A stretch of DNA of 64,000 nucleotides. It comes from Callorhinchus milii. Lineage: Eukaryota. The notes under the pieces were generated by a model. It was not told the DNA's origin. It was given only the letters and a program-made list of their open reading frames with translations, and ran no database searches. The translations under genes and the position numbers were made by a program. The stretch covers positions 682,001 through 746,000 of the forward strand of contig NW_024704772.1 of assembly GCF_018977255.1 (NCBI RefSeq), in the 5' to 3' direction. Below are positions 1 to 64,000 of the stretch, in pieces (position 1 is the first letter of the stretch; each line of letters starts with the position of its first letter).

Positions 1-98
1 AGCCCCGAAGCCTGTGGGTCCTCGCCTCGCGCTGCTGCTCGGCTTCAGGTCGCGCGTTGACGGGTTGGCTGACGGTAGTCTCCTGATCTAAACCTCAG

Positions 99-1809
99 GT
101 TTATCATGGATCGCACGCAGAGAGGTGCCGAGGACTGCGAGGTGCTCGTCACCGTGTCCGACCTGGGGGGCCGGGCAGACGAGCTGAATAAACCCTGCTT
201 GAAGAGGCTGGGTGTCTGCCTGCGACAGATCGGGGATGAGCTGGACGGCAACGTGGAGTTGCAAAGGTAACCTCAGCCCAGTCTGCCTTGTTAAGTCACT
301 ATATCAAATGCAAGGATTGTCGTCGTTGTTATTACGATTGTTTTACACTAATCAGTCCTCAGTAGCCTGTAGCGGAGGAGGCTTCCTATCTGTACAGTGG
401 AATCCTGTAGGTTAGAGCTCTCGCCTCTCACGCGAGAGGACCTGGGTTCCCGGGCAGCAGGAATTCAAGATTCTGGGGGAGTTTAGAACTTATTACTGTT
501 TATAATCGGGGTTCTGTGGCTTCAGCCACTTGTGGATTGTCTCTTCTGTCCCAGACTCTAAGATCGACCCCTCCTGTTGTTCACTTTAAGGACCGCACTG
601 TAAACCCTGTCCCTCGACTCTCTTTGCCCACCACACACAGGATGATCAACAGGATTTCCACCAGCTGCCCCAAAGAGACCTTCTTCCAAGTGGCCAAGGA
701 GCTGTTTTCCGATGGAGTCATCAACTGGGGACGAGTGGTCACTCTCTTCTACTTTGCCTGCAAGTTCGTCGTCAAGGTGGGGCCCTGTTTCCTGTGGCTC
801 GGGGACAGTCAGTCAGAGAGCTGCCGCGTTTGCATCGTAACCCCTGCGATCTAGACTCCGTCTGGCGTGGAGGGCGCTATGTAAATGCAAGTTGTTGTTG
901 ATCTGCGAGCTGCCTTGTTACTCCCCTCTTCTCCCCCCCCCCACCGGTTGGTTTTGTACGTGTGACCAATGTCTGGCGTCTCCGTTTGACAGGCCGTGTG
1001 CCAGAAGCTCCCAGAGCTGATCCAGACCATAATCACGTGGACTCTGGAATACATCCAAGAGAATATCCTCCAGTGGATCCGGGAGCACGGTGGCTGGGTG
1101 AGTCTCGCTGTCGCTCTCACTGCGCGTTTCATTCCCGATGCTCGTGGTCTTCGTGGTTCAGTGTCGGCGCTCTCGCCTCTCCGCGTCGGACACTTTGACG
1201 TGCTCGGTGTGGGTGTCTGCAGGTTCCCGGGGCGGGACCACAAAACACACGGTCACTTTTGCAGTGTATCCGGTCAGGCGCTCTGAGACGTCACAAAGAC
1301 ACGATAAGGTGCCGTGTCAAATGCAAGGATTATTATTACGTCTTTTTCGGGGATTTTTTTTTCCTGAGCCTTATTTTCGCGTCTACAGCGGTGGGGCTTT
1401 GGAACAACAAGGAAATGTTTTTCGGTGGGAGAGAGGATAGAGAGAGACAGACGGAGGGTGAGGAGGAGAGAGTGGGCGGGAAGAGGTCAAGCCTCGTTGG
1501 GGGCCCTCTTAGTTCCCGGACCCCCCAAGCGATCGGATTTGCTGTTTGCAAAATGATCTGCCTCGTCTCTCCCCCCAACCCACACGTACGCACAAATAGT
1601 CGCTGCGCTTTGGAGAAGTCCCGAAAGGCCGTACGTCAAACACAAGGATTGTTGTTATTTGTGATGTCGAACAGGAGGATTCCGAACGTGTCTGTTCTTG
1701 TTTATCTGTTCCCCAGGATGCTATCCTCGGCACCCCGACCTGGCAGACTGTCAGCATCTTCATCCTGGGGGTCATCACTACCCTCGTGGTGGTGCGGTGG
1801 AAGTCTTAA
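99..1809 (+). CDS. bax: Apoptosis regulator BAX (5'-partial; coding exons 99-266, 641-776, 993-1097, 1717-1809)
   Basis: Four exons with AG/GT boundaries that splice in frame: FIMDRTQR...CLRQIGDELDGNVELQR (BH3), MINRISTSCPKETFFQVAKELFSDGVINWGRVVTLFYFACKFVVK (BH1 NWGR), AVCQKLPELIQ...QWIREHGGW (BH2), DAILGTPTWQTVSIFILGVITTLVVVRWKS* (TM anchor with the Bax-typical GTPTWQTV). The first exons lie before the window. Confidence 0.95.
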
Positions 1810-4457
1810 TGCGTGCGCGTGTGTGTGTGTGGCGGGGAGAACCTCAAGCGCACACCCCCCCCCCAACCGCAATGGTGAGAGGCGTGAACCTTCGTCTGCC
1901 CCCCCCTCCATCGTGACCCCTCGCAGCAGCTGAAGACGAGCTGCCAACAGCGAATTTTTCTAATCGATTTACAGCCCCAAAAGCCATCCCGATCCCGACC
2001 CTCCGCCCCTTGTTATTGCTGAGGGCAACGACGCCGGCACCTCGGCCTCCCACACACAACAGTGATGGTCCCTTTACAGGACAACCAGACAACCGTCACA
2101 GAGCCGACCTCTCTGCCGCACTCCGCCTTGCATCGGGGAGGGAGGGGTGGGTGACCACCTATTGATTGACCGTTTCTTCCCCCAGTACCTGCTGACGTGA
2201 GCAGGGTTCACTGTCTAACCTGCTGCCTTATCTCACCGCTCCTCTTGTTGGTGCCAAGGGCGCGGAGTAGGATGTCTTACTTTTATATACGAGTGTCTCT
2301 GTTGTGTGTGTGTGTGTTATTTTGTGTGTTGAGAGCGCTGCAGTAAGGAGGGGGGGGTGGGGGAGGTGCGATGGGGGAAGATGTCTGGTGCTATTGTGCT
2401 CTTATTGCCTTCCCGGCTGCCCCTCACCCTCCTCTTCCCCCCCCCCCCCCCCGCCAACCCACCAGCCCACTCAGTGCAGGGAATAAACTACAAGCTGCCT
2501 GTTTTGTTGTATGTGGTATCAACGTCAAACCGTGCCTTGGCGTCCGGGGGCGCTCGGAAGCACAGGCTCAAAGCCTCTCTCGGTGTGGGGAGGACTGAAG
2601 CCGTTTGGGGGGGAATCATCGGGGCCCACAAGAGGATTTAAAGGGACGAGGGAGGGGTGGGTTAAATGAATGGGAATGCCTCGCAAGTTGGCTTGTTTGC
2701 TGAGGGGTGGGGGGGGGGGTAGAGAGGGAGGTTCTCTGTGCCCTTTAGGTAACGACCACCTGTTTTTTTATTTTAAGAGACGATTTTTTTTGAGCGAATT
2801 TTTTTTTCTCTCTGTTGTGTCGCGGCGGAGCGAAGGGCCTGAGCTGGGGGGGAATATGGGGTGGGGGGGGAGAGCCTCAGAGAGCGAGCGTGTGTGTTTC
2901 CTCTATTGGAGGGGGGGGGGAGAGATGGGGCATAGCGCGCCCTCGTTTGTCTCTGGATGGGCGGTGGGTGGGTACACTTTTAAGAGCTACTGATGGTGAG
3001 TTGGGGGGAGCAGAGAAAATGGTAGTGTTAAATATACCTCATTTTTTAAAAAAAATTATATGCAGTATTTTGTAAACCTGTTTGTTTTTCTCTTCTCTCC
3101 CTCCCTCTCTCCCCCCCCCCCCCACACACACACACACACACACACATTCCTTGTTTGGACCCTTTGCCCCCAGGTATCGCGGGGCTGGTTGGCTGAGGGA
3201 AGCCGCGCTTTAAGAGTTCGAGCTCCGGAAACGTTAACTTAAACCTTAATCAGGTCCAAGTGGATTGACAGAAGAAGAATGAATTGATTGAACCCTAAAT
3301 CAATCATTTGATCCTATCGGGCAATGTGGCACATCCACAGTGTAGACTTGGACTCTCCCGTTAATCACAGAGCCGTGTAGGGTTTTGCCTTCGTAGGTTT
3401 TTGTAAGTACAGTGTTTTACGTTAATTCAGGGGCGAGTTCCCCTCTTATCTCATCATTTCTCTGTTTACTAACCCCCCCCCCCCCAAGTACATTATGTTG
3501 CCTTTAAAATATATAGTTGTACCGTTTCGAGTAATAGGTCTGTACTGAAATTGTGTAAACTCGTCAGTATGAGAGCGGGGCATTCCTGTGGAGCCTCCCA
3601 TCTCCCATCACACGGGAGCGTGTGCCTGTGGTACAATAAACACCCTCTTTCTCTCCCTCCCTCCCCTCGTTCCCCCGTTCTCTCTCTTCCTCCTCCTTCC
3701 TTTGCCGCTATTGCCCCACCAATGTCGCCATCAGAAGCCTTGGGGACATGTTGAATCTGGATTGTGGTATGTGCGTGTGTGTGTGTGCGTGTGTGTGTTC
3801 GTTCCCTGAGCCGTGGGTTGTGCAGCTGCCTCAGTGCCCGGTTATGTCCTCTCGTCGGGACGCACAGACGGCTGTAACTGCATCCTCCAACCCCATCGCC
3901 TTCCACCAGCCGGTGTGCGTGCGTGCGGGTGTGTGTGTGTGCGCGTGTGTGTGTGTGCGGTCGCAGTATCGTTGGGTTGTGTTTGTCTGTCTCCGGTGTG
4001 CGGGTGGGGGGTTGGATTGGATTGGGTTGGAGTGGAGGTCACTGTCTGCTCTCTCCGCGCTGCGAGGTTTGTCTCTGGTGCTGTTTGTAATAGAGTGGAG
4101 CGAGAGCCACACCGTCAATTCCGCGACACAGTCTGCCGGTCGCCGGTGCCTTCGGTGAGAGCGACGACGGGGGAAGTGAGCAGAGAGCACCGGGCACCTC
4201 ACTTTCTGCCTCTGGTTTCTGCAGAGTCGCCTCTCCTCCCCCTATATATATATATATATCCTGTGAAACGCTTTGAGATGTCGTTGTCTCGAAAACATGA
4301 TAAGGCTTTATATCAAATACAAGCATTATTAAGGATTATTACACACGGAGTGACCAAACATTAGTGATAACTACCCTGTTATCTCAAAAGAATATCCTTT
4401 GTTTAAGGCTTTATTAGACATTGTAGTGGTATCACAACTTTTCGGTCGCCCTGGGCT

Positions 4458-4494
<37 letters not shown>

Positions 4495-4910
4495 ATTTAT
4501 GGTGTCAGCGATAAAATAGCTGTGAACTGAAACTGACCAAAAAAAAGAGAGACCACTTTGTTTTAGAATGAAATGCGCGCGAAACCCCCCCCGCCCCCCC
4601 CAGCCACCCACACACACCCCAAGCCCTCTTCGAATGGTAGCTAATACAACTCATGGCAGAAACTTCCACCAGGAGTCTGGTTTCTTCAGGGTTTTATTTT
4701 AGTTGTTTGTGGGCAATAAGGAAACTCGTGCCCTGTGTTTTTATATAGACCACAAAGCGCCAGGCCAACAAAAACTTGAACGTCATCTAAGGGCTCTTTT
4801 CTACCGCGGTGAATTTCATATATTTTATGGTTTCGAGAATAAACTTGAATTGAACCAAGCGGTTTACTGTCTCATCCTGATTTTTTTTCTTCCCCTTCCT
4901 TCCTTCCTTC

Positions 4911-4943
<33 letters not shown>

Positions 4944-6446
4944 GATTGGCGTCTTTCTGCCTGTGCGGGTGGATGTTAAAGATCTCACACGACACTTTTC
5001 GAAAAGAGAAAGAGTTTCTCTCGGGGTCCCGGCTGACCATCCCCCCCCCCACCACACCCCATATAAAACCGGTCGCTCAATCCACGACTGCGTGCGGGGA
5101 CACTGCTGTGCGCAATTGGCTGCCGCGTTTTTCGCCCACAAAATACACAGTCACTGCACTCTACATCCTGCGAAGAGGCTCGAGACGTCTCAAGGGCGTG
5201 AAACATGACGAGGCGCTGTTATCAAATGCGAGGATTATTCTTAGCGACTCGGAACCGGCTGATTTTTTTCCCCACCGCGGTGAGTTTCAAACGTGTGGTT
5301 TCGCGGACAAACCTGAACCCCGTGGCTTTACTGTTATTTTGATTTATTTTTTTGGGGCTTCCTCTCTCGCACTCGCACTCCCCCCTGCGGTTGGCGTCTG
5401 CGCTCGGCACGCCGTGTGCGTGTTTGAGAGGGGAGTTATTTTTAATAGTAAGGGTTGGTGTGAACTCCCAGAATCCGCCTGGAATTCAGCTCTGGTCTGA
5501 TTTCTCCCCTCACCCCCCCCGCACCCTTCCTCGGGTCTGTTCTCCGTCTTGTTGTGTGAACCGCCCTTTCAGTTCTGCAAGGTTCGTTACATACATGAGC
5601 GAGAGAAAGAAAGAGAGAGAGAGAGAGAGAGCAAGGCAGGAGGGGTGGAGGCTTGTGTGGTGAATTAAACAGCGGCAGGCAAATTGGATTGAGCCGCCTG
5701 TTTCTGTGTCCCTGCGCCTGGAGTCGTCCGATTCGCCCCCATCTCGCTTTTGTAATCACAACCGTCCTTGCCTTTCGCACACGTCCCAAGATGACGTCTC
5801 AAAGGTGCTTGAGGGGATTAATCAAAATAATAATAATAATCCTGGCATTTGATACGGCGCCTTATCACCTCTTCGAGACGTCTCAAAGCGCTTCACGGGA
5901 TACGCCGTAAAGTGAAGGCACTGTTTTTGTGGGCCAGGTCCATCTCTGGTAAAATCACGGTGCCTTTTGTTGTGTGCTTTACCAGTCTCGTTTTTTTTTT
6001 AGGGTAACCTTCGGTTCGAGACTCTTGCGATGCCTGGCGGACAAAGTCCTCAACTGTCAGGGGGATGGGGTGGTGTGGACCGAGAGAGACATTGACCCCA
6101 CGACTTTGCAGGCCAGTTTGCTATCGCCTGAGCCAGGCTGTCCCATTCCTGCTCCTGTTTAAAAAGCGGGGAAAGGGTTACTGATCTGCAGGCGTTAATT
6201 ATTTTTTCACTCCTCCCCCTCCCCGAGGGCTTTCGTCTGGATTCTTTTGTTGGATGATGACGGTCCCTGTTGACAGCGGGTGTGTGCTGCCCATTCAGTC
6301 CAGTCCTGCCGTTCAGCACAATAGGACTCTTCGAGAGGGCCATATATATCACCCGTGAGCGAGCGAGTAAGTGAGACGCTGTTTATTTTTAGATCGCTTG
6401 GTTTCCCGTTCGCAGTCTCAAAACTTACTTGAACCCTTCTCTCTTT

Positions 6447-6477
<31 letters not shown>

Positions 6478-9172
6478 GATTGTGGAGTCCCAGTATCTTT
6501 AGTGGATCGAGCACTCGCCTGGCGGGTGAGAGGATTCGGTTTCGATTCCCGTCCGGGCAGGGCGAAATGTTGGGACAAGTTTCCTTAACCCACAACACAC
6601 TTTACTTAGCAGTAAGTAGGAACCCGGTTGTTAGTCGATTGCCAGGATCACTTTGCCGGGGGGGGGAGGGAGGTGATAATCCCTTAAAAATTATAATAAT
6701 AATAATACTAATCTGGTGTGTGTTATTAATTAGCTGCTGCGGTTCTGTGCGTGTCAGACACTCTCTCTCTCACAGTGATTTGTGTAAGGTTATTTAGGGT
6801 TTAGCGAGTTAGTGATCTGATGGCATTTTAATGTAATGTGGAGTTGGCTTGATGCCTTGAATGCTCTCCTGTTGCTATGTTCATCCAAGTACCTCTTTGT
6901 GTGTGTGTGTGTGGAGGGGGGGGGGGGTCCCATTTACATTGGCCCATCATTCGGAAGAGACATTAAACCGTCTGCTTGTTCAGGTGGACATTAAACAACA
7001 ACAACAACAACAAGATTCCATTTATAAAGCGCCTTTCACGTCAGGAGGACGACCCAAGGCGCTGAAAAGATTAAAGATCTCCCACGGGGCTAATTGAAAA
7101 GAGAAAGGAGTTTCTCTTCCGGTGTCGTGGCCAACGATCCCCTAATATAACTCGCTCCACGACTGTTTGTGGGCACGTCGCTGGGAGCAATTGTTCCGCC
7201 GCGTTTTGCCTACAAAACACACACAGCCACTGCACTGGACAGTGTATCCTGTGAAGCGCTTTGAGACGTCCCGACGATGTGATAAGGCGCTGTGTGAAAT
7301 GCGAGGATTGCAGTTATTGATCTTTAACCCGTAAGGGAAGTGCACAGTACAGTAATCGCAGCGAGATTAACCATCGGAACATCGGGCCCCCCCCACCCCC
7401 CCCCTTAAAGGCGTGACTTATGTTCGTAGGGTGCCTGTTGCCAAAGGAATGTCTCTCTGAACTGTGTTCCTCCCGACGTGAACCCCACACAGACACACAC
7501 GCATCCTCTCCATCTCTCCCTGGCAAGTTGTTGTTGGAACGTAACAACACAAGCACTTGCCGGGCGAAACAAGACCAAGGTCCGTCCAGTTCGCCTTCAC
7601 CATCCCACGTGTCGTGTCCCAAACTATACGCTGGTACCCGTAAGAACATAAGGTGTTGCTTTGCTCCGCTGTACAGAGCTCCGAGACATTGCCCTGCGCT
7701 GCAAGTTGTTGTGCCTGAAGACTTTCCTGTTTGACTTGTGCCCATCGCAGTCACCTCCGTCACTCTCTCCAACTCCCCCCACCCCCCGGCTCGGTGCTGC
7801 TGCTGCTGTTGTAAAAGCTGCCGCTGCTTTGTTAACGGTTGTTTATCATTCGGATTCTCGGCAGCAGAGAAACCGGTCTGTGCACCGGGAACGGGTGTCG
7901 GTTTTCCCAAACGTCACAGCTACGGTCTCCAAAGAATGTTGGATTGTGGGCGTTGACACATTCACGACGTCACTCTTACAGTCGGGTGACTATTAACCTT
8001 TGGGGTTCCTCTTTGGGGAGTTATTATCTGTCGGTGTGTTTTGCGGGCGAAACGAAGCAGCCGATAGCACACGGCAGGGGACCCCCGCCGGCAGCCGCGG
8101 ATTGAAAGTGACCGTTTTCAAATAAATAAGTAAATAACTGAATGAATAAATTAAATTTAAAAAAAATTCAAAACAAAATTGTTCGGAGGGATGATTGCAC
8201 TCGAAAAGCCATCCGCCAACCGACTTAACAACCAGCAATTGACCAATGAGGAAACCTGCCGGGGCTCAAAAGTTCTTGTGTCCAAAAATTTGATTTGTTT
8301 AATATATTAATGATAATAATCCTTGCATTTGATCGAGCGCCTTGTCAGGTCTTCGGGACGTCTCAAAGCGCTTCACGGGATGCACTGTAAAGTGAGTTGA
8401 CTGCATGTTTTGCGGGCGAAACGTATACAGTAAAATAACTCCCGGTAAATTTGATGGAAGGGTTTATTTTCGTACGGACGTTTCATATCAAAAGGGGGCA
8501 AAGCCCCGGTGAATGATTGGCATGTAGTGTGTAGTGTGGAGCCCCGAGAGAGAAGAGGGTTCAATCCCCACAGTGAAGGGAAGGATCTGTGGACAGATAT
8601 TCCCCCCTCGCCCCCACCCCCGGGGTTTAGATTTACATTGAACCGTGATGAGCAAGGAAGACTTAGCACAAACAGTCTGTGCCGGTGTTTGTACTCCACA
8701 TGAGACCCTCACCCCCTCCCCTAATATTCCCCTCTCCTTTTCCATCACATTTCCTCTTAAGTACTTTTGCTTGAATCACAGCTTCCAGCAGAGAGATCCA
8801 CCTTCTCGTGGCCTCTGTGTATGTGTGTGAAGAAGTTCCTCCTAATCTCCCTGTTATACTGTAACCGTCTGTTTTATATCTCACTGGCACTCATTCACTC
8901 TCTCTGTCTCTCTCATACGCACAGACGGACAGACACACAGACCCACACACACACTCATTCTCACTGACACACACACTCATTCACTCGTGCGCACACAGTC
9001 AAACAGATGGACACACAAACACTCATTCACAAACACATACACAGTCACATAGATGGACACACACACACTCATTCACACACACAGACACACAGTCACATAG
9101 ATGGACACACACACACACTCATTCATAAACACACAAACACGCAGTCACATAGATGGACACACACACACACAG

Positions 9173-11530
<2,358 letters not shown>

Positions 11531-13282
11531 CCCAGGGGCCTATGGAGAGGTTGGAAATAATAATAATAATAACAACATAATAATAGAAATAATAATCCTG
11601 ACACAGCGCCTCATCGCGTCCTCGAGTCGTCTCAAAGCGCTTCGCAGAAGATGCTGTACACTGCAGTGACTGTGCATTTTGTGGGCGAAACGCGGTGGCC
11701 GATTGCGCCCCGCGACGTCCCCACAAACAGCCGTGGATTGAAGTGACCGCATTATTATTTATTTATTACATTTATTTTTGTTTAGACGGGATTATTACCA
11801 CCGGGGAAAGCGATCTGCCAATCGACCAACAACCGGGTGCCTACTGAGCGCCAGGTTCCTCCCGACGTGAAAGGCGCTCTATAAATGTCATTTTGTCGCC
11901 GTTGTTGTTGAGTAAACAGCGACGCGTGAGTTTGTGGAGTCAGGAAATTTGTCCGCGATGCGAAACAATACAAAATTACATTTGCGTAGCGCCTTTCACA
12001 CCAGGAGGAAGGTTTCTCCCTGCCCGGGAATCGAACCCAGGTCCTCTGGCTTGCTATATAAGTGCAAGTTGTTGTTGTTGTTGGGCCCCCACCCCCCCCC
12101 AGCTCCATGAACTCCCTGGATAGTCCCACTGACCTCCCGGTGGCTGACCTGTGTGCTCTCTCTGGCTGTCTCTGAGGCTTGCGAGTGCTCCAAATCGCTC
12201 TCTCTGTCCCACCAGTAAAATCGTTCCATTTCGTGTCCTTGTTCGCTTCCCCCTCTCTCTCCATCCCTCCCTCCCTCCCGCTCTCTTCGCTCTCTCTCTC
12301 TCTCTCTCTCTCACACACTCACACAATCCTTTCTCCCTTCTCTTCTCTTCTACCGTTCGCCTCAATTACTCCTTGCGGTACACCAGTCTCTGAGTAAAGA
12401 AGTTCCTTCTGACTTCCCTATTTGATTTTTTGGTGACCATTTGATACCTTTGGCCCCCGGGGTTGGGCTCCCCCACAAGTGGAAACATCCTCTCTGTGTC
12501 TACCCTACTTCGCTCTCTCTCTCTCTCTCTCGCTCTCTCACTCCCTCCCTCTCAACACGTCAATACAGCGTCCTTGTTTGCCTCAATCTCTCGCTCCCAC
12601 TCTTCTCTTACTCTCTCTCGCACACTCCTTTGTCTCTTTCCTCCCTCTCTTTCTCTCTCTCTCTCCTCTCTCTCACACACATACGTACTCTTTCGCACCT
12701 GCTCGCTCTCTCTCACACTCCTTTCCCTCTCTGTCTCCCCCCCTCTCACTTTCTCTCTCTCTATCTCCGAGTGTCAGAGGGTCGAAGGCTGTCCTACCTC
12801 TGTGGTCTGGGCTCCCTGGCTGATCCGTGCTGAGCTGTGATAGCCAGCAGTACTGTCTCGCTGTTAAGTCACTGGGAACCACCCTCCTCCGCGCCCTGAT
12901 TGGAAACACAGCCGTGCAATGGTGTCATTCCATTGCACAATGTGGTTGCCATTTTTATCAGCTGAGTCCAGGCAGGTGGGTGGGGGGGGGGAGAGGAGAG
13001 TCACCCAGACTCTCGTCACACGCACAAACACAGTATTCCTGGAAAAGGACAAAACATTAATCTCAGCCGTACAGAGAAACTACATAGAGCAAAGAAGCTT
13101 CCGAAACCAGCGATGGCTGTCAACCCGATCCCCGTCACCTCGGTTATATATCAAACCCACACTTCACGTTGGCTGGCGGGGAGGGTGGGCGGGTGGGCGG
13201 GATGAACCCTTTCACTGGGTTTCACTGTCCAGAGCAGATTAATCCTTTGATCCAGAAACAACAACATAACATACCATAACAT

Positions 13283-13770
13283 GTAGGAGCAGGAGGAGGC
13301 CATTCGGCCCTTCGAGCCTCTGCCCCGCCTTTCAATCGTGGCTGATCTTCTAATCTAACTCCGGCTCATAACCTGACCCTGCCTTATCCCCATGTCCCCC
13401 ACCCCAGCCTCCCCCCACTCCCCAGCCTCCACCCCGCCCCTGCCTTATCCCCATATCCCCCACCCCAGCCTCCCCCCACTCCCCAGCCTCCACCCCGCCC
13501 CTGCCTTATCCCCATAACTCTTCATCCCTTTTGCAATAAGAAATCTATCTCTCTCAGTCTTGCATATGTTCAAGAACTGAGCGTCAACAGCCCTTTGGGG
13601 TAGTGAGTTCCATACATTCACCCCTTTGAGTGAAGAAGTTCTTCCTCAACTCAGTGCGAAAGGGTTGGCCTCTGATTTTTAAGGTTGTGACCCCCGGTTT
13701 TAGTTTCTCCAACCGGGGGACACAATCTCCCACTATCCACTCTATGCCCTTTGATGAGCTTATAGGTTTC
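13283..13770 (-). mobile_element. CR1-type LINE 3' fragment containing a ~61-bp internal tandem duplication (13376-13515)
   Basis: Begins ggagcaggaggaggccattcggccc, a CR1-like 3' end that recurs near 9960-10010, 20376, 25425 and 36335-36460. Also contains the recurring gtgaagaagttcttcct segment. Confidence 0.55.
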
Positions 13771-13797
13771 TATACATTACTTTCTATACATTTCTAT

Positions 13798-13860
13798 GCA
13801 TTACTTCATTGCCGGGGAGGGACGAGATGGAGTGTCCATTGTGGGGGAACGTGTATTCCA
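13798..13860 (+). pseudogene. Degenerate partial copy of the first zinc-finger exon
   Basis: About 63 bp with roughly 6 differences from 14469-14531. The acceptor AG has become GG (ttgccggg vs ttgccagg), CPLC has become CPLW, and the copy ends at an (AAC)n LINE tail. Confidence 0.8.
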
Positions 13861-14290
13861 ACAACAACAACGACATTACATGTGTAAAGGCCTTTCACAT
13901 CAGGAGGACGTCCCAAGGCGCTGGACAGACAGAGCTGGGGGTCAGGGTGGAGGGCAGAGGGCAGGGGGGGAAGCAGGGAGATCGAAAGCATGGTCGAAGA
14001 GGAGCTTCTTGAGAGGGGTCTTGAAGGTGGCGAGGGAGGGGGCGAGGCGGAGGGACTGCGGGATGGAGTTCCAGAGGGCGGGGGCAGAGTGGGCAGAAGG
14101 CCCCGCCCGCCGATAGTGGGGCGAGCGAGGAGGTGGGGGGGGGGGTAGTGAAGCAGGCCGGTGCCCGCTGAGCGGAGGGAGCAAACGGGGTGGTAGGGGG
14201 TTAGGAGGTCCCAGAGGTGGGGTGGGGTGGGGTGGTGGGGGGCTGGGGGCGGGGGGAGCAAGATCGTGGAGGGGCTTTGACGGTGAGGAT
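13858..14290 (-). mobile_element. L2-clade LINE 3' fragment
   Basis: Minus-strand translation HSAPALWNSIPQSLRLAPSLATFKTPLKKLLFDHAF resembles the C-terminus of L2 ORF2. It is followed by a 3' tail gggacgtcctcctgatgtgaaaggc...(GTT)n. Related fragments occur near 22350-22520 and 60440-60660. Confidence 0.7.
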
Positions 14291-14497
14291 CAGGATCTTG
14301 AACTGTCTCCTCCTGTTGTGCCATTGTGGCCAAGATTAACCCTTTCACTCACCGCTTCCAGGTTTAGTTAGTAAAATTAGGAGAGATTAACCGTTTCGTT
14401 CAGATTCTTCCTCATATTTGACAGACGGACGGACAGGGCTGGGAGTCCTGAAGACGTGATCGGTCGTGGCATTGCTTCATTGCCAGGGAGGGACGGG

Positions 14498-17312
14498 ATG
14501 GAGTGTCCGTTGTGCGGGAACGTGTATCCCAAGAGCAAGATAGAGTGTCACGCCTGGCACTGTTACAGCAGAACCACCCCGGGGGAAGAGGACCAGCCCA
14601 GCGAGGGAGCGGGCGAGGGAGGGAGCCGGGAACAGGACGGGCAGCGGGCAGCCAAAGGAGGTGAGAGCCACGGTGAGAAAACGTTCTCCAGGATCGGGTT
14701 AAGTGCTGTCGACGACTGGGAGAGGAGAGTGTGCGCCCCATTCCAGACCGGGGAGAAATTGCCAACTTTCACGCTCCCTCTCTTATCTATCTCCAGCCCC
14801 CCCCACACACTCTGTCTTTGTGTGTGTGTCTCTCTCTCCCTCTCTCCCTCCCTCAGCCTCCCCCCTCGCGTTAATAATAATAATATAATAATAATAATCC
14901 TCGCATTTGATGTAGCGCTTTTCACGTCTTCTCGACGTCTCAAAGCGCTTCACAGGATAGACCGTAAAGTGAATTGACCGTATGTTTGTGCTATCTCCGC
15001 TGTGTGTTGTACAGAGACGCTCAGGGCCGGGGGGATGGAGCAGGATTGCCCCCTGTGCGGCCTGCGATTCCCGGCTGCCGACATCGAGGAACACGCGGCT
15101 TTCTGTAACGGCCCCAGCTACAGCCGGAGCCCAGAGGAGGAGGAGGTGGCTGGGCGCGCCGAGGCTCAGCGGACCGGGCACCTCTTTTGGAGGTAAACGA
15201 GGTTCACCTTCACCCATCTGGTTCACGCACGCACTCGCCTCGCAAGCGAGAGGACCTGGGGTTCGATTCCCGGGCGGGGACCGAACCTTCTGCCCAATGT
15301 CGGAGACGCCACCACCCAGATATCACTTAGTATTGTGTTAGGTTGTTTCCTCATTACACACTCACAAACACGCACACTCTCACACACACGCATACACAAT
15401 CACACACACACATGCGCACACACGGGTACACACTCACTCGCACACACGAGTACACACACACACACACGCGCGCACACACACACAGATGCGCACATACAGA
15501 CACACACGCACACACACACACGCTTGTGTTTACCAGCAGTAAGTAGGAACCCTGTTGTTAGTTGATTGGCGTATTGCTTTTTCAGGGGTAATGATCCCCT
15601 CGCAAAGCTAACTAAGTAACGTGGTCACCCAATCCCACGGCTGTTTGTGGGGACATCGCTGGGCGCCATTGGCTGCCGTGTTTCGCCCGCAGAACACGCA
15701 CAGTCACTACACTTTACGGTACGTGCTGTGAAGCTCCTTGGAAAGTCTCAATGACGCGATAAGGCGCTGTGTTAAATCTAAAGGTTATTGTTGTTGTTCT
15801 GATTGTTATTATTAACGTTCTTCCGGCTCCTCTTCCCCTCAGCTACGTGAACAGAGATCGGAGGTTGGGACGCAGAGGGGCAGAGTGTGCGAGGCGGGAG
15901 CCCGGGGGCTCGGTGTCGGTGTGGGGCCCGGTTGGAGCCTCGGGGGGCTGTGAGCAGGATATCTCGCAGGAGCTGGCGGTTTTCCAAAAGTTCGGACAGG
16001 ATCTCGAGCAGAATCCTGAGTTCATCAAGTGAGTTTCTCTCCACAAACACACACTCGCGCGAGTTTCCTTACTCCACACACACACACACACACACACTCG
16101 CGCGCACACACACACACACATACTCGCGCGCACACACCCACACCTCTGTTTACTGAGCAGTCAGTAGGAATCCGGTTGTTAGTCGATCGTTTGGCGTATT
16201 CGCTTTTCCGGGGATAATAATCCCTTCAAATAAGTCAATAAGGTGGTCACTCAAAACCCACCGCTGTGCGCGGGGAACGCCGCTGTGCGCAATTAATCAA
16301 TCGGCTGCCGCCTTCCACCCACGGAACGCACAGTCGCTCCACTCGACAGTGCGTCCTGCGAAGCGCTTTGAGACGTCTCGAGGGCGCGATTAAAGGCGCT
16401 GGGTCGGAGGCGAGGGTTGTTGTCGTTGTCATCAGCCTGCGCTGTCTCCGCACAGAGCTGTCAAGTCTCTGCTGAGCAAATCCAAGAGCCCTCTGGAAAT
16501 GCTGAAGAACGTGTCGATGGCACTTTTCTCAGCAGGTGTTGGTGGAGGTGGCACCGTCTTCATGTTCTTCCAATTGGCTAAGATGTTCTTACCGATGGTG
16601 AGCAACGAAACTGACCAGCGGCTGAGTGTCTGTGTGTGCGTGAGTGTGTCTGTCTGTGTGTGCGTGTATGTACGCTAAGCTGTTTGTGGGACACTGCTGG
16701 CTGCCGCCTTTCGCCCACAAAATACACAGTCACCACATTAAACCTTACAGCGTGTCCTGCGAAGCACTTCTACACGTCTCAACGACGTGATCGGGCGCCG
16801 GGTCAAACCCCGGGATTCCTATCGTTATTGTTCATAGGATTTTTGTGCCGTGACAGATTCTGGAAAGCGAATCCTTCGTGACCTTTCAGAAGTGGGCAGG
16901 AAGCTTTATCCTGACGACTGTGGTCCCTTGGATCGAAAGGATAGGGGGCTGGGTGAGTATTTGGTGGAGGTGGGGGTGGGGGGTGCAACTGTGTGTATGG
17001 GTGCAGTGTGTGGTGTGTTCCAGGTTCTGCGATGGGGTCTCGTACACGGGGTGACCGAACAGTCCTGATACCGTCACAATGTCATTAAAGAAAGGATGAT
17101 TTTCTTTAGATAACACGAAAGGTGCTGCGTAAATGTCATTTGCTGTGGTCTCCCACTTGAGTCGCTCACTCACTCTGCTCTCTCTCTCTCTTCCTCTCTC
17201 CCTCTCTCTCCTCCGCACATAGCCGGTTGTTCTGGCCATGATGGGAGCGGTGTTGGCTGTCGGCCTGTTTGCCGGCTTCATAAAACTTCTGCAGGGTCAT
17301 TCCTCCCAGTGA
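14498..17312 (+). CDS. Divergent Bax/Bcl-2-family protein with two N-terminal UBZ4-like zinc fingers, ~284 aa (exons 14487/14498-14660, 15015-15192, 15843-16028, 16456-16597, 16857-16952, 17223-17312)
   Basis: All six exons have canonical splice sites and join in frame (855 nt from ATG 14498 to TGA). Zinc fingers are [20 protein letters not shown] and [33 protein letters not shown] aligns to Bax helix 1. BH3-like [13 protein letters not shown]1-like [22 protein letters not shown]2 [10 protein letters not shown] tail [23 protein letters not shown]. Intron phases in the Bax-like part (2,2,0,0) match the neighbouring bax. An additional upstream coding exon is possible. Confidence 0.85.
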
Positions 17313-19377
17313 CCGGCACTCGGAAACGGTTTGCGGTGGTGGCGGTGGCGTGTGGATGAATCTCCGCGGACTGCGTTATCTGGACCTATTTTCCGACGAG
17401 GGACACCTTCGGCCCATCGGGTCCGCTCGCTCACTGCCTGTTGCCGGTGCTTGACCAATTTGCTCGGCGCATCCGCCGTTCTAGATCACTGCCGGCTGAT
17501 CCGCGCCTCAACTTGGAAAAGATTAAAAGATTCGCAAACCCAACCCCCCCCCACCCACCCACCCCACCGGGGGAATCAAAGGGGAGTGGTGGGGGGGGTG
17601 GGGTCGAGGGATTGTGGTGAAGGTTTGGGTGTGGAGTCGGTACGTGCTGTGTTGACGGCTGAGTTCAGGGCCGGGATGGGTTTGGCAAGTAATGGGATTA
17701 ATAATAATAATAATGGTAATAAACGTTGCATTTGAACGCAGTGCCTTATCACCTCTTCGAGGCGTCTCCCAAGCAATATTACCGTTAAACCGTAGCGACT
17801 GTCCCATCGAGTGGGGAGAAAGGCGGCAGCCGACTGCCCACACGGGCGGCCGGGCTCCCGCGCCCGCACAATCGGGAAGCGCTTCGAGACGGCTCGACGA
17901 CGTGATATAAGTCACGGTGCTCTGCAGGGTTACTTACACCTCGACGTACCGACGACGACAAAAAAAAATAATTGCTGCCTGACTGCAGGCATTCTCGAGC
18001 GTGAACCGAGTGAATTGTGTAGTTGTAAAGTGTTGTCTCTCTCCCTCTCCCTCTCCCCGGAGTTGCACAAAGTAATGAAGTGTAAACCACTATTTTTATA
18101 CCTCAATGGGTTTTTTATTTGTCTCGAGGAAGTGGCCTGACTTAGCATCGCCGCGTCAGACGCCATCTGTGATACAGTACTGGGCTTACAGCGTAATGTC
18201 AACAGCACGGTTAATGTCGTTTGCTTGCCACGCGCGGGCTTTCTCTCACACACACACACTCGGACACAAGCGCGAGCTCAGAGCTGAGGGTCCCCCTAAA
18301 CACACACCGGTGGCACTGAGCAAGAGTTGGAAAGTGCATGTCGTCGCCGTACGGAGAAGTGCTGAAGGGCCGAGAGGCGCAACGAAGGGCACTGCGATCA
18401 ACGCAGCCGGTCGTGAAGAGCCGGGGACGGGTTTCCCTACAGATCTACTCCAGGTCTGATTTCCGACAGCCTCCCTCCTCCCCCTCCTGATCCCCAACCC
18501 CCCTTCCCCCCCCACCCCAGCAGCTCGGGTCCAGACCCCTGATTCCAGCATCTTGGGACGTCCTCCTGACGTGAAAGGTGCCGTATAAATGTAATTATGT
18601 TGTTGTTGTCTGACCTCCGCACAGGGGCAGGAGCTCTCTGGACAAGCAGCAGGAAACATTGGGCTGATTTCCCCCTCTCACTGATCCAGGGAGGAGGTGA
18701 GTTGGGGGGGTGGGGTGCAGGGGCGGAGGGGGGGGCGGAGGGAGGAGTGAAGCCTGTACTTGACTGTACGACTGCTATCTCAGCACAGACCTGGATTGCA
18801 ATCTTAGATTGGTGGGGGGGGGGAGGGGTTGGAAGACTCCCCATCAGTTCTTTTTCACCTACTAGGAAATCGGGAGAGGAGTGGGGTCCGGGTGAGGTGA
18901 GGAGGGAGGGCAGGGGTGAAAGACCACTCCCCCCCCCCCTCCCCCCGGGGCTGACCAGCAGCTTGTGATGTGGTGTCTGTTTGGCTCCGACTGCGATTGG
19001 AATGAGGGAGTAAAATAGGTTATTCCTGGTTGGCTGCATCGCTAAATGGGTCAATCTGAAAGGTGGGGAGTGGGGGGGGGGTTGCAGGGTGGGAGGGGCT
19101 TTGCAAGGTGGGGGGGGGGGGGAGGTCATATGTCTCTTGAGAAACCTTAGGATAGAGAGAGATATAGAGATCATCGCTTTGCATTGCACACAGGGACCCA
19201 TCGAGCAGCCCTAACCCCCCGAGGCATTTATTGAGCGCCTTTCACGTCAGGAGGACGTCCCAAGGCGCTGTAAGTTCGTTGCCAAAGTGCATGTTTTCTT
19301 AAACTTTTGCCATTTCATTTGCTGAGTTTCATTATCGTAGGATCGTACGGCACAGAGGAGGCCATTCGGCCCATCGT

Positions 19378-19707
19378 GGAGTCCTGTAGCTCAGTGGTTA
19401 GAGCACTCGCTTTGCAAGTGAGAGACTAGAGTTCAATTCCAGGCAGAGGGCGAAACCTTGGGCAAGTTTCCTTACTCCACACAGAGCCTAATAATAATCC
19501 CTCCAAAACAAAACAATAATAAATTGGTCATTTTCAATCTACGACTGTTTGTGGGACATTGCTGTGCGCAATTGGCTGCCGCGTTCGCCCACAAATATAC
19601 AGTCAATTCACTTTACAGTGTGTTCTGTGAAGCGCTTTGGGACGTCCTCCCGACGTGAAAAGCGCTATATCAAATGCAAGGATTATTATTATTATTATTA
19701 TTATTAT
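19378..19707 (+). mobile_element. tRNA-derived SINE, short subfamily copy (DeuSINE-like body and tail)
   Basis: Head ggagtcctgtagctcagtggttagagcactcgc...gttcaattcc with Pol III A and B boxes, body gctgtgcgcaattggctgccgcgttcgccc, tail aagcgctttgggacgtcctcccgacgtgaaaagcgctatatcaaatgcaagg(ATT)n. Confidence 0.85.
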
Positions 19708-21545
19708 CGTGTCGGTCAGTTCCGGCTCTTTGAAAAGAGCTTTCCAATTCAATCCCGCTTCCCCGCAAAGCGCTTCACAGAATACACTACAAAGTGGAGT
19801 GACTGTTTTGCGTGGGCGAGATCAGCAGCCAATTGCTGGAGGCTGTGTCCTGTCCCACAAACAGTTGTGGATTGAGTGACCAAATTATTATTATTATTAT
19901 TATTATTATTTTGGGGCTAAGTGTTTGGGAGTAGCAGCAGGATTGAAGCTTAGACTTTTAGTCCTTAACGTCACCCTAAGAGGACAGTCAGGGCGGGGTG
20001 GGCGTTGGGGGACGGAGGTAGTAACTACACAAATAAATGTTGCCAGGATATTGACGTATGATTACTTGCGCGGTAGTGACACGTCAGCATAACTCCCCAA
20101 CGGTGACAAAGGGCAGAAGGTCCCAAAGCTCGGGCTTAAAATTCCACATTCGCCACAGATAAAAGGTCTGCGCGGCGACAAACAGAGAGGATAAACGGAG
20201 CTTGCGGCGGCCAGGACGGCGCAGGATAAGCTTTCCCGGAAATAAATTCCTTTTTTTTTAAAAAAAAACAAACGAGCAACTAAAAAAATGTTAAGCTTCA
20301 GAGAGAAAACAAAGCCGTTTGGGTCAGCGCCTCGCGTGACCCCCTCCTCCCAGGCACCACAGCCACACGGGAACAGGAAGGGGAGGAAGGCCATTCAGCC
20401 CCTCGAGCCTGTCCCGCCACTCTTATCGGGTCGTTGAGGCCGACCTGTACCTCAACGCAAAGCTCGTCTTACATCGGGAGGATTGGAACCAAACCATAGA
20501 CGGTCAACTTGAAGGGGCGATTAGCTGAGGACTGGACGTAGGGGGCGGGGAGCGGGGATGGGGGGGGGGGGTTTAGAGTGAGCCGGTCACTTGGTGGGAC
20601 ACCAAAGCCGCACGAGGAAGACGAAGAAAGAAAGAAAAAAAAGCCTAAGTGTTCTGATCGAGGTCCCGCTTTTGCTTTGATTGTTTGGCTACGAGCAGAA
20701 CGAAAACCGCACAGAAGGCATCGCTGGTCAGCGCAAACACACGCGGGTTTACACGCGAGACGAGAATGTGTTCCCAATGCAACTCCCGGCCGCGCGGAGG
20801 CAGTGGGTCACACAACCCACTGTCAGTCAGTCAGTCAGTCAGTCAACGTCAAACACAGCGACTCGCACCAACTCAACTGAGGGACGCCATCGCGTCTTTG
20901 AGATCCATCCTTGAGGCGTCTCAAAGCGCTTCGCAGGACGTGCACCGTAAAGCGTAGTGACCGTGTATTTTTGTGGGCTGAAGCTGAACCCGCTCCCCGA
21001 CACCCAGGTGAAGCCTGCAGCGAATTAGGTATTTTTTTTTCCGTCGTCGTCGTCGTTGTCGAAAGAGTTAGAAATGTCTTCGGTTCTGTCTTTGAGCAAA
21101 ATTCACTCGACGTTTCCCAGTTGGGGGTTAGGGTTGGGGGTGGGGGGGTTGTTGGTGAGAGCAGCAGTCAGACACAGGAGCCCCTCTTACTCCCTCTCTC
21201 TCTCCGCCGCCCCCCCCCCACCCCATCTCTCTCTCTGTCTATCGGACATTAATTTCGGTTTGGAAGATGATGGATACGCGGTTAAAAAAAGTCGTACTGA
21301 AACACCCATTACTGTAGCAGCAATAAATCTAAACGTCCTCCAGTGGCGCTGGAGTCCTACCGCCTTTCAGAAAAACAAAACAAAGCCAATCTAAAACACT
21401 ACGAGCAGCACAAAGCCCCCACTCTCCCCCCCCCCTCCCCCCCACCTCCGAGCCAAGCCTCCTGTAGGAAAAGGGAGAAAAGCATCCGAAGTAAACGGCG
21501 CACACGTAACTTTCAAAGGAAGACGTGGAATCGATCGGATCGGGT

Positions 21546-24500
21546 CTAGGTGACCAGATGGGTCCAGTCGCTGGGACGTCTCCCGTACTGAAAAAGAAGA
21601 AAAAGGAATGATGTGCACTCCGTGTCTGTGCTGTGCCAGTGTGGTGGTCAACAACAACAACAACAATAATAATGATAATCCTGGCATTTGCTACAGCGCT
21701 CTATCGCGTCTTCGAGACGTCTCAAAGCGCTTCACGGGATATACTATAGACAGAATATATAATATTCAATGCCCAGTTCCATTATCCACAAAATACGGTT
21801 GATCCAGAGCTCACCCGCACTAAACTCCGTGTCCCAGTCCTCGTCAGGTTCCCTGTCACACACACTGAACCCCATAGCCCCCCATCACCCCAGTCCAATG
21901 CTGTTATCGTTGTAGTCTGTCTCCCTCCAAATCCCCCCACCCCCGTTCCCAGACTCACCTGAATGTCTGTCAGTTCTTTAAGGAAGCGTTTTGCCAAATC
22001 CGGACCATTCTCCATGGTGGGAATATGATAGTTCTGAAAAAACAATACATAAAGATAACCAACATTCCCAGAACTTATTCCCGTCGCCGGGAACTCGAGG
22101 GGAAATGTATTACATTTTCCCAAACGGTACAGGGGTCCACCATTAGGATTGTCTTAAAATTAACAAGATTTGCCCACAGTCCTCAGCAAAATAGCATTAA
22201 TAATCCTCGCATTTGATATAAAACCTTATTACGTCATTGAGATGTCTCAAAGCGCTCACAGGATATACTGTAAAGTGGAGCGACTATTTTGTTGTGGGCG
22301 GCAGTCAATTGCGCACAGCAGTGCCCCCCCACAAACAGTCGTGAACAGATCCCAAGGTGCTGGATGGTCAAGCTCCTGAGCTGGGGCTGGGATCAGGAAG
22401 GATGGAGGGCAGGGAGGGGATAGGAGGGTGACCGAAGGCTCGGTCGGAGGAGGATCTTGAGACGTGCATTAAGGGAGGGGGCGAGGGGGACTGGGAGGGA
22501 GGTCCAGAGGGGGTCTGGAGGTACCTGGTCGCAGTAGAGGATCTTGTTGATGGGACACACGACACAGGCTGTTCCTGCTCCGAACACCTCTTTAACTCGC
22601 TTCTCCTGAAGCCCTTTGATCAGGTCGGGAAGTGTTAGCTTCCGCTCCACCACTTTAAACTCCCCCTGAAATCAACGCAGGACAGTGTGGGGACTGCAGA
22701 CATAAATAAACACAAAATAATTTCCCGGGCGAAAGACCAGGGTCCATCCAGTTTGCCTTTCACCATCCTGGCCATCGCTTGACATGTCGTGTCCCAAACC
22801 AGACACTATCTGTGGGTAGTGTATGTGTGTGTGACAGAGACACACAGAGAGAGAGTGTCTGTGTGTGTGTGACTATATACTGTATCCCCCAGAGGTTATT
22901 TTCTGACAGAAAGCCATCTCGTGTTCTTGAAACAAACACTTTCTGCTCCCACCGTCTGTCTATCCGTCTGTCTGTCTGTCTGTCTCCCTCCCTCCCACCC
23001 TCCCTCCATAGGGGGAGACATACGTTTGCTATTCTCACTGAAGTAGTGTTTGTTCCGAATTTATCCCCCCCCCCCCACCCCCGCCGTCAATCGCAGGCCG
23101 TGTGTGTCCTCTGGTACAGACAAGAGAACGGTTCCGAACAAAACCCACGTTCAGTCAGAAAGCCTTAGAAAAAAAAGGAGATTTTCTTCGATCTCGGGTC
23201 CAAACTTGGGGGGGAAAGAATAATCATTATCATAATCTTTGCGTTCGATATAGCGCCTCGTCGTCTCGGAGCGGGTCACAGGATTTACTGTCAAGTGTCG
23301 CGTAATGATAATCGTCAGCCAGGACCCTGAAGAGGCGGACGGGAACTTGGGCTGCTGCGACTGGAGTCAAGTGTCTCCTCCCAATTCGTGTGGGTCGTAA
23401 ACAACGGCACAGAGGGGCCGGGCTGAACGGCTGTGCACGTGCGGAGAGCGGTGTCGAGTGCCAACGTACCCATTTCTTTCCCAGGTCCAGTAAACTCTGT
23501 CTGGTAACACCAGGGAGGATCGTGCCATTCAGCGGTGGTGTGAGCAACTCCAACACTAAGAAAAAAAAACACACACACACCAGAGAGAAACTCACTCGTC
23601 AACAGAAAGGCTGATGTGTCGATCACACGGGACACCGTTTGTTTATTCTCAACGTTCCTTCGTTAATAGGAAATGATGATAATAATAATAATAATAATAA
23701 TCCTCGCATTTGATACGACGCCTGATCATCTCGTCGAGAAGCCTCAAAGCGCTTCGCAGGATGCTCTGTGAAGTGGAGTGACTGTGTTTTTGTGGGCGCG
23801 GCAGTGGATGGAGTGTTTTTTTTAAGGGGTTAGTTGAGGATGGTTTAATTCCACGTTTAATTCCCCTCCACCATACGCGGGCCCCGACCCCTGACTGTCC
23901 AGTGCCTTGGGACGTCCTCCCGACGTGAAAGGCGCTCTGTATAAAAGGCATTTTGTTGTTGTTGTTGGGGGTGGGGGTGGGGTCTCTTGGAAGCTAATCT
24001 CCCGGCCGCGCTGCCACCCACCTCCCTGCTCGTTGTTCCAGTAGACGAAGATGTTCATGGTTCCCACCTCGGTGATCTCGTGATCTTCCCCATACAGCCA
24101 CAGCACCTGTTGGCAGCCGCGCTTCAGTGCCTCGCTCTGCACGTAAATGGTGGGGCCGTAATTTCTACGGTGGGGGGTGGGGGAGAGAATAATTAATTCA
24201 GGGAGGGCGCAAAAGTTAGCGACAACAGGAACAGATTACATTTGTATAGTGCCTGCGCGGGTGAGTGGGTGCCAGGCGGCAGGGAGGGAGGCAGGGTGGT
24301 AGGTTTCTTTCATTCATACTCCCTTTTCTTTCATTCGTACTTTTTTTTTGTGGGGGGGGGGGTGGGGAAACGTGGCTGAGACGTCTCAAAGCGCTTTGCA
24401 GGCTACACTGCAAAGTGTAGTGACTGTGTTTTGTGGGCGAAACGTGGCATCCAACTGTGGATTGAGTGGCTGTTATTAGTAGTTATTATCATTATCATCA

Positions 24501-27500
24501 GTGTGTTTGAAGGGATTGTTGATCCGAAGTCCTGGTAAGGAAGAACGGCTCAAAAATGACAACTAACCACCTCTCGCCCCTGTTCTTTGCCTACGTACCC
24601 TCCCAACTTGCAGTCGCCGACTCCTCCTTTCCACGCCCGCACGTACATGGGGTCAGCGATCAGGGAGATGGGGTTGAAGCTCCCTGTGGAGAAGTAAGGC
24701 CCCACCGGCCCTAGAATAACAAAGAGCAATGCGTGGTTCGACTGCGAGACTCCTAGAGACGGCTGAGGAGGGAGAGAGAGAGAGAAAAACCTCAGGTAAA
24801 CGTGATGTTACAATCCCTGACTGTCCAGCGCCTTATAATAATGATAATAATCCTCGCATTTGCTACCGCTCCTGATCACGTCCACCAGACGTCTCAAAGC
24901 GCTTCACAGGACACACTGTAAAGTGTAGTGACTGTGCGTTTTGTGGTTGAAACCCAACAACTAACAACCGGGTTCCCGCTGACTGTTAGTAAACAAGAGG
25001 CGTGTGGGTATGTGTGTGTGTGGGGGTGGGTGGGGGTGGGTGTGTGTGTGTGTGTGGGTGGGTATGTGTGTGTGTGTGTGTGGGTGTGTGTGTGTGGGGG
25101 GGGGTGGGTGTGAAGTAAGGAAACTTGCCATGTCCTCTCGCTTGCGAGGCGAGTGCTCTAACCACTGCACTACAAGCCTCCACACCGAGCTACCGGACGC
25201 CACACTGATGTTCAGGGAGGGTCGGCAAACAAGGAGAAGACCCAGAGGGTAAAAAAGCTTTGTGTTCCTACCTCAGTGCCGATGAACGTGGGTCGGATGT
25301 AGAGACTGGCTGAGGTGGAGTAAGGCACCCACTCTCTGTCCACCTCAATCAGCTTCCGAATGCAATCCAGCAGCTCGAGCTTGTCAAAGGCCTGGGGGGG
25401 GGGGGGAGCACAAACATGAGAAATAGGAGCAGGGCGGAGGCCATTCAGCCCCTCGAGCCTGTGCCCCCGCCATTTGATAAAGATCGCGGCTGATCTTCTC
25501 GCCAATTCCATGGACCCACCCTGGTCCCCGTATCCCTTTAAAGCCCTTTAGTTTTTAAACAATCCGTCCATCTCGGCTCTTGAACCCGTTCGGAGACTGA
25601 CTGAGCGTCTGCAGCCTCTGCAGCAGAGAATTCCAGAGCCCTCGACAGTGGCGGAGGGAGCACAACACCGAACTGAGTTGGGGGTGTGGGGGGGGGGAGT
25701 GGGGAGGTGACTGTAGGCACGACCTGATGATGGGGGAGGAGGGGGGGGGCAACGGCGGAGGGACTGACTGAGGGAGAGAGCGGCGGAGTTTGCTTGTTGA
25801 CCGGGCAGGGGGTAGGAGAGGCTGGGGGGTACCGGCAGGCAGGCTCGCAGGGTCGAGCGGAGCATCCTCTCCATGTTCAGGTCCGGCCGGAACATCCGGA
25901 TCTTGTTGTCCACTCCCCGGAAAGCCTTCATCCCCTCAAACAGCTGGGGGCCAGAGAAAGAGAGAGAGACACGTCCTGTTACTGCAGAACACTCAATTTA
26001 CCTGAATTCGCTGCTGGGATATTTCAAAATAACGACAACAACAACAACAACAGTAATCCTGGCAGTTGGGGACCCGGGGCTTTACCACGTCCCCCAGACG
26101 CCTCAAACACTGGGCCGAGGGGGCAGTGGAGGTAACGACAGCAAAATGTCGTGGACAGTGGCGCTCTTCGCGTCGGGAGGACGGCCCAAAGCGCTGGGCA
26201 CTGGGAGAGGAAGATCGTCGGGCTGGACCTGAAGATAGGGAAGAAAAGGGAAGGGGAGGGAGGGAGGGATTCATTGATTACAACTACTGTGTTACCTCCA
26301 CGGAATAGTGCAGAGCGGATGACGCGGGGTGCAAGGAGAGGTTCTGAAAGGGTTTGATGTGAGGTCTCTGCCAGCCTTTCTCGCTGTTCCACCCGACCGT
26401 CAGCATGTGGTCCGTGAAGGACTTGCCGAACACCAGGCTGTCGTTGTCCGGCTTCACCTTCGGCTGCTTGTTGATCTCGATCTGCAAATCCGCGGCCTGT
26501 CAGGGGCCCCAACCAAACAACGCAACGTAAGTCTACATTTGACGACGGCCACCTTTCCGCATACAGAGGAAGCCCTACCAACCACCCCCCCCCCCCCCCA
26601 ACAACCAAAAGAAAACCGTGGAAGTAATGACCCCGGCGTTTGACCCCCAGCGCCTGATCACGGCGTCGAGACGCCTCAAAGCGCTTCACGGGATGCGCTG
26701 TAAAGTGTAGGGGCTGTGTATTTTGTGGGCGAAACGTGGCAGCCAACTGCGCACAGCAGCGACCCCCCCACACACAGTCGTGGATTTGAGCGACCAGCTG
26801 TACACCACCACGTGCGTACGACTTGTACCCATTTCCTCCCCTTGTACGGACCTTAAACATGGAGCTGCCATTACGCCAGGAGCCATTGCAAAACCTGTGA
26901 GTTGGACACAGTTGTCTGGACAAAGCCTGCAAGCAAACACACAAATAAATAATATTATTAATAATAGCAAAGTCAATTGACCTGTGCAGTTTGTGGGCGA
27001 AACGCGGCAGCCAGTTGCGCGCAGCGACGTCCCACAAACGGTCGTGGGTTGAGTGACCGAATTGTCAGTCATTTTTTAACTAATTTTTGAAGAGATTTTT
27101 TAGCCTCAGAAAAGCAATCCGCCGATCGACCCACTACTTACTTACGAGGTAAACAGCGGCGCGAGTGTGCGCGAGCGTGCGTGGAGTGAGGAAACGTGCC
27201 TGAGCCTGGCCGGGAATCGAACCCAGGTCCTCCCGCTATCACGAGCTCTCTCTCTCTCTCTCTCTCTCTCGCTGCGGGAGTCGGCTAAGACCGTTCCCTC
27301 CCATGCTGTCCAAGTCTCGACAGAAAGCCTCGTTAGGATGATTAAAGAAAACAAACCCATCGGAGCAGAACACGGGGAGTGACAAACCAGCCAGTGCTTT
27401 ATTAACCAGACTTTGACTTGCCTCGTACTTGGCAAATACCTCGCTATCATTGGTCAAGAGGGGACCAGGGAGAGAGAGAGAGAAAAAAAGGCGTTTGCAT

Positions 27501-29073
27501 TTCCACCAGCTCAGCAACTCAAAGACGTTCTCGATTAGAAAGTCCTCTCCGGTCAGTTCAAAGTACAGGACTCTCTGGCGCACACACAGGCTGAGGAGGT
27601 TATGAGAGACAGGCTCCCTGGGGAGACAGACAGTGGAAGCAGAAAGAGTTGATTCTTTCAAGAGCGAAGGACAAATTTCCGTCAGGAAATAATATCTGGG
27701 GGAAGACAGTGTGTAGTCTGGGGTCACGACATGTCCAGCGACGGCAGGGATAGCGGAAGGCCAACTGGATGGACCTTTGGTCTTCTTTCGTCCAGCGAGT
27801 GCTTAAGTCGGAGTTGGTTCTAAAGGACACGAGTCTACAAAGCCAGGCCGGACACTCCTCAAAGCTTGGATTAAGCTGCGATTTTCCTGCAGTTTTCAGA
27901 AGATAAGCCTTGGAAACCCTCCAACCTCTCTCCCTCCCTCTCTCTGTGTCTCTCTCTCAGGAGAATCAGCCCTCCTCACGGTAAGAAACCTTTCCTCTTG
28001 CTTTTGTATTGAAGGCACAGTAAGGGTATCCAGCACTCTGGGACTCTATTATAAATGCAAGTTGTTGTTAAACCGCCGAGTACTATTTTCCAAACTATGG
28101 CTGTCGCTTAGAAAAGGGAGAAGCCAAAATATCTGCTCCTTGTTCTGGGGGGGCGCGGAGTGGGGGGGGGGGGGGGGTGGATGCTCAATGAAGCAGCACT
28201 GAGAGGATTTCATACTTTTCTTTCTGTTTAAGAGGGAACCACGAGACGAGTTACAAAGTCCATTCAGAGACTGTGTGTCAGAATAATAACAACCCCTGCA
28301 ACTGGCACAGCACTTGTCACGTCTTCTCGACGTCTCAAAGCGCTTCACAGGAATATAATAATAATAATAATCCTTGCATTTGATATAGCGCTTCTCACGT
28401 CGGGAGGACGTCCCAAAGCGCTTCACAGAACACACTGTAAAGTGAATTGACTGTATATTTGTGGGAAAAACGCGGCAGCCAATCGCGCACAACAGCGTCC
28501 CCACAGACAGCGGTGGATTGAAAATGATCAATTTATTATTGTTTTTTTTTTGAGGGATTATTATCAGGTGTGTGTGTGGAGTAAGGGAACTCGCCCAAGG
28601 TTTCACCCTGACCCGCCGGGAACCGAACCCAGGGGTCTCTCGCTTGCAAAGCGAGTGCTCTGACCACCGAGCTACCCTACCGCCTCACAGGATATACCGT
28701 GAAGTGTGGCGACTGGGTATTTTGGGGGCAAAATGTATTTAGGGACGTGCGCGGGGCAAACGTTGCTGTTCGGAGTTACAGTCCCCAAGCACTGTCCTGC
28801 ACGGCTGGCTTTGATATTTCACCCTGCGATTAGCTGACTGGTACGTGAGCTGACGAGTGAGCCGAGCATTGAATGCGAATCAGCTGCCTTAGTGCTTCAT
28901 TCTCAGCCCCGCCCGGCCCCGCCCGGCCCGGCCCCGCCCGGACCGGTCCGGCATGTTCCTGCTGTCTCTGTGGATAAGTACTTAATACGCCAGCGCTGGT
29001 TTCTTTGTCCAATCAGCACTTGCACCACACGGAATCTGGGTGCGGATTGCGCCATTTTCCCCACCGCAGCCAT
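21546..29073 (-). CDS. bcat2: Branched-chain amino acid aminotransferase, mitochondrial (exons 29073-29020 tentative, 26926-26852, 26496-26296, 25943-25833, 25391-25272, 24762-24599, 24164-24022, 23555-23470, 22665-22525, 22033-21959, 21587-21546)
   Basis: Eleven exons splice in frame. Motifs include [38 protein letters not shown], the PLP lysine in DCKLGGNYG, EVGTMN, ILPGVTR, the redox CXXC in GTACVVCP, and the end [13 protein letters not shown]. An Arg/Ser-rich presequence-like N-terminus and linkage to bax support BCAT2 over BCAT1. Exon 1 has a weaker donor (caa|gtgctg). Confidence 0.93.
27300..27800 (+). mobile_element. CR1-like LINE 3' fragment in bcat2 intron 1
   Basis: Degenerate ORF2 C-terminal words (RLPG...VEAE..DSFK..DKF) followed by the tail aaggccaactggatggacctttggtcttc. 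The reverse complement of this tail recurs at ~7561-7620 and ~22727-22800. Confidence 0.55.
28356..28675 (-). mobile_element. tRNA-derived SINE, short subfamily copy
   Basis: Reverse-complement match to 19378-19707, including the tRNA-like head and (ATT)n tail. Confidence 0.8.
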
Positions 29074-29230
29074 CGGCAAAACCGCAGCTGCCCGCAGACG
29101 GCGACAACAACTTGGGACTGACACCGCGCCCTCTAACGCCGTCTCAGAGCGCTTTAGAGCGCACGCACAAGGCAGTTCTAAGACGCTCGCGTCAAGTCCC
29201 GGTGAGGGAGGTTTCGGTGGCAGAACGGAC
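28880..29230 (-). promoter_or_regulatory. CpG-rich 5' region / promoter of bcat2
   Basis: CpG-dense non-repeat sequence with (GCCCG)n GC-box-like runs at 28906-28945 around the putative first exon. Confidence 0.5.
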
Positions 29231-29546
29231 TCGGGGTTGAGACTCGAGGAGCGCGAGGACCTGGGGTTCGATTCCCAGTGCGGGAGAGCGAAACCTCAGG
29301 CGAGTGGCCTTTACGCGGGAGGGGAGGTACGCGCTCTGAAACGAGCTCCACTCCCCGGGGCTGCGGAAACACATTCCACTCCAACCCCCACGTTGGGAGG
29401 ACTCGCGTCCTCCCGACGTGAAAGGCGCTCTAGAAATGGAATCTTCTTGTCGTTGTTGTTGTTGTTGTTGTTGATGACTCCCGTCCGACCGTTTGTTGAC
29501 TTTGGAGTGAGTCGGGTTTCGAGCCATAACAACAACGGTAATAATA

Positions 29547-29583
<37 letters not shown>

Positions 29584-29906
29584 GGGTAATAACAACCCAT
29601 TAATAGGATAATAAAATAATAATAGTCATAAAACAGTAACAGTCAAATAAGCCAATTTGTGCTCAATGGTGTCCTACAATTTTATTCGGGGAGGGGTGGG
29701 GGGGGGGGGTGAGGGGGGGTGTTAGCCAGGACACTGGGAAAGAGAGTGAGCGAGAGAGAGAGAGAGAGAGAAACTTTTCTTTTTGAATAGCCCCGCGGGG
29801 GGAGATCTTTAACATCCGCCTGAACCCCCCCACCCCCCAAACACACACACAGTCGCCCCCACCCACCCCATACCATTCCCCCCCCCCAACCCGCTCCTAT
29901 AGTTAT

Positions 29907-30183
29907 AATTCCAGGCAGAGGGCGAAACCTCGGGCAAGTTTCCTTACTCCACACAGAGCCTAATAATAATCCTCCAAAACCAAAAACAATAATAAATTGG
30001 TCATTTTCAATCTGCGACTGTTTGTGGGACATTACTGTGCGCAATTGGCTGCCGCGTTCGCCCACAAATATACAGTCAATTCACTTTACAGTGTGTTCTG
30101 TGAAGCGCTTTGGGACGTCCTCTCCCGACGTGAAAAGCGCTATATCAAATGCGAGGATTATTATTATTATTATTATTATTATT
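29907..30183 (+). mobile_element. 5'-truncated SINE, nearly identical to 19435-19707
   Basis: aattccaggcagagggcgaaacc...acagagcctaataataatcctccaaaac...cgacgtgaaaagcgctatatcaaatgc(ATT)n. Confidence 0.85.
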
Positions 30184-30517
30184 AATCCCGTACTTCACTC
30201 CCGTCTCCCGCTCGGCTGAGAGCGCCGTCGACTCCGGCCACACACTGCCCCGTCGCTCCCCCCCAAGTGATGTGGGGGTGGGTGGGGGGTGGGGTGAGGG
30301 GGTCAGGGCGCACAGCGTCAATTTACACCCCCCACCCTCCGCTCCGCTCACACTCGCTCTCTCTCAAACAGGCCGACTCTCTACCGACCTTGTTTACCCC
30401 ACACCGGCCCCCCCTTCCCCCCCCCCTCCCACCTTTCCCGGGAACCCCACCCTTCAGCAGCAACGACAACAACAACAACAACGACGAAATGACACTTGAA
30501 GGGCGTCTCTCACGTCG

Positions 30518-31610
30518 GGGGGGGGGGGGGGGGGGTGAGTGAAGTCAGAGAGCTCTCTCCTTTTACACTCTCTCTCTTCATTTACACACTCTCTCTCTCT
30601 CCTTTTACACTCTCTCTCTTCATTTACACACTCTCTCTCTCTCCATTTACACACTCTCTCTCTCCATTTACACACTCTCTCCATTTACACACTCTCTCCA
30701 TTTACACTCTCTCCATTTACACACTCTCTCTCCATTTACACTCTCTCCATTTACACACTCTCTCTCCATTTACACACTCTCTCCATTTACACACTCTCTC
30801 TCTCTCCATTTACACACTCCCTCTCCATTTACACTCTCTCCATTTACACACTCTCTCTCTCCATTTACACACTCTCTCTCTCTCCATTTACACACTCTCT
30901 CTCTCCATTTACACACTCTCTCTCTCCATTTACACACTCTCTCTCTCTCCATTTACACACTCTCTCCATTTACACACTCTCTCTCCATTTACACACTCTC
31001 TCTCTCTCCATTTACACACTCTCTCTCTCCATTTACCCCCCCACTGTCTCTCACTCCCTTCCCTCCTTCTTTCTCTTTGTTACTCACTCCCTCCATCGCT
31101 CTGTTTTTACTCTCTCCATCACTTACTCTCTCACTTTTTGTTTCTCTCACCTCCTCCCCTCTCTCCCCCCTCTCACTTACTCCTTCACCCCCTTCCCCCT
31201 CCTCCTGTACCCTCTCCCCCTGTCCCCCTCTCTCCCCTGTCCCCCCTCTCCCTCTCCCCCTGTCCCCCCTCTCCCCTCTCTCCCCTGTCCCCCTCTCTCC
31301 CCCTGTCCCCCTCTCTCCCCCTGTCCCCCCCTGTCCCCCCTCTCTCCCCTGTCCCCCCCTGTCCCTCTCTCCCCCTGTCCTCCCTCTCTCCCTCTCCCCC
31401 TGTCCTCCCTCTCTCCCTCTCCCCCTGTCCCCTGTCACCTCCTCTCCCCCTGTCCCCCCCTCTCCCCCTGTCCCCCCTCTCCCCTGTCCCCCCCTGTCCC
31501 CCCTCTCTCCCCTCTGTCCCCCTCTCCCCCTGTCCCCCCTCTCCCCCTGTCCCCCTCTCTCCCTGTCCCCCTCTCTCCCTGTCCCCCTCTCTCCCTCTGT
31601 CCTCTCACTC
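30518..31610. repeat. Composite pyrimidine minisatellite: CCATTTACACA(CT)n units, a spacer, then CCCCTGT/CCCTCT units
   Basis: Directly visible tandem units; source of the long spurious HTLSL/PLSP ORFs. Confidence 0.9.
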
Positions 31611-34600
31611 ACTCACTCACCCGCCTCAGTCCTGTCGCCGCCATTGCACCGTCACAACCCCTCCCCCCGGAACCCGCCCCCGGGACAAAGGTTCCGCCCC
31701 AACAGCCCAGAGACAGACTCCCCCCACACCCCCTCACACACACCCCACACACACTCACCCCCACACACACACCCTCACACACACACACCCTCACACACCC
31801 CCTCACACACACACCCTCACACCCCCACACACACACACACTCACCCCCACACACACACCACACTCACACACAACACACCTCACACACCCCCTCACACACA
31901 CACCCTCACACCCCCACACCACACACACACTCACCCCACACNNNNNNNNNNNNNNNNNNNNNNNNNNNNNNNNNNNNNNNNNNNNNNNNNNNNNNNNNNN
32001 NNNNNNNNNNNNNNNNNNNNNNNNNNNNNNNNNNNNNNNNNNNNNNNNNNNNNNNNNNNNNNNNNNNNNNNNNNNNNNNNNNNNNNNNNNNNNNNNNNNN
32101 NNNNNNNNNNNNNNNNNNNNNNNNNNNNNNNNNNNNNNNNNNNNNNNNNNNNNNNNNNNNNNNNNNNNNNNNNNNNNNNNNNNNNNNNNNNNNNNNNNNN
32201 NNNNNNNNNNNNNNNNNNNNNNNNNNNNNNNNNNNNNNNNNNNNNNNNNNNNNNNNNNNNNNNNNNNNNNNNNNNNNNNNNNNNNNNNNNNNNNNNNNNN
32301 NNNNNNNNNNNNNNNNNNNNNNNNNNNNNNNNNNNNNNNNNNNCCAACAGCCCAGAGACAAGCACCCACCACACCCCCAACAGCCCACCCCACCCCCACA
32401 CCCCACCCACATACACACACACACACACACATACCCACCCCCACCCCCCTCACACCCCCCCCCCCACACACACACCCACACACACCCCACTCCTCCCACA
32501 CATACACCCTCACACACATCCACTCCCTCACACACACACTGACACACACCCCCACACAAAAACACACGCAGTCACTACAATTTACAGTATATTCCTTGGA
32601 AGCGCTTTGGGACGTCTCCATTAGGTGCTGTGAGAAACGCAAAGATTTCATATAATAATAATAATAATCTTCGTATTTTTATGGTATAAATGTTTTTATT
32701 TATTTAAAGAAATACGTAAATATCTGCAACACTTAGGTACATAACCTGTATATGCCTGTGTGTGAGTGTGTATCTGTGTGTGAGTGTGTATCTGTGTGTG
32801 AGTGTGTNNNNNNNNNNNNNNNNNNNNNNNNNNNNNNNNNNNNNNNNNNNNNNNNNNNNNNNNNNNNNNNNNNNNNNNNNNNNNNNNNNNNNNNNNNNNN
32901 NNNNNNNNNNNNNNNNNNNNNNNNNNNNNNNNNNNNNNNNNNNNNNNNNNNNNNNNNNNNNNNNNNNNNNNNNNNNNNNNNNNNNNNNNNNNNNNNNNNN
33001 NNNNNNNNNNNNNNNNNNNNNNNNNNNNNNNNNNNNNNNNNNNNNNNNNNNNNNNNNNNNNNNNNNNNNNNNNNNNNNNNNNNNNNNNNNNNNNNNNNNN
33101 NNNNNNNNNNNNNNNNNNNNNNNNNNNNNNNNNNNNNNNNNNNNNNNNNNNNNNNNNNNNNNNNNNNNNNNNNNNNNNNNNNNNNNNNNNNNNNNNNNNN
33201 NNNNNNNNNNNNNNNNNNNNNNNNNNNNNNNNNNNNNNNNNNNNNNNNNNNNNNNNNNNNNNNNNNNNNNNNNNNNNNNNNNNNNNNNNNNNNNACACCT
33301 CGACCTTTCGTGTGTTCGTTGTGTGTGTGTGTGTGTGTTTCGGGCTCGGAGGACAATCAATGTGAGCTGTTCTGGGGAGAGGGGGGGGTGCGGGGGGAGA
33401 GGGGGGTGCGGGGGGAGAGGGGGGTGCGGGGGAGTGTCTCCAGTCCTGCGCTGTGACTGGCTTCGGGGGAGAGGTGTGGATGTGGCGTTACATCATCAGG
33501 AACGGTCAGTCCGAGCTGAAGGGGACAGAAGGAAGAAGTGGGAGGCTTTGAGAAGACCATCCAATTGGCCAGCACCTCGCGTGTGCGTGTGTGTGTGTGT
33601 GTGTGTGGGGGGGGGTGTGTGGGGGTGTCTCGTGTCCCAAGCGTCAATGTCGCTCGTACTCCCCCTCCACCCCAACCCCCCCCCCACCGTTCCACATACC
33701 CGGGTCCACAGTCATTTCTATTTCGGGAGAACATTTAAGACGTAACTCCTGACACCTCGTGGCCTCGCTCGGCTGTGGGCTACTGACCTGCTGCGTTCCG
33801 CCCCGCAAAACACACAGTCACTACGCCTCACAGTGTGCCCCGTGAAGCGCTTCGAGACGTCGTGACGACGTGATGAGGCGCCGGGTCAAACGCCGGGATT
33901 TTATTATTATTATTATTACTATTACGATCATATTGACGGTGCGAGTGGCTTAAGTGGTCGGCGACCGGTTAAGTCAGGGTTGAGTTATCAGGAGTTTGCT
34001 TCATTGACAACAGTTTTTAATAGAATCCACTGTTTGACACATGTTCGTTTGTTTTCATTTCAGGTGACACTCGACCCTCACTATGTCACTAACGACGACG
34101 ACGACAACAACTTGGCATTTACTCCCGAGGGTGGAACGGAGGAGGGCGCGAGCGCGAGGGAGGGCCGGAGCCAGTTCGAGCGGAGGCAACGGTTGGTGGG
34201 TCGGGGAATGAGCGGGTCGGAGAGGTCAGACCCCTTTGAGAAAGTGTGGGGAAGAGATGTGCAGCAAGGAGACTGCTCCCTCCCTCCCTCCCTCCCTCCC
34301 TCCCTCCCTCCCTCTACGGGGCAGAGAAGACCCTCATCTCTTTACCTCCTCCCGATGAAACGGCCATATTCAGCAGCTCCTTGCGCGACTGATCCAACAA
34401 GGAACACGCGTGTTCCCTGACACAGAGTCTCGGCTCACGGGCCGCCGCTGGGCAGGAGACCTCGGTTGGTTCTGAGCGCGGCGACGGCTTACCCTCAGCG
34501 CAGAGTGGTACGCGATCCCGATTGAACGACTCACCCAAAAAAGGCCCAATGGACGAACGTGTCTTGAGAAGAATCCAGCGAGCTCCCGCACGGGGGAAAT

Positions 34601-34827
34601 CAGGTCACCATCTTTTCGGGGACGTTGTCCCGACACGGGGCCGGGTGGGGCTGGTTCAGCTGAAGCGAGCCAAGCCTTTGCTCGTCACCCGCAAGAGCGA
34701 CCTACCTTGTGTTTAATTCCGCCCGCGTGGCTCCAGGGATGGAGCGCCGAGGAAAGCACAGGCACGATCCAGACTTGCTCCAAATCAGCGAGTGCCTCCT
34801 CGNNNNNNNNNNNNNNNNNNNNNNNNN

Positions 34828-35830
34828 GGGGGGGGGGGGGGTGAGTGAAGTCAGAGAGCTCTCTCCTTTTACACTCTCTCTCTCCCTTTACACACTCTCT
34901 CTCTCTCCCTTTACACTCTCTCTCTCCCTTTACACACTCTCTCTCTCCCTTTACACACTCTCTCTCTCCCTTTACACACTCTCTCCCTTTACACACTCTC
35001 TCCCTTTACACTCTCTCCCTTTACACACTCTCTCTCCCTTTACACATTCTCTCCCTTTACACACTCTCTCTCCCTTTACACACTCTCTCCCTTTACACAC
35101 TCTCTCTCTCTCCCTTTACACACTCTCTCTCCCTTTACACTCTCTCCCTTTACACACTCTCTCTCTCCCTTTACACACTCTCTCTCCCTTTACACACTCT
35201 CTCTCTCCCTTTACACACTCTCTCTCTCCCTTTACACACTCTCTCTCTCTCCCTTTACACACTCTCTCCCTTTACACACTCTCTCTCCCTTTACACACTC
35301 TCTCTCTCTCCCTTTACACACTCTCTCTCTCCCTTTACCCCCCCACTGTCTCTCACTCCCTTCCCTCCTTCTTTCTCTTTGTTACTCACTCCCTCCATCG
35401 CTCTCTGTTTTTACTCTCTCCATCACTTACTCTCTCACTTTTTGTTTCTCTCACCTCCTCCCCCTCTCTCCCCCCCTCTCACTTACTCCTTCACCCCCTT
35501 CCCCCCCTCCTCCTGTACCCTCTCCCCCTGTCCCCCTCTCTCCCCTGTCCCCCCTCTCCCTCTCCCCCTGTCCCCCCTCTCCCCTCTCTCCCCTGTCCCC
35601 TCTCTCCCCCTGTCCCCCTCTCCCCCCTGTCCCCCCCTGTCCCCCCTCTCTCCCCCTGTCCCCCCTGTCCCCTCTCTCCCCTGTCCCCCCTGTCCCCCTC
35701 TCCCCTGTCACCCCTCTCTCCCTCTCCCCCTGTCCCCTGTCACCTCCTCTCCCCTGTCCCCCCCTCTCCCCCTGTCCCCCCCTCTCCCCTGTCCCCCCCT
35801 GTCCCCCCTCTCTCCCCCTCTCCCCTGTCC
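34828..35830. repeat. Second copy of the composite minisatellite, with CCCTTTACACA(CT)n units
   Basis: Same leader (G)n-tgagtgaagtcagagagctctctccttttacac and same spacer as 30518-31610. Confidence 0.9.
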
Positions 35831-36923
35831 TCAGGCTGAGGGCCTCAACCCCAACGCCATTATTTGGTAGCAGGAACTTGCGAGCCTCTTCGCCGCTCTG
35901 TGCGAAACACTTCGTATAGAGGCACCGCGGCGAGGTTTCACTCTCACACGTCACCTCCTCGTCGTTCCCAGCGCCCGGCCCTGGGAACATACAACAGCAC
36001 CTGTGCCTTGCACATGTAAGATTAGGCACCGGGTTAATCATTACTGAATAAGGTTTTGCTGGGGAGCTGTTACTGTTCTTGTTCAATGTTTCAGGACATT
36101 CATTTCCTTGTGACATTTTGACATCAAATGCCTCCAGTGTTTAAAATGCCCCCCCAAAAAAAAACAATAAATAAAGTTATTTATTTCTAACCAAAAGAAA
36201 CCTCTTTGATCGATCCTTCACGTTCTGGTTAGTTCTGAGATGAAACACTTCTATTTGTGACTCATCTGGTTACCCACCTGTGAGCTACAAAAAGGAATGA
36301 CTCTATACATTTGCCTATTATTATTATTATTATTAGGTTCAGGGTATCAAGGGATATGGAGCAAAGGCGGGTAATTGGAGTTGAGGTACAGAGCAGCCCT
36401 AGTAGAGAAGGCGTAACAGGCTTGAGGGGCTGAATGGCCTCCTCCTGCTCCTACGTTCCTCATCAACAATCTGTTCTGTGGGCTGAAAATTTTCGCTTCA
36501 AGTCAAACTGAGCTCATGTGTAGTGCCCGGGGTGAGTGACATCCACAATGACACTGTGTGACAGGAATGACCAGGGTAAAGCCTTTATGATACAAGCAGC
36601 GTATTATAAGAGGAACAAATGGGGGTGGGGGGGGGGCGGGGGGTGGTGGGGGGACAGGTCAGCAATGGACATGTTAGTGCTATAGACTCACTCTTGTTTT
36701 GGACTGTGTCGGAGACACATTTCGCGAAGGTTTTACAGAGAGTTTGTCAGAGAGGGAAAGAGACGTTGCTAATTTTGTCCAAGATTTGTACAGAGGTTCC
36801 CGGTGTGAACGACCTACTTTCAGTCACTGCTCTCCATTCAGGTTGTTTTCTTTTGGTGAGTTACCTTTCTATCCGGTTCCCCCCTTTCCCTCTATCCTAA
36901 AAAACACCCTCTCTGTGTCAGGC

Positions 36924-36958
<35 letters not shown>

Positions 36959-38072
36959 TTGGTTGCTCAATCCACGACTGTTTGTGCGCAATTGGCTGCC
37001 ACGTTTCACCCACAAAATATACAGTCACTACACCACGTTATATTCTGTGAAGCGCTTTGAGACGTAATCCACTCACGCCTCTGGTTACCATCAGTCAGTA
37101 GGAACCCGGTTGTTAGTCGATTGGCGGATGGCTTTTCCGGGGGTAATAATCCCTCAAAAAACATGTGGTCACTCAATCCACGACGGTTTGTGAGGGACGC
37201 TGCTGTGCGCAATTGGCTGCCGGGTTTCTACCACAAAATACACGGTCACTACACTTTACAGTGTATTCCTGTGAAGCGCTTTGAGGCGTCTCAGTGACAT
37301 GATAAGGCGCCGTATCAAATGCAAGGATTATATAATGTGGGCTGTCAGCCTCTTGCGGTGATAGAAACTGCCAAACAGACAGACAGACAGACAGACACGC
37401 ACACACACACACGCGCGCGCGCACACACACACACGCACGCTCGCACGCACGCACCCACGCACGCCTCCGTTTACCAGCAGTGAGTAGGAACCCGGTTGTT
37501 AGTCGATCGGTGGATCACTTTCTGGGGGTAATAATCCCTCCAAAAAAAATAATAATAGTTTGATCACTCACTTCACAGCTGTGTGTGGGATGTCGCTGTG
37601 CGCAATGGGGCTTCCGTGTTTCGCCCACAAAATGATTATTTCCATCCATCGTCGCTGCCTCCGGGGGTCCCGGACGATGATGGATATTATTGTGAAACGT
37701 TGAGATTCTGATGATTATTTTGCCTCCACAGGCGATGGATGCTCGAAAAGATGTTGCCGAGAAAAAGGTAGGCGTTGCTGTTAGCCGAAGGAAATATCGT
37801 AGAAAAATGTAGTCGGTCGGCGGGTGATAACAACCCCTTCAAAAAAATATGAATAATTTGGTCGCTCAACCCACGACTGTTTGTGGGGACCGTCGCTGGG
37901 CGCGATTGTCCCACAAAACACGCACAGTCGCTACGCTTTACGGTATGCTCCGCGAAGCGCTTTGAGACGTGATTAGGCGCTGTATCAAAACCCGTATTGT
38001 TGTTGTTATTAATTATTATTGATTATTATTAATTATTTCTGTTTGGTTAGGTATACGGCAGCATCTTTTGTG

Positions 38073-41000
38073 ATGACATCTTTGTTGCACCATGAAAACA
38101 GAGCCGGCGGGAGCTATAACAGCGCAAACAAGAAAGCCAGGTGAGTCACGGGCAGGACAGCAACGACAACTTGCATTTATGTGGCTTCGCCTTCACCTGG
38201 GCTGGAGTCCCGGAGAAATATTTTTTTAGAGACGTTGCCTCCATTTTGTTTCCGCTGTGGTAGCTCTCTCTCTCTCTCTCTCTCTCTCGTCTCGGAGTCA
38301 GAAGGTTGTGGGGGGGATGGGGGGGGGTGTCCTACGGATGAGACGTTTAAACCTCACTCACTCCCCTCCCCGTCCGCCTCTTTAGGGGGACGTTAAACAT
38401 CTCCCGCTGAGCTGTTCGAAAAGAGAATGGAGTTTCTCTCTCTCTCTCTCTCTCCCAATTTGTACCTATGTTCACTTATCTTCTTACAGGAAGAAATTTG
38501 GTGCCACAGCCCCCCCCTATATAGACTATCTGAAACAGATCTTACGTCGCTACCCAGATGGTAGTCAAATCCTGAAGGTAAATACATCAACAATAATAAT
38601 AAAGTGCCTTATATTGGACCCGGCGCCTGATCACGTCATCCGAGGCGTCTCAAAGCCTTTCACGGGATACGCTGTAAAGTGAATTGACTGCGTATTTTTT
38701 GTGGGCGAAACCCGGCAGCCGATTGCGCACAGCAGCGTCCCCACAAACAGCCGTGGATCGAGTGACCACATTTTTTGGGGGAGGGATTATTCCGCCAATC
38801 GACTAACAACTGGGTTCCTACTCACTGCTGGTAAACAGAGGCGTGTGTGTCTGTGTCTGTGTGCGTGTGTGTCTGTGTGAGTGTGTGTCTGTGTGTGTGG
38901 AGTCAGGAAACTTGCCCAATGTTTCGCCCTGTCCGGGAATTGAACCCAGGTCCTCTCGCTTGCGAGGCAAGTGCTCTAACCACTGAGCTACAGGACTCCA
39001 CTTATCTGTGGGTGGGTTTGGAGGGATTCCCTTTTATAAAGAAATGTTTGTTACCTGCTGTTGCCCTAAACACTGCAGATCTGCTGTGGACTGGAGCAGC
39101 AGTGAAGGGATTGAGTAGTTTGGGCATCCAGTCAGTGTTAGCGTTCTGCTTAACATCTCTCCTCTCCCCCCAGGAGTTGATTCAAAATGCAGATGATGCT
39201 GAGGCCAAAGAAGTGGTGTTCCTGTTCGACGAAAGGTCTTACGGGACATCGAGCCTATTCCTGAAGGACCTGAAATCATTCCAAGGTAAGTCATTAGGTT
39301 AAATGCTGGAGTCCTGTAGCTCAGTGGTTAGAGTACTCGCCTCGCGAGCGAGAGGGCCTGGGTTTGATTCCCGGGCGGTCAGGGCAAAACATTGGGCAAG
39401 TTTCCTTACTCCACACACACGCACACACCTCTGTTTACCAGAAGTAAGTATGAACCCGGTTGTTAGTTGATTGCGGGGGTAATAATCTCTCCCCCAAAAT
39501 AAATAATGATAATAATTTGGTCACTCAATCCACGGCTGTTTGTGCGGACGCTGCTGTGCGCAATTGGCTGTCGCGTTCTGCCTAAAAAATGCACAGTCGC
39601 TACACTACAGGGGCTCCACAATGTCTCTCCTGTCTGTGTTTGTGTGTCAGGGCCCGCTCTGCTGGTGTACAACGATTCGGTGTTCTCGGAGGAAGATTGG
39701 CAAGGAATCCAAAACACCGGCACCAGCACCAAACGAAACGACCCCAACAAAGTGGGTCAGTTTGGCCTGGGGTTCAATACCATCTATCATGTCACAGGTA
39801 AAGGCTCCATTCCACCTTCACCTTGGGAACCCTTCCCAGAAAATATCTTATTTTATTTTTAGTTTAAAGGGAGAAGCTAACTGTGTGTAAAGGGTGGCGA
39901 GATTTTAGGAATTTAATCATAATAATAATTAATAATAATAATAATCCTCGCATTTGGCCTCATCACGTCGTCGAGACATCTCAAAGCGCTTTGCAGGATA
40001 CACTGTAAAGCGAAGTGACTCCTTCCGACTGCAACAAATGCAAGGATTAGGATTAAATAAACTCATGGCTGATCTGTACCTCAACCCCAATGACTTGTCG
40101 TTGCCCCGTACCCCTCGATCCCCTGAACTAACAAACATCTATCCTCCTCCGTCTTGAAAATGTGAATTAAATCGAGTTAAGGCAAAAGAATCTTGAGATG
40201 TTTGTCGAACGCTTTCGAACGCTTGCTTTTTATGTAGATTTGCCGACCATCTTCAGTGGGAAATATGTTGGCTTCCTGGACCCGCAAGAGATGCTGTTTG
40301 GCGAGGAGGAGGGAGGGTATATATGGTCACTCGATGACGCTGAGGACAGAAAAACCCTGGAACACTCCAAAGATCAGATGAGGCCATTCAAATATGCCAT
40401 GGAGACAACCGGCACCATCTCCTGGTCCAACGCACTGAAGGAGCACTACTTTAAGGGGACGCTGTTCAGATTCCCGTTGCGGAGCGAACCCTCGGACATC
40501 TCGGAAAACCTCTACGATAAGGACAAGATCTTCGATCTGTTCGACTCGTTCCAGGCCGACGCGGAGACCACCCTCCTCTTCCTCAGGAACGTCACATCCA
40601 TCTCCGTGAAGCATGTTGACATGGATGGCAACGTCAAGGCGCTTCTCAGGGTCATAGCCTCCCAGCCGGAGTACATCCCGTGCTTCAACCACAACCTGAA
40701 CGTGGAAAACCAGGAATTCTTTTCCAGCGTGAAAACCTCGACCTGCGTGAGAGCCATTTCCCAGCAAGCCTCCGAGGACGAGAGCCAGAACCATTGGCTG
40801 ATCACTAGCTGCACGGCCAACGCGGGGGAATGGGCAAGTCTGGACGAGCTGGCCGAGAAGTTGAGTTACATCCCGTACGTCGGCCTGGCATTCCCGCTGA
40901 GCCAAGCCGAAACGCTGGAAGCCGGCGGGAAGCTGGAGTTCGAGGGGCGCCTTTGCTGCTTCCTGCCTCTCCCGGACAACGAGAGCAACAAGACGAGATT

Positions 41001-44000
41001 GCCTGTCCACGTCAACGCCTTCTTCGGCCTCTCGGACAACCGGAGGCACATCAAGTGGGTGGAGACCGACCAGAGGTATGACGAGGTGGCCAAGTGGAAC
41101 GAACTCCTGATGCAGAAAATCCTGCCTTTTGCCTACTGTCGGATTATCCTGGACGGGATCACTCTGGCACAGACATCGGCCCTGAGACCCGCCTCGGTTT
41201 ACTATCTGTGGCCAGATTACGAGAGGATGAACCACAAGGAACGTTGGATCCACATCATCTCCAAGACCATCAAGCGATTGCTGGAGTTCAACGTCCTGTT
41301 CCTGGCAGCCAGCGAGGAGAAGTGGATCAGGGCCGACAAGGCCATCTTCTTACACTGCAACGACCAACCTGAGATGCAGCAGGCAATTGAGGCCGTGTTG
41401 ATCGAGGAAGCACATCCTCTGGTGAGGGTGCCAAGCCACGTGTTCAAGGCGATAGAGCTGGCCTGCGCGAACGATGGCTTAAACATGGTGTCTCCCGCGT
41501 CCCTGAGGAACATCCTCCAACACTGCGACTTGGACACCATCCCCTACGATCAGAAGCTGTTGTTTCTGGAGTTCGCTCTCCGCGATGGACAATACCGGGA
41601 GCTCAACAACCTCCAGCTCCTGCCGCTCAGCAATGGGTCCTTTGTCAAGTTTCAGATCAGCACATCTGATGAGCCGGTGTTCACCGAGTCAGAAGCCTTT
41701 CCCCGGTAAGATTGTAATCCGAGTACAGTGACATGTGTTGACTCCATATTGACCTGACCTCTCCCTCTCTGCTCAGCAGGCTCCAGTCTGCTCCCTGTTC
41801 CCCCCATCGCACCCCTTTCTTTTTTTAATGTGATCATTTGTAAAGAAACTATCAAAACAGATCAGTAACCTCTTTTGGGGGTTTTATTATACACAGAATT
41901 TTACTTCCCAACCTTGAAAGATTTTTGCCCGAAGATCTGAATGCAACAACCCTGGACCATCTACACAAGGTTGCCAACAACCGTGAGTAACTTGTCTCCA
42001 TCCCTTGGCTAGGATTAAATTAGCTTTGATTAGACTGGGGGGGTTGGGGGGGGGTGGGGGTGGGGAGAGGGGTTGGGGGACTTTAAACCTCACTCCCCGT
42101 CTGCCTGTTCAGGTGGACGTTAAAGATCTCTCCTGTGGCGCTATTCGAAAGGAGAAGGGAGTTTCTCTCTCTCTCTCTCTGGCCGACAATCCCTCCGAAT
42201 GCAATCGGTCACTCACTTCTCGACTGTTTGAGGGGACGCTGCTCTGCTGTGCGCAATTGTGCTGCCGTGTTTCGTCCGGGAACGCACGGTCGTTCCCACT
42301 TTACAGCGTACCCTGTGATTCGCTTTGAGACGTCTCGAAGACGCGATAAGGCGTCGGGTCAAATGCGAGAGAGTATTGTTGAGTGTCGACTGCGTGTGGT
42401 GAAGAATTACTAGCGGAAAAGCTGCTTTGTTTTGGTGTTTCTTGCAGATATATTTGCAAACGTCACCTGCCTGGATGTGGAGCTCGTGAAGCAGTACGTT
42501 AGGAAAGTTCTCCCAGAGAACTGGACGCAGAACTCCGGGCGGGTGACGTGGGATCTTAAGGACTCTCACCAACCTCCGCTGAACTGGATGGTCGAATTCT
42601 GGGGCTTTCTCTATAAGAACTGCAGCAGTCTGGAAGACTTCGAAGGGTTGCCCCTCATCCCATTAAGTCCTCTCACGCAATCCCAAAGCAGCATCCAATT
42701 GGCAAGCTTGTCCAAAAAGGCCACCATGATTTTTGAAGGGCAGAACGGATGCCAATTGCCCGACGTGATCATTAAGATCATTACCGGAGTTGGAGGTTCC
42801 GTCATTCAGAGCAGCAGCAGTGACGATTATCTAAAGCATCAACAATTGACCGAGTACGTTTTGCTACCCAACCCCAGCGGGGTCTTAAAGGTGTTTTTGA
42901 ACCTCGGATGCGATCAAGTGGCAAAGGAGGTGGGCACGATGGCACTCGAAGACAGAAGGTCGTTGAGGGGTTTCCTGGCTGAAGCTTCTGGCTTTGACGT
43001 GGACGAGAAAAACGTCTTGTTTAAGTTGCCCATCTTCCAACCCATGCCCTCGCTGAAGTCGGCCAACAAAGGGCTGGTCGCTGCGGCTAGTCACGAAGCC
43101 GTGAGCAACGACATTTTCCCCGAGATCCCCGATGACGTCCTCTTGCCAGAGACCGTGCTGAGGTGCGTCGACGAGAAAGACCGGAAGCTTCTCCTGATGA
43201 GAGGCAAGTTACTGACTGCGGCGGATGTGGGGTTGCTCCTGTGTAAGGGGGTGGAAAGCCAGCGCTATGAGCCCGAGCAGACTGAGAGAGCCATGCTGTG
43301 GGTACTGAGATACAGTGAGGTCCTGTTCAAGCAGAAACCAGAGTTGCTTCACAGATGCAAAGCCTTGAAGTTCTTGACCTCCAAGGACAAAATGGTGCAA
43401 GCTTCCGCCTTGTTCGATCCGAACAACTCAGCCTTCCAGGACCTCTTCCAGCCGGAATTCCAGCACCTCTTCCCGTCTCCTGTTTTCTGCCAGGATGAGA
43501 AAGTACTGCAGACCCTCCAGAGACTCGGACTCAAGTGCAAGGAGGAGAATATTGGACCGGATGATGTCCTGAAGGTGGCCAAGTTGATAGACAGGCAGCA
43601 GAGCCAGCCCGGCGACCTCAGCGATACGTGTAGAAGAGCCGAGGCCCTGATCGCTATCTGCAACCAGACCAGTGTCCTGGCCAACTGTACCTCCCAGATT
43701 ATTGAGCAGTTATGTTCCTTGCAGTGGGTTCCGAGCTTTTCCAAACTCTCGCCAGAACCCGTTGAGGCGAATATAGACTTTCACAAACCTGAAAACTTAC
43801 GGGACTCAAAGTACAACAACATTGTCGGCTCTGGCATGTTACTGACCGACAGGTTTATAGAAAAGGCTAGTAAGATCTTGGGTCTGACCAGCCTCCCACC
43901 AGCTGAGAAGGTGGTGGAGAATCTTCTGCTCATCGTCCAACAGGTGGACACCGTCAATTATTCCAACTATAATTTCATGGGGGATTTGCACACAATCTAT

Positions 44001-47000
44001 GGGCACATGCAGAGGAACCTGAGCCAATTCAAGGGGCTGCTGATGGGTGTGGAGATGCCTTGGGTTTGGGACGGGGCTGGTTTCTCAAGGCCTCAGAGTA
44101 TTGTGTTCTCCTATCCCGAAGGGTTGGATCTCAGCTGCTACATGAAGAAAGTTCCTCAGGAGATCTCACAGTACAGAGAGTTGCTGACTGAGTGTGGGGT
44201 CAAAACAGGTTACCCCAGCGAGGAGATCATCCTAATCCTCCACCACGTAAAGAGCAGCCTCGACAAGCTGAACTCCGGCTACGGCAGCTCGAACGAACTG
44301 AAGGCGATCATTTCTATCCTCGATTGGATGCGCAGGAAAAACATCGCTCCCAGTGATGATCTTCCGGTCCCCGTGTGGAAAGGCAATCAAGGCGGGTTCT
44401 GCTTACAGCCGTTGTCCAACGCTGTCCTGTGCGACATGAACAAGGAGGCTCTGGACGACGTGAACAGGGATGGAGAAACTTTCTACGTTGTCCATGAGGA
44501 AATCAGCCTGGCCACCATCGAGTGGCTGAACGTTCCTGCTTTGAGTACCCGGGTGCTGAACCCGGAGTTGTTTGGGATCGAGCAGTACGGACAAGTGGAG
44601 CCCTTGATCCTGAGGATCAGGAACATCCTCAAAGAGTACGATCAGGAGCACGACCTCTTCAAGGAGCTGATACAGAATGCAGAAGACGCTGGGGCCACGG
44701 TCTGTAGTTTCCTGGTGGACATGAGACAAAGCAAGGACTCACCTGAAACCCTGATAGACCCTGGGATGGCCTCCTGTCATGGCCCAGCCCTGTGGTCCTA
44801 CAACAACGAATGTTTCACCGAAGCGGATTTTCAGAACATAACGCGAGTCGGGACGGGAGCCAAGGCCAAACAAGTGGAAAAAATTGGTAAATTTGGGCTG
44901 GGATTCAACTCTGTGTATCATATCACCGACGTCCCCTCTATCCTGAGCGGCAAATACCTGCTTATTTTTGATCCCAATGTTACTCACCTCAAGAAGCACA
45001 TCCTGTCTGCCACCAACCCCGGAATTAAACTCAATCTCTACGAACACAGGCGGTTAATTCAGAGGTTCCATGGGCAGTTCAACCCCTACAACGGGATATT
45101 TGGCTGTAATTTTAAGATCGCTGCCGGGGAAAATTTCTACTATGAGGGGACACTCATTAAGCTACCGTTCAGGACACCAGAGGAGGCCACAGTGTCTGAG
45201 ATCTGCAACAAGTATTACAACCAGAAGCACATCATGTCCTTGGTGGACAGCTTCAGACAAACCTCGAAAGACCTTATCGTCTTCTTGAAGAACGTGAAGA
45301 AGGTCTCGCTCAAGTTCATTAGCGAGCATTCAGTCCACGAAAACCAGGTCATCCCCGTCTTCAAAATGGAGAGGCAGGTTCTGTGTATCATCGAGGTCGC
45401 GGACACCTTCCCCATCAAGAAGATGCAGGAGAACGCCGTGAGCATACTGGAGAGCACCAACAAGTTCAACAGGAAGATTAAGAACTTCAGCACCTCGACC
45501 ATCATCCAGTTCACCGAGGAGACCATCGACAACCCAAGCCAAATGAAATACTGGCTGGTCCATTCGTGTTTCGGCATGTCCAAGGCCTTGCAAATCGCCT
45601 GCAGTAAAACCGTCAACACCTACTACGCCCTGCCTCTGGGTAGTGTCGCTGTCCCTCTCAGAAAGCGGAAGGAGACCGGACATTGGATGCCAGACACAGA
45701 ATCCCCCGTGGGACAAGTCTTCTGCTTCCTCCCGCTGTCTGTCCAGTGCGGTCTCCCTGTCCACGTCAATGGGACCTTTGCCGTCACCTCGAACAGGAAG
45801 AACCTGTGGAGCACCGGCTCGAAGGGAGATTGGAACCAGGCGCTTTTAGAGGACGCTGTTTCTGCGGCCTACATCACGTGCGTGGTCCTGATGCAACAGA
45901 TGGCACAGAAGGGGGAGATCGAAAACTACGACTATTACACCTACTGGCCCAACCTCAAGAAGGTGGACAATCAGTTCCGCGTGGTCCTGGAGAAGTTCTA
46001 CAAAACAGTAGCTCACGGCATAAGCGGGGTCTCGATCAAAGCCTTCAGCAACGGCAAGGAGTGGGGCACCATCAGCGAAAGCCGTTTCCTGGACTCAGTG
46101 GTCCTCACTAACAGGAGAGTGGGCGCGGCTGCGGTGAGAGAGTTTGCCAGGTATCTGCCCAAACCCCTCCTGGCCGTCCATCTCCCAGACTGGGTCAGGA
46201 AGGGCTTTGTGGCCAGCGGCTGTGACAGCGTCATTGACCAAAACACTTACACCTGGGAGTCGTTTTACAGGGAGATCGTGTTTCACAACTTGGGCGTCTT
46301 GAACCACAAGACCAGGAATGATTTTGTGGTCCACGCCATTGACATGAGGGATCTGGCCATCGACGAGATGCTGAGGACAACGGCTTGTGTTCCCATCAGC
46401 GGCCGATCGGAACTCCAGCGTATCGAGAACCTGGTGCACCCAGAGGGTAAAGTGGCCTGTCTTTACGACCAGGAGGATGGGAGGTTCCCTGTAGGAACAC
46501 TGCAGGATTTCCTGCATCCCGAAAGGCTGTTGAGGTTGGAAATGCTAGGAATGACCAAAGACAAGATCTCCTTTTTGGAGTTAATCCACAGAGCGTGGAC
46601 GGTCAAGGAGATATGGAGTCACGACAGGAACAAAGCTTATCAACGGACACGCAATATTTTGGATCTACTTAAAGACCAAGAACAGTACAACAGTGACAAC
46701 CAACAAAAGTTACAGAACATCCCATTGCTGCCCGCTATGCTCCCACACAGTCAAGTCAAAAAAGGCCCTGGAGATAATATCGTGTTGGTGAGAGCTGTGG
46801 ACTTGTACAGCTGTAAATACCAAGCTCTGGTCAATATGACAGAGATGATATTGGACCGCGATTTGTGCAAAGGCATGAAATTGTCCCCAGAAGCCATCTC
46901 CTTCCTGGGGCTGAACAAGCAACCTCCCGTGGAGACTGTGTTAGAGCAACTCAAACAAACCTACAAGTGTAATAATCTGGCCGTAAGCGACGTGAAGAGG

Positions 47001-50000
47001 ATAACGAAGGAATGTTACAGCTATCTCTGCAAACAACTGAAGGCAGATCCTGATTCCAAGGACAAGATCTGTCCCTCTGCTCAGGAATTCCCTTTCATGT
47101 TCGTCAACGGGGAATTTGTGTCCGTCAAGCTGGTGGCCCGGAAGGTGTCCTTTGATATCGGGCCTTACCTCTATGAGGTTCCCAAAGAGTACATGGAGTG
47201 CGAGGAGCTGTGGAAGTGCCTGGAGATTAAGGAACGTTTCAGGTTGCAAGACTATGTCTCCGTCCTCAAGAGGATGTCGGAAAAGTACGGTAGCTCGAGG
47301 TTGTCGGAGAGTGACCTGGCTGTGTGTCTGAGGATCGTGACCACCGGTTTTATTGAGGCGTCAGAGGAAGAAGGGATGGAGTCCTTGGAGGTGCAAAATG
47401 TCCTGCTTCCTGACCAGAACCTGATCCTGCGCTCTGCCGAAACACTGCAATACAATGACACCCCTTGGCTGATCCTGGGAGATGATGTCAACCTTTGCCA
47501 CCAGCTGATAGCCAGAGATACCGCTGTGCGTTTCAACGTGCAGACCACCAAACACAGAGCCTTGAAGAACCTCCAAGTCAGTGACTTGTCTCTTTGGGCC
47601 CAGGAGTTTGGTCAGCAGGAGAAATTGACCGTGAGGCTGAAGAACATCATCAAGGCCTATCCCTCCAAGAAAGACATCCTGAAGGAGTTGATCCAGAACG
47701 CCGATGATGCGGAGGCCTCGGAAATCCACTTCATTTGGGACCCCAGGAAGCACGGCCACACCAAGACCTTTGGAGAGGAGTGGAATGCACTCCAGGGACC
47801 CGCGCTGTGTGTCTACAACAACAAGAAGTTCACGGACAAGGACATCGAAGGCATTCAGCAACTCGGGGAGGGGGGCAAGCGTAACAATCCCGAGAAGACG
47901 GGTAAATACGGCCTTGGGTTCAACTCTGTCTACCACCTGACGGACTGCCCCTCTTTCATATCCGGGGACGGAATGCTGTGCATCTTTGACCCTCAGTTGG
48001 CTGTGCTTTCCACAGCCAAGCCCCACTCCCCCGGGGGCATGTTTGTGGTCAACCAGAAGTTCAAGAAGACTTTTGAAGACGTTTACACTACCTTCCTCCC
48101 GTCTTTCTTCAACCTGGAGCAGGGCACTATGTTCCGCTTGCCTCTCCGGACCGCTGAGATGGCGGAGAAATCGGACATCTCCAAGCAGGCGGTCACCAAG
48201 GAGGTCATCTTGGAACTGCTGGAGGTGCTGAAGGAGAACTCCGACAGCCTCCTGCTGTTTCTCAACAACATCAAGAAGATCAGCTTCCACAAGATGGACA
48301 AGAAGGCCAGCGAGATGCAGGAGATCTTCACGGCCGAAGTCAAGATGTCCACAGAGAGCACCAGGGAGCAGGAACATCTGAAACAGTACATCAGGAAGTT
48401 TACCAGCTCAGCCACACTGGTGACCAGGATCGAGCCATACCAGGTCATCTACGAGATGGAGATACGTTCCTCTTGCAAACACAGAACCAAGTGGATCTTG
48501 GCCAACAAGGTGGGCGTCCCCGACGCAGAGGTCAATGAGTCCGTCCAGGACCTTTGCTGCAACTTGGGTCAAGTGTTACTGCCCCGGAGTTCCGTCGCTG
48601 CTTGTGTTAACTGTGACAGCTTTCAGGGGAAGGCCTTCTGTTCCCTGCCCTTGCCCATAGAGACCGGCCTTCCCGTCCACGTCAACGGGAACTTCGCCGT
48701 GGACTTTGCCAGGAGGGACCTGTGGAAACAGGACGGGCAGAGCGGTAAAATGAAATGGAATAACTTCCTGAAGCTCTACCTGATCGCGCCGTTGTACGCA
48801 GATTTATTGGACTACATCCGCATCACTCTATCAGGCGGGAGAGCGAGCGTCCTGAAGTTTAACAGTATGGAGTTGTGCAGGAATAACATTGAACCTCATT
48901 ACCTCTGGTTCTTCCCTCACGTGTCTGAGTCTGTCCCACAGGAATGGCAAATCATGATCAACCAGGTGTACAAGTGCATGTACCAGCGAAATATCTGCCT
49001 CATACCTATCGTCAGGCACGAGAGCATCCAGTTTCACCACCTGGGGGAGAAGAAGATCATTAACATTACCTGGTCCAGTCTGACCAAAGAGAAACGGGAT
49101 GAGGTGCCTCACTTTGTCACTGCCCACGTGCACAGCAAACTGGTTGAAATCCTAGAAGACATTGGGATGAATCTGGTCCTCCAGTCTGAATACATGACCA
49201 AAGTCTTCAAAGGTTTGGAAAGAGCGGGGATGGATTCGTTGATTTTGAACCCGGGTTCAGTTAGAAAGTTCCTCCAGATCCACCCGCTGAACAACCCGGA
49301 TCTAACTAAGAGCGGCATCCCTCTACTCCTCGGTCAATCCTTGATCAAAGACGGGACCAGGTGCGTGGCTCTCTTAGACTACTGCGTCTCAGACGTCAAG
49401 GAAGGGAATTACAGCTGTATAAACCACTTACCTCTCTTAGTCACCCAAGACAACATGCTGAGAAAATTCCAGCGTGCCTCTCCCAAATTTATCTCTAAAT
49501 TCCAGGAGTTATTTCCCGAATCCCAAGTCTGCTTCGCCAACTACGACGTCAACAAGAAGTACAAGGACCTTCTGATGGCTGCTGGCTTTCTGGAAGACTT
49601 CACCGTTTTCCGGGCCGAGCAGTTCATCCGAGACAGACTTGGGTACCGCTTCCAGATCAACTCCACCGACCCCCATCTCTGGCTGAACTGGACCGAAAAC
49701 GAGGTGTTCTTTGACTGGCTGAAGAAACTGTGGAAATACTTCGAGAGCCAGTTGAGGTGCAACGAAGACGAGAGCGAGAACACCTTTGAGAAGCTGAAGT
49801 CCTTATTTTCGGACCTTGCTATCTTACCCGTGCTGTGCCCAAGCCACAATAATCAACGGCTGCTCGCCCCTCTGGGCTCGTTGAACAGTGTCATCTGTGA
49901 AATGGCCCAAAACAGTCTCGCCCAGATTCTGCTCAAACTCGGGTTCGCTAAGATCTCCTCTGATTACTTTTCCTTCAAGGTGATGTTTAACTGCATCCGA

Positions 50001-53000
50001 CCCAATTCTCTAAGGACAGACGACAAAACCGCCATTCTGGAGCAACTGTGCATACGACATTTAAGCTGGCACAACTTAAGCGAGTGGGAGATCGAAACCA
50101 TTCTCAGGTTTCTCCATTCGGGAATGAAGAGCAGCGAGGAAAAGCAGAAATATCAGGAGCAGCTGAAATCGCTCCCTCTCTTCGAAACCATGAAAGGGGA
50201 TTTCGAAAGCATCGAGAAATATGTCGTCGTCTACATCCTCACCACCCAATTCAGCGAAATCTTCCCCAATCTGTACGAACTCGACCATTCGAGTATCTTT
50301 CTGAAGAAGACCAGGATCAACACGGAAATGTCTGAAGATATAGGGATTCGGGTGATCGATGATCTGGAGTTTTTCATGGACTATATACTCCCAAATGTTG
50401 ATAAAATAGCGGATGATCAGACGTCAGATGTCTTACGCCTGTTGTACAACATAATCTGCTATTATTACCCCTTGTATGAACTCAAGAAAGAGCAAATTGT
50501 GCTCAGTCTCAAACACATAAAGTTGATTGAAGACAAGAGTGGGGTCTTCCAACAGGTAGACTACTTCTACGAAGATAGTGAGCCCCTCTTCAAGATAATG
50601 ATTCCCAGAGAAAAATTTGTGCCCCCGACCTTCTTCAAGGAAATGGGATGTGCCGTGGACGATTCCTACCTGAACAAGTTGCTCAAAGACTTGGGCATCA
50701 AGTGCTCTGTCTCGCCTGACGATTTCATTGCTTTTGCCGCTCAAGTCTCCTATGAGGCCAAACGTTCTACTCCCTTGAAGGAACTCATCGAGAAAAGCGA
50801 CGTTTTGATCTCGTACCTGTGCAACCTGGACGAGGACACCTTGGAGAAACGTTTCTATGACAAACTGGCCAACATAAACTTCATCTACCCCCATAAGGTC
50901 CGGGATAACTTGCGCGCTTTGCATGCTCCTTACGCCGAAGGCAGGAACTTTTTGACCTTGAAAAATTCGCTGGTCAAACAATGCGAGGAGGACGAGGAGT
51001 TGGTGTGGACCTCCATGCCCATCCTCCCATCCAAATTCAGCCAAACCAAGAACAAGCTGAGTCTAATGAAGGCCGCTGGAGCCATCTGCGTTCCTCCGGA
51101 GGATTTAGTTGTCTCCAACCTGAGGAAAATCTGCCTTGTCCCTTGCAAAACCCCCAGTGCCTCGAAAACCAGGACGAAAGTGCTTCAGATCACCTATGGC
51201 TTTCTGCAGAGTCGAGCCTTTGACGTGCAGGCGCTGGCAGATCTTCCCATCGTCTTGGTGGAGGATGACACCAAGTTGGTGAGATACAACCAGGTGGTCT
51301 TCTCCTTGCAGAATTACAACGAGTTCCGGCCGTACCTGTACAGGCTGCCCCCCCTGCTGGCTCCTTACAGGGAGTTCTTCCAGAAGTTGGGAGTTGCCTT
51401 GGAGCCATCGTCCTCACACCTGGCCCAGGTCCTCCGAGCCCTTTATGAGGATTGTAAGAAAATGAACAGTTTGAACCCGAACCAGATGACGACTGTGAAA
51501 CGCACTCTGCACCATCTGTTCTCTCTCCTGGAGTCCAAAGCTGAAGAGAGGTTGCTCGAGAAACTCAGCCCCTTGTATCTCCCAGCCAGCGACGCTGGCC
51601 TGTACGCCTCTGACAGCCTGTGTTTCAATGACAGGATCACGACCGACTCCCGAAGAGACGTCGGCGTTCTGAAAGGAAAGTTCACTTTCCTGGTGGATCT
51701 GGGCGAATGTCACCTCAGCTCCGATCCCTACAAGCAAATCAACCTCCTACACTTCCTCCCAGAGGAAATTCGACCCAAGATGCTCTCGCAGGTCACGGAG
51801 GAACTCCTGAACGAATCGGTCCTGCAGATATGCCCCTATGGAAACAGCTGCGAGTTCCAGGCTGAGTTTTACAACCTCCTGGTGTCCCCTTATTTCATCA
51901 ACGGTTTAGTCAGCTTAATCAGAAGTCAGTATAGCGGGAACTTGACTGAGGGGGAGGTGGTGCACAAGTGTGAAAAGATCTTCACCAAAATTCAAGTGAT
52001 CTGCTGTCAGAAGTTGGAGACAATCCTCTGCTCAGGGTCAAAGCAGTTGAGGAACACAAGCATTGAGAAGCAAGTTTACACCAAGGTGAGTGACACAGGT
52101 AACTGTATGGTCTTCCTGGAGCACAAAGACAACATGCAGTTCAGCATGAGAACAGTCATCATCCACTCAATGGCCACGGAAATCAACCTCCTCCTGAACA
52201 ACGCCTTGAGCAAAGATTCCTTGCTGTTCCTCGTCCTGATGCTGAGCTGTGAAGATCCACAGGACATCAAGAAGATTCTGGAAGACAAGGGGATTCACAC
52301 GACCAACCTAAAGCCACAAAGCCCCCTGGACTTACCCAATCCAGGTGACCCCATTCCTGAAGAGCTCATCCACACCTTGGAGATGGACATCATGCACAAC
52401 TTCAAAGTGGGAGAATACGTAGGCTACAAGGACACCACCTCTAATGACTATGTCTACGCCATTTTCGTGGAGAGATTAAGCGCAGAACTGTATATCAAGG
52501 ATACAAAGATGCAGAGCTATAAAATAAAGATAGGATCAGACTCCTACATTATTGTCAACAACCTGGACCTCTATAAGTTCAGCCAACAAAAGATATCCGT
52601 GGGCGTGTGCGAGGACCTTGTATTGGTGGATAAACCACAGAACACGCAACAAGCCACCAGCCAGAAGTACGAATCCTTCGACAACATAAAGAGGGAGATT
52701 CACGAATACCTGAGGGAGATCAGACACCTTCCCAAGGACGAGAGGCAGAAGGCAATCCGCAGACTCTACCTCAAGTGGCACCCGGACAAGAACCCAAGCA
52801 ACACAGAGGTAACTACCAAACTGTGCCACTACATCCAAGAGAAGGTGAAGGAGCTGGAGATCGTCAGGGCGGAGAACGAAGGGAGTTCCTCTAACCACAA
52901 GGGTTCCTTTTCCAGCAACGGGGAAGATTTCTCCTCGTTCTTCAACCAGTGGAACAGCGAGGCCTCGAGACACAAGCGTGGCAGGACGCAGTACAAGAAG

Positions 53001-53483
53001 AGTTACTCGGCCAACGACTTTCGTTTCTGGTCCTTCTCCAAAAGGCCGCGTTCCAACCCCGAGGAGGCTGAGCGTTGGTTCAGACAAGCCAAGTGCGACC
53101 TCATCGCAGCCTCCAACGACCTGGGCTGCACCGACCTGGGCTGTACGGCCACCGAATGGTTCTATTTCAAGGTCCACCAGGCGGTAGAGAAAGCCCTGAT
53201 TGCCGCGGAGTACATGAAATCGGGCAAGTCAGGCTGTGACCACAGCATTAAGTCCCTGGCCACCCAAGTGTCTGGGTTCAGCACTAAGCTGGCAGACCTG
53301 GAGAACCTGGTCAACAAGCTGAAGGAACGTGGTGTGGACAGTAAGAAGACCCAGTATCCGAGCTACCACACCCAGCCACACGTCCCAAACGATCAGTTCA
53401 AGGCGGGTAACGAAGAAGAGGTCCTTAACTTAGCGCAAATGGTGTTGGGTAAAATCGAGGAGTACATCTCCAATAAATCGTAG
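38073..53483 (+). CDS. Sacsin-like protein (SACS paralog), ~4334 aa (exons 38073-38140, 38490-38577, 39174-39285, 39651-39797, 40238-41705, 41897-41982, 42448-53483)
   Basis: Seven exons join in frame (13005 nt). Three sacsin repeat regions with HSP90-like ATPase motifs: [45 protein letters not shown] (~44664) and ELIQNADDA (~47685), each followed by GxFGLGFN-type and LPVHVN motifs. DnaJ J-domain [13 protein letters not shown] (HPD 52779-52787) and a C-terminal HEPN domain ([13 protein letters not shown]...[11 protein letters not shown]). ATTAAA at 53526. Confidence 0.93.
38592..38999 (-). mobile_element. Full-length tRNA-derived SINE, long subfamily
   Basis: tRNA-like head at the right end (accactgagctacaggactcc), internal (CA)n, cagcagtgagtaggaacccagttgttagtcgattggcgga core and Deu-like tail. 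Dozens of full or partial copies occur throughout the window, e.g. 6483, 9380-9665, 10285, 15230-15790, 37080-37330. Confidence 0.85.
39308..39612 (+). mobile_element. tRNA-derived SINE, 3'-truncated
   Basis: ggagtcctgtagctcagtggttagagtactcgcctcgcgagcgagagggcctgggtttgattccc head plus the family core. Confidence 0.8.
42448..53483 (+). CDS. Giant terminal coding exon (11,036 nt) of the sacsin-like gene
   Basis: Uninterrupted ORF (3683 aa in the ORF track) with acceptor cttgcag at 42441-42447. A giant last exon is characteristic of sacsin genes. Confidence 0.95.
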
Positions 53484-55353
53484 TGCCCTCCGTGTTGACG
53501 TTAATCAATCCTGTTTACGGTGAAAATTAAAGCTGATACGACCTTTTAGCCTCCAGGATATTGCTTTCAAACCCGTGTCTGTCCGCAGGAATCAGCTGTT
53601 GTCCTAATCAGTTGCTCGAACACCTTTTGTCTATTTCCCGTGTTCGGGCCACAAAAACACACAGTCCAGTCACTTTACGTGAAGCACTTTGAGACGTCTC
53701 GCAGACGTGATGGAGCTCTGGGTCACGTGCCAGGATTATTATTACCTTCACAATGCCAGGTTAACGCACATCCCTCAACTCCTCCGACTTGTGTTATTGC
53801 GTGACCCGTGTTTCAGAGAAAGGAGGTCAATCCAGTCAGGTCTGCAGCAACTGGTACAGGAACCTTCTCCTGTGACCGCCACTGAGTCAGAAGGTTGTGG
53901 GGTTCAAGGACATGGAATCACACAGTATAAGCTGAGGCTCTGATGCAGCGCTGGGTGGGGGGGGGGGGTTTGGGGGTGGGTTGTTGGGTTGGGGTGGGGT
54001 GGGGGTTGCATTGTCAGAGGCCCATCAAACCTCTTTCACTCCCCTCCCCGTCCGCCTGTTCAGGTGGACCTTAAAGATCTCTCCCACAGCTCCGTGGGGA
54101 AAGAGTAGGGAGTTTTTCTCCCACTCTCTCTCTCTCTCTCTCTCGCTCCCACCCAATGTCTTGGCCAACAATCCCCCAAATAAAAAATTGGTCGCTCACT
54201 TCACGGGCTGTTTGTGGGGACGCTGTTGGGCACAAATTGGCTGCCACGTTTCGCCCACACGACGCACCGTCACTACACTTTACAGTATATCCTGGGAGGG
54301 CTTTGAGACGTCTCGATAACCTGATCAGGTACTGCAACAACAATAACAAGATTACGTTTGTATATAGCGCCTTTCACGTCGGGAAATTAACTACATCAAA
54401 TGCAAGGATTATTATTATAGCAAACAAGGATTATTATTATTATTATATCAAACAACGATTATTATTATATCAAACAACGATTATTGTTATTACATCAAAC
54501 AACGATTATTATTATTCATTACTCTGAATGTGTGTGTGTGTGACAGAGAAAGAGTTGTGTGTGTGTGAGAGAGCGATAAGAGTTTGTGTGTGTGGGAGTT
54601 GTGTGTGTGAGAGTTTGTAGGTGTCTGTGAGTGAGTTGTGTGTGTGTGTGTGTGTGGGGGGGGGGGGGGGAGTGGGGGGGGAAGGGGAAGAGGTGTGTGT
54701 AAATGTGTGTGCAAATACATGTGTGAAAGTGTGAGTCTAATTTATTTCAGTAAAATGAACCCCTGATTCGAGTGTAAGAGACCTGGTCTCCTGCACCAGG
54801 TCAGTGAAGGGGGAGAGAACACAGGGAGTGGAGGCTTCAGTGAAGGGGTTTACTGCAGAGACAGTGACAGGTTATTAGTTTTATTAATAGTATTATTATT
54901 AATATCACCTCTTCCCACGTCAGGAGTTGGTAACAGCTGGTGCTCAATGTAATGTCCCTCGTAACATCCACTCCTTTGTTCGCAAACAGACCCTCTCCCT
55001 CCCTCCCTCCCTCCCTCTGTGTCTGTCTCTGTCTCTCTCTCTCTCTGTGTCTGTCTCACATCACATTAATTTACTTATTAACTTCCATCCACTGAGCTCC
55101 TGAGGGAGTTTTTTTTTCAAATAAAAAAACAATGAGAGTTTTCATTGAAGAGAGAGAGAGGAGAGGAGAGAATTAAAATACCAACCCCCCCCCCTCACCC
55201 CACCCCACTTTTTCTTTAATGTATTTATATTATCAAAAGGGAAATATATTTTAAATGTAGAGGTCATTATTTTTAACGTCGGTTTCAAGCCAAGAGTTTG
55301 CGAGAGAGAGAGAGAGAGAGACACAGAGAGACAGAGAGACAGACTGCACAACC

Positions 55354-55485
55354 ATGAGAAAATAGTGAGTAACTAACGTTCAATGTTGTTCCCAATCTCT
55401 GGTATTTTGGGGGTTGGGGTGGGGTGGGGGGGGGGGGTCAAAAGCTGGGAACTTTGCTCTGAATAAGGTGACTTAATGCTCTCAC

Positions 55486-55521
<36 letters not shown>

Positions 55522-57107
55522 TAATAATCCTTGCATTCGAGGCAAGCGAGAGGACCCGGGTTCAATTCCCGACAAGAACAACTGATATTTGCTCGAGCGC
55601 CTTTCACGTCGGGAGGACGTCCAGAGTCACGGGAACGACTGTCGGGCTTCGATGCCGCGATCGGGCGCGACGTGAATCGCGACGGTTGTGAGGTTTACAG
55701 TCTTTGCTTGCGGTTTTGTTTTGGAAGCACTGAGCTGCTGTTGCTGAACTTCCCCTCCTACCTGTTCTATAACCTGCTGGAGGATATCGGGGCTCTGGCC
55801 AACGCCTACGTTGGGGAACTCCAGCACAGGCTCTTCAGCGGAGATTACCAGCTCTTCAAACACGCTCCAGTCTTCGAAAGCAACTTCATCCAGGTCTGTT
55901 CCTAACCCCCCCCTTTTCCGCGTGTGTGTGCGGGCGTGTGCGTGTGTGTGTGTGCGCGTGCGTGTAGGGGGATGGGGGGAAAGGAGAGGGGCACGAGTGT
56001 GGTTCGAAACACTCCCCATCTTTCTAGTTATTAACAACAACACGAGTAATCCTTGCATTTGGAGTCCGAACACTTTACAGTGAAATTCTGTGAAGCGGTT
56101 TGAGACGTCTGGAAGACCTGAGAAGGCGCTGCACCAAATGCCGGGAGTATTATTATTATTATTAATGTTACCATCACTTCTCACCTGTGTTTGCAGATCA
56201 CTAAGAAAGGACATGTCAGTAACATCCATCACCGAGTTACAATGGTGACGATTGGGATCACCTCCACAGACCCCACGCTCTACCTCCCCGATGTTTTGCT
56301 GATCGCTAAACCCAGCGAACTGCAGATGCAGCTGCAACTCCAGATGTTCAAGAGGAAAATGATGGAGCCCTTAAATTCCAGCAACTGGGTCTCTGCTGAC
56401 AACTACGCTCCCTTAGAGCTGCTCAGGTGAGGAAACTAATAATAATAATATATAATAATAATAATAATCCTTGCATTTGATATAGCGCTTTTCACGTCTT
56501 CTCGACGTCTCAAACTACCCGATTGATTCCCTGTCGATCGGTTACCAGGCAATTTCAGGTTGTATTTTACTAAATAATAATTAATAATAATGCTTGGCAT
56601 TGTTACGCCGCCTCGTCTCGTCGGCGAGACGTCTCAAAGCGCTTCACAGGATACAGTTACGCCCAGCGACGTCCCCATGAACAGTCGTGGGTTGAGTGAC
56701 CAAATTATTATAATTTTTTTTAGGGGGGGGGAGGTGGTTGGGGGGGGGGGGTGGGGAAGAGAGGGATTATTACCACCGGATCCGCCAATCGACTAACAAG
56801 CGGGTTCCTGCTTACTGCTGGGTACGTAGAGGCGTAATTGGTTGTTATTCGCGAGGACGTGATAAGGCACAATATTAAATGCAAGGATTATTATTATTAT
56901 TATTATTATTATTTTTTGCCTCTGGTTCCCAGGCTCTTCCCTCTCAAACTGACTAAGATTTCCATCTATGACGAGAAGAAACACAGGCTGCGACTGAAGT
57001 TGGCCACACACCAGTCCTTCTACCTCCAGCTCATCGATGCCTGCCCTAAGTTTGAGGAGCGTATGTTCCAGCAGTGGGTCAAACTGCTCCATCGTATCTA
57101 CACCTAG
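55354..57107 (+). CDS. FAM71/GARIN (Golgi-associated RAB2 interactor, DUF3699)-like protein 1, ~193 aa (exons 55354-55364 tentative, 55728-55893, 56197-56426, 56933-57107)
   Basis: GELQHRLFSGDYQLFKHAPVFESNFIQ / ITKKGHVSNIHHRVTMVTIGITSTDPTLYLPDVLLIA...LELLR / LFPLKLTKISIYDEKKHRLRLKLATHQSFYLQL...FQQWVKLLHRIYT* are FAM71 hallmark blocks. An 11-nt first coding exon (acc ATG aga aaa ta|gtgagt) supplies a start codon in the right phase. Confidence 0.85.
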
Positions 57108-58332
57108 CGAGCGGAGGGTGTGTGTGTGTGTGTGTGCGCGCGGGTGTTTGTGTGTGTGTACGTCATACAGTGTCTCCAGAGGCTGGGAAACCAATACAGA
57201 CAGTTATCACAAATCGTGCGCTTGACTGAATCAAGCGAGTGTCATCCCAACACATTGCCTTCCCGAATCAATGTCTCTCTTCGCTGCTGTGCACACACAG
57301 AAACACCCACACACTCACTCACACTACACACACTTACATATTCACACACGCTCACACTCACGCGCACACTCACATATTCAAACACTCACACGCGCACTCA
57401 TTCACGCACACGCACACTTACTGTCAGTATGACCACTCTTTTTCATACATGGCTTTCGAAGCTCACTCTGTCCAGGACAGACATTGGAGGACCATCAAAC
57501 CCAAAAATTGGATCCACTCAACAAACAAGTATTAAAAAAAGAAACTGATTTGCAACGCTGAGAATCCGCAGCTGTGAGGTCCACTGGTCAGGCTTTGGGG
57601 TCAAAACGGGTGTTGGGGTAGGGTGGGGCGAGGGGCTGAATAGTTGGGGGAACAGGCGAGTGGAGTTAGACCACGTGGGGAAGATTGGGAAAACCTCTTC
57701 CCCTAAAACTCTTGAATCAACAGGAAGAATAAGAATAAGAGTAACCCTTGTATTTGACACAGCCCCTTATCACGTCTTCGAAACGCCGCAAAGTGCTTCA
57801 CAGGATACACTGCAAAGTGGAGTGACTGTGTAATCTGTGGGCAAAACGCAGCAGCCAATTGCATACACCAGCGATCCCCACAAATAGTTATGGATTGAGT
57901 GACCGCATTTTTTTTTGGGGGGGGGAGGGGGGTGGAAAATACACAGTGAATTCCCTTTACAGTATATTCTATGAAGCGGGTCGAGATGTCTCTCACACGT
58001 GATAAGGGGCTGTGTCAAATGCAAGGATTAGTACAGTTATTATTAAGATTTAAGGCCGGAATTCTGCAATTGGACAAATTCTGGTCTGGAACGACATTTA
58101 TCTGACGCCCTTCGAGTAGATGAGAGTCTCGGAGAGCTCTCAACTCGATGCATTAAAGCAACAAATGTGGGTCCAGGTGGAATTTCACTCTCTCTCCCCC
58201 TCTCTCTTCTCCTCTGTCCTTTATTTAATCCCTATTCCCCCCCCTCCCACCTTCTCCCTCTGTCTTTTTTCTCTCTGGGTGAATAAAAAAAAACTATGGT
58301 TCCAAAATTACCTGCAATTGAGGAGACATCGA

Positions 58333-58607
58333 CACACCCACCCCCTGGGACACACACACACACACACCCCCTGGGACACACCCACACCCACCCCCTGGGA
58401 CACACACACACCCACCCCCTGGGACACACACACACACACAACCTGGGACACACACACACACACAACCTGGGACACACACACACAACCTGGGACACACACA
58501 CACACACACCCTGGGACACACACACACCCACCCCCTGGGACACACACACACACACCCCCTGGGACACACACACACCCACCCCCTGGGACACACACACACC
58601 CTGGGAC
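58333..58607. repeat. Minisatellite, ~22-bp unit CCCCCTGGGA(CA)n
   Basis: About 12 tandem cctggga-anchored units. Confidence 0.9.
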
Positions 58608-59344
58608 CCCCCCCTCTCCCCTAAGCCAATTACAAGGACGTGGTGGTGGAAGGTTGGAGGTGAATTAAAATAGTTAATGAGCTAAAAAAGCCATCAGATG
58701 TCTCCAAATGGATTGGAGACACTCATTCCCTCACAGGTGAAACCTTGGAGCAAAGTTGTTGGTGTGAAGTGGCCTCAGACACACAGAGCCCTCAGTCAAG
58801 CCTTGTGGGGGTTGGGTTGGGGTTGGGTTTGGGTGTTGGGTTGAGTCAGTGACTGGCGACGCTATGGGGCTTTGTGTGTGTGTGTGTGTGTGGGGTTGAT
58901 GTTGAGGGGGTGACGTGACGTGTTGTCTTTGGGTGTAAAAGCTCAACAATAATGAGTTTTTTTTATTGCAAGGCGTTTTATTATAAAAAATAAGAGGAAA
59001 TCTCAGCCAACGTTAGGTTACAACTCCAATATATTAAGCAAACATTGTGGAGGGAAACAGAAAGGGTGAGTCAGTGATTAAGTTGAATCTAACTTTGGAT
59101 TTATTGCTTAAATACGATTTTTTTTCTCTCCTTCCCCCCCTTATTATTATTATTATCCCCCCCCCCCCCCATCACTGTGCAGAAGCATGAGTTATTGTGA
59201 AGCTGTTTGCTCCTAAACATAATAATTAATAATAATAATTTGGTCACTCAATCCGTGACTGTTTGTGGGAAATTGGCAATCAATGTTTCAGGCATAGTTG
59301 GTGCCTCTCCAATTATCAGCTGTTCTGCAATGGGGGTGTTTAAT

Positions 59345-59736
59345 AATTATTATAATAATAATAATCCTTGCATTCGACTTAGTGTTTCATCACCCGGTCA
59401 GGATATTTCAAAGCGCTTCACAGAATATGCTGCAGAGTGCAGTGACTGTGTATTTTGTGGGCGAAACGCGGCAGCCAATTGCGCACAGCGATGTCCCCCA
59501 CAAACAGCCGTGGACTGAGGAGCAAATCTTTTTTTCTGGAGGGATTATTCCCCCCGGAAAGCGATCTGCCAATCAACTGACAACCGGGTTCCTACTCCCT
59601 GTCCAGGTGTGTGTGCGCGTGTTTGTCTGTGTGGAGTAAGGAAACTTGCCTAAGGTTTCGCTCTGACCCGCCCGGGAATCGAACCCGGGTCCTCTCGCTT
59701 GTGAGGTGAGGGCTCTAACCACTGAGCTACAGGACT
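59345..59736 (-). mobile_element. Full-length tRNA-derived SINE
   Basis: Same family as 38592-38999, with head, core and (ATT)n tail on the minus strand. Confidence 0.8.
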
Positions 59737-59766
59737 TCACAATTTCCCTCCTTCTCCCCTCCCCAC

Positions 59767-59948
59767 TTGCCTGGCTGGGCTGGGCTGGCTTGGCTTGGCT
59801 GGCCTGGCCTGGCTGGGCTGGCTTGACCTGGCTTGGCTTGGTTGGCTTGGCCTGGTTGGCTTGGCTTGGTTGGCCTGGTTTGGCTTGGTTGGCTTGGCTT
59901 GGTTTGGCTTGGTTGGGCTGGCCTGGCTTGGTTGGCTTGGCTTGGCTG
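59767..59948. repeat. GGCTT/GGCT/GGTT 4-5-mer tandem repeat
   Basis: Degenerate cttggctggcctggttgg array next to a SINE head. Confidence 0.9.
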
Positions 59949-60214
59949 AGCGATGGGGCGGGTGGTGAAGGCGGTTTGACTGAGTTGGTAGGTTAAGAAT
60001 TGCTAACAGTCGGTGATTGTGATGCAGTCAGTGCGGAGGTGAATGCAGCAGCAGGGAGTGAGCACATGGCTCGCCTCCCTGTAAAACATGTCTACCTCGG
60101 TGAACCCTTTCCATTGACCCCATTGCCTTTCCCCCTCTTCTGTGTGCCGGTCGGGTGCTTGGGCTTGCGTGGTGTGTGTTCACTTATGTGCCTCACACTC
60201 CAGGAACCGCCTAC

Positions 60215-63200
60215 ATGGATATCATGCGTTCCTACTTCTACCACACGCTCCTGGAGGAGGAGATTGGGGTCATGCCTGACCCGCTGGTGGGTGAGCTACA
60301 GAAACATCTCTATAATGGAGAGTACCTGCTATTTAAGCAGGCCCCCATCTTCGAGAGCGACTTCATACAGGTAAGAGACCGGCCCGAGACTCGCTCAATC
60401 GTCGTCACCCGTAATAACACCGCCGCGCCTTGCGTTTATGTCGTAATACGACAACACGTGACATTTACACGGCACCTCTCGCATCGGGAGGACGTCCCAA
60501 GGCGCTGGACAGTCAGGGATTTGGGTCCAAGTTGGGGGGGGGCCGGGCAGGCGGGCGGACGGACGGACGGACGGGGAGGGTGTGGGTGGTTGGGATCAGG
60601 AAGGGATGGAGGGCAGGGAGGGTGGTCGAAGGCGCAGTCGAAGAGCAGGGTCTTGACGTGTAAAAAAAATAATAATAATCCTTGCATTTGATATAGCGCC
60701 TCATCACGTCGTTGAGACGTCTCAAAGCGCTTCACAGGAATGTGCTGTAAAGCGCAGTGACTGTGTATTTTGTGGGTGAACGCGGCAGCCAATTGTCCCA
60801 CAAACAGTCGTGGGTTGAGTGGTCTTAATGGTAAAGTTTTGCCCCGGAATACAACAGATAACTGGTTGGCAAACCTCTCCTCCCTCACAGATAATTACTG
60901 TTAATAACGATAATAATAATAATAATCCTGACATTTGATATAGCGCCGATTAAAAAAAAAAACATTCTCACAGGACATACTATATATAACCTCTAATCAC
61001 AGATAACCAGTTGCTAACCCTCTCTCCTGACAGATAACCCGCACCGGTCAGGTGGTGAACATCCATCACCAGGTGACCATTGTAACCATCGGCCTGACCT
61101 GCACGGACCCTGACCTGCAGTTGCCGGACGTCATGTTGCTGGCCCGGCCCGGGGAGAGGGACGGCAAGTCCTGGAGCCCGGCCGGCCACCGCGTCTCGTC
61201 CTCCTTCAGCTCCGTGGCCCACCTCCCCCCCTCCGAGCCCTCGTCCTGGTCGGCCACCCCCTCGCTGGCCCGCTCCGAGTCCGGCACCGCCCCCCGCCCC
61301 CGGGGCTCCAACCGATCCCACCAGGGCCTGGGCCTCGTCCAGCGGCCTCTCCCCCGCGGGCACCTGGAGCTCACCAGGTGAGGGCTGCTCTGTCTCTCTC
61401 CCTCTCCGTCCGTCACTCTCTCCATCACTCTCTCTCTCGCTCCCTCTCTCTGTCACTCTCACTCTGTCACTCTCTCTCCGTCACTCTCTCTCCCCGTCAC
61501 TCTCTCTCAGTCACTCTCTCTCTCTCCGTCTCTCTCCCTCTCGCCGTCACTCTCTCTCTCTCCTTCACTCTCTCTCTGCTTCACTCTCTCTCTCCCTCTC
61601 TCCGTCACTCTCTCTCTCTTTCTCTCGCTGTCTTTTGGGAGGTTCCAATGGAACAGGAGGCAGTGTTTGATGAATCGCTACGGTTACATGACCCACATCA
61701 GAAGAGGGGCTTTGGGGTGAAGACCCCCCCACCTCCCCCCCACCCCCCCATCTCGCTCGACCCATTGATTGTCTCTCATTTGCATCGCTCAGCTCTTACA
61801 GTCAAACCCGTCTGTGTGCTGAGATGGCTGTGGGTTTACACTGGGCAAAGGGGGGTGGGGGGCGTGAAAGGGTGAGAGGGGGGTGGGGGCCGTGAAGAGA
61901 GTGTGAGGGTGTGGGGGCGGTGGGGAGAAGGGGAGGAAAGAAGGTCCCAGGCGGAGGGGTTGAGGGGGGGCGGTGTGTGTGTATGTGTGGGTGGGTTGGG
62001 TGGGGGGTGCATTGTGACCACTGACCTGTCCCCTCTCTCTCTCTCTCTCGTTGCCCGCAGTTTGCTGCCCCTGAAGCTGGTGAAGATTTCCGTCCATCAC
62101 AAGCAGAAGCGGAGGCTGAGGGTCAACCTGGCCAGTGGCCGCATTTTCTACCTGCAGCTGTACGTCCACCCGGACTGCGAGCAGAGGGTCTTCGACCAGT
62201 GGGTGAAGCTGGTGCACCTGCTCCAACAGGCCGGGGACGCAGACTTCTCCGAGGGCACCCTGCCCACCGACACCGAGGAGAGCCCCCACTCACTCACCTC
62301 GGGATTCGAGGGGCACCACCAGCCCAGGCTGCGCCCTCGCTCCAGGACCTCAACCCTGGCTTCGGTGAGAGACTCCGAGACTGTCACAGAGACAGACAGA
62401 CAGACAGACACACAGACAGACACACACACACAGACACACACACACAGACAGACACACAGACAGACACACACGCGACTGTGTGTGTGTGTGTGGAGTAAGA
62501 AACTTGTCTAAGGTTTGGCCCTGACCTGACCCGCCCGGGAATCGTACCCAGATCCCGTGGCTTGCGAGGCGAGGGGTCTAACCCCCTGAGCCACAGGGAC
62601 AGTTACTTCGNNNNNNNNNNNNNNNNNNNNNNNNNNNNNNNNNNNNNNNNNNNNNNNNNNNNNNNNNNNNNNNNNNNNNNNNNNNNNNNNNNNNNNNNNN
62701 NNNNNNNNNNNNNNNNNNNNNNNNNNNNNNNNNNNNNNNNNNNNNNNNNNNNNNNNNNNNNNNNNNNNNNNNNNNNNNNNNNNNNNNNNNNNNNNNNNNN
62801 NNNNNNNNNNNNNNNNNNNNNNNNNNNNNNNNNNNNNNNNNNNNNNNNNNNNNNNNNNNNNNNNNNNNNNNNNNNNNNNNNNNNNNNNNNNNNNNNNNNN
62901 NNNNNNNNNNNNNNNNNNNNNNNNNNNNNNNNNNNNNNNNNNNNNNNNNNNNNNNNNNNNNNNNNNNNNNNNNNNNNNNNNNNNNNNNNNNNNNNNNNNN
63001 NNNNNNNNNNNNNNNNNNNNNNNNNNNNNNNNNNNNNNNNNNNNNNNNNNNNNNNNNNGGAGGTGCACGAGATGGCGATGACAGACAAAGGGGCTCAGAT
63101 CAAGGAGTTCTGGGGCTGGAAATACGATCAGGAGCGGAGCCGGGAGAACGCGATTCCCGAGAAGAGCGTTCCGGAGACCCGCAGCGGTGAGCGCCCGCCC

Positions 63201-64000
63201 CCACCTCAGGGAATACGCAGCCCCCTCGCCACCTGCCCGTGCTTTGGGGGGGGGGGGGCACACGTCTCTGGGTTTAAGCCTCCAGGTCGAGACTCGGAAT
63301 CACATCCCTCCAATGCAGCGCTGGTGGTGGGGGTGGGAGGGTTGGGGGCGGTGGGGGGGCAGTGGGTAGGAGGGGGGGTGTTGTATTGTATTGTCGGAGG
63401 CTCCATCCTTCGGGTCAGACGTTAAACCTCACTCACTCCCCTCCCCGGCCGCCCGTTCAGGTGGACGGTAAAGATCTCTCCCGCGGCTCTGTTCGAAGAG
63501 GAGTTTCTCTCCCTCTCCCCCCCAACATCCCCCCCCCCCACCCCCCAAAAATAAAATCGGTGTCTGGCTCCACGGCTGTTTGTGGGGGGACGCTGCTGGG
63601 CGCGATTGCAACTGCCCCCCCCCCACAAAATACCCAGTCACTGCACCTTACAGTCTCTCCCGCAAAGCGCTTTGAGACGTCTCAACGACGTGATGTCAAA
63701 TGCCAGGCTTTAAGTGTGTGTTTTCTCCCCCTCCCACCCCCACCCTCTCCCCCTCCCTCACTCCCCCCCCACCCCCCCCCACCCCCAGCAGGGACAGACA
63801 TCAGCAGCGTGTCCGTGAGCTGTGGGGGCTGCCTGAAGAGAGACAAGGGCCGGAAACCGTGTACCTGTGGACGCCGCAGGAGAAAGTCCGCGCATTGCTG
63901 CACGGCTGAAGCCTGCGACTCAGCTGCTAATCTCCCCCCGGACGGGAGCCAGCGACGCGGCAAGAGCGAGGGAGGGGAGCCCGGCAAGCGAGGCGGGGGG
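60215..64000 (+). CDS. FAM71/GARIN-like protein 2, incomplete (exons 60204/60215-60370, 61034-61377, 62061-62364, gap, ~63059-63186, ~63792 to window end)
   Basis: GELQKHLYNGEYLLFKQAPIFESDFIQ / ITRTGQVVNIHHQVTIVTIGLTCTDPDLQLPDVMLLARP...HLELT / LLPLKLVKISVHHKQKRRLRVNLASGRIFYLQL...FDQWVKLVHLL. The exons after the N-gap are inferred from splice sites and open frame only. Confidence 0.82.

Follow-up and report, generated by a model that had tools for sequence, protein, structure and literature searches.

Organization of the locus

The window, i.e. the whole 64,000-nucleotide stretch of Callorhinchus milii DNA analysed here, carries exons of a canonical bax gene near its beginning and, further along the same strand, a six-exon gene that encodes two zinc fingers followed by a Bax-derived body and a hydrophobic tail. 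We refer to the latter as the zinc-finger Bax gene. The features are the following:

99..1809, + strand, exons 3-6 of canonical bax with GD and NWGR intact (comparison, outside the fusion gene)
14425..14660, + strand, coding exon 1 including 5' UTR, ATG at 14498; finger 1 and an acidic/Gly linker
14504..14563, + strand, CCHC zinc finger 1 (C-P-L-C...H-A-W-x-C)
15015..15192, + strand, exon 2; finger 2, linker and start of helix 1; phase 1 to 2, cf. bax exon 2
15047..15106, + strand, CCHC zinc finger 2 (C-P-L-C...H-A-A-F-C-N-G)
15843..16028, + strand, exon 3; end of helix 1, flexible loop, helix 2 (BH3 position without GD), start of helix 3
16456..16597, + strand, exon 4; helices 3-5, BH1 position without NWGR
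16857..16952, + strand, exon 5; helices 6-8 including BH2 (W-I-x-x-x-G-G-W)
17223..17312, + strand, exon 6; hydrophobic tail anchor and stop

The initial annotation had proposed six exons that splice into an intact open reading frame of about 284 codons, and this is what we find. The coding parts comprise positions 14498-14660 and five further exons, all with AG/GT ends; the spliced frame is 855 nt long (284 amino acids plus stop) and the intron phases are 1, 2, 2, 0 and 0. The encoded protein is identical to the RefSeq entry XP_007909036.1 (C. milii LOC103190156 isoform X2, 'uncharacterized'). Exon 1 has a second donor at 14672, 12 nt downstream of 14660, which adds 4 amino acids and corresponds to isoform X1.

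Splicing was followed in contigs from seven of the eight runs guessed to be RNA (two studies; X6 was left out) and from one DNA-type run. "RNA-type" is a guess, no run being on record as RNA, and the evidence for splicing is that GT-AG introns are missing to the exact base. Of the two joints that the initial annotation had singled out, 14660/15015 is present in 5/7 RNA-type runs, with one more run using the donor 12 nt downstream, and 15192/15843, between the exon of finger 2 and that of the BH segment, was seen in 7/7, although in one of these the short side has only 22 letters. The joint 16028/16456 is seen in 6/7 runs. None of these three joints was seen in the DNA-type run X9 (0/1). Single contigs cross all six exons and five introns in runs X2 (1187 nt) and X3 (1502 nt). 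Exon 1 is joined to unmapped upstream sequence in the RNA-type contigs, and the 3' UTR extends in contigs to at least 17504. Two exonic indels, of 12 and 3 nt, are listed in other individuals, and both are in frame.

Relatives and distribution

Orthologues were found in 22 named cartilaginous fishes, comprising chimaera, sharks, sawfish, rays and skates. Both fingers are present in 21 of the 22 models and the whole architecture in 18, while the remaining four are truncated, exon-skipped or fused to a neighbouring FGF gene. In four lamprey species a protein combines 3-4 fingers with a very divergent body that ends in a BH2 motif and a hydrophobic tail. The lamprey core scores highest against the jawed-fish family (25 bits, vs 14.5 for bax); in the reverse search several Bax-like proteins (32-45 bits) lie above the lamprey protein (27-30 bits). 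In the trees the lamprey protein joins the family with support of 100/99-100 on a very long branch, and tests reject its placement with the local bax pair (p-AU 0.012). We consider the lamprey protein to be probably orthologous to the cartilaginous-fish family. The architecture, whose occurrence in other fishes had been put forward as a check, recurs complete in 18/22 cartilaginous fishes, with a likely lamprey orthologue.

Fingers and body together were not found in the bony-vertebrate, hagfish or invertebrate proteins searched. The distribution searches were two by shared 5-residue words, one of them scoring the top 7993 candidates, and one with a single sequence, a design that a very divergent orthologue could escape. 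The gene dates back at least to the cartilaginous fishes and is probably of vertebrate age. The named records of the relatives are all 'uncharacterized', 'hypothetical' or 'C2H2-type domain-containing'.

Homology of the body

The similarity of the body to Bax is well above the random level. The local alignment of the window protein with the window's own bax scores 96, as compared with a maximum of 54 in 1000 shuffles, and the identity to this neighbouring bax is about 26% over 102 aligned residues. The family profile finds BAX with E 1.3e-9 (BAX 57-167), BAK with 5e-4 and Bcl-xL with 0.025, and HHalign against seven Bax-like proteins gives 98.6% probability (E 6e-16) over 154 columns that include helix 1. 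The Pfam Bcl-2 model PF00452 matches over model positions 3-100 with E 5.7e-5 and 24 bits, below the curated cut-off of 31.4, and it is matched by 8/22 family members at E<=0.05. When a core profile built from 11 jawed members is run on the C. milii genes, three bax-like genes score 24-35 bits, Bak and Bok 8-15 and the pro-survival genes 1-10.

The gene structure points in the same direction. The initial annotation had ascribed to the gene the intron phases of bax; this holds for the positions and phases of introns 2-5, to which the comparison with canonical bax is limited, and all five phases match the bax-like gene that lies just before the window. In Bak and Bok of C. milii, unlike the zinc-finger Bax gene, BH1 to BH2 are within one open stretch. 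The fingers are located inside enlarged exons 1 and 2 of a Bax-type gene. The likeness to BAX thus covers the best sequence match of the body, the intron positions and phases, BH2 and the tail anchor, while the family differs from BAX by 2-4 additional N-terminal fingers and by having neither the GD of BH3 nor the NWGR of BH1. Judged from alignments and exon boundaries, the body is Bax-derived: it belongs to the Bcl-2 superfamily by homology and to the Bax lineage by gene structure.

Predicted structures are of low confidence. Two AlphaFold models (pTM 0.40 and 0.47) have a helix pattern that fits Bcl-2, without superposition as a compact bundle. The top Foldseek match is BAX in both (E 0.049 and 7.8e-4, rmsd 16-20), and since Foldseek also scores sequence, these matches are not independent evidence. 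BAX is likewise the top match by VIA, with Z 7.5 (rmsd 10.5, 127 aligned) and Z 6.9 (rmsd 11.2, 126 aligned), which is level with unrelated helical proteins.

Phylogeny and the bax neighbourhood

The zinc-finger Bax gene sits in a bax cluster. Just ahead of the window, in head-to-head orientation to bax, lies a bax-like gene. The C. milii genome has three bax-like genes with NWGR, two of which also have GD-E-L. In human, BAX, BCAT2 and FGF21 are neighbours.

In a tree of 30 rows and 107 columns, built without Bfk, Bcl-G, Bid and Bcl-rambo, the family falls on the Bax side with support of 97/91 for all 30 rows (a spider Bcl-2-like protein is found on the same side) and of 90/90 when four long rows are removed. 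In topology tests the grouping with Bak is rejected (p-AU 0.016), while the groupings with Bok (0.15) and with Bcl-2/xL (0.053) are not, and the parent gene is not named. An origin by local duplication of the bax cluster has a p-AU of 0.167 and is neither shown nor rejected. The initial annotation saw a Bax duplicate; a local duplicate of this bax is not supported, as the gene dates at least to the cartilaginous fishes and the tree names no parent among the Bax-like genes. The spider protein was also considered as an orthologue; it joins the family in trees with 92/87 and 89/85, but this was flagged as a meeting of long branches and the candidate was rejected.

Lost and conserved motifs

The complete Bax-like body proposed at the outset stands as regards Bax homology, BH2 and the tail, whereas the BH3- and BH1-like segments are so by position only and their signature residues are gone. 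The GD of BH3 (L-x-x-x-G-D) occurs in 0/22 aligned members, with Gly in 4 and Asp in 1. The NWGR of BH1 is likewise found in 0/22, and a Pro stands near the position of the Arg in 20/22. The GGW of BH2 is kept in 21/22 rows (the exception is an FGF-fused model), with the first Trp changed to Arg in 4. In 23/23 members examined the protein ends in a hydrophobic tail whose 19-residue mean lies at 1.8-2.8 and which precedes a net charge of +1 to +5; the best 19-residue Kyte-Doolittle mean of the window protein is 2.53. The tail also has a spacing of small residues that could allow helix pairing.

The distribution of conservation was measured as region-wise protein identity between the window protein and 18 other jawed rows. 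The values are 56% for finger 1, 65% for finger 2, 49% for helix 1 and 59% for helices 5-8, the best-conserved part of the body, as against 27-40% for helices 2-4 and the tail and 13-21% for the three linkers. This pattern would indicate selection on both modules, i.e. the fingers and the body.

The two lost motifs are contact partners. The salt bridge between the BH3 Asp and the NWGR Arg matters for BH3 binding (PMC3962096). A BH1 without Gly is taken as an unlikely BH3 groove (PMC8998228), full-length Bfk, which is without NWGR and groove, does not bind the Bid BH3 (PMC8814693), and the oligomerisation of Bax/Bak needs BH3 and BH1 (PMC8814693, passage on Bak). As both sides of the BH3-groove pairing are lost, ordinary killing or ordinary BH3 capture by the zinc-finger Bax protein would be unlikely. 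The proposed link to the Bcl-2 machinery is not supported as far as ordinary BH3-in-groove pairing goes, GD and NWGR being absent from 22/22 members.

Other proteins show parts of this combination. Bfk (BCL2L15) and other NWGR-less Bcl-2 proteins also have a Bcl-2-type body without NWGR; Bfk differs in that it keeps BH3 and is caspase-cleavable, and zinc fingers are not described for it in the consulted part of PMC8814693. Reptile 'BAX-like' proteins (tegu, turtle, gecko) score 41-42 bits against the jawed-fish core profile and are also without the GD of BH3, but they keep NWGR and have no fingers. They group with the family at 94/86 in one tree, but this grouping is not starred, does not recur in the other trees and may be due to long-branch attraction.

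The zinc fingers

The C-x2-C-x11-H-x3-C motif occurs only twice in the six frames of the window, starting at 14504 and 15047, exactly where the initial annotation had put its two CPLC-x11-H-x3-C fingers. In 100 base-shuffled windows the mean count is 0.08 and none reached 2. AlphaFold models the fingers as a hairpin and a helix with a pLDDT of 70-82, about 80 for finger 1.

UBZ fingers have been grouped by their ubiquitin-contacting residues, and we follow this scheme as given in PMC4370504. The RAD18/WRNIP1 group makes contact by a Pro-Val beta-loop and by an Asp of the helix, which we place at His+2 from the numbering in that text; in WRNIP1 the Pro-hydrophobic beta-loop contacts Ile44 of ubiquitin and the Asp binds Arg42 (PMC4370504). 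The FAAP20/Pol-eta group has Asp, Leu, Ala and Leu at His-2, +1, +2 and +5 (PMC4370504). The jawed-fish fingers share with RAD18 and WRNIP1 the CCHC spacing and the Pro-hydrophobic beta-loop, both kept in 42/42 fingers, but the helix Asp is replaced in all of them: the residue at His+2 is Trp in 21/21 first fingers and Ala in 21/21 second fingers. With regard to the second group (Asp at His-2, Leu/Phe at +1, Ala at +2, Leu at +5), finger 1 fails by the Trp at +2 and finger 2 matches by the Ala alone, as its His-2 is acidic in 2/21, its His+1 is Ala in 19/21 and its His+5 is Asn in 20/21. The Asp of the RAD18/WRNIP1 group stands at His+2 only in lamprey finger 2, which carries the full signature in 3/4 species. 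Canonical UBZ4 ubiquitin binding, which the initial annotation suggested with a caveat, is thus not supported by the jawed-fish residues, the Asp having given way to an invariant Trp or Ala and the FAAP20/Pol-eta set not being matched either. That these residues do not vary would point to a binding face that has been maintained rather than to decay. The canonical finger of the lampreys hints that the ancestor may have read ubiquitin in the standard way.

The finger most similar to finger 2 is finger 1 of RAP80, both in the PDB and in the C. milii genome, in agreement with the resemblance to RAP80/UIMC1 that had been pointed out. The two share the spacing and the end H-A-x-[FY]-C-N-G. RAP80 is also the only other C. 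milii locus found with either finger as query, named by its UIM and finger exons, and the best PDB matches of finger 2 include RAP80, RAD18 and WRNIP1. RAP80 differs in that it binds ubiquitin mainly through UIMs, which are absent here, and it has no Bcl-2 body and no membrane anchor. In the BRCA1-A complex the ZnF region of RAP80, which 'may provide a secondary surface', is located close to ubiquitin, and its deletion reduces activity only marginally (PMC13462971); the analogy with RAP80 therefore supports at most weak binding. The UBZ Pfam models stay below cut-off on the window protein (zf-WRNIP1_ubi 15.4 vs 26.4 bits, zf_UBZ 11.1 vs 25.6). In the ESM Atlas the leads for finger 2 are XAF1/TRAFD1-like and CEP104 fingers, all <0.9, and the whole protein gave no usable match. 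By the motif test the zinc-finger Bax protein is, as far as its residues tell, neither a Bax-type effector nor a canonical UBZ4 protein.

Possible function

We think it likely that the protein serves as a tail-anchored adaptor, whether for ubiquitin or for another ligand. Our tentative preference goes to a non-killing organelle adaptor whose fingers catch ubiquitin-marked proteins through a non-standard, RAP80-like surface, a proposal that we regard as quite possible and fall short of calling probable. The tail would insert in the mitochondrial outer membrane or the ER. Helices 1-8 would form a Bcl-2-like core that acts as a platform near the membrane, without donating or accepting a BH3 helix in the customary manner. 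Tethered by long, variable linkers, the two fingers would bind one conserved ligand, weakly and with avidity. The ligand would be ubiquitin or a ubiquitin-modified protein; this is the weakest step, and it could go either way once the first three are granted. We count in favour of the ubiquitin-catching adaptor the selective conservation of the fingers, helix 1 and helices 5-8, the tail in 23/23, the loss of GD and NWGR, the beta-loop in 42/42, lamprey finger 2 and the likeness to RAP80. We count against it the loss of the UBZ4 Asp, the mismatch to the FAAP20/Pol-eta set, the UBZ Pfam scores below cut-off, the marginal effect of the RAP80 ZnF deletion, the XAF1/TRAFD1-like and CEP104 leads and the weak AlphaFold models.

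The same membrane adaptor might instead bind a specific protein other than ubiquitin, with the Trp and Ala-Phe-Cys-Asn-Gly-Pro faces as a new recognition surface. The invariant residues other than Asp at the ubiquitin-contact position favour this, neither described UBZ binding group applies, and the XAF1/TRAFD1-like Atlas leads are in line with it. The Pro-hydrophobic beta-loop of 42/42 fingers, the canonical UBZ4-type finger of the lamprey protein and the presence of RAP80, RAD18 and WRNIP1 among the best solved-structure matches of finger 2 speak for ubiquitin, however, and we hold a non-ubiquitin ligand to be rather unlikely.

The activity of BOK is independent of BH3, and a BOK-like pore former, in which the hydrophobic helices 5-6 permeabilise the membrane, is another way to read the body. 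Its trigger would be the meeting of the fingers with dense ubiquitin, on a damaged organelle or a pathogen vacuole, or the removal of the fingers by cleavage or turnover. Within the body, helices 5-8 are conserved best (59%), which would suit a pore former as much as a scaffold. The tail anchor has been retained, and an effector that needs no BH3-only protein is plausible in lampreys, which are reported to be without BH3-only proteins (PMC8998228). On the other hand, the BH3 and BH1 motifs, both needed for Bax/Bak oligomerisation (PMC8814693, on Bak), are lost in 22/22, and three NWGR bax-like genes are already present in the C. milii genome, so we judge a pore former unlikely. The boldest version would be an ancient vertebrate death effector in which BH3 control was swapped for ubiquitin sensing: the fingers would read ubiquitin coats on damaged mitochondria or pathogen compartments, the Bax-derived hairpin would permeabilise without a BH3-only protein, and lampreys and cartilaginous fishes would have retained the gene while bony vertebrates lost it. 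This is a speculative and quite improbable proposal.

It is similarly doubtful that the protein is a decoy that damps Bax/Bak through contacts of the tail anchor or of helices 5/6 in the membrane, with fingers that bring in ubiquitin ligases or extraction machinery. The location in the bax cluster and the Bax ancestry would suit such a role, and the small-residue spacing of the tail could permit helix pairing; there is no groove motif, however, and the clustering follows from duplication and is no sign of a shared function. Finally, an annotation artefact, a two-gene read-through or a decaying duplicate, suggested by a Pfam Bcl-2 score of 24 bits under the 31.4 cut-off and by some truncated or FGF-fused orthologue models, is already largely refuted and can practically be set aside, because finger 2 and helix 1 lie within one exon, single contigs run through all six exons, the architecture is complete in 18 jawed species and the listed exonic indels (12 and 3 nt) are in frame.

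Significance

The zinc-finger Bax family is apparently an undescribed Bcl-2 subfamily, real and conserved. We found no description of this protein in the literature searched, which comprised few subscription papers and no supplements, where gene lists could name it; the initial annotation likewise knew of no described Bcl-2-family protein with UBZ fingers. The word 'zinc' is absent from the main text of two family-wide evolutionary papers (PMC8998228, PMC8282340). Although few protein families have been studied as much as Bcl-2, each named record that we found has this subfamily as 'uncharacterized'.

By this comparison of sequences, a branch of the Bcl-2 family may have existed in early vertebrates and since been lost or stripped down in bony vertebrates. 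In this branch a Bax-type body acquired a reader module and lost both partners of the BH3-groove contact, and cartilaginous fishes and probably lampreys have retained the combination. It offers a natural test case for a Bcl-2 fold without BH3 pairing and for the ligand of RAP80-type fingers.

The 5' side of the fusion gene and its neighbours

Two candidate 5' untranslated exons of the finger-Bax fusion gene (LOC103190156), both with good splice ends, were found upstream of its first coding exon:

9206-9280, + strand, candidate 5' UTR exon, 75 bases
9745-9819, + strand, candidate 5' UTR exon, 75 bases

When these are spliced to the first coding exon, an in-frame stop codon lies ahead of the ATG. 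The run contigs that cover the fusion gene carry 77-443 unmapped bases upstream. The beginning of the first coding exon also occurs a second time, 0.7 kb upstream of that exon, as a decayed 70-base copy (13798-13867, + strand) that continues into a dispersed repeat. The copy is identical to the exon at 61 of 70 bases, and its second Cys codon is changed to Trp.

The window contains the following other genes and exons:

~21900-31650, - strand, branched-chain amino-acid aminotransferase gene, downstream of the fusion gene and tail to tail with it
~37730-53480, + strand, sacsin-like gene with SACS and HEPN domains and a weak DnaJ match; an open exon of 11 kb (3689 codons) is preceded by several small exons
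61876-62508, + strand, exon matching the GARIL/Rab2B-binding family (PF12480)

Bcl-2-type genes in the C. milii genome

Loci outside the window are given by contig (C) of the C. milii genome (G000):

G000:C31 ~675400-679300, minus strand, L029, second bax-like gene, six exons, NWGR and GD retained
G000:C17 ~13295500-13297500, minus strand, L016, further bax-like gene, intact-looking, on a separate contig
G000:C5 ~40507000-40541000, L020, L023, L025 and L026, Bcl-2-like exons in tandem array

L029 and the canonical bax are arranged head to head, and the locus is thus a cluster with three Bax-type genes. The exons of the tandem array lack NWGR and are spaced at ~11 kb. Two Bak-like genes (L010/L039 and L011/L041) are also present in the genome.

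Variation of the finger-Bax family

In the shark orthologues (P0002, P0014, P0016, P0017, P0055 and P0060) finger 2 is connected to helix 1 by a linker of arrayed Ser/Tyr/Arg/Glu/Pro-rich repeats, each of ~11 residues, whose copy number varies from 1 to >10. The chimaera has no such repeats. The gene models of Hypanus sabinus (P0025, P0052-P0054, P0062 and P0064) have a duplicated helix-2 exon, and in place of the tail exon they carry an FGF domain, which is probably due to read-through into a nearby FGF gene.

The spider protein P0029, which has no fingers, is short and Bcl-2-like. Its BH1 is degenerate and its tail resembles that of the finger-Bax family, with which it groups in trees on a branch flagged as long. 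The reptile BAX-like proteins (P0031, P0059, P0066 and P0067) are a divergent Bax paralogue that retains NWGR but lacks the GD of BH3 and any obvious tail anchor; this paralogue is possibly a finger-less relative of the finger-Bax family.

Follow-up and report, generated by a model that had tools for sequence, protein, structure and literature searches.

A Bax-Derived Zinc Finger Gene of Callorhinchus milii without the BH3 Asp-BH1 Arg Pair, and Its Relatives

The bax locus and its six-exon paralog

The window analyzed here, the whole 64,000-nt stretch of Callorhinchus milii contig NW_024704772.1, carries a canonical bax gene on the plus strand (exons 3 to 6 at 99-266, 641-776, 993-1097, and 1717-1809; span, 99..1809), whose BH3 (at 220) and NWGR motif (at 723) are intact and which served as the reference paralog. 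Two canonical bax genes occur at this locus, and a third bax lies elsewhere in the genome. Also on the plus strand, at 14498..17312, is a gene of six coding exons with GT-AG introns throughout, the joined frame of which (855 nt) has no internal stop and encodes 284 amino acids, bearing out an earlier, sequence-only reading in which the frame was held to be kept. The product is identical to RefSeq XP_007909036.1, annotated as "uncharacterized protein LOC103190156" of C. milii.

Coding exon 1 (14498..14660, followed by a phase 1 intron) holds zinc finger 1 (14504-14563; C-x2-C-x11-H-x3-C), and exon 2 (15015..15192, phase 2) holds zinc finger 2 (15047-15106) and the first half of the BH4-like helix 1. 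Exon 3 (15843..16028, phase 2-2) continues with the end of helix 1, a loop, and helix 2 with a degenerate BH3 (15982..16008), while exon 4 (16456..16597, phase 0) encodes helices 3 to 5, in which Pro188 and Phe200 correspond to Bax Pro88 and Phe100, and exon 5 (16857..16952, phase 0) encodes helices 6 to 8 with BH2. Exon 6 (17223..17312) supplies a tail anchor from directly after BH2, with GxxxA and GxxxG motifs, and the stop codon. The domain order is therefore two CCHC fingers (residues 3-22 and 66-85), a low-confidence linker, a Bcl-2 fold (residues ∼100 to 258), and the tail anchor. The stretch singled out previously, 15982..16597, covers parts of exons 3 and 4, and the motifs were found where they had been placed, namely, FQKFGQDLE from 15982, GGGGTV at 16541, and WIERIGGW at 16929.

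Splicing was judged from GT-AG joints in assembled contigs, no source run being on record as RNA. All six exons were spliced in one 1,187-nt contig from a probable RNA run; the joint between exons 1 and 2 was spliced in 3 runs, and the joints of exons 3, 4, and 5 recurred in further runs from two studies, in which exons 3 to 6, including the last one, were spliced too. The codons of BH3 (15982-16008) and BH1 (16526-16558) showed no letter change in the contigs of 8 runs from 3 studies, so the altered motifs are not assembly errors, an explanation that the intact frame and the splicing likewise rule out. Alleles observed in the gene were in-frame or single-letter, and a genome search with exon 4 returned a single copy. 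Among relatives, annotated isoforms with the BH3 exon skipped (Pristiophorus) or duplicated (Hypanus) were also noted.

The exon plan indicates that the gene is derived from bax. Intron phases 1, 2, 2, 0, and 0 are common to the paralog and the two canonical bax genes at this locus, the first bax phase being deduced from its exon 2 because no in-frame join could be made with its GC-rich first exon. For three introns the interrupted codon matches that of bax, the one in helix 1 agreeing in phase too, and the intron between helices 5 and 6 is displaced by a single codon. This arrangement, in which introns interrupt helix 1, follow helix 2 and GGW, and separate helix 5 from helix 6, differs from that of Bak, Bok, Bcl-2, Bcl-xL, and Mcl-1 of the same genome, where BH1 to GGW lies in one exon without the helix 5-6 intron. 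The local alignment score between the paralog and the adjoining bax was 96, compared with a mean of 29.5 (SD, 4.4; maximum, 45) over 500 shuffles. Among solved structures, human BAX was the best match of the protein (E = 1.3e-5), and a profile of the family described below also ranked BAX first (E = 1.5e-8; BAK, 1e-3). That profile gave Bax proteins 23 to 40 bits and Bak, Bcl-2, and Mcl-1 under 8 bits. A 19-row tree of 122 columns placed the family inside Bax (support, 88/87), but topologies that group it with Bak or Bcl-2 were also accepted (p-AU = 0.29), and the family stem branch was long, at 1.59 changes per column. Besides the five intron phases, the family shares Pro88, Phe100, Phe114, Lys119, Trp139, and BH2 with BAX, from which it differs in lacking the BH3 Gly-Asp pair, NWGR, and the helix 8-9 linker with the GTPTW proline, in having a helix 5-6 hairpin two residues shorter, and in adding two to four N-terminal zinc fingers.

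Relatives and constraint at BH3 and BH1

To delimit the family, a HMMER search of 1.84 billion representative sequences (29 matches at E = 0.001) and a profile search (17 matches from 7,991 candidates scored) were used, which together revealed members in 20 cartilaginous fish and 4 lamprey species, all labeled "uncharacterized," "hypothetical," or "unnamed"; the remaining matches were proteins with fingers alone or ordinary Bax-like sequences. Used singly as the query, the paralog protein retrieved only itself in word-indexed searches, and the ESM Atlas gave no usable match. No finger-plus-Bcl-2 protein was found in bony vertebrates by the HMMER and profile searches, which are of limited reach; judging from these searches, the family was likely lost there. 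The counts below use one isoform each from 19 cartilaginous fish and 3 lampreys, leaving out Chiloscyllium plagiosum (which diverges after BH3), Lampetra fluviatilis, and further isoforms; the BH3 exon is missing from the record for Pristiophorus, so BH3 counts among cartilaginous fish are out of 18. Residue numbers follow an alignment with human BAX.

Lampreys likely have family members, considering the shared architecture, Pro110, the short hairpin, and the early anchor. This assignment is not based on a 35-row tree, in which long branches meet and lampreys fall inside rays. Lamprey Bcl-2 domains scored 25 to 30 bits on the cartilaginous fish profile, no better than Bax, and lamprey fingers scored no better than unrelated fingers.

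Site rates, ranked over 105 sites, revealed a regional pattern of constraint. Relative rates were 1.30 in BH3 and 1.37 in the BH1 loop versus 0.74 in helix 5 and 0.75 in helices 7 and 8, and identity between C. milii and elasmobranchs was 62% in helix 5 and 66% in helices 7 and 8 versus 19% in BH3. At least 14 of 102 columns were invariant across the 19 cartilaginous fish species, among them Pro88, Leu92, Phe100, position 115, Trp139, and GGW, and frames were open in chimaera, sharks, and rays. GGW at the end of BH2, with an intron directly after it, was present in 19/19 cartilaginous fish and 3/3 lampreys. The BH2 sequence WIERIGGW, described earlier as kept, is so in C. milii, although 4 of the 19 cartilaginous fish have Arg in place of the first Trp.

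In BH3, Phe161, Gly165, and Gln166 (15997-15999) correspond to Bax Leu63, Gly67, and Asp68, respectively. Asp68 was absent from 17/18 cartilaginous fish and 3/3 lampreys, and its site was among the fastest (rate rank, 103/105; entropy rank, 101/102), with nine different residues (in the 18 cartilaginous fish, Arg in 5, Gln in 4, His in 3, Lys in 2, and Asp, Asn, Leu, and Val in 1 each). Asp was retained in Hemiscyllium and in the dropped row of C. plagiosum, both with Glu at the Gly67 site, where Glu (11/18) prevailed over Gln (3), Gly (3), and Ala (1). Consequently, the Gly-Asp pair of the BH3 motif LxxxGD occurred together in 0/18 cartilaginous fish and 0/3 lampreys. Leu63 and Leu70 remained hydrophobic, the former being Leu in 15, Phe in 2, and Ile in 1 of 18. 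Thus, of the BH3 substitutions stressed in the sequence-only reading, the loss of Asp holds family-wide, but neither the particular Gln nor the change of Leu to Phe does, and BH3 has been freed from constraint across the family.

The remodeled BH1 of C. milii (16526..16582) is an uncharged Gly-rich loop, with no charged residue to stand in for Arg. In the register set by helix 5, with Lys218 (16580-16582) at Bax Lys119, NWGR corresponds to Gly205 to Gly208, with a one-residue deletion in the loop, Gly208 (16550-16552) lies at Arg109, and Thr209 lies at Val110. Hence, the earlier claim that the BH1 Arg is lost was upheld but its pairing of NWGR with GGGT was not, since this register replaces Arg by Gly, not Thr. 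Both Arg109 and Trp107 were absent from all 22 sequences with a full BH1 (19 cartilaginous fish and 3 lampreys). The Arg109 site evolved at a median rate (rank, 53/105), being Ala in 11, Thr in 5, and Gly, Val, or Ser in 1 each of 19 cartilaginous fish, with an acidic residue in 0/22. It was followed by Pro in 17/19 cartilaginous fish and 3/3 lampreys and preceded, at Gly108, by Ala (9), Val (7), Gly (2), or Tyr (1), so that, judging from the alignment, the former BH1 now consists of a loop that varies in length and a helix 5 opening with small-small-Pro. At the Trp107 position, Lys or Arg was found in 8 of 19 species, all sharks, where it may provide a substitute cation at the groove edge. 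Lys119 was kept (Lys in 18/19 and Arg in 1/19; Lys in 3/3 lampreys). The position of Bax Ala112 was Phe in 11/19, and most rays instead had Val at position 108; as the local canonical bax genes themselves have Thr or Met at 112, such bulky groove residues are only modest evidence. The chimaera's Phe for Leu in BH3, its Gly run, and its Thr for Pro are details of that lineage.

These findings indicated that both partners of the salt bridge are gone, as had been proposed, and the loss is old and family-wide, in a gene kept across chimaeras and across sharks and rays, which split about 400 million years ago. Free variation among orthologs, which the sequence-only reading had linked to neutral decay, was found at the Asp68 site but not in the gene as a whole. 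Considering that helix 5 and BH2 are slow and that the Arg site is held small before Pro, the pattern points to a relaxed site and not to a decaying gene, that is, to one function lost in a working gene.

Predicted fold, tail anchor, and zinc fingers

The overall confidence of two AlphaFold models was low (pTM, 0.42 and 0.43); their helices had pLDDT values of about 75 to 90. Model 1, built with family rows only, was partly open and matched catfish BAX with a Z of 7.8 (root mean square deviation [RMSD], 11.5; 133 residues), and a wide structure search with it found no Z of ≥8. Model 2 was closest to BCL-2 (residues 100-271; Z, 10.0; RMSD, 3.4; 134 residues), followed by BAX (Z, 9.5; RMSD, 3.7; 139 residues), although its alignment held Bax-type rows, so this match is biased toward Bax. 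A predicted model compared with BAX residues 15 to 172 (5w61) gave a Z of 9.6 (RMSD, 3.5; 131 residues). Foldseek returned no match at an E of 0.001 for either model, with Bcl-2 family chains at the top of both lists. Overall, the models support a Bcl-2 fold, in which helices α1 to α8 would form a bundle around a hydrophobic helix 5. The paralog scored 24 bits (E = 5.7e-5) against Pfam PF00452, below the curated cutoff of 31.4 bits, and two relatives gave no row at an E of 0.1; the family lying below this cutoff, the subfamily has been missed in annotation.

The hydrophobicity of helix 6 (0.29 to 1.05) exceeded that in the two local bax proteins (about 0), and lampreys had lower values in helices 5 and 6. 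The hydrophobic tail begins 1 to 3 residues after BH2, compared with 8 to 11 in Bax, and the GTPTW hinge of bax, which serves the folding back of the tail into the groove, is missing from the family. A tail unable to fold back in this way suggests permanent residence in the membrane. GxxxG was present in 16 of 18 cartilaginous fish tails and in none of the lamprey tails.

Both zinc fingers are of the CCHC type with the spacing of UBZ4 fingers, shared by RAD18, WRNIP1, and the first RAP80 finger. Of the 20 cartilaginous fish records, 19 have two fingers and the remaining one begins inside finger 2; four fingers were found in 3/3 lampreys. Finger 2 best matched RAP80 residues 507 to 532 (E = 0.0022), followed by RAD18, and the family profile matched RAD18 at an E of 1.9e-6. 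In UBZ4 fingers, a helix Asp two residues after the His is needed for ubiquitin binding. Compared with RAD18, all 19 records with two fingers have Trp at the corresponding position of finger 1 and Ala at that of finger 2, and Asp was confined to the second finger in two lamprey species; the first RAP80 finger likewise lacks this Asp, having Met. Against the D-A-L motif of FAAP20, a comparison for ubiquitin binding (PMC4267625), only the central Ala matched. With the helix Asp missing and D-A-L mostly unmatched, ubiquitin binding is doubtful. A complex prediction, run without an alignment, of finger 2 (residues 58-92) with the ubiquitin of the same genome scored 0.02, compared with a mark of 0.34, a result that speaks neither for nor against binding. 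The same finger subtype is common in unrelated eukaryotic proteins.

Probable function outside BH3-in-groove binding

The Asp-Arg ionic pair is named as the canonical interaction in a figure legend of an evolutionary review (PMC7022251), and both canonical BAX/BAK effector motifs, LxxxGD and NWGR, are absent from the family. In BAX, the G108V and R109D mutations are reported to inhibit homodimers while a BAK BH3 peptide is still bound, and an A112C lock places position 112 in the lining of the groove (PMC9004659), and R109D is described as deaf to cBID at a low dose, with cytochrome c released at 200 nM through its BH3 (PMC7181796), so BAX is not silenced when only Arg109 is lost. Moreover, Bfk, which lacks NWGR, showed no binding of a BID BH3 peptide up to 40 μM in the experiment described (PMC8814693). 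Considering that both partners are lost family-wide from a conserved gene, an exit from BH3-in-groove binding is the likely reading, as previously suggested, although the weight then placed on the particular substitutions does not hold, given a relaxed site and an R109D BAX that is still active. Since neither BH3 nor BH1 is left, canonical activation, dimerization, and inhibition are all unlikely.

The explanation we prefer, at a probability of roughly 40%, is a tail-anchored, BH3-independent adaptor on an organelle membrane, the fingers of which are predicted to bind a partner. It is favored because the fingers and the anchor are gained, conserved parts and because a canonical bax adjoins the gene; with two bax genes at the locus and a third elsewhere, the effector duty is covered. 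In such an adaptor, BH3 would be inert as a ligand and the groove would be closed or nonselective, while the anchor directly after BH2 would keep the protein constitutively in the membrane, where GxxxG may mediate dimers. The tandem fingers would bind the partner; ubiquitin heads the candidates, although the fingers lack the Asp that usually binds it.

A slow helix 5 with a kept Lys119 fits a pore former equally, and the strongest rival is accordingly a BH3-independent effector, in which the fingers, or their removal, would free the helix 5-6 hairpin to permeabilize a membrane without control by BH3-only or pro-survival proteins. The analogy is with tBID, reported to permeabilize mitochondria and kill without its BH3 through helix 6, which is homologous to BAX helix 5, and Lys157/Lys158 (PMC8762556). 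BID Lys158 can be mapped to Bax Lys119 from one anchor, BID Lys146 at the Trp of NWGR (PMC8814693). The retention of Lys119 (18/19 and 3/3), the slowest rates in helix 5, and the hydrophobic helix 6 agree with this proposal. However, helix 5 is a buried core, the conservation of which is expected in any folded version, BAX pores are described as BH3-dependent even for R109D (PMC7181796), visual inspection of the loop between helices 1 and 2 gave no common caspase site, and helices 5 and 6 are less hydrophobic in lampreys. Such an effector is thus unlikely, if still credible, and it is fairly unlikely that an ancient effector, its pore controlled by ubiquitin-type fingers and not by BH3, survived in lampreys and cartilaginous fish but disappeared from bony vertebrates.

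It is improbable that the protein is a decoy or brake that would bind Bax or Bak through its anchor, or through a hydrophobic groove free of the salt bridge, and cap their oligomers. The position of the gene in a bax cluster, the GxxxA/GxxxG anchor conserved in cartilaginous fish, the hydrophobic Leu63 and Leu70, and the BH3 peptide binding reported for BAX groove mutants (PMC9004659) speak for it, but the groove floor is bulkier, with Phe at Ala112 in 11/19 and Val or Tyr at Gly108 in most others, and the conserved fingers would be left unexplained. Distinctly improbable is a conditional member of the network with a narrow set of BH3 ligands and a rewired charge pair. Many sharks are basic at the Asp68 site (Arg in 5, Lys in 2, and His in 3 of 18) and have Lys/Arg near the old BH1, and Hemiscyllium and C. 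plagiosum retain Asp68; however, acidic residues are missing at Arg109 in all 22 sequences, the C. milii loop is uncharged, and nine residues at the Asp68 site are unlike a coevolved pair, the Asp-bearing species having Glu at Gly67. Neutral decay of a redundant bax duplicate into an incipient pseudogene, in line with the long stem branch (1.59), the free BH3 and BH1 loop, and the Pfam score (24 versus 31.4 bits), is extremely improbable, being contradicted by region-specific conservation (62 to 66% identity versus 19% in BH3; at least 14 of 102 columns invariant), splicing, open frames, and alleles that are in-frame or single-letter.

The adaptor proposed here belongs to an unannotated Bcl-2 subfamily of Bax descent kept across chimaeras, sharks, rays, and, likely, lampreys. 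No published description of the family, and no pairing of tandem CCHC fingers with a Bcl-2 fold, was found in the literature covered, in which subscription journals were sparsely represented, and the keyword passages of two evolutionary reviews (PMC8998228 and PMC7022251) make no mention of the family. The biology of Bcl-2 proteins rests on BH3-in-groove binding. BID and BFK (BCL2L15), which are not known to have a tail anchor, resemble the family in a Bcl-2 fold without NWGR and in having, like the eight sharks, Lys/Arg where NWGR has Trp, but they are described as keeping a functional BH3 freed by caspase cleavage (PMC8814693), whereas the family, with its degenerate BH3 and no shared cleavage motif by eye, has dropped both BH3 and NWGR. 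It may therefore serve as a natural experiment on which parts of the Bax fold are required for folding, action on membranes, or dimers through the anchor when the BH3 contact is absent and, if pores form, as a clean test of BH3-independent permeabilization.

The best-scoring nonmembers of the family were reptile proteins annotated as "apoptosis regulator BAX-like" (Salvator, Emydura, and Eublepharis), at 39.6 to 40.4 bits versus 23 to 39 for canonical Bax; in the ESM Atlas, one reptile BAX-like protein matched only generic Bcl-2 clusters. Like the family, these proteins have lost the BH3 Gly-Asp pair and have an NPE hinge, a PL..L start of helix 4, and a short hairpin, but they keep NWGR and have neither zinc fingers nor a hydrophobic tail. 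They were placed as the sister group at a support of 88/89, with alternatives not rejected (p-AU = 0.29 to 0.30), and may thus be the sister lineage of the family, in which case BH3 would have been lost before BH1.

The bax cluster and its surroundings

The bax locus of Callorhinchus milii is a bax cluster of three genes. The canonical bax of the window lies head-to-head with a second canonical bax gene (locus L002; G000:C31:675454-677829, minus strand), in which the BH3 Gly-Asp and the NWGR motif of BH1 are both intact, and a third Bax-type gene is located elsewhere, on contig C17 (locus L031). Neighbours in the window included a cytidine deaminase-like exon (11372-11539, minus), a bcat2-like class IV aminotransferase (21900-27000, minus), a sacsin-domain gene with an open frame of 3689 codons (40171-53483, plus), and a GARIN/FAM71-like gene (60104-62508, plus).

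Remnant and alleles of the zinc-finger paralog

A decayed copy of ∼65 bases of the paralog's start codon and first-finger region, continuing into a repeat, was found at window 13798-13862, 670 bases upstream of its counterpart (14468-14532). Paralog alleles carried in-frame deletions of 12 bases in the first linker (14600) and 3 bases in the anchor exon (17249), and a Lys-to-Thr replacement (16464).

Relatives of the paralog

Taken together, records P0003, P0039, and P0072 comprise annotated isoforms that lack the phase 2-2 BH3 exon (Pristiophorus), duplicate it (Hypanus), or stop after it (Heptranchias), and these may be annotation artefacts. In sharks, a 10-residue unit rich in Ser, Arg, and Glu is repeated in tandem between finger 2 and helix 1, in arrays that vary (P0004, P0040, P0043, P0044, and P0045); the Callorhinchus milii paralog has no such array. 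In lizard and turtle BAX-like proteins (P0015, P0022, P0029, and cluster members), Trp-Gln/Glu replaces the BH3 Gly-Asp, but NWGR is retained and the hydrophobic tail is missing; these proteins are possibly a sister lineage of the paralog family.

Other Bcl-2-type loci

Elsewhere in the genome, we recognized, under names of our own reading, two bak-like genes on contigs C19 (L032) and C5 (L033), one with NWGQ where NWGR is expected, and two near-identical Bcl-xL-like exons spaced 20 kb apart on C18 (L004 and L005). Exons ending in GGW recur at C5:40.5 Mb (L021-L027). Some of these loci may be assembly duplicates.
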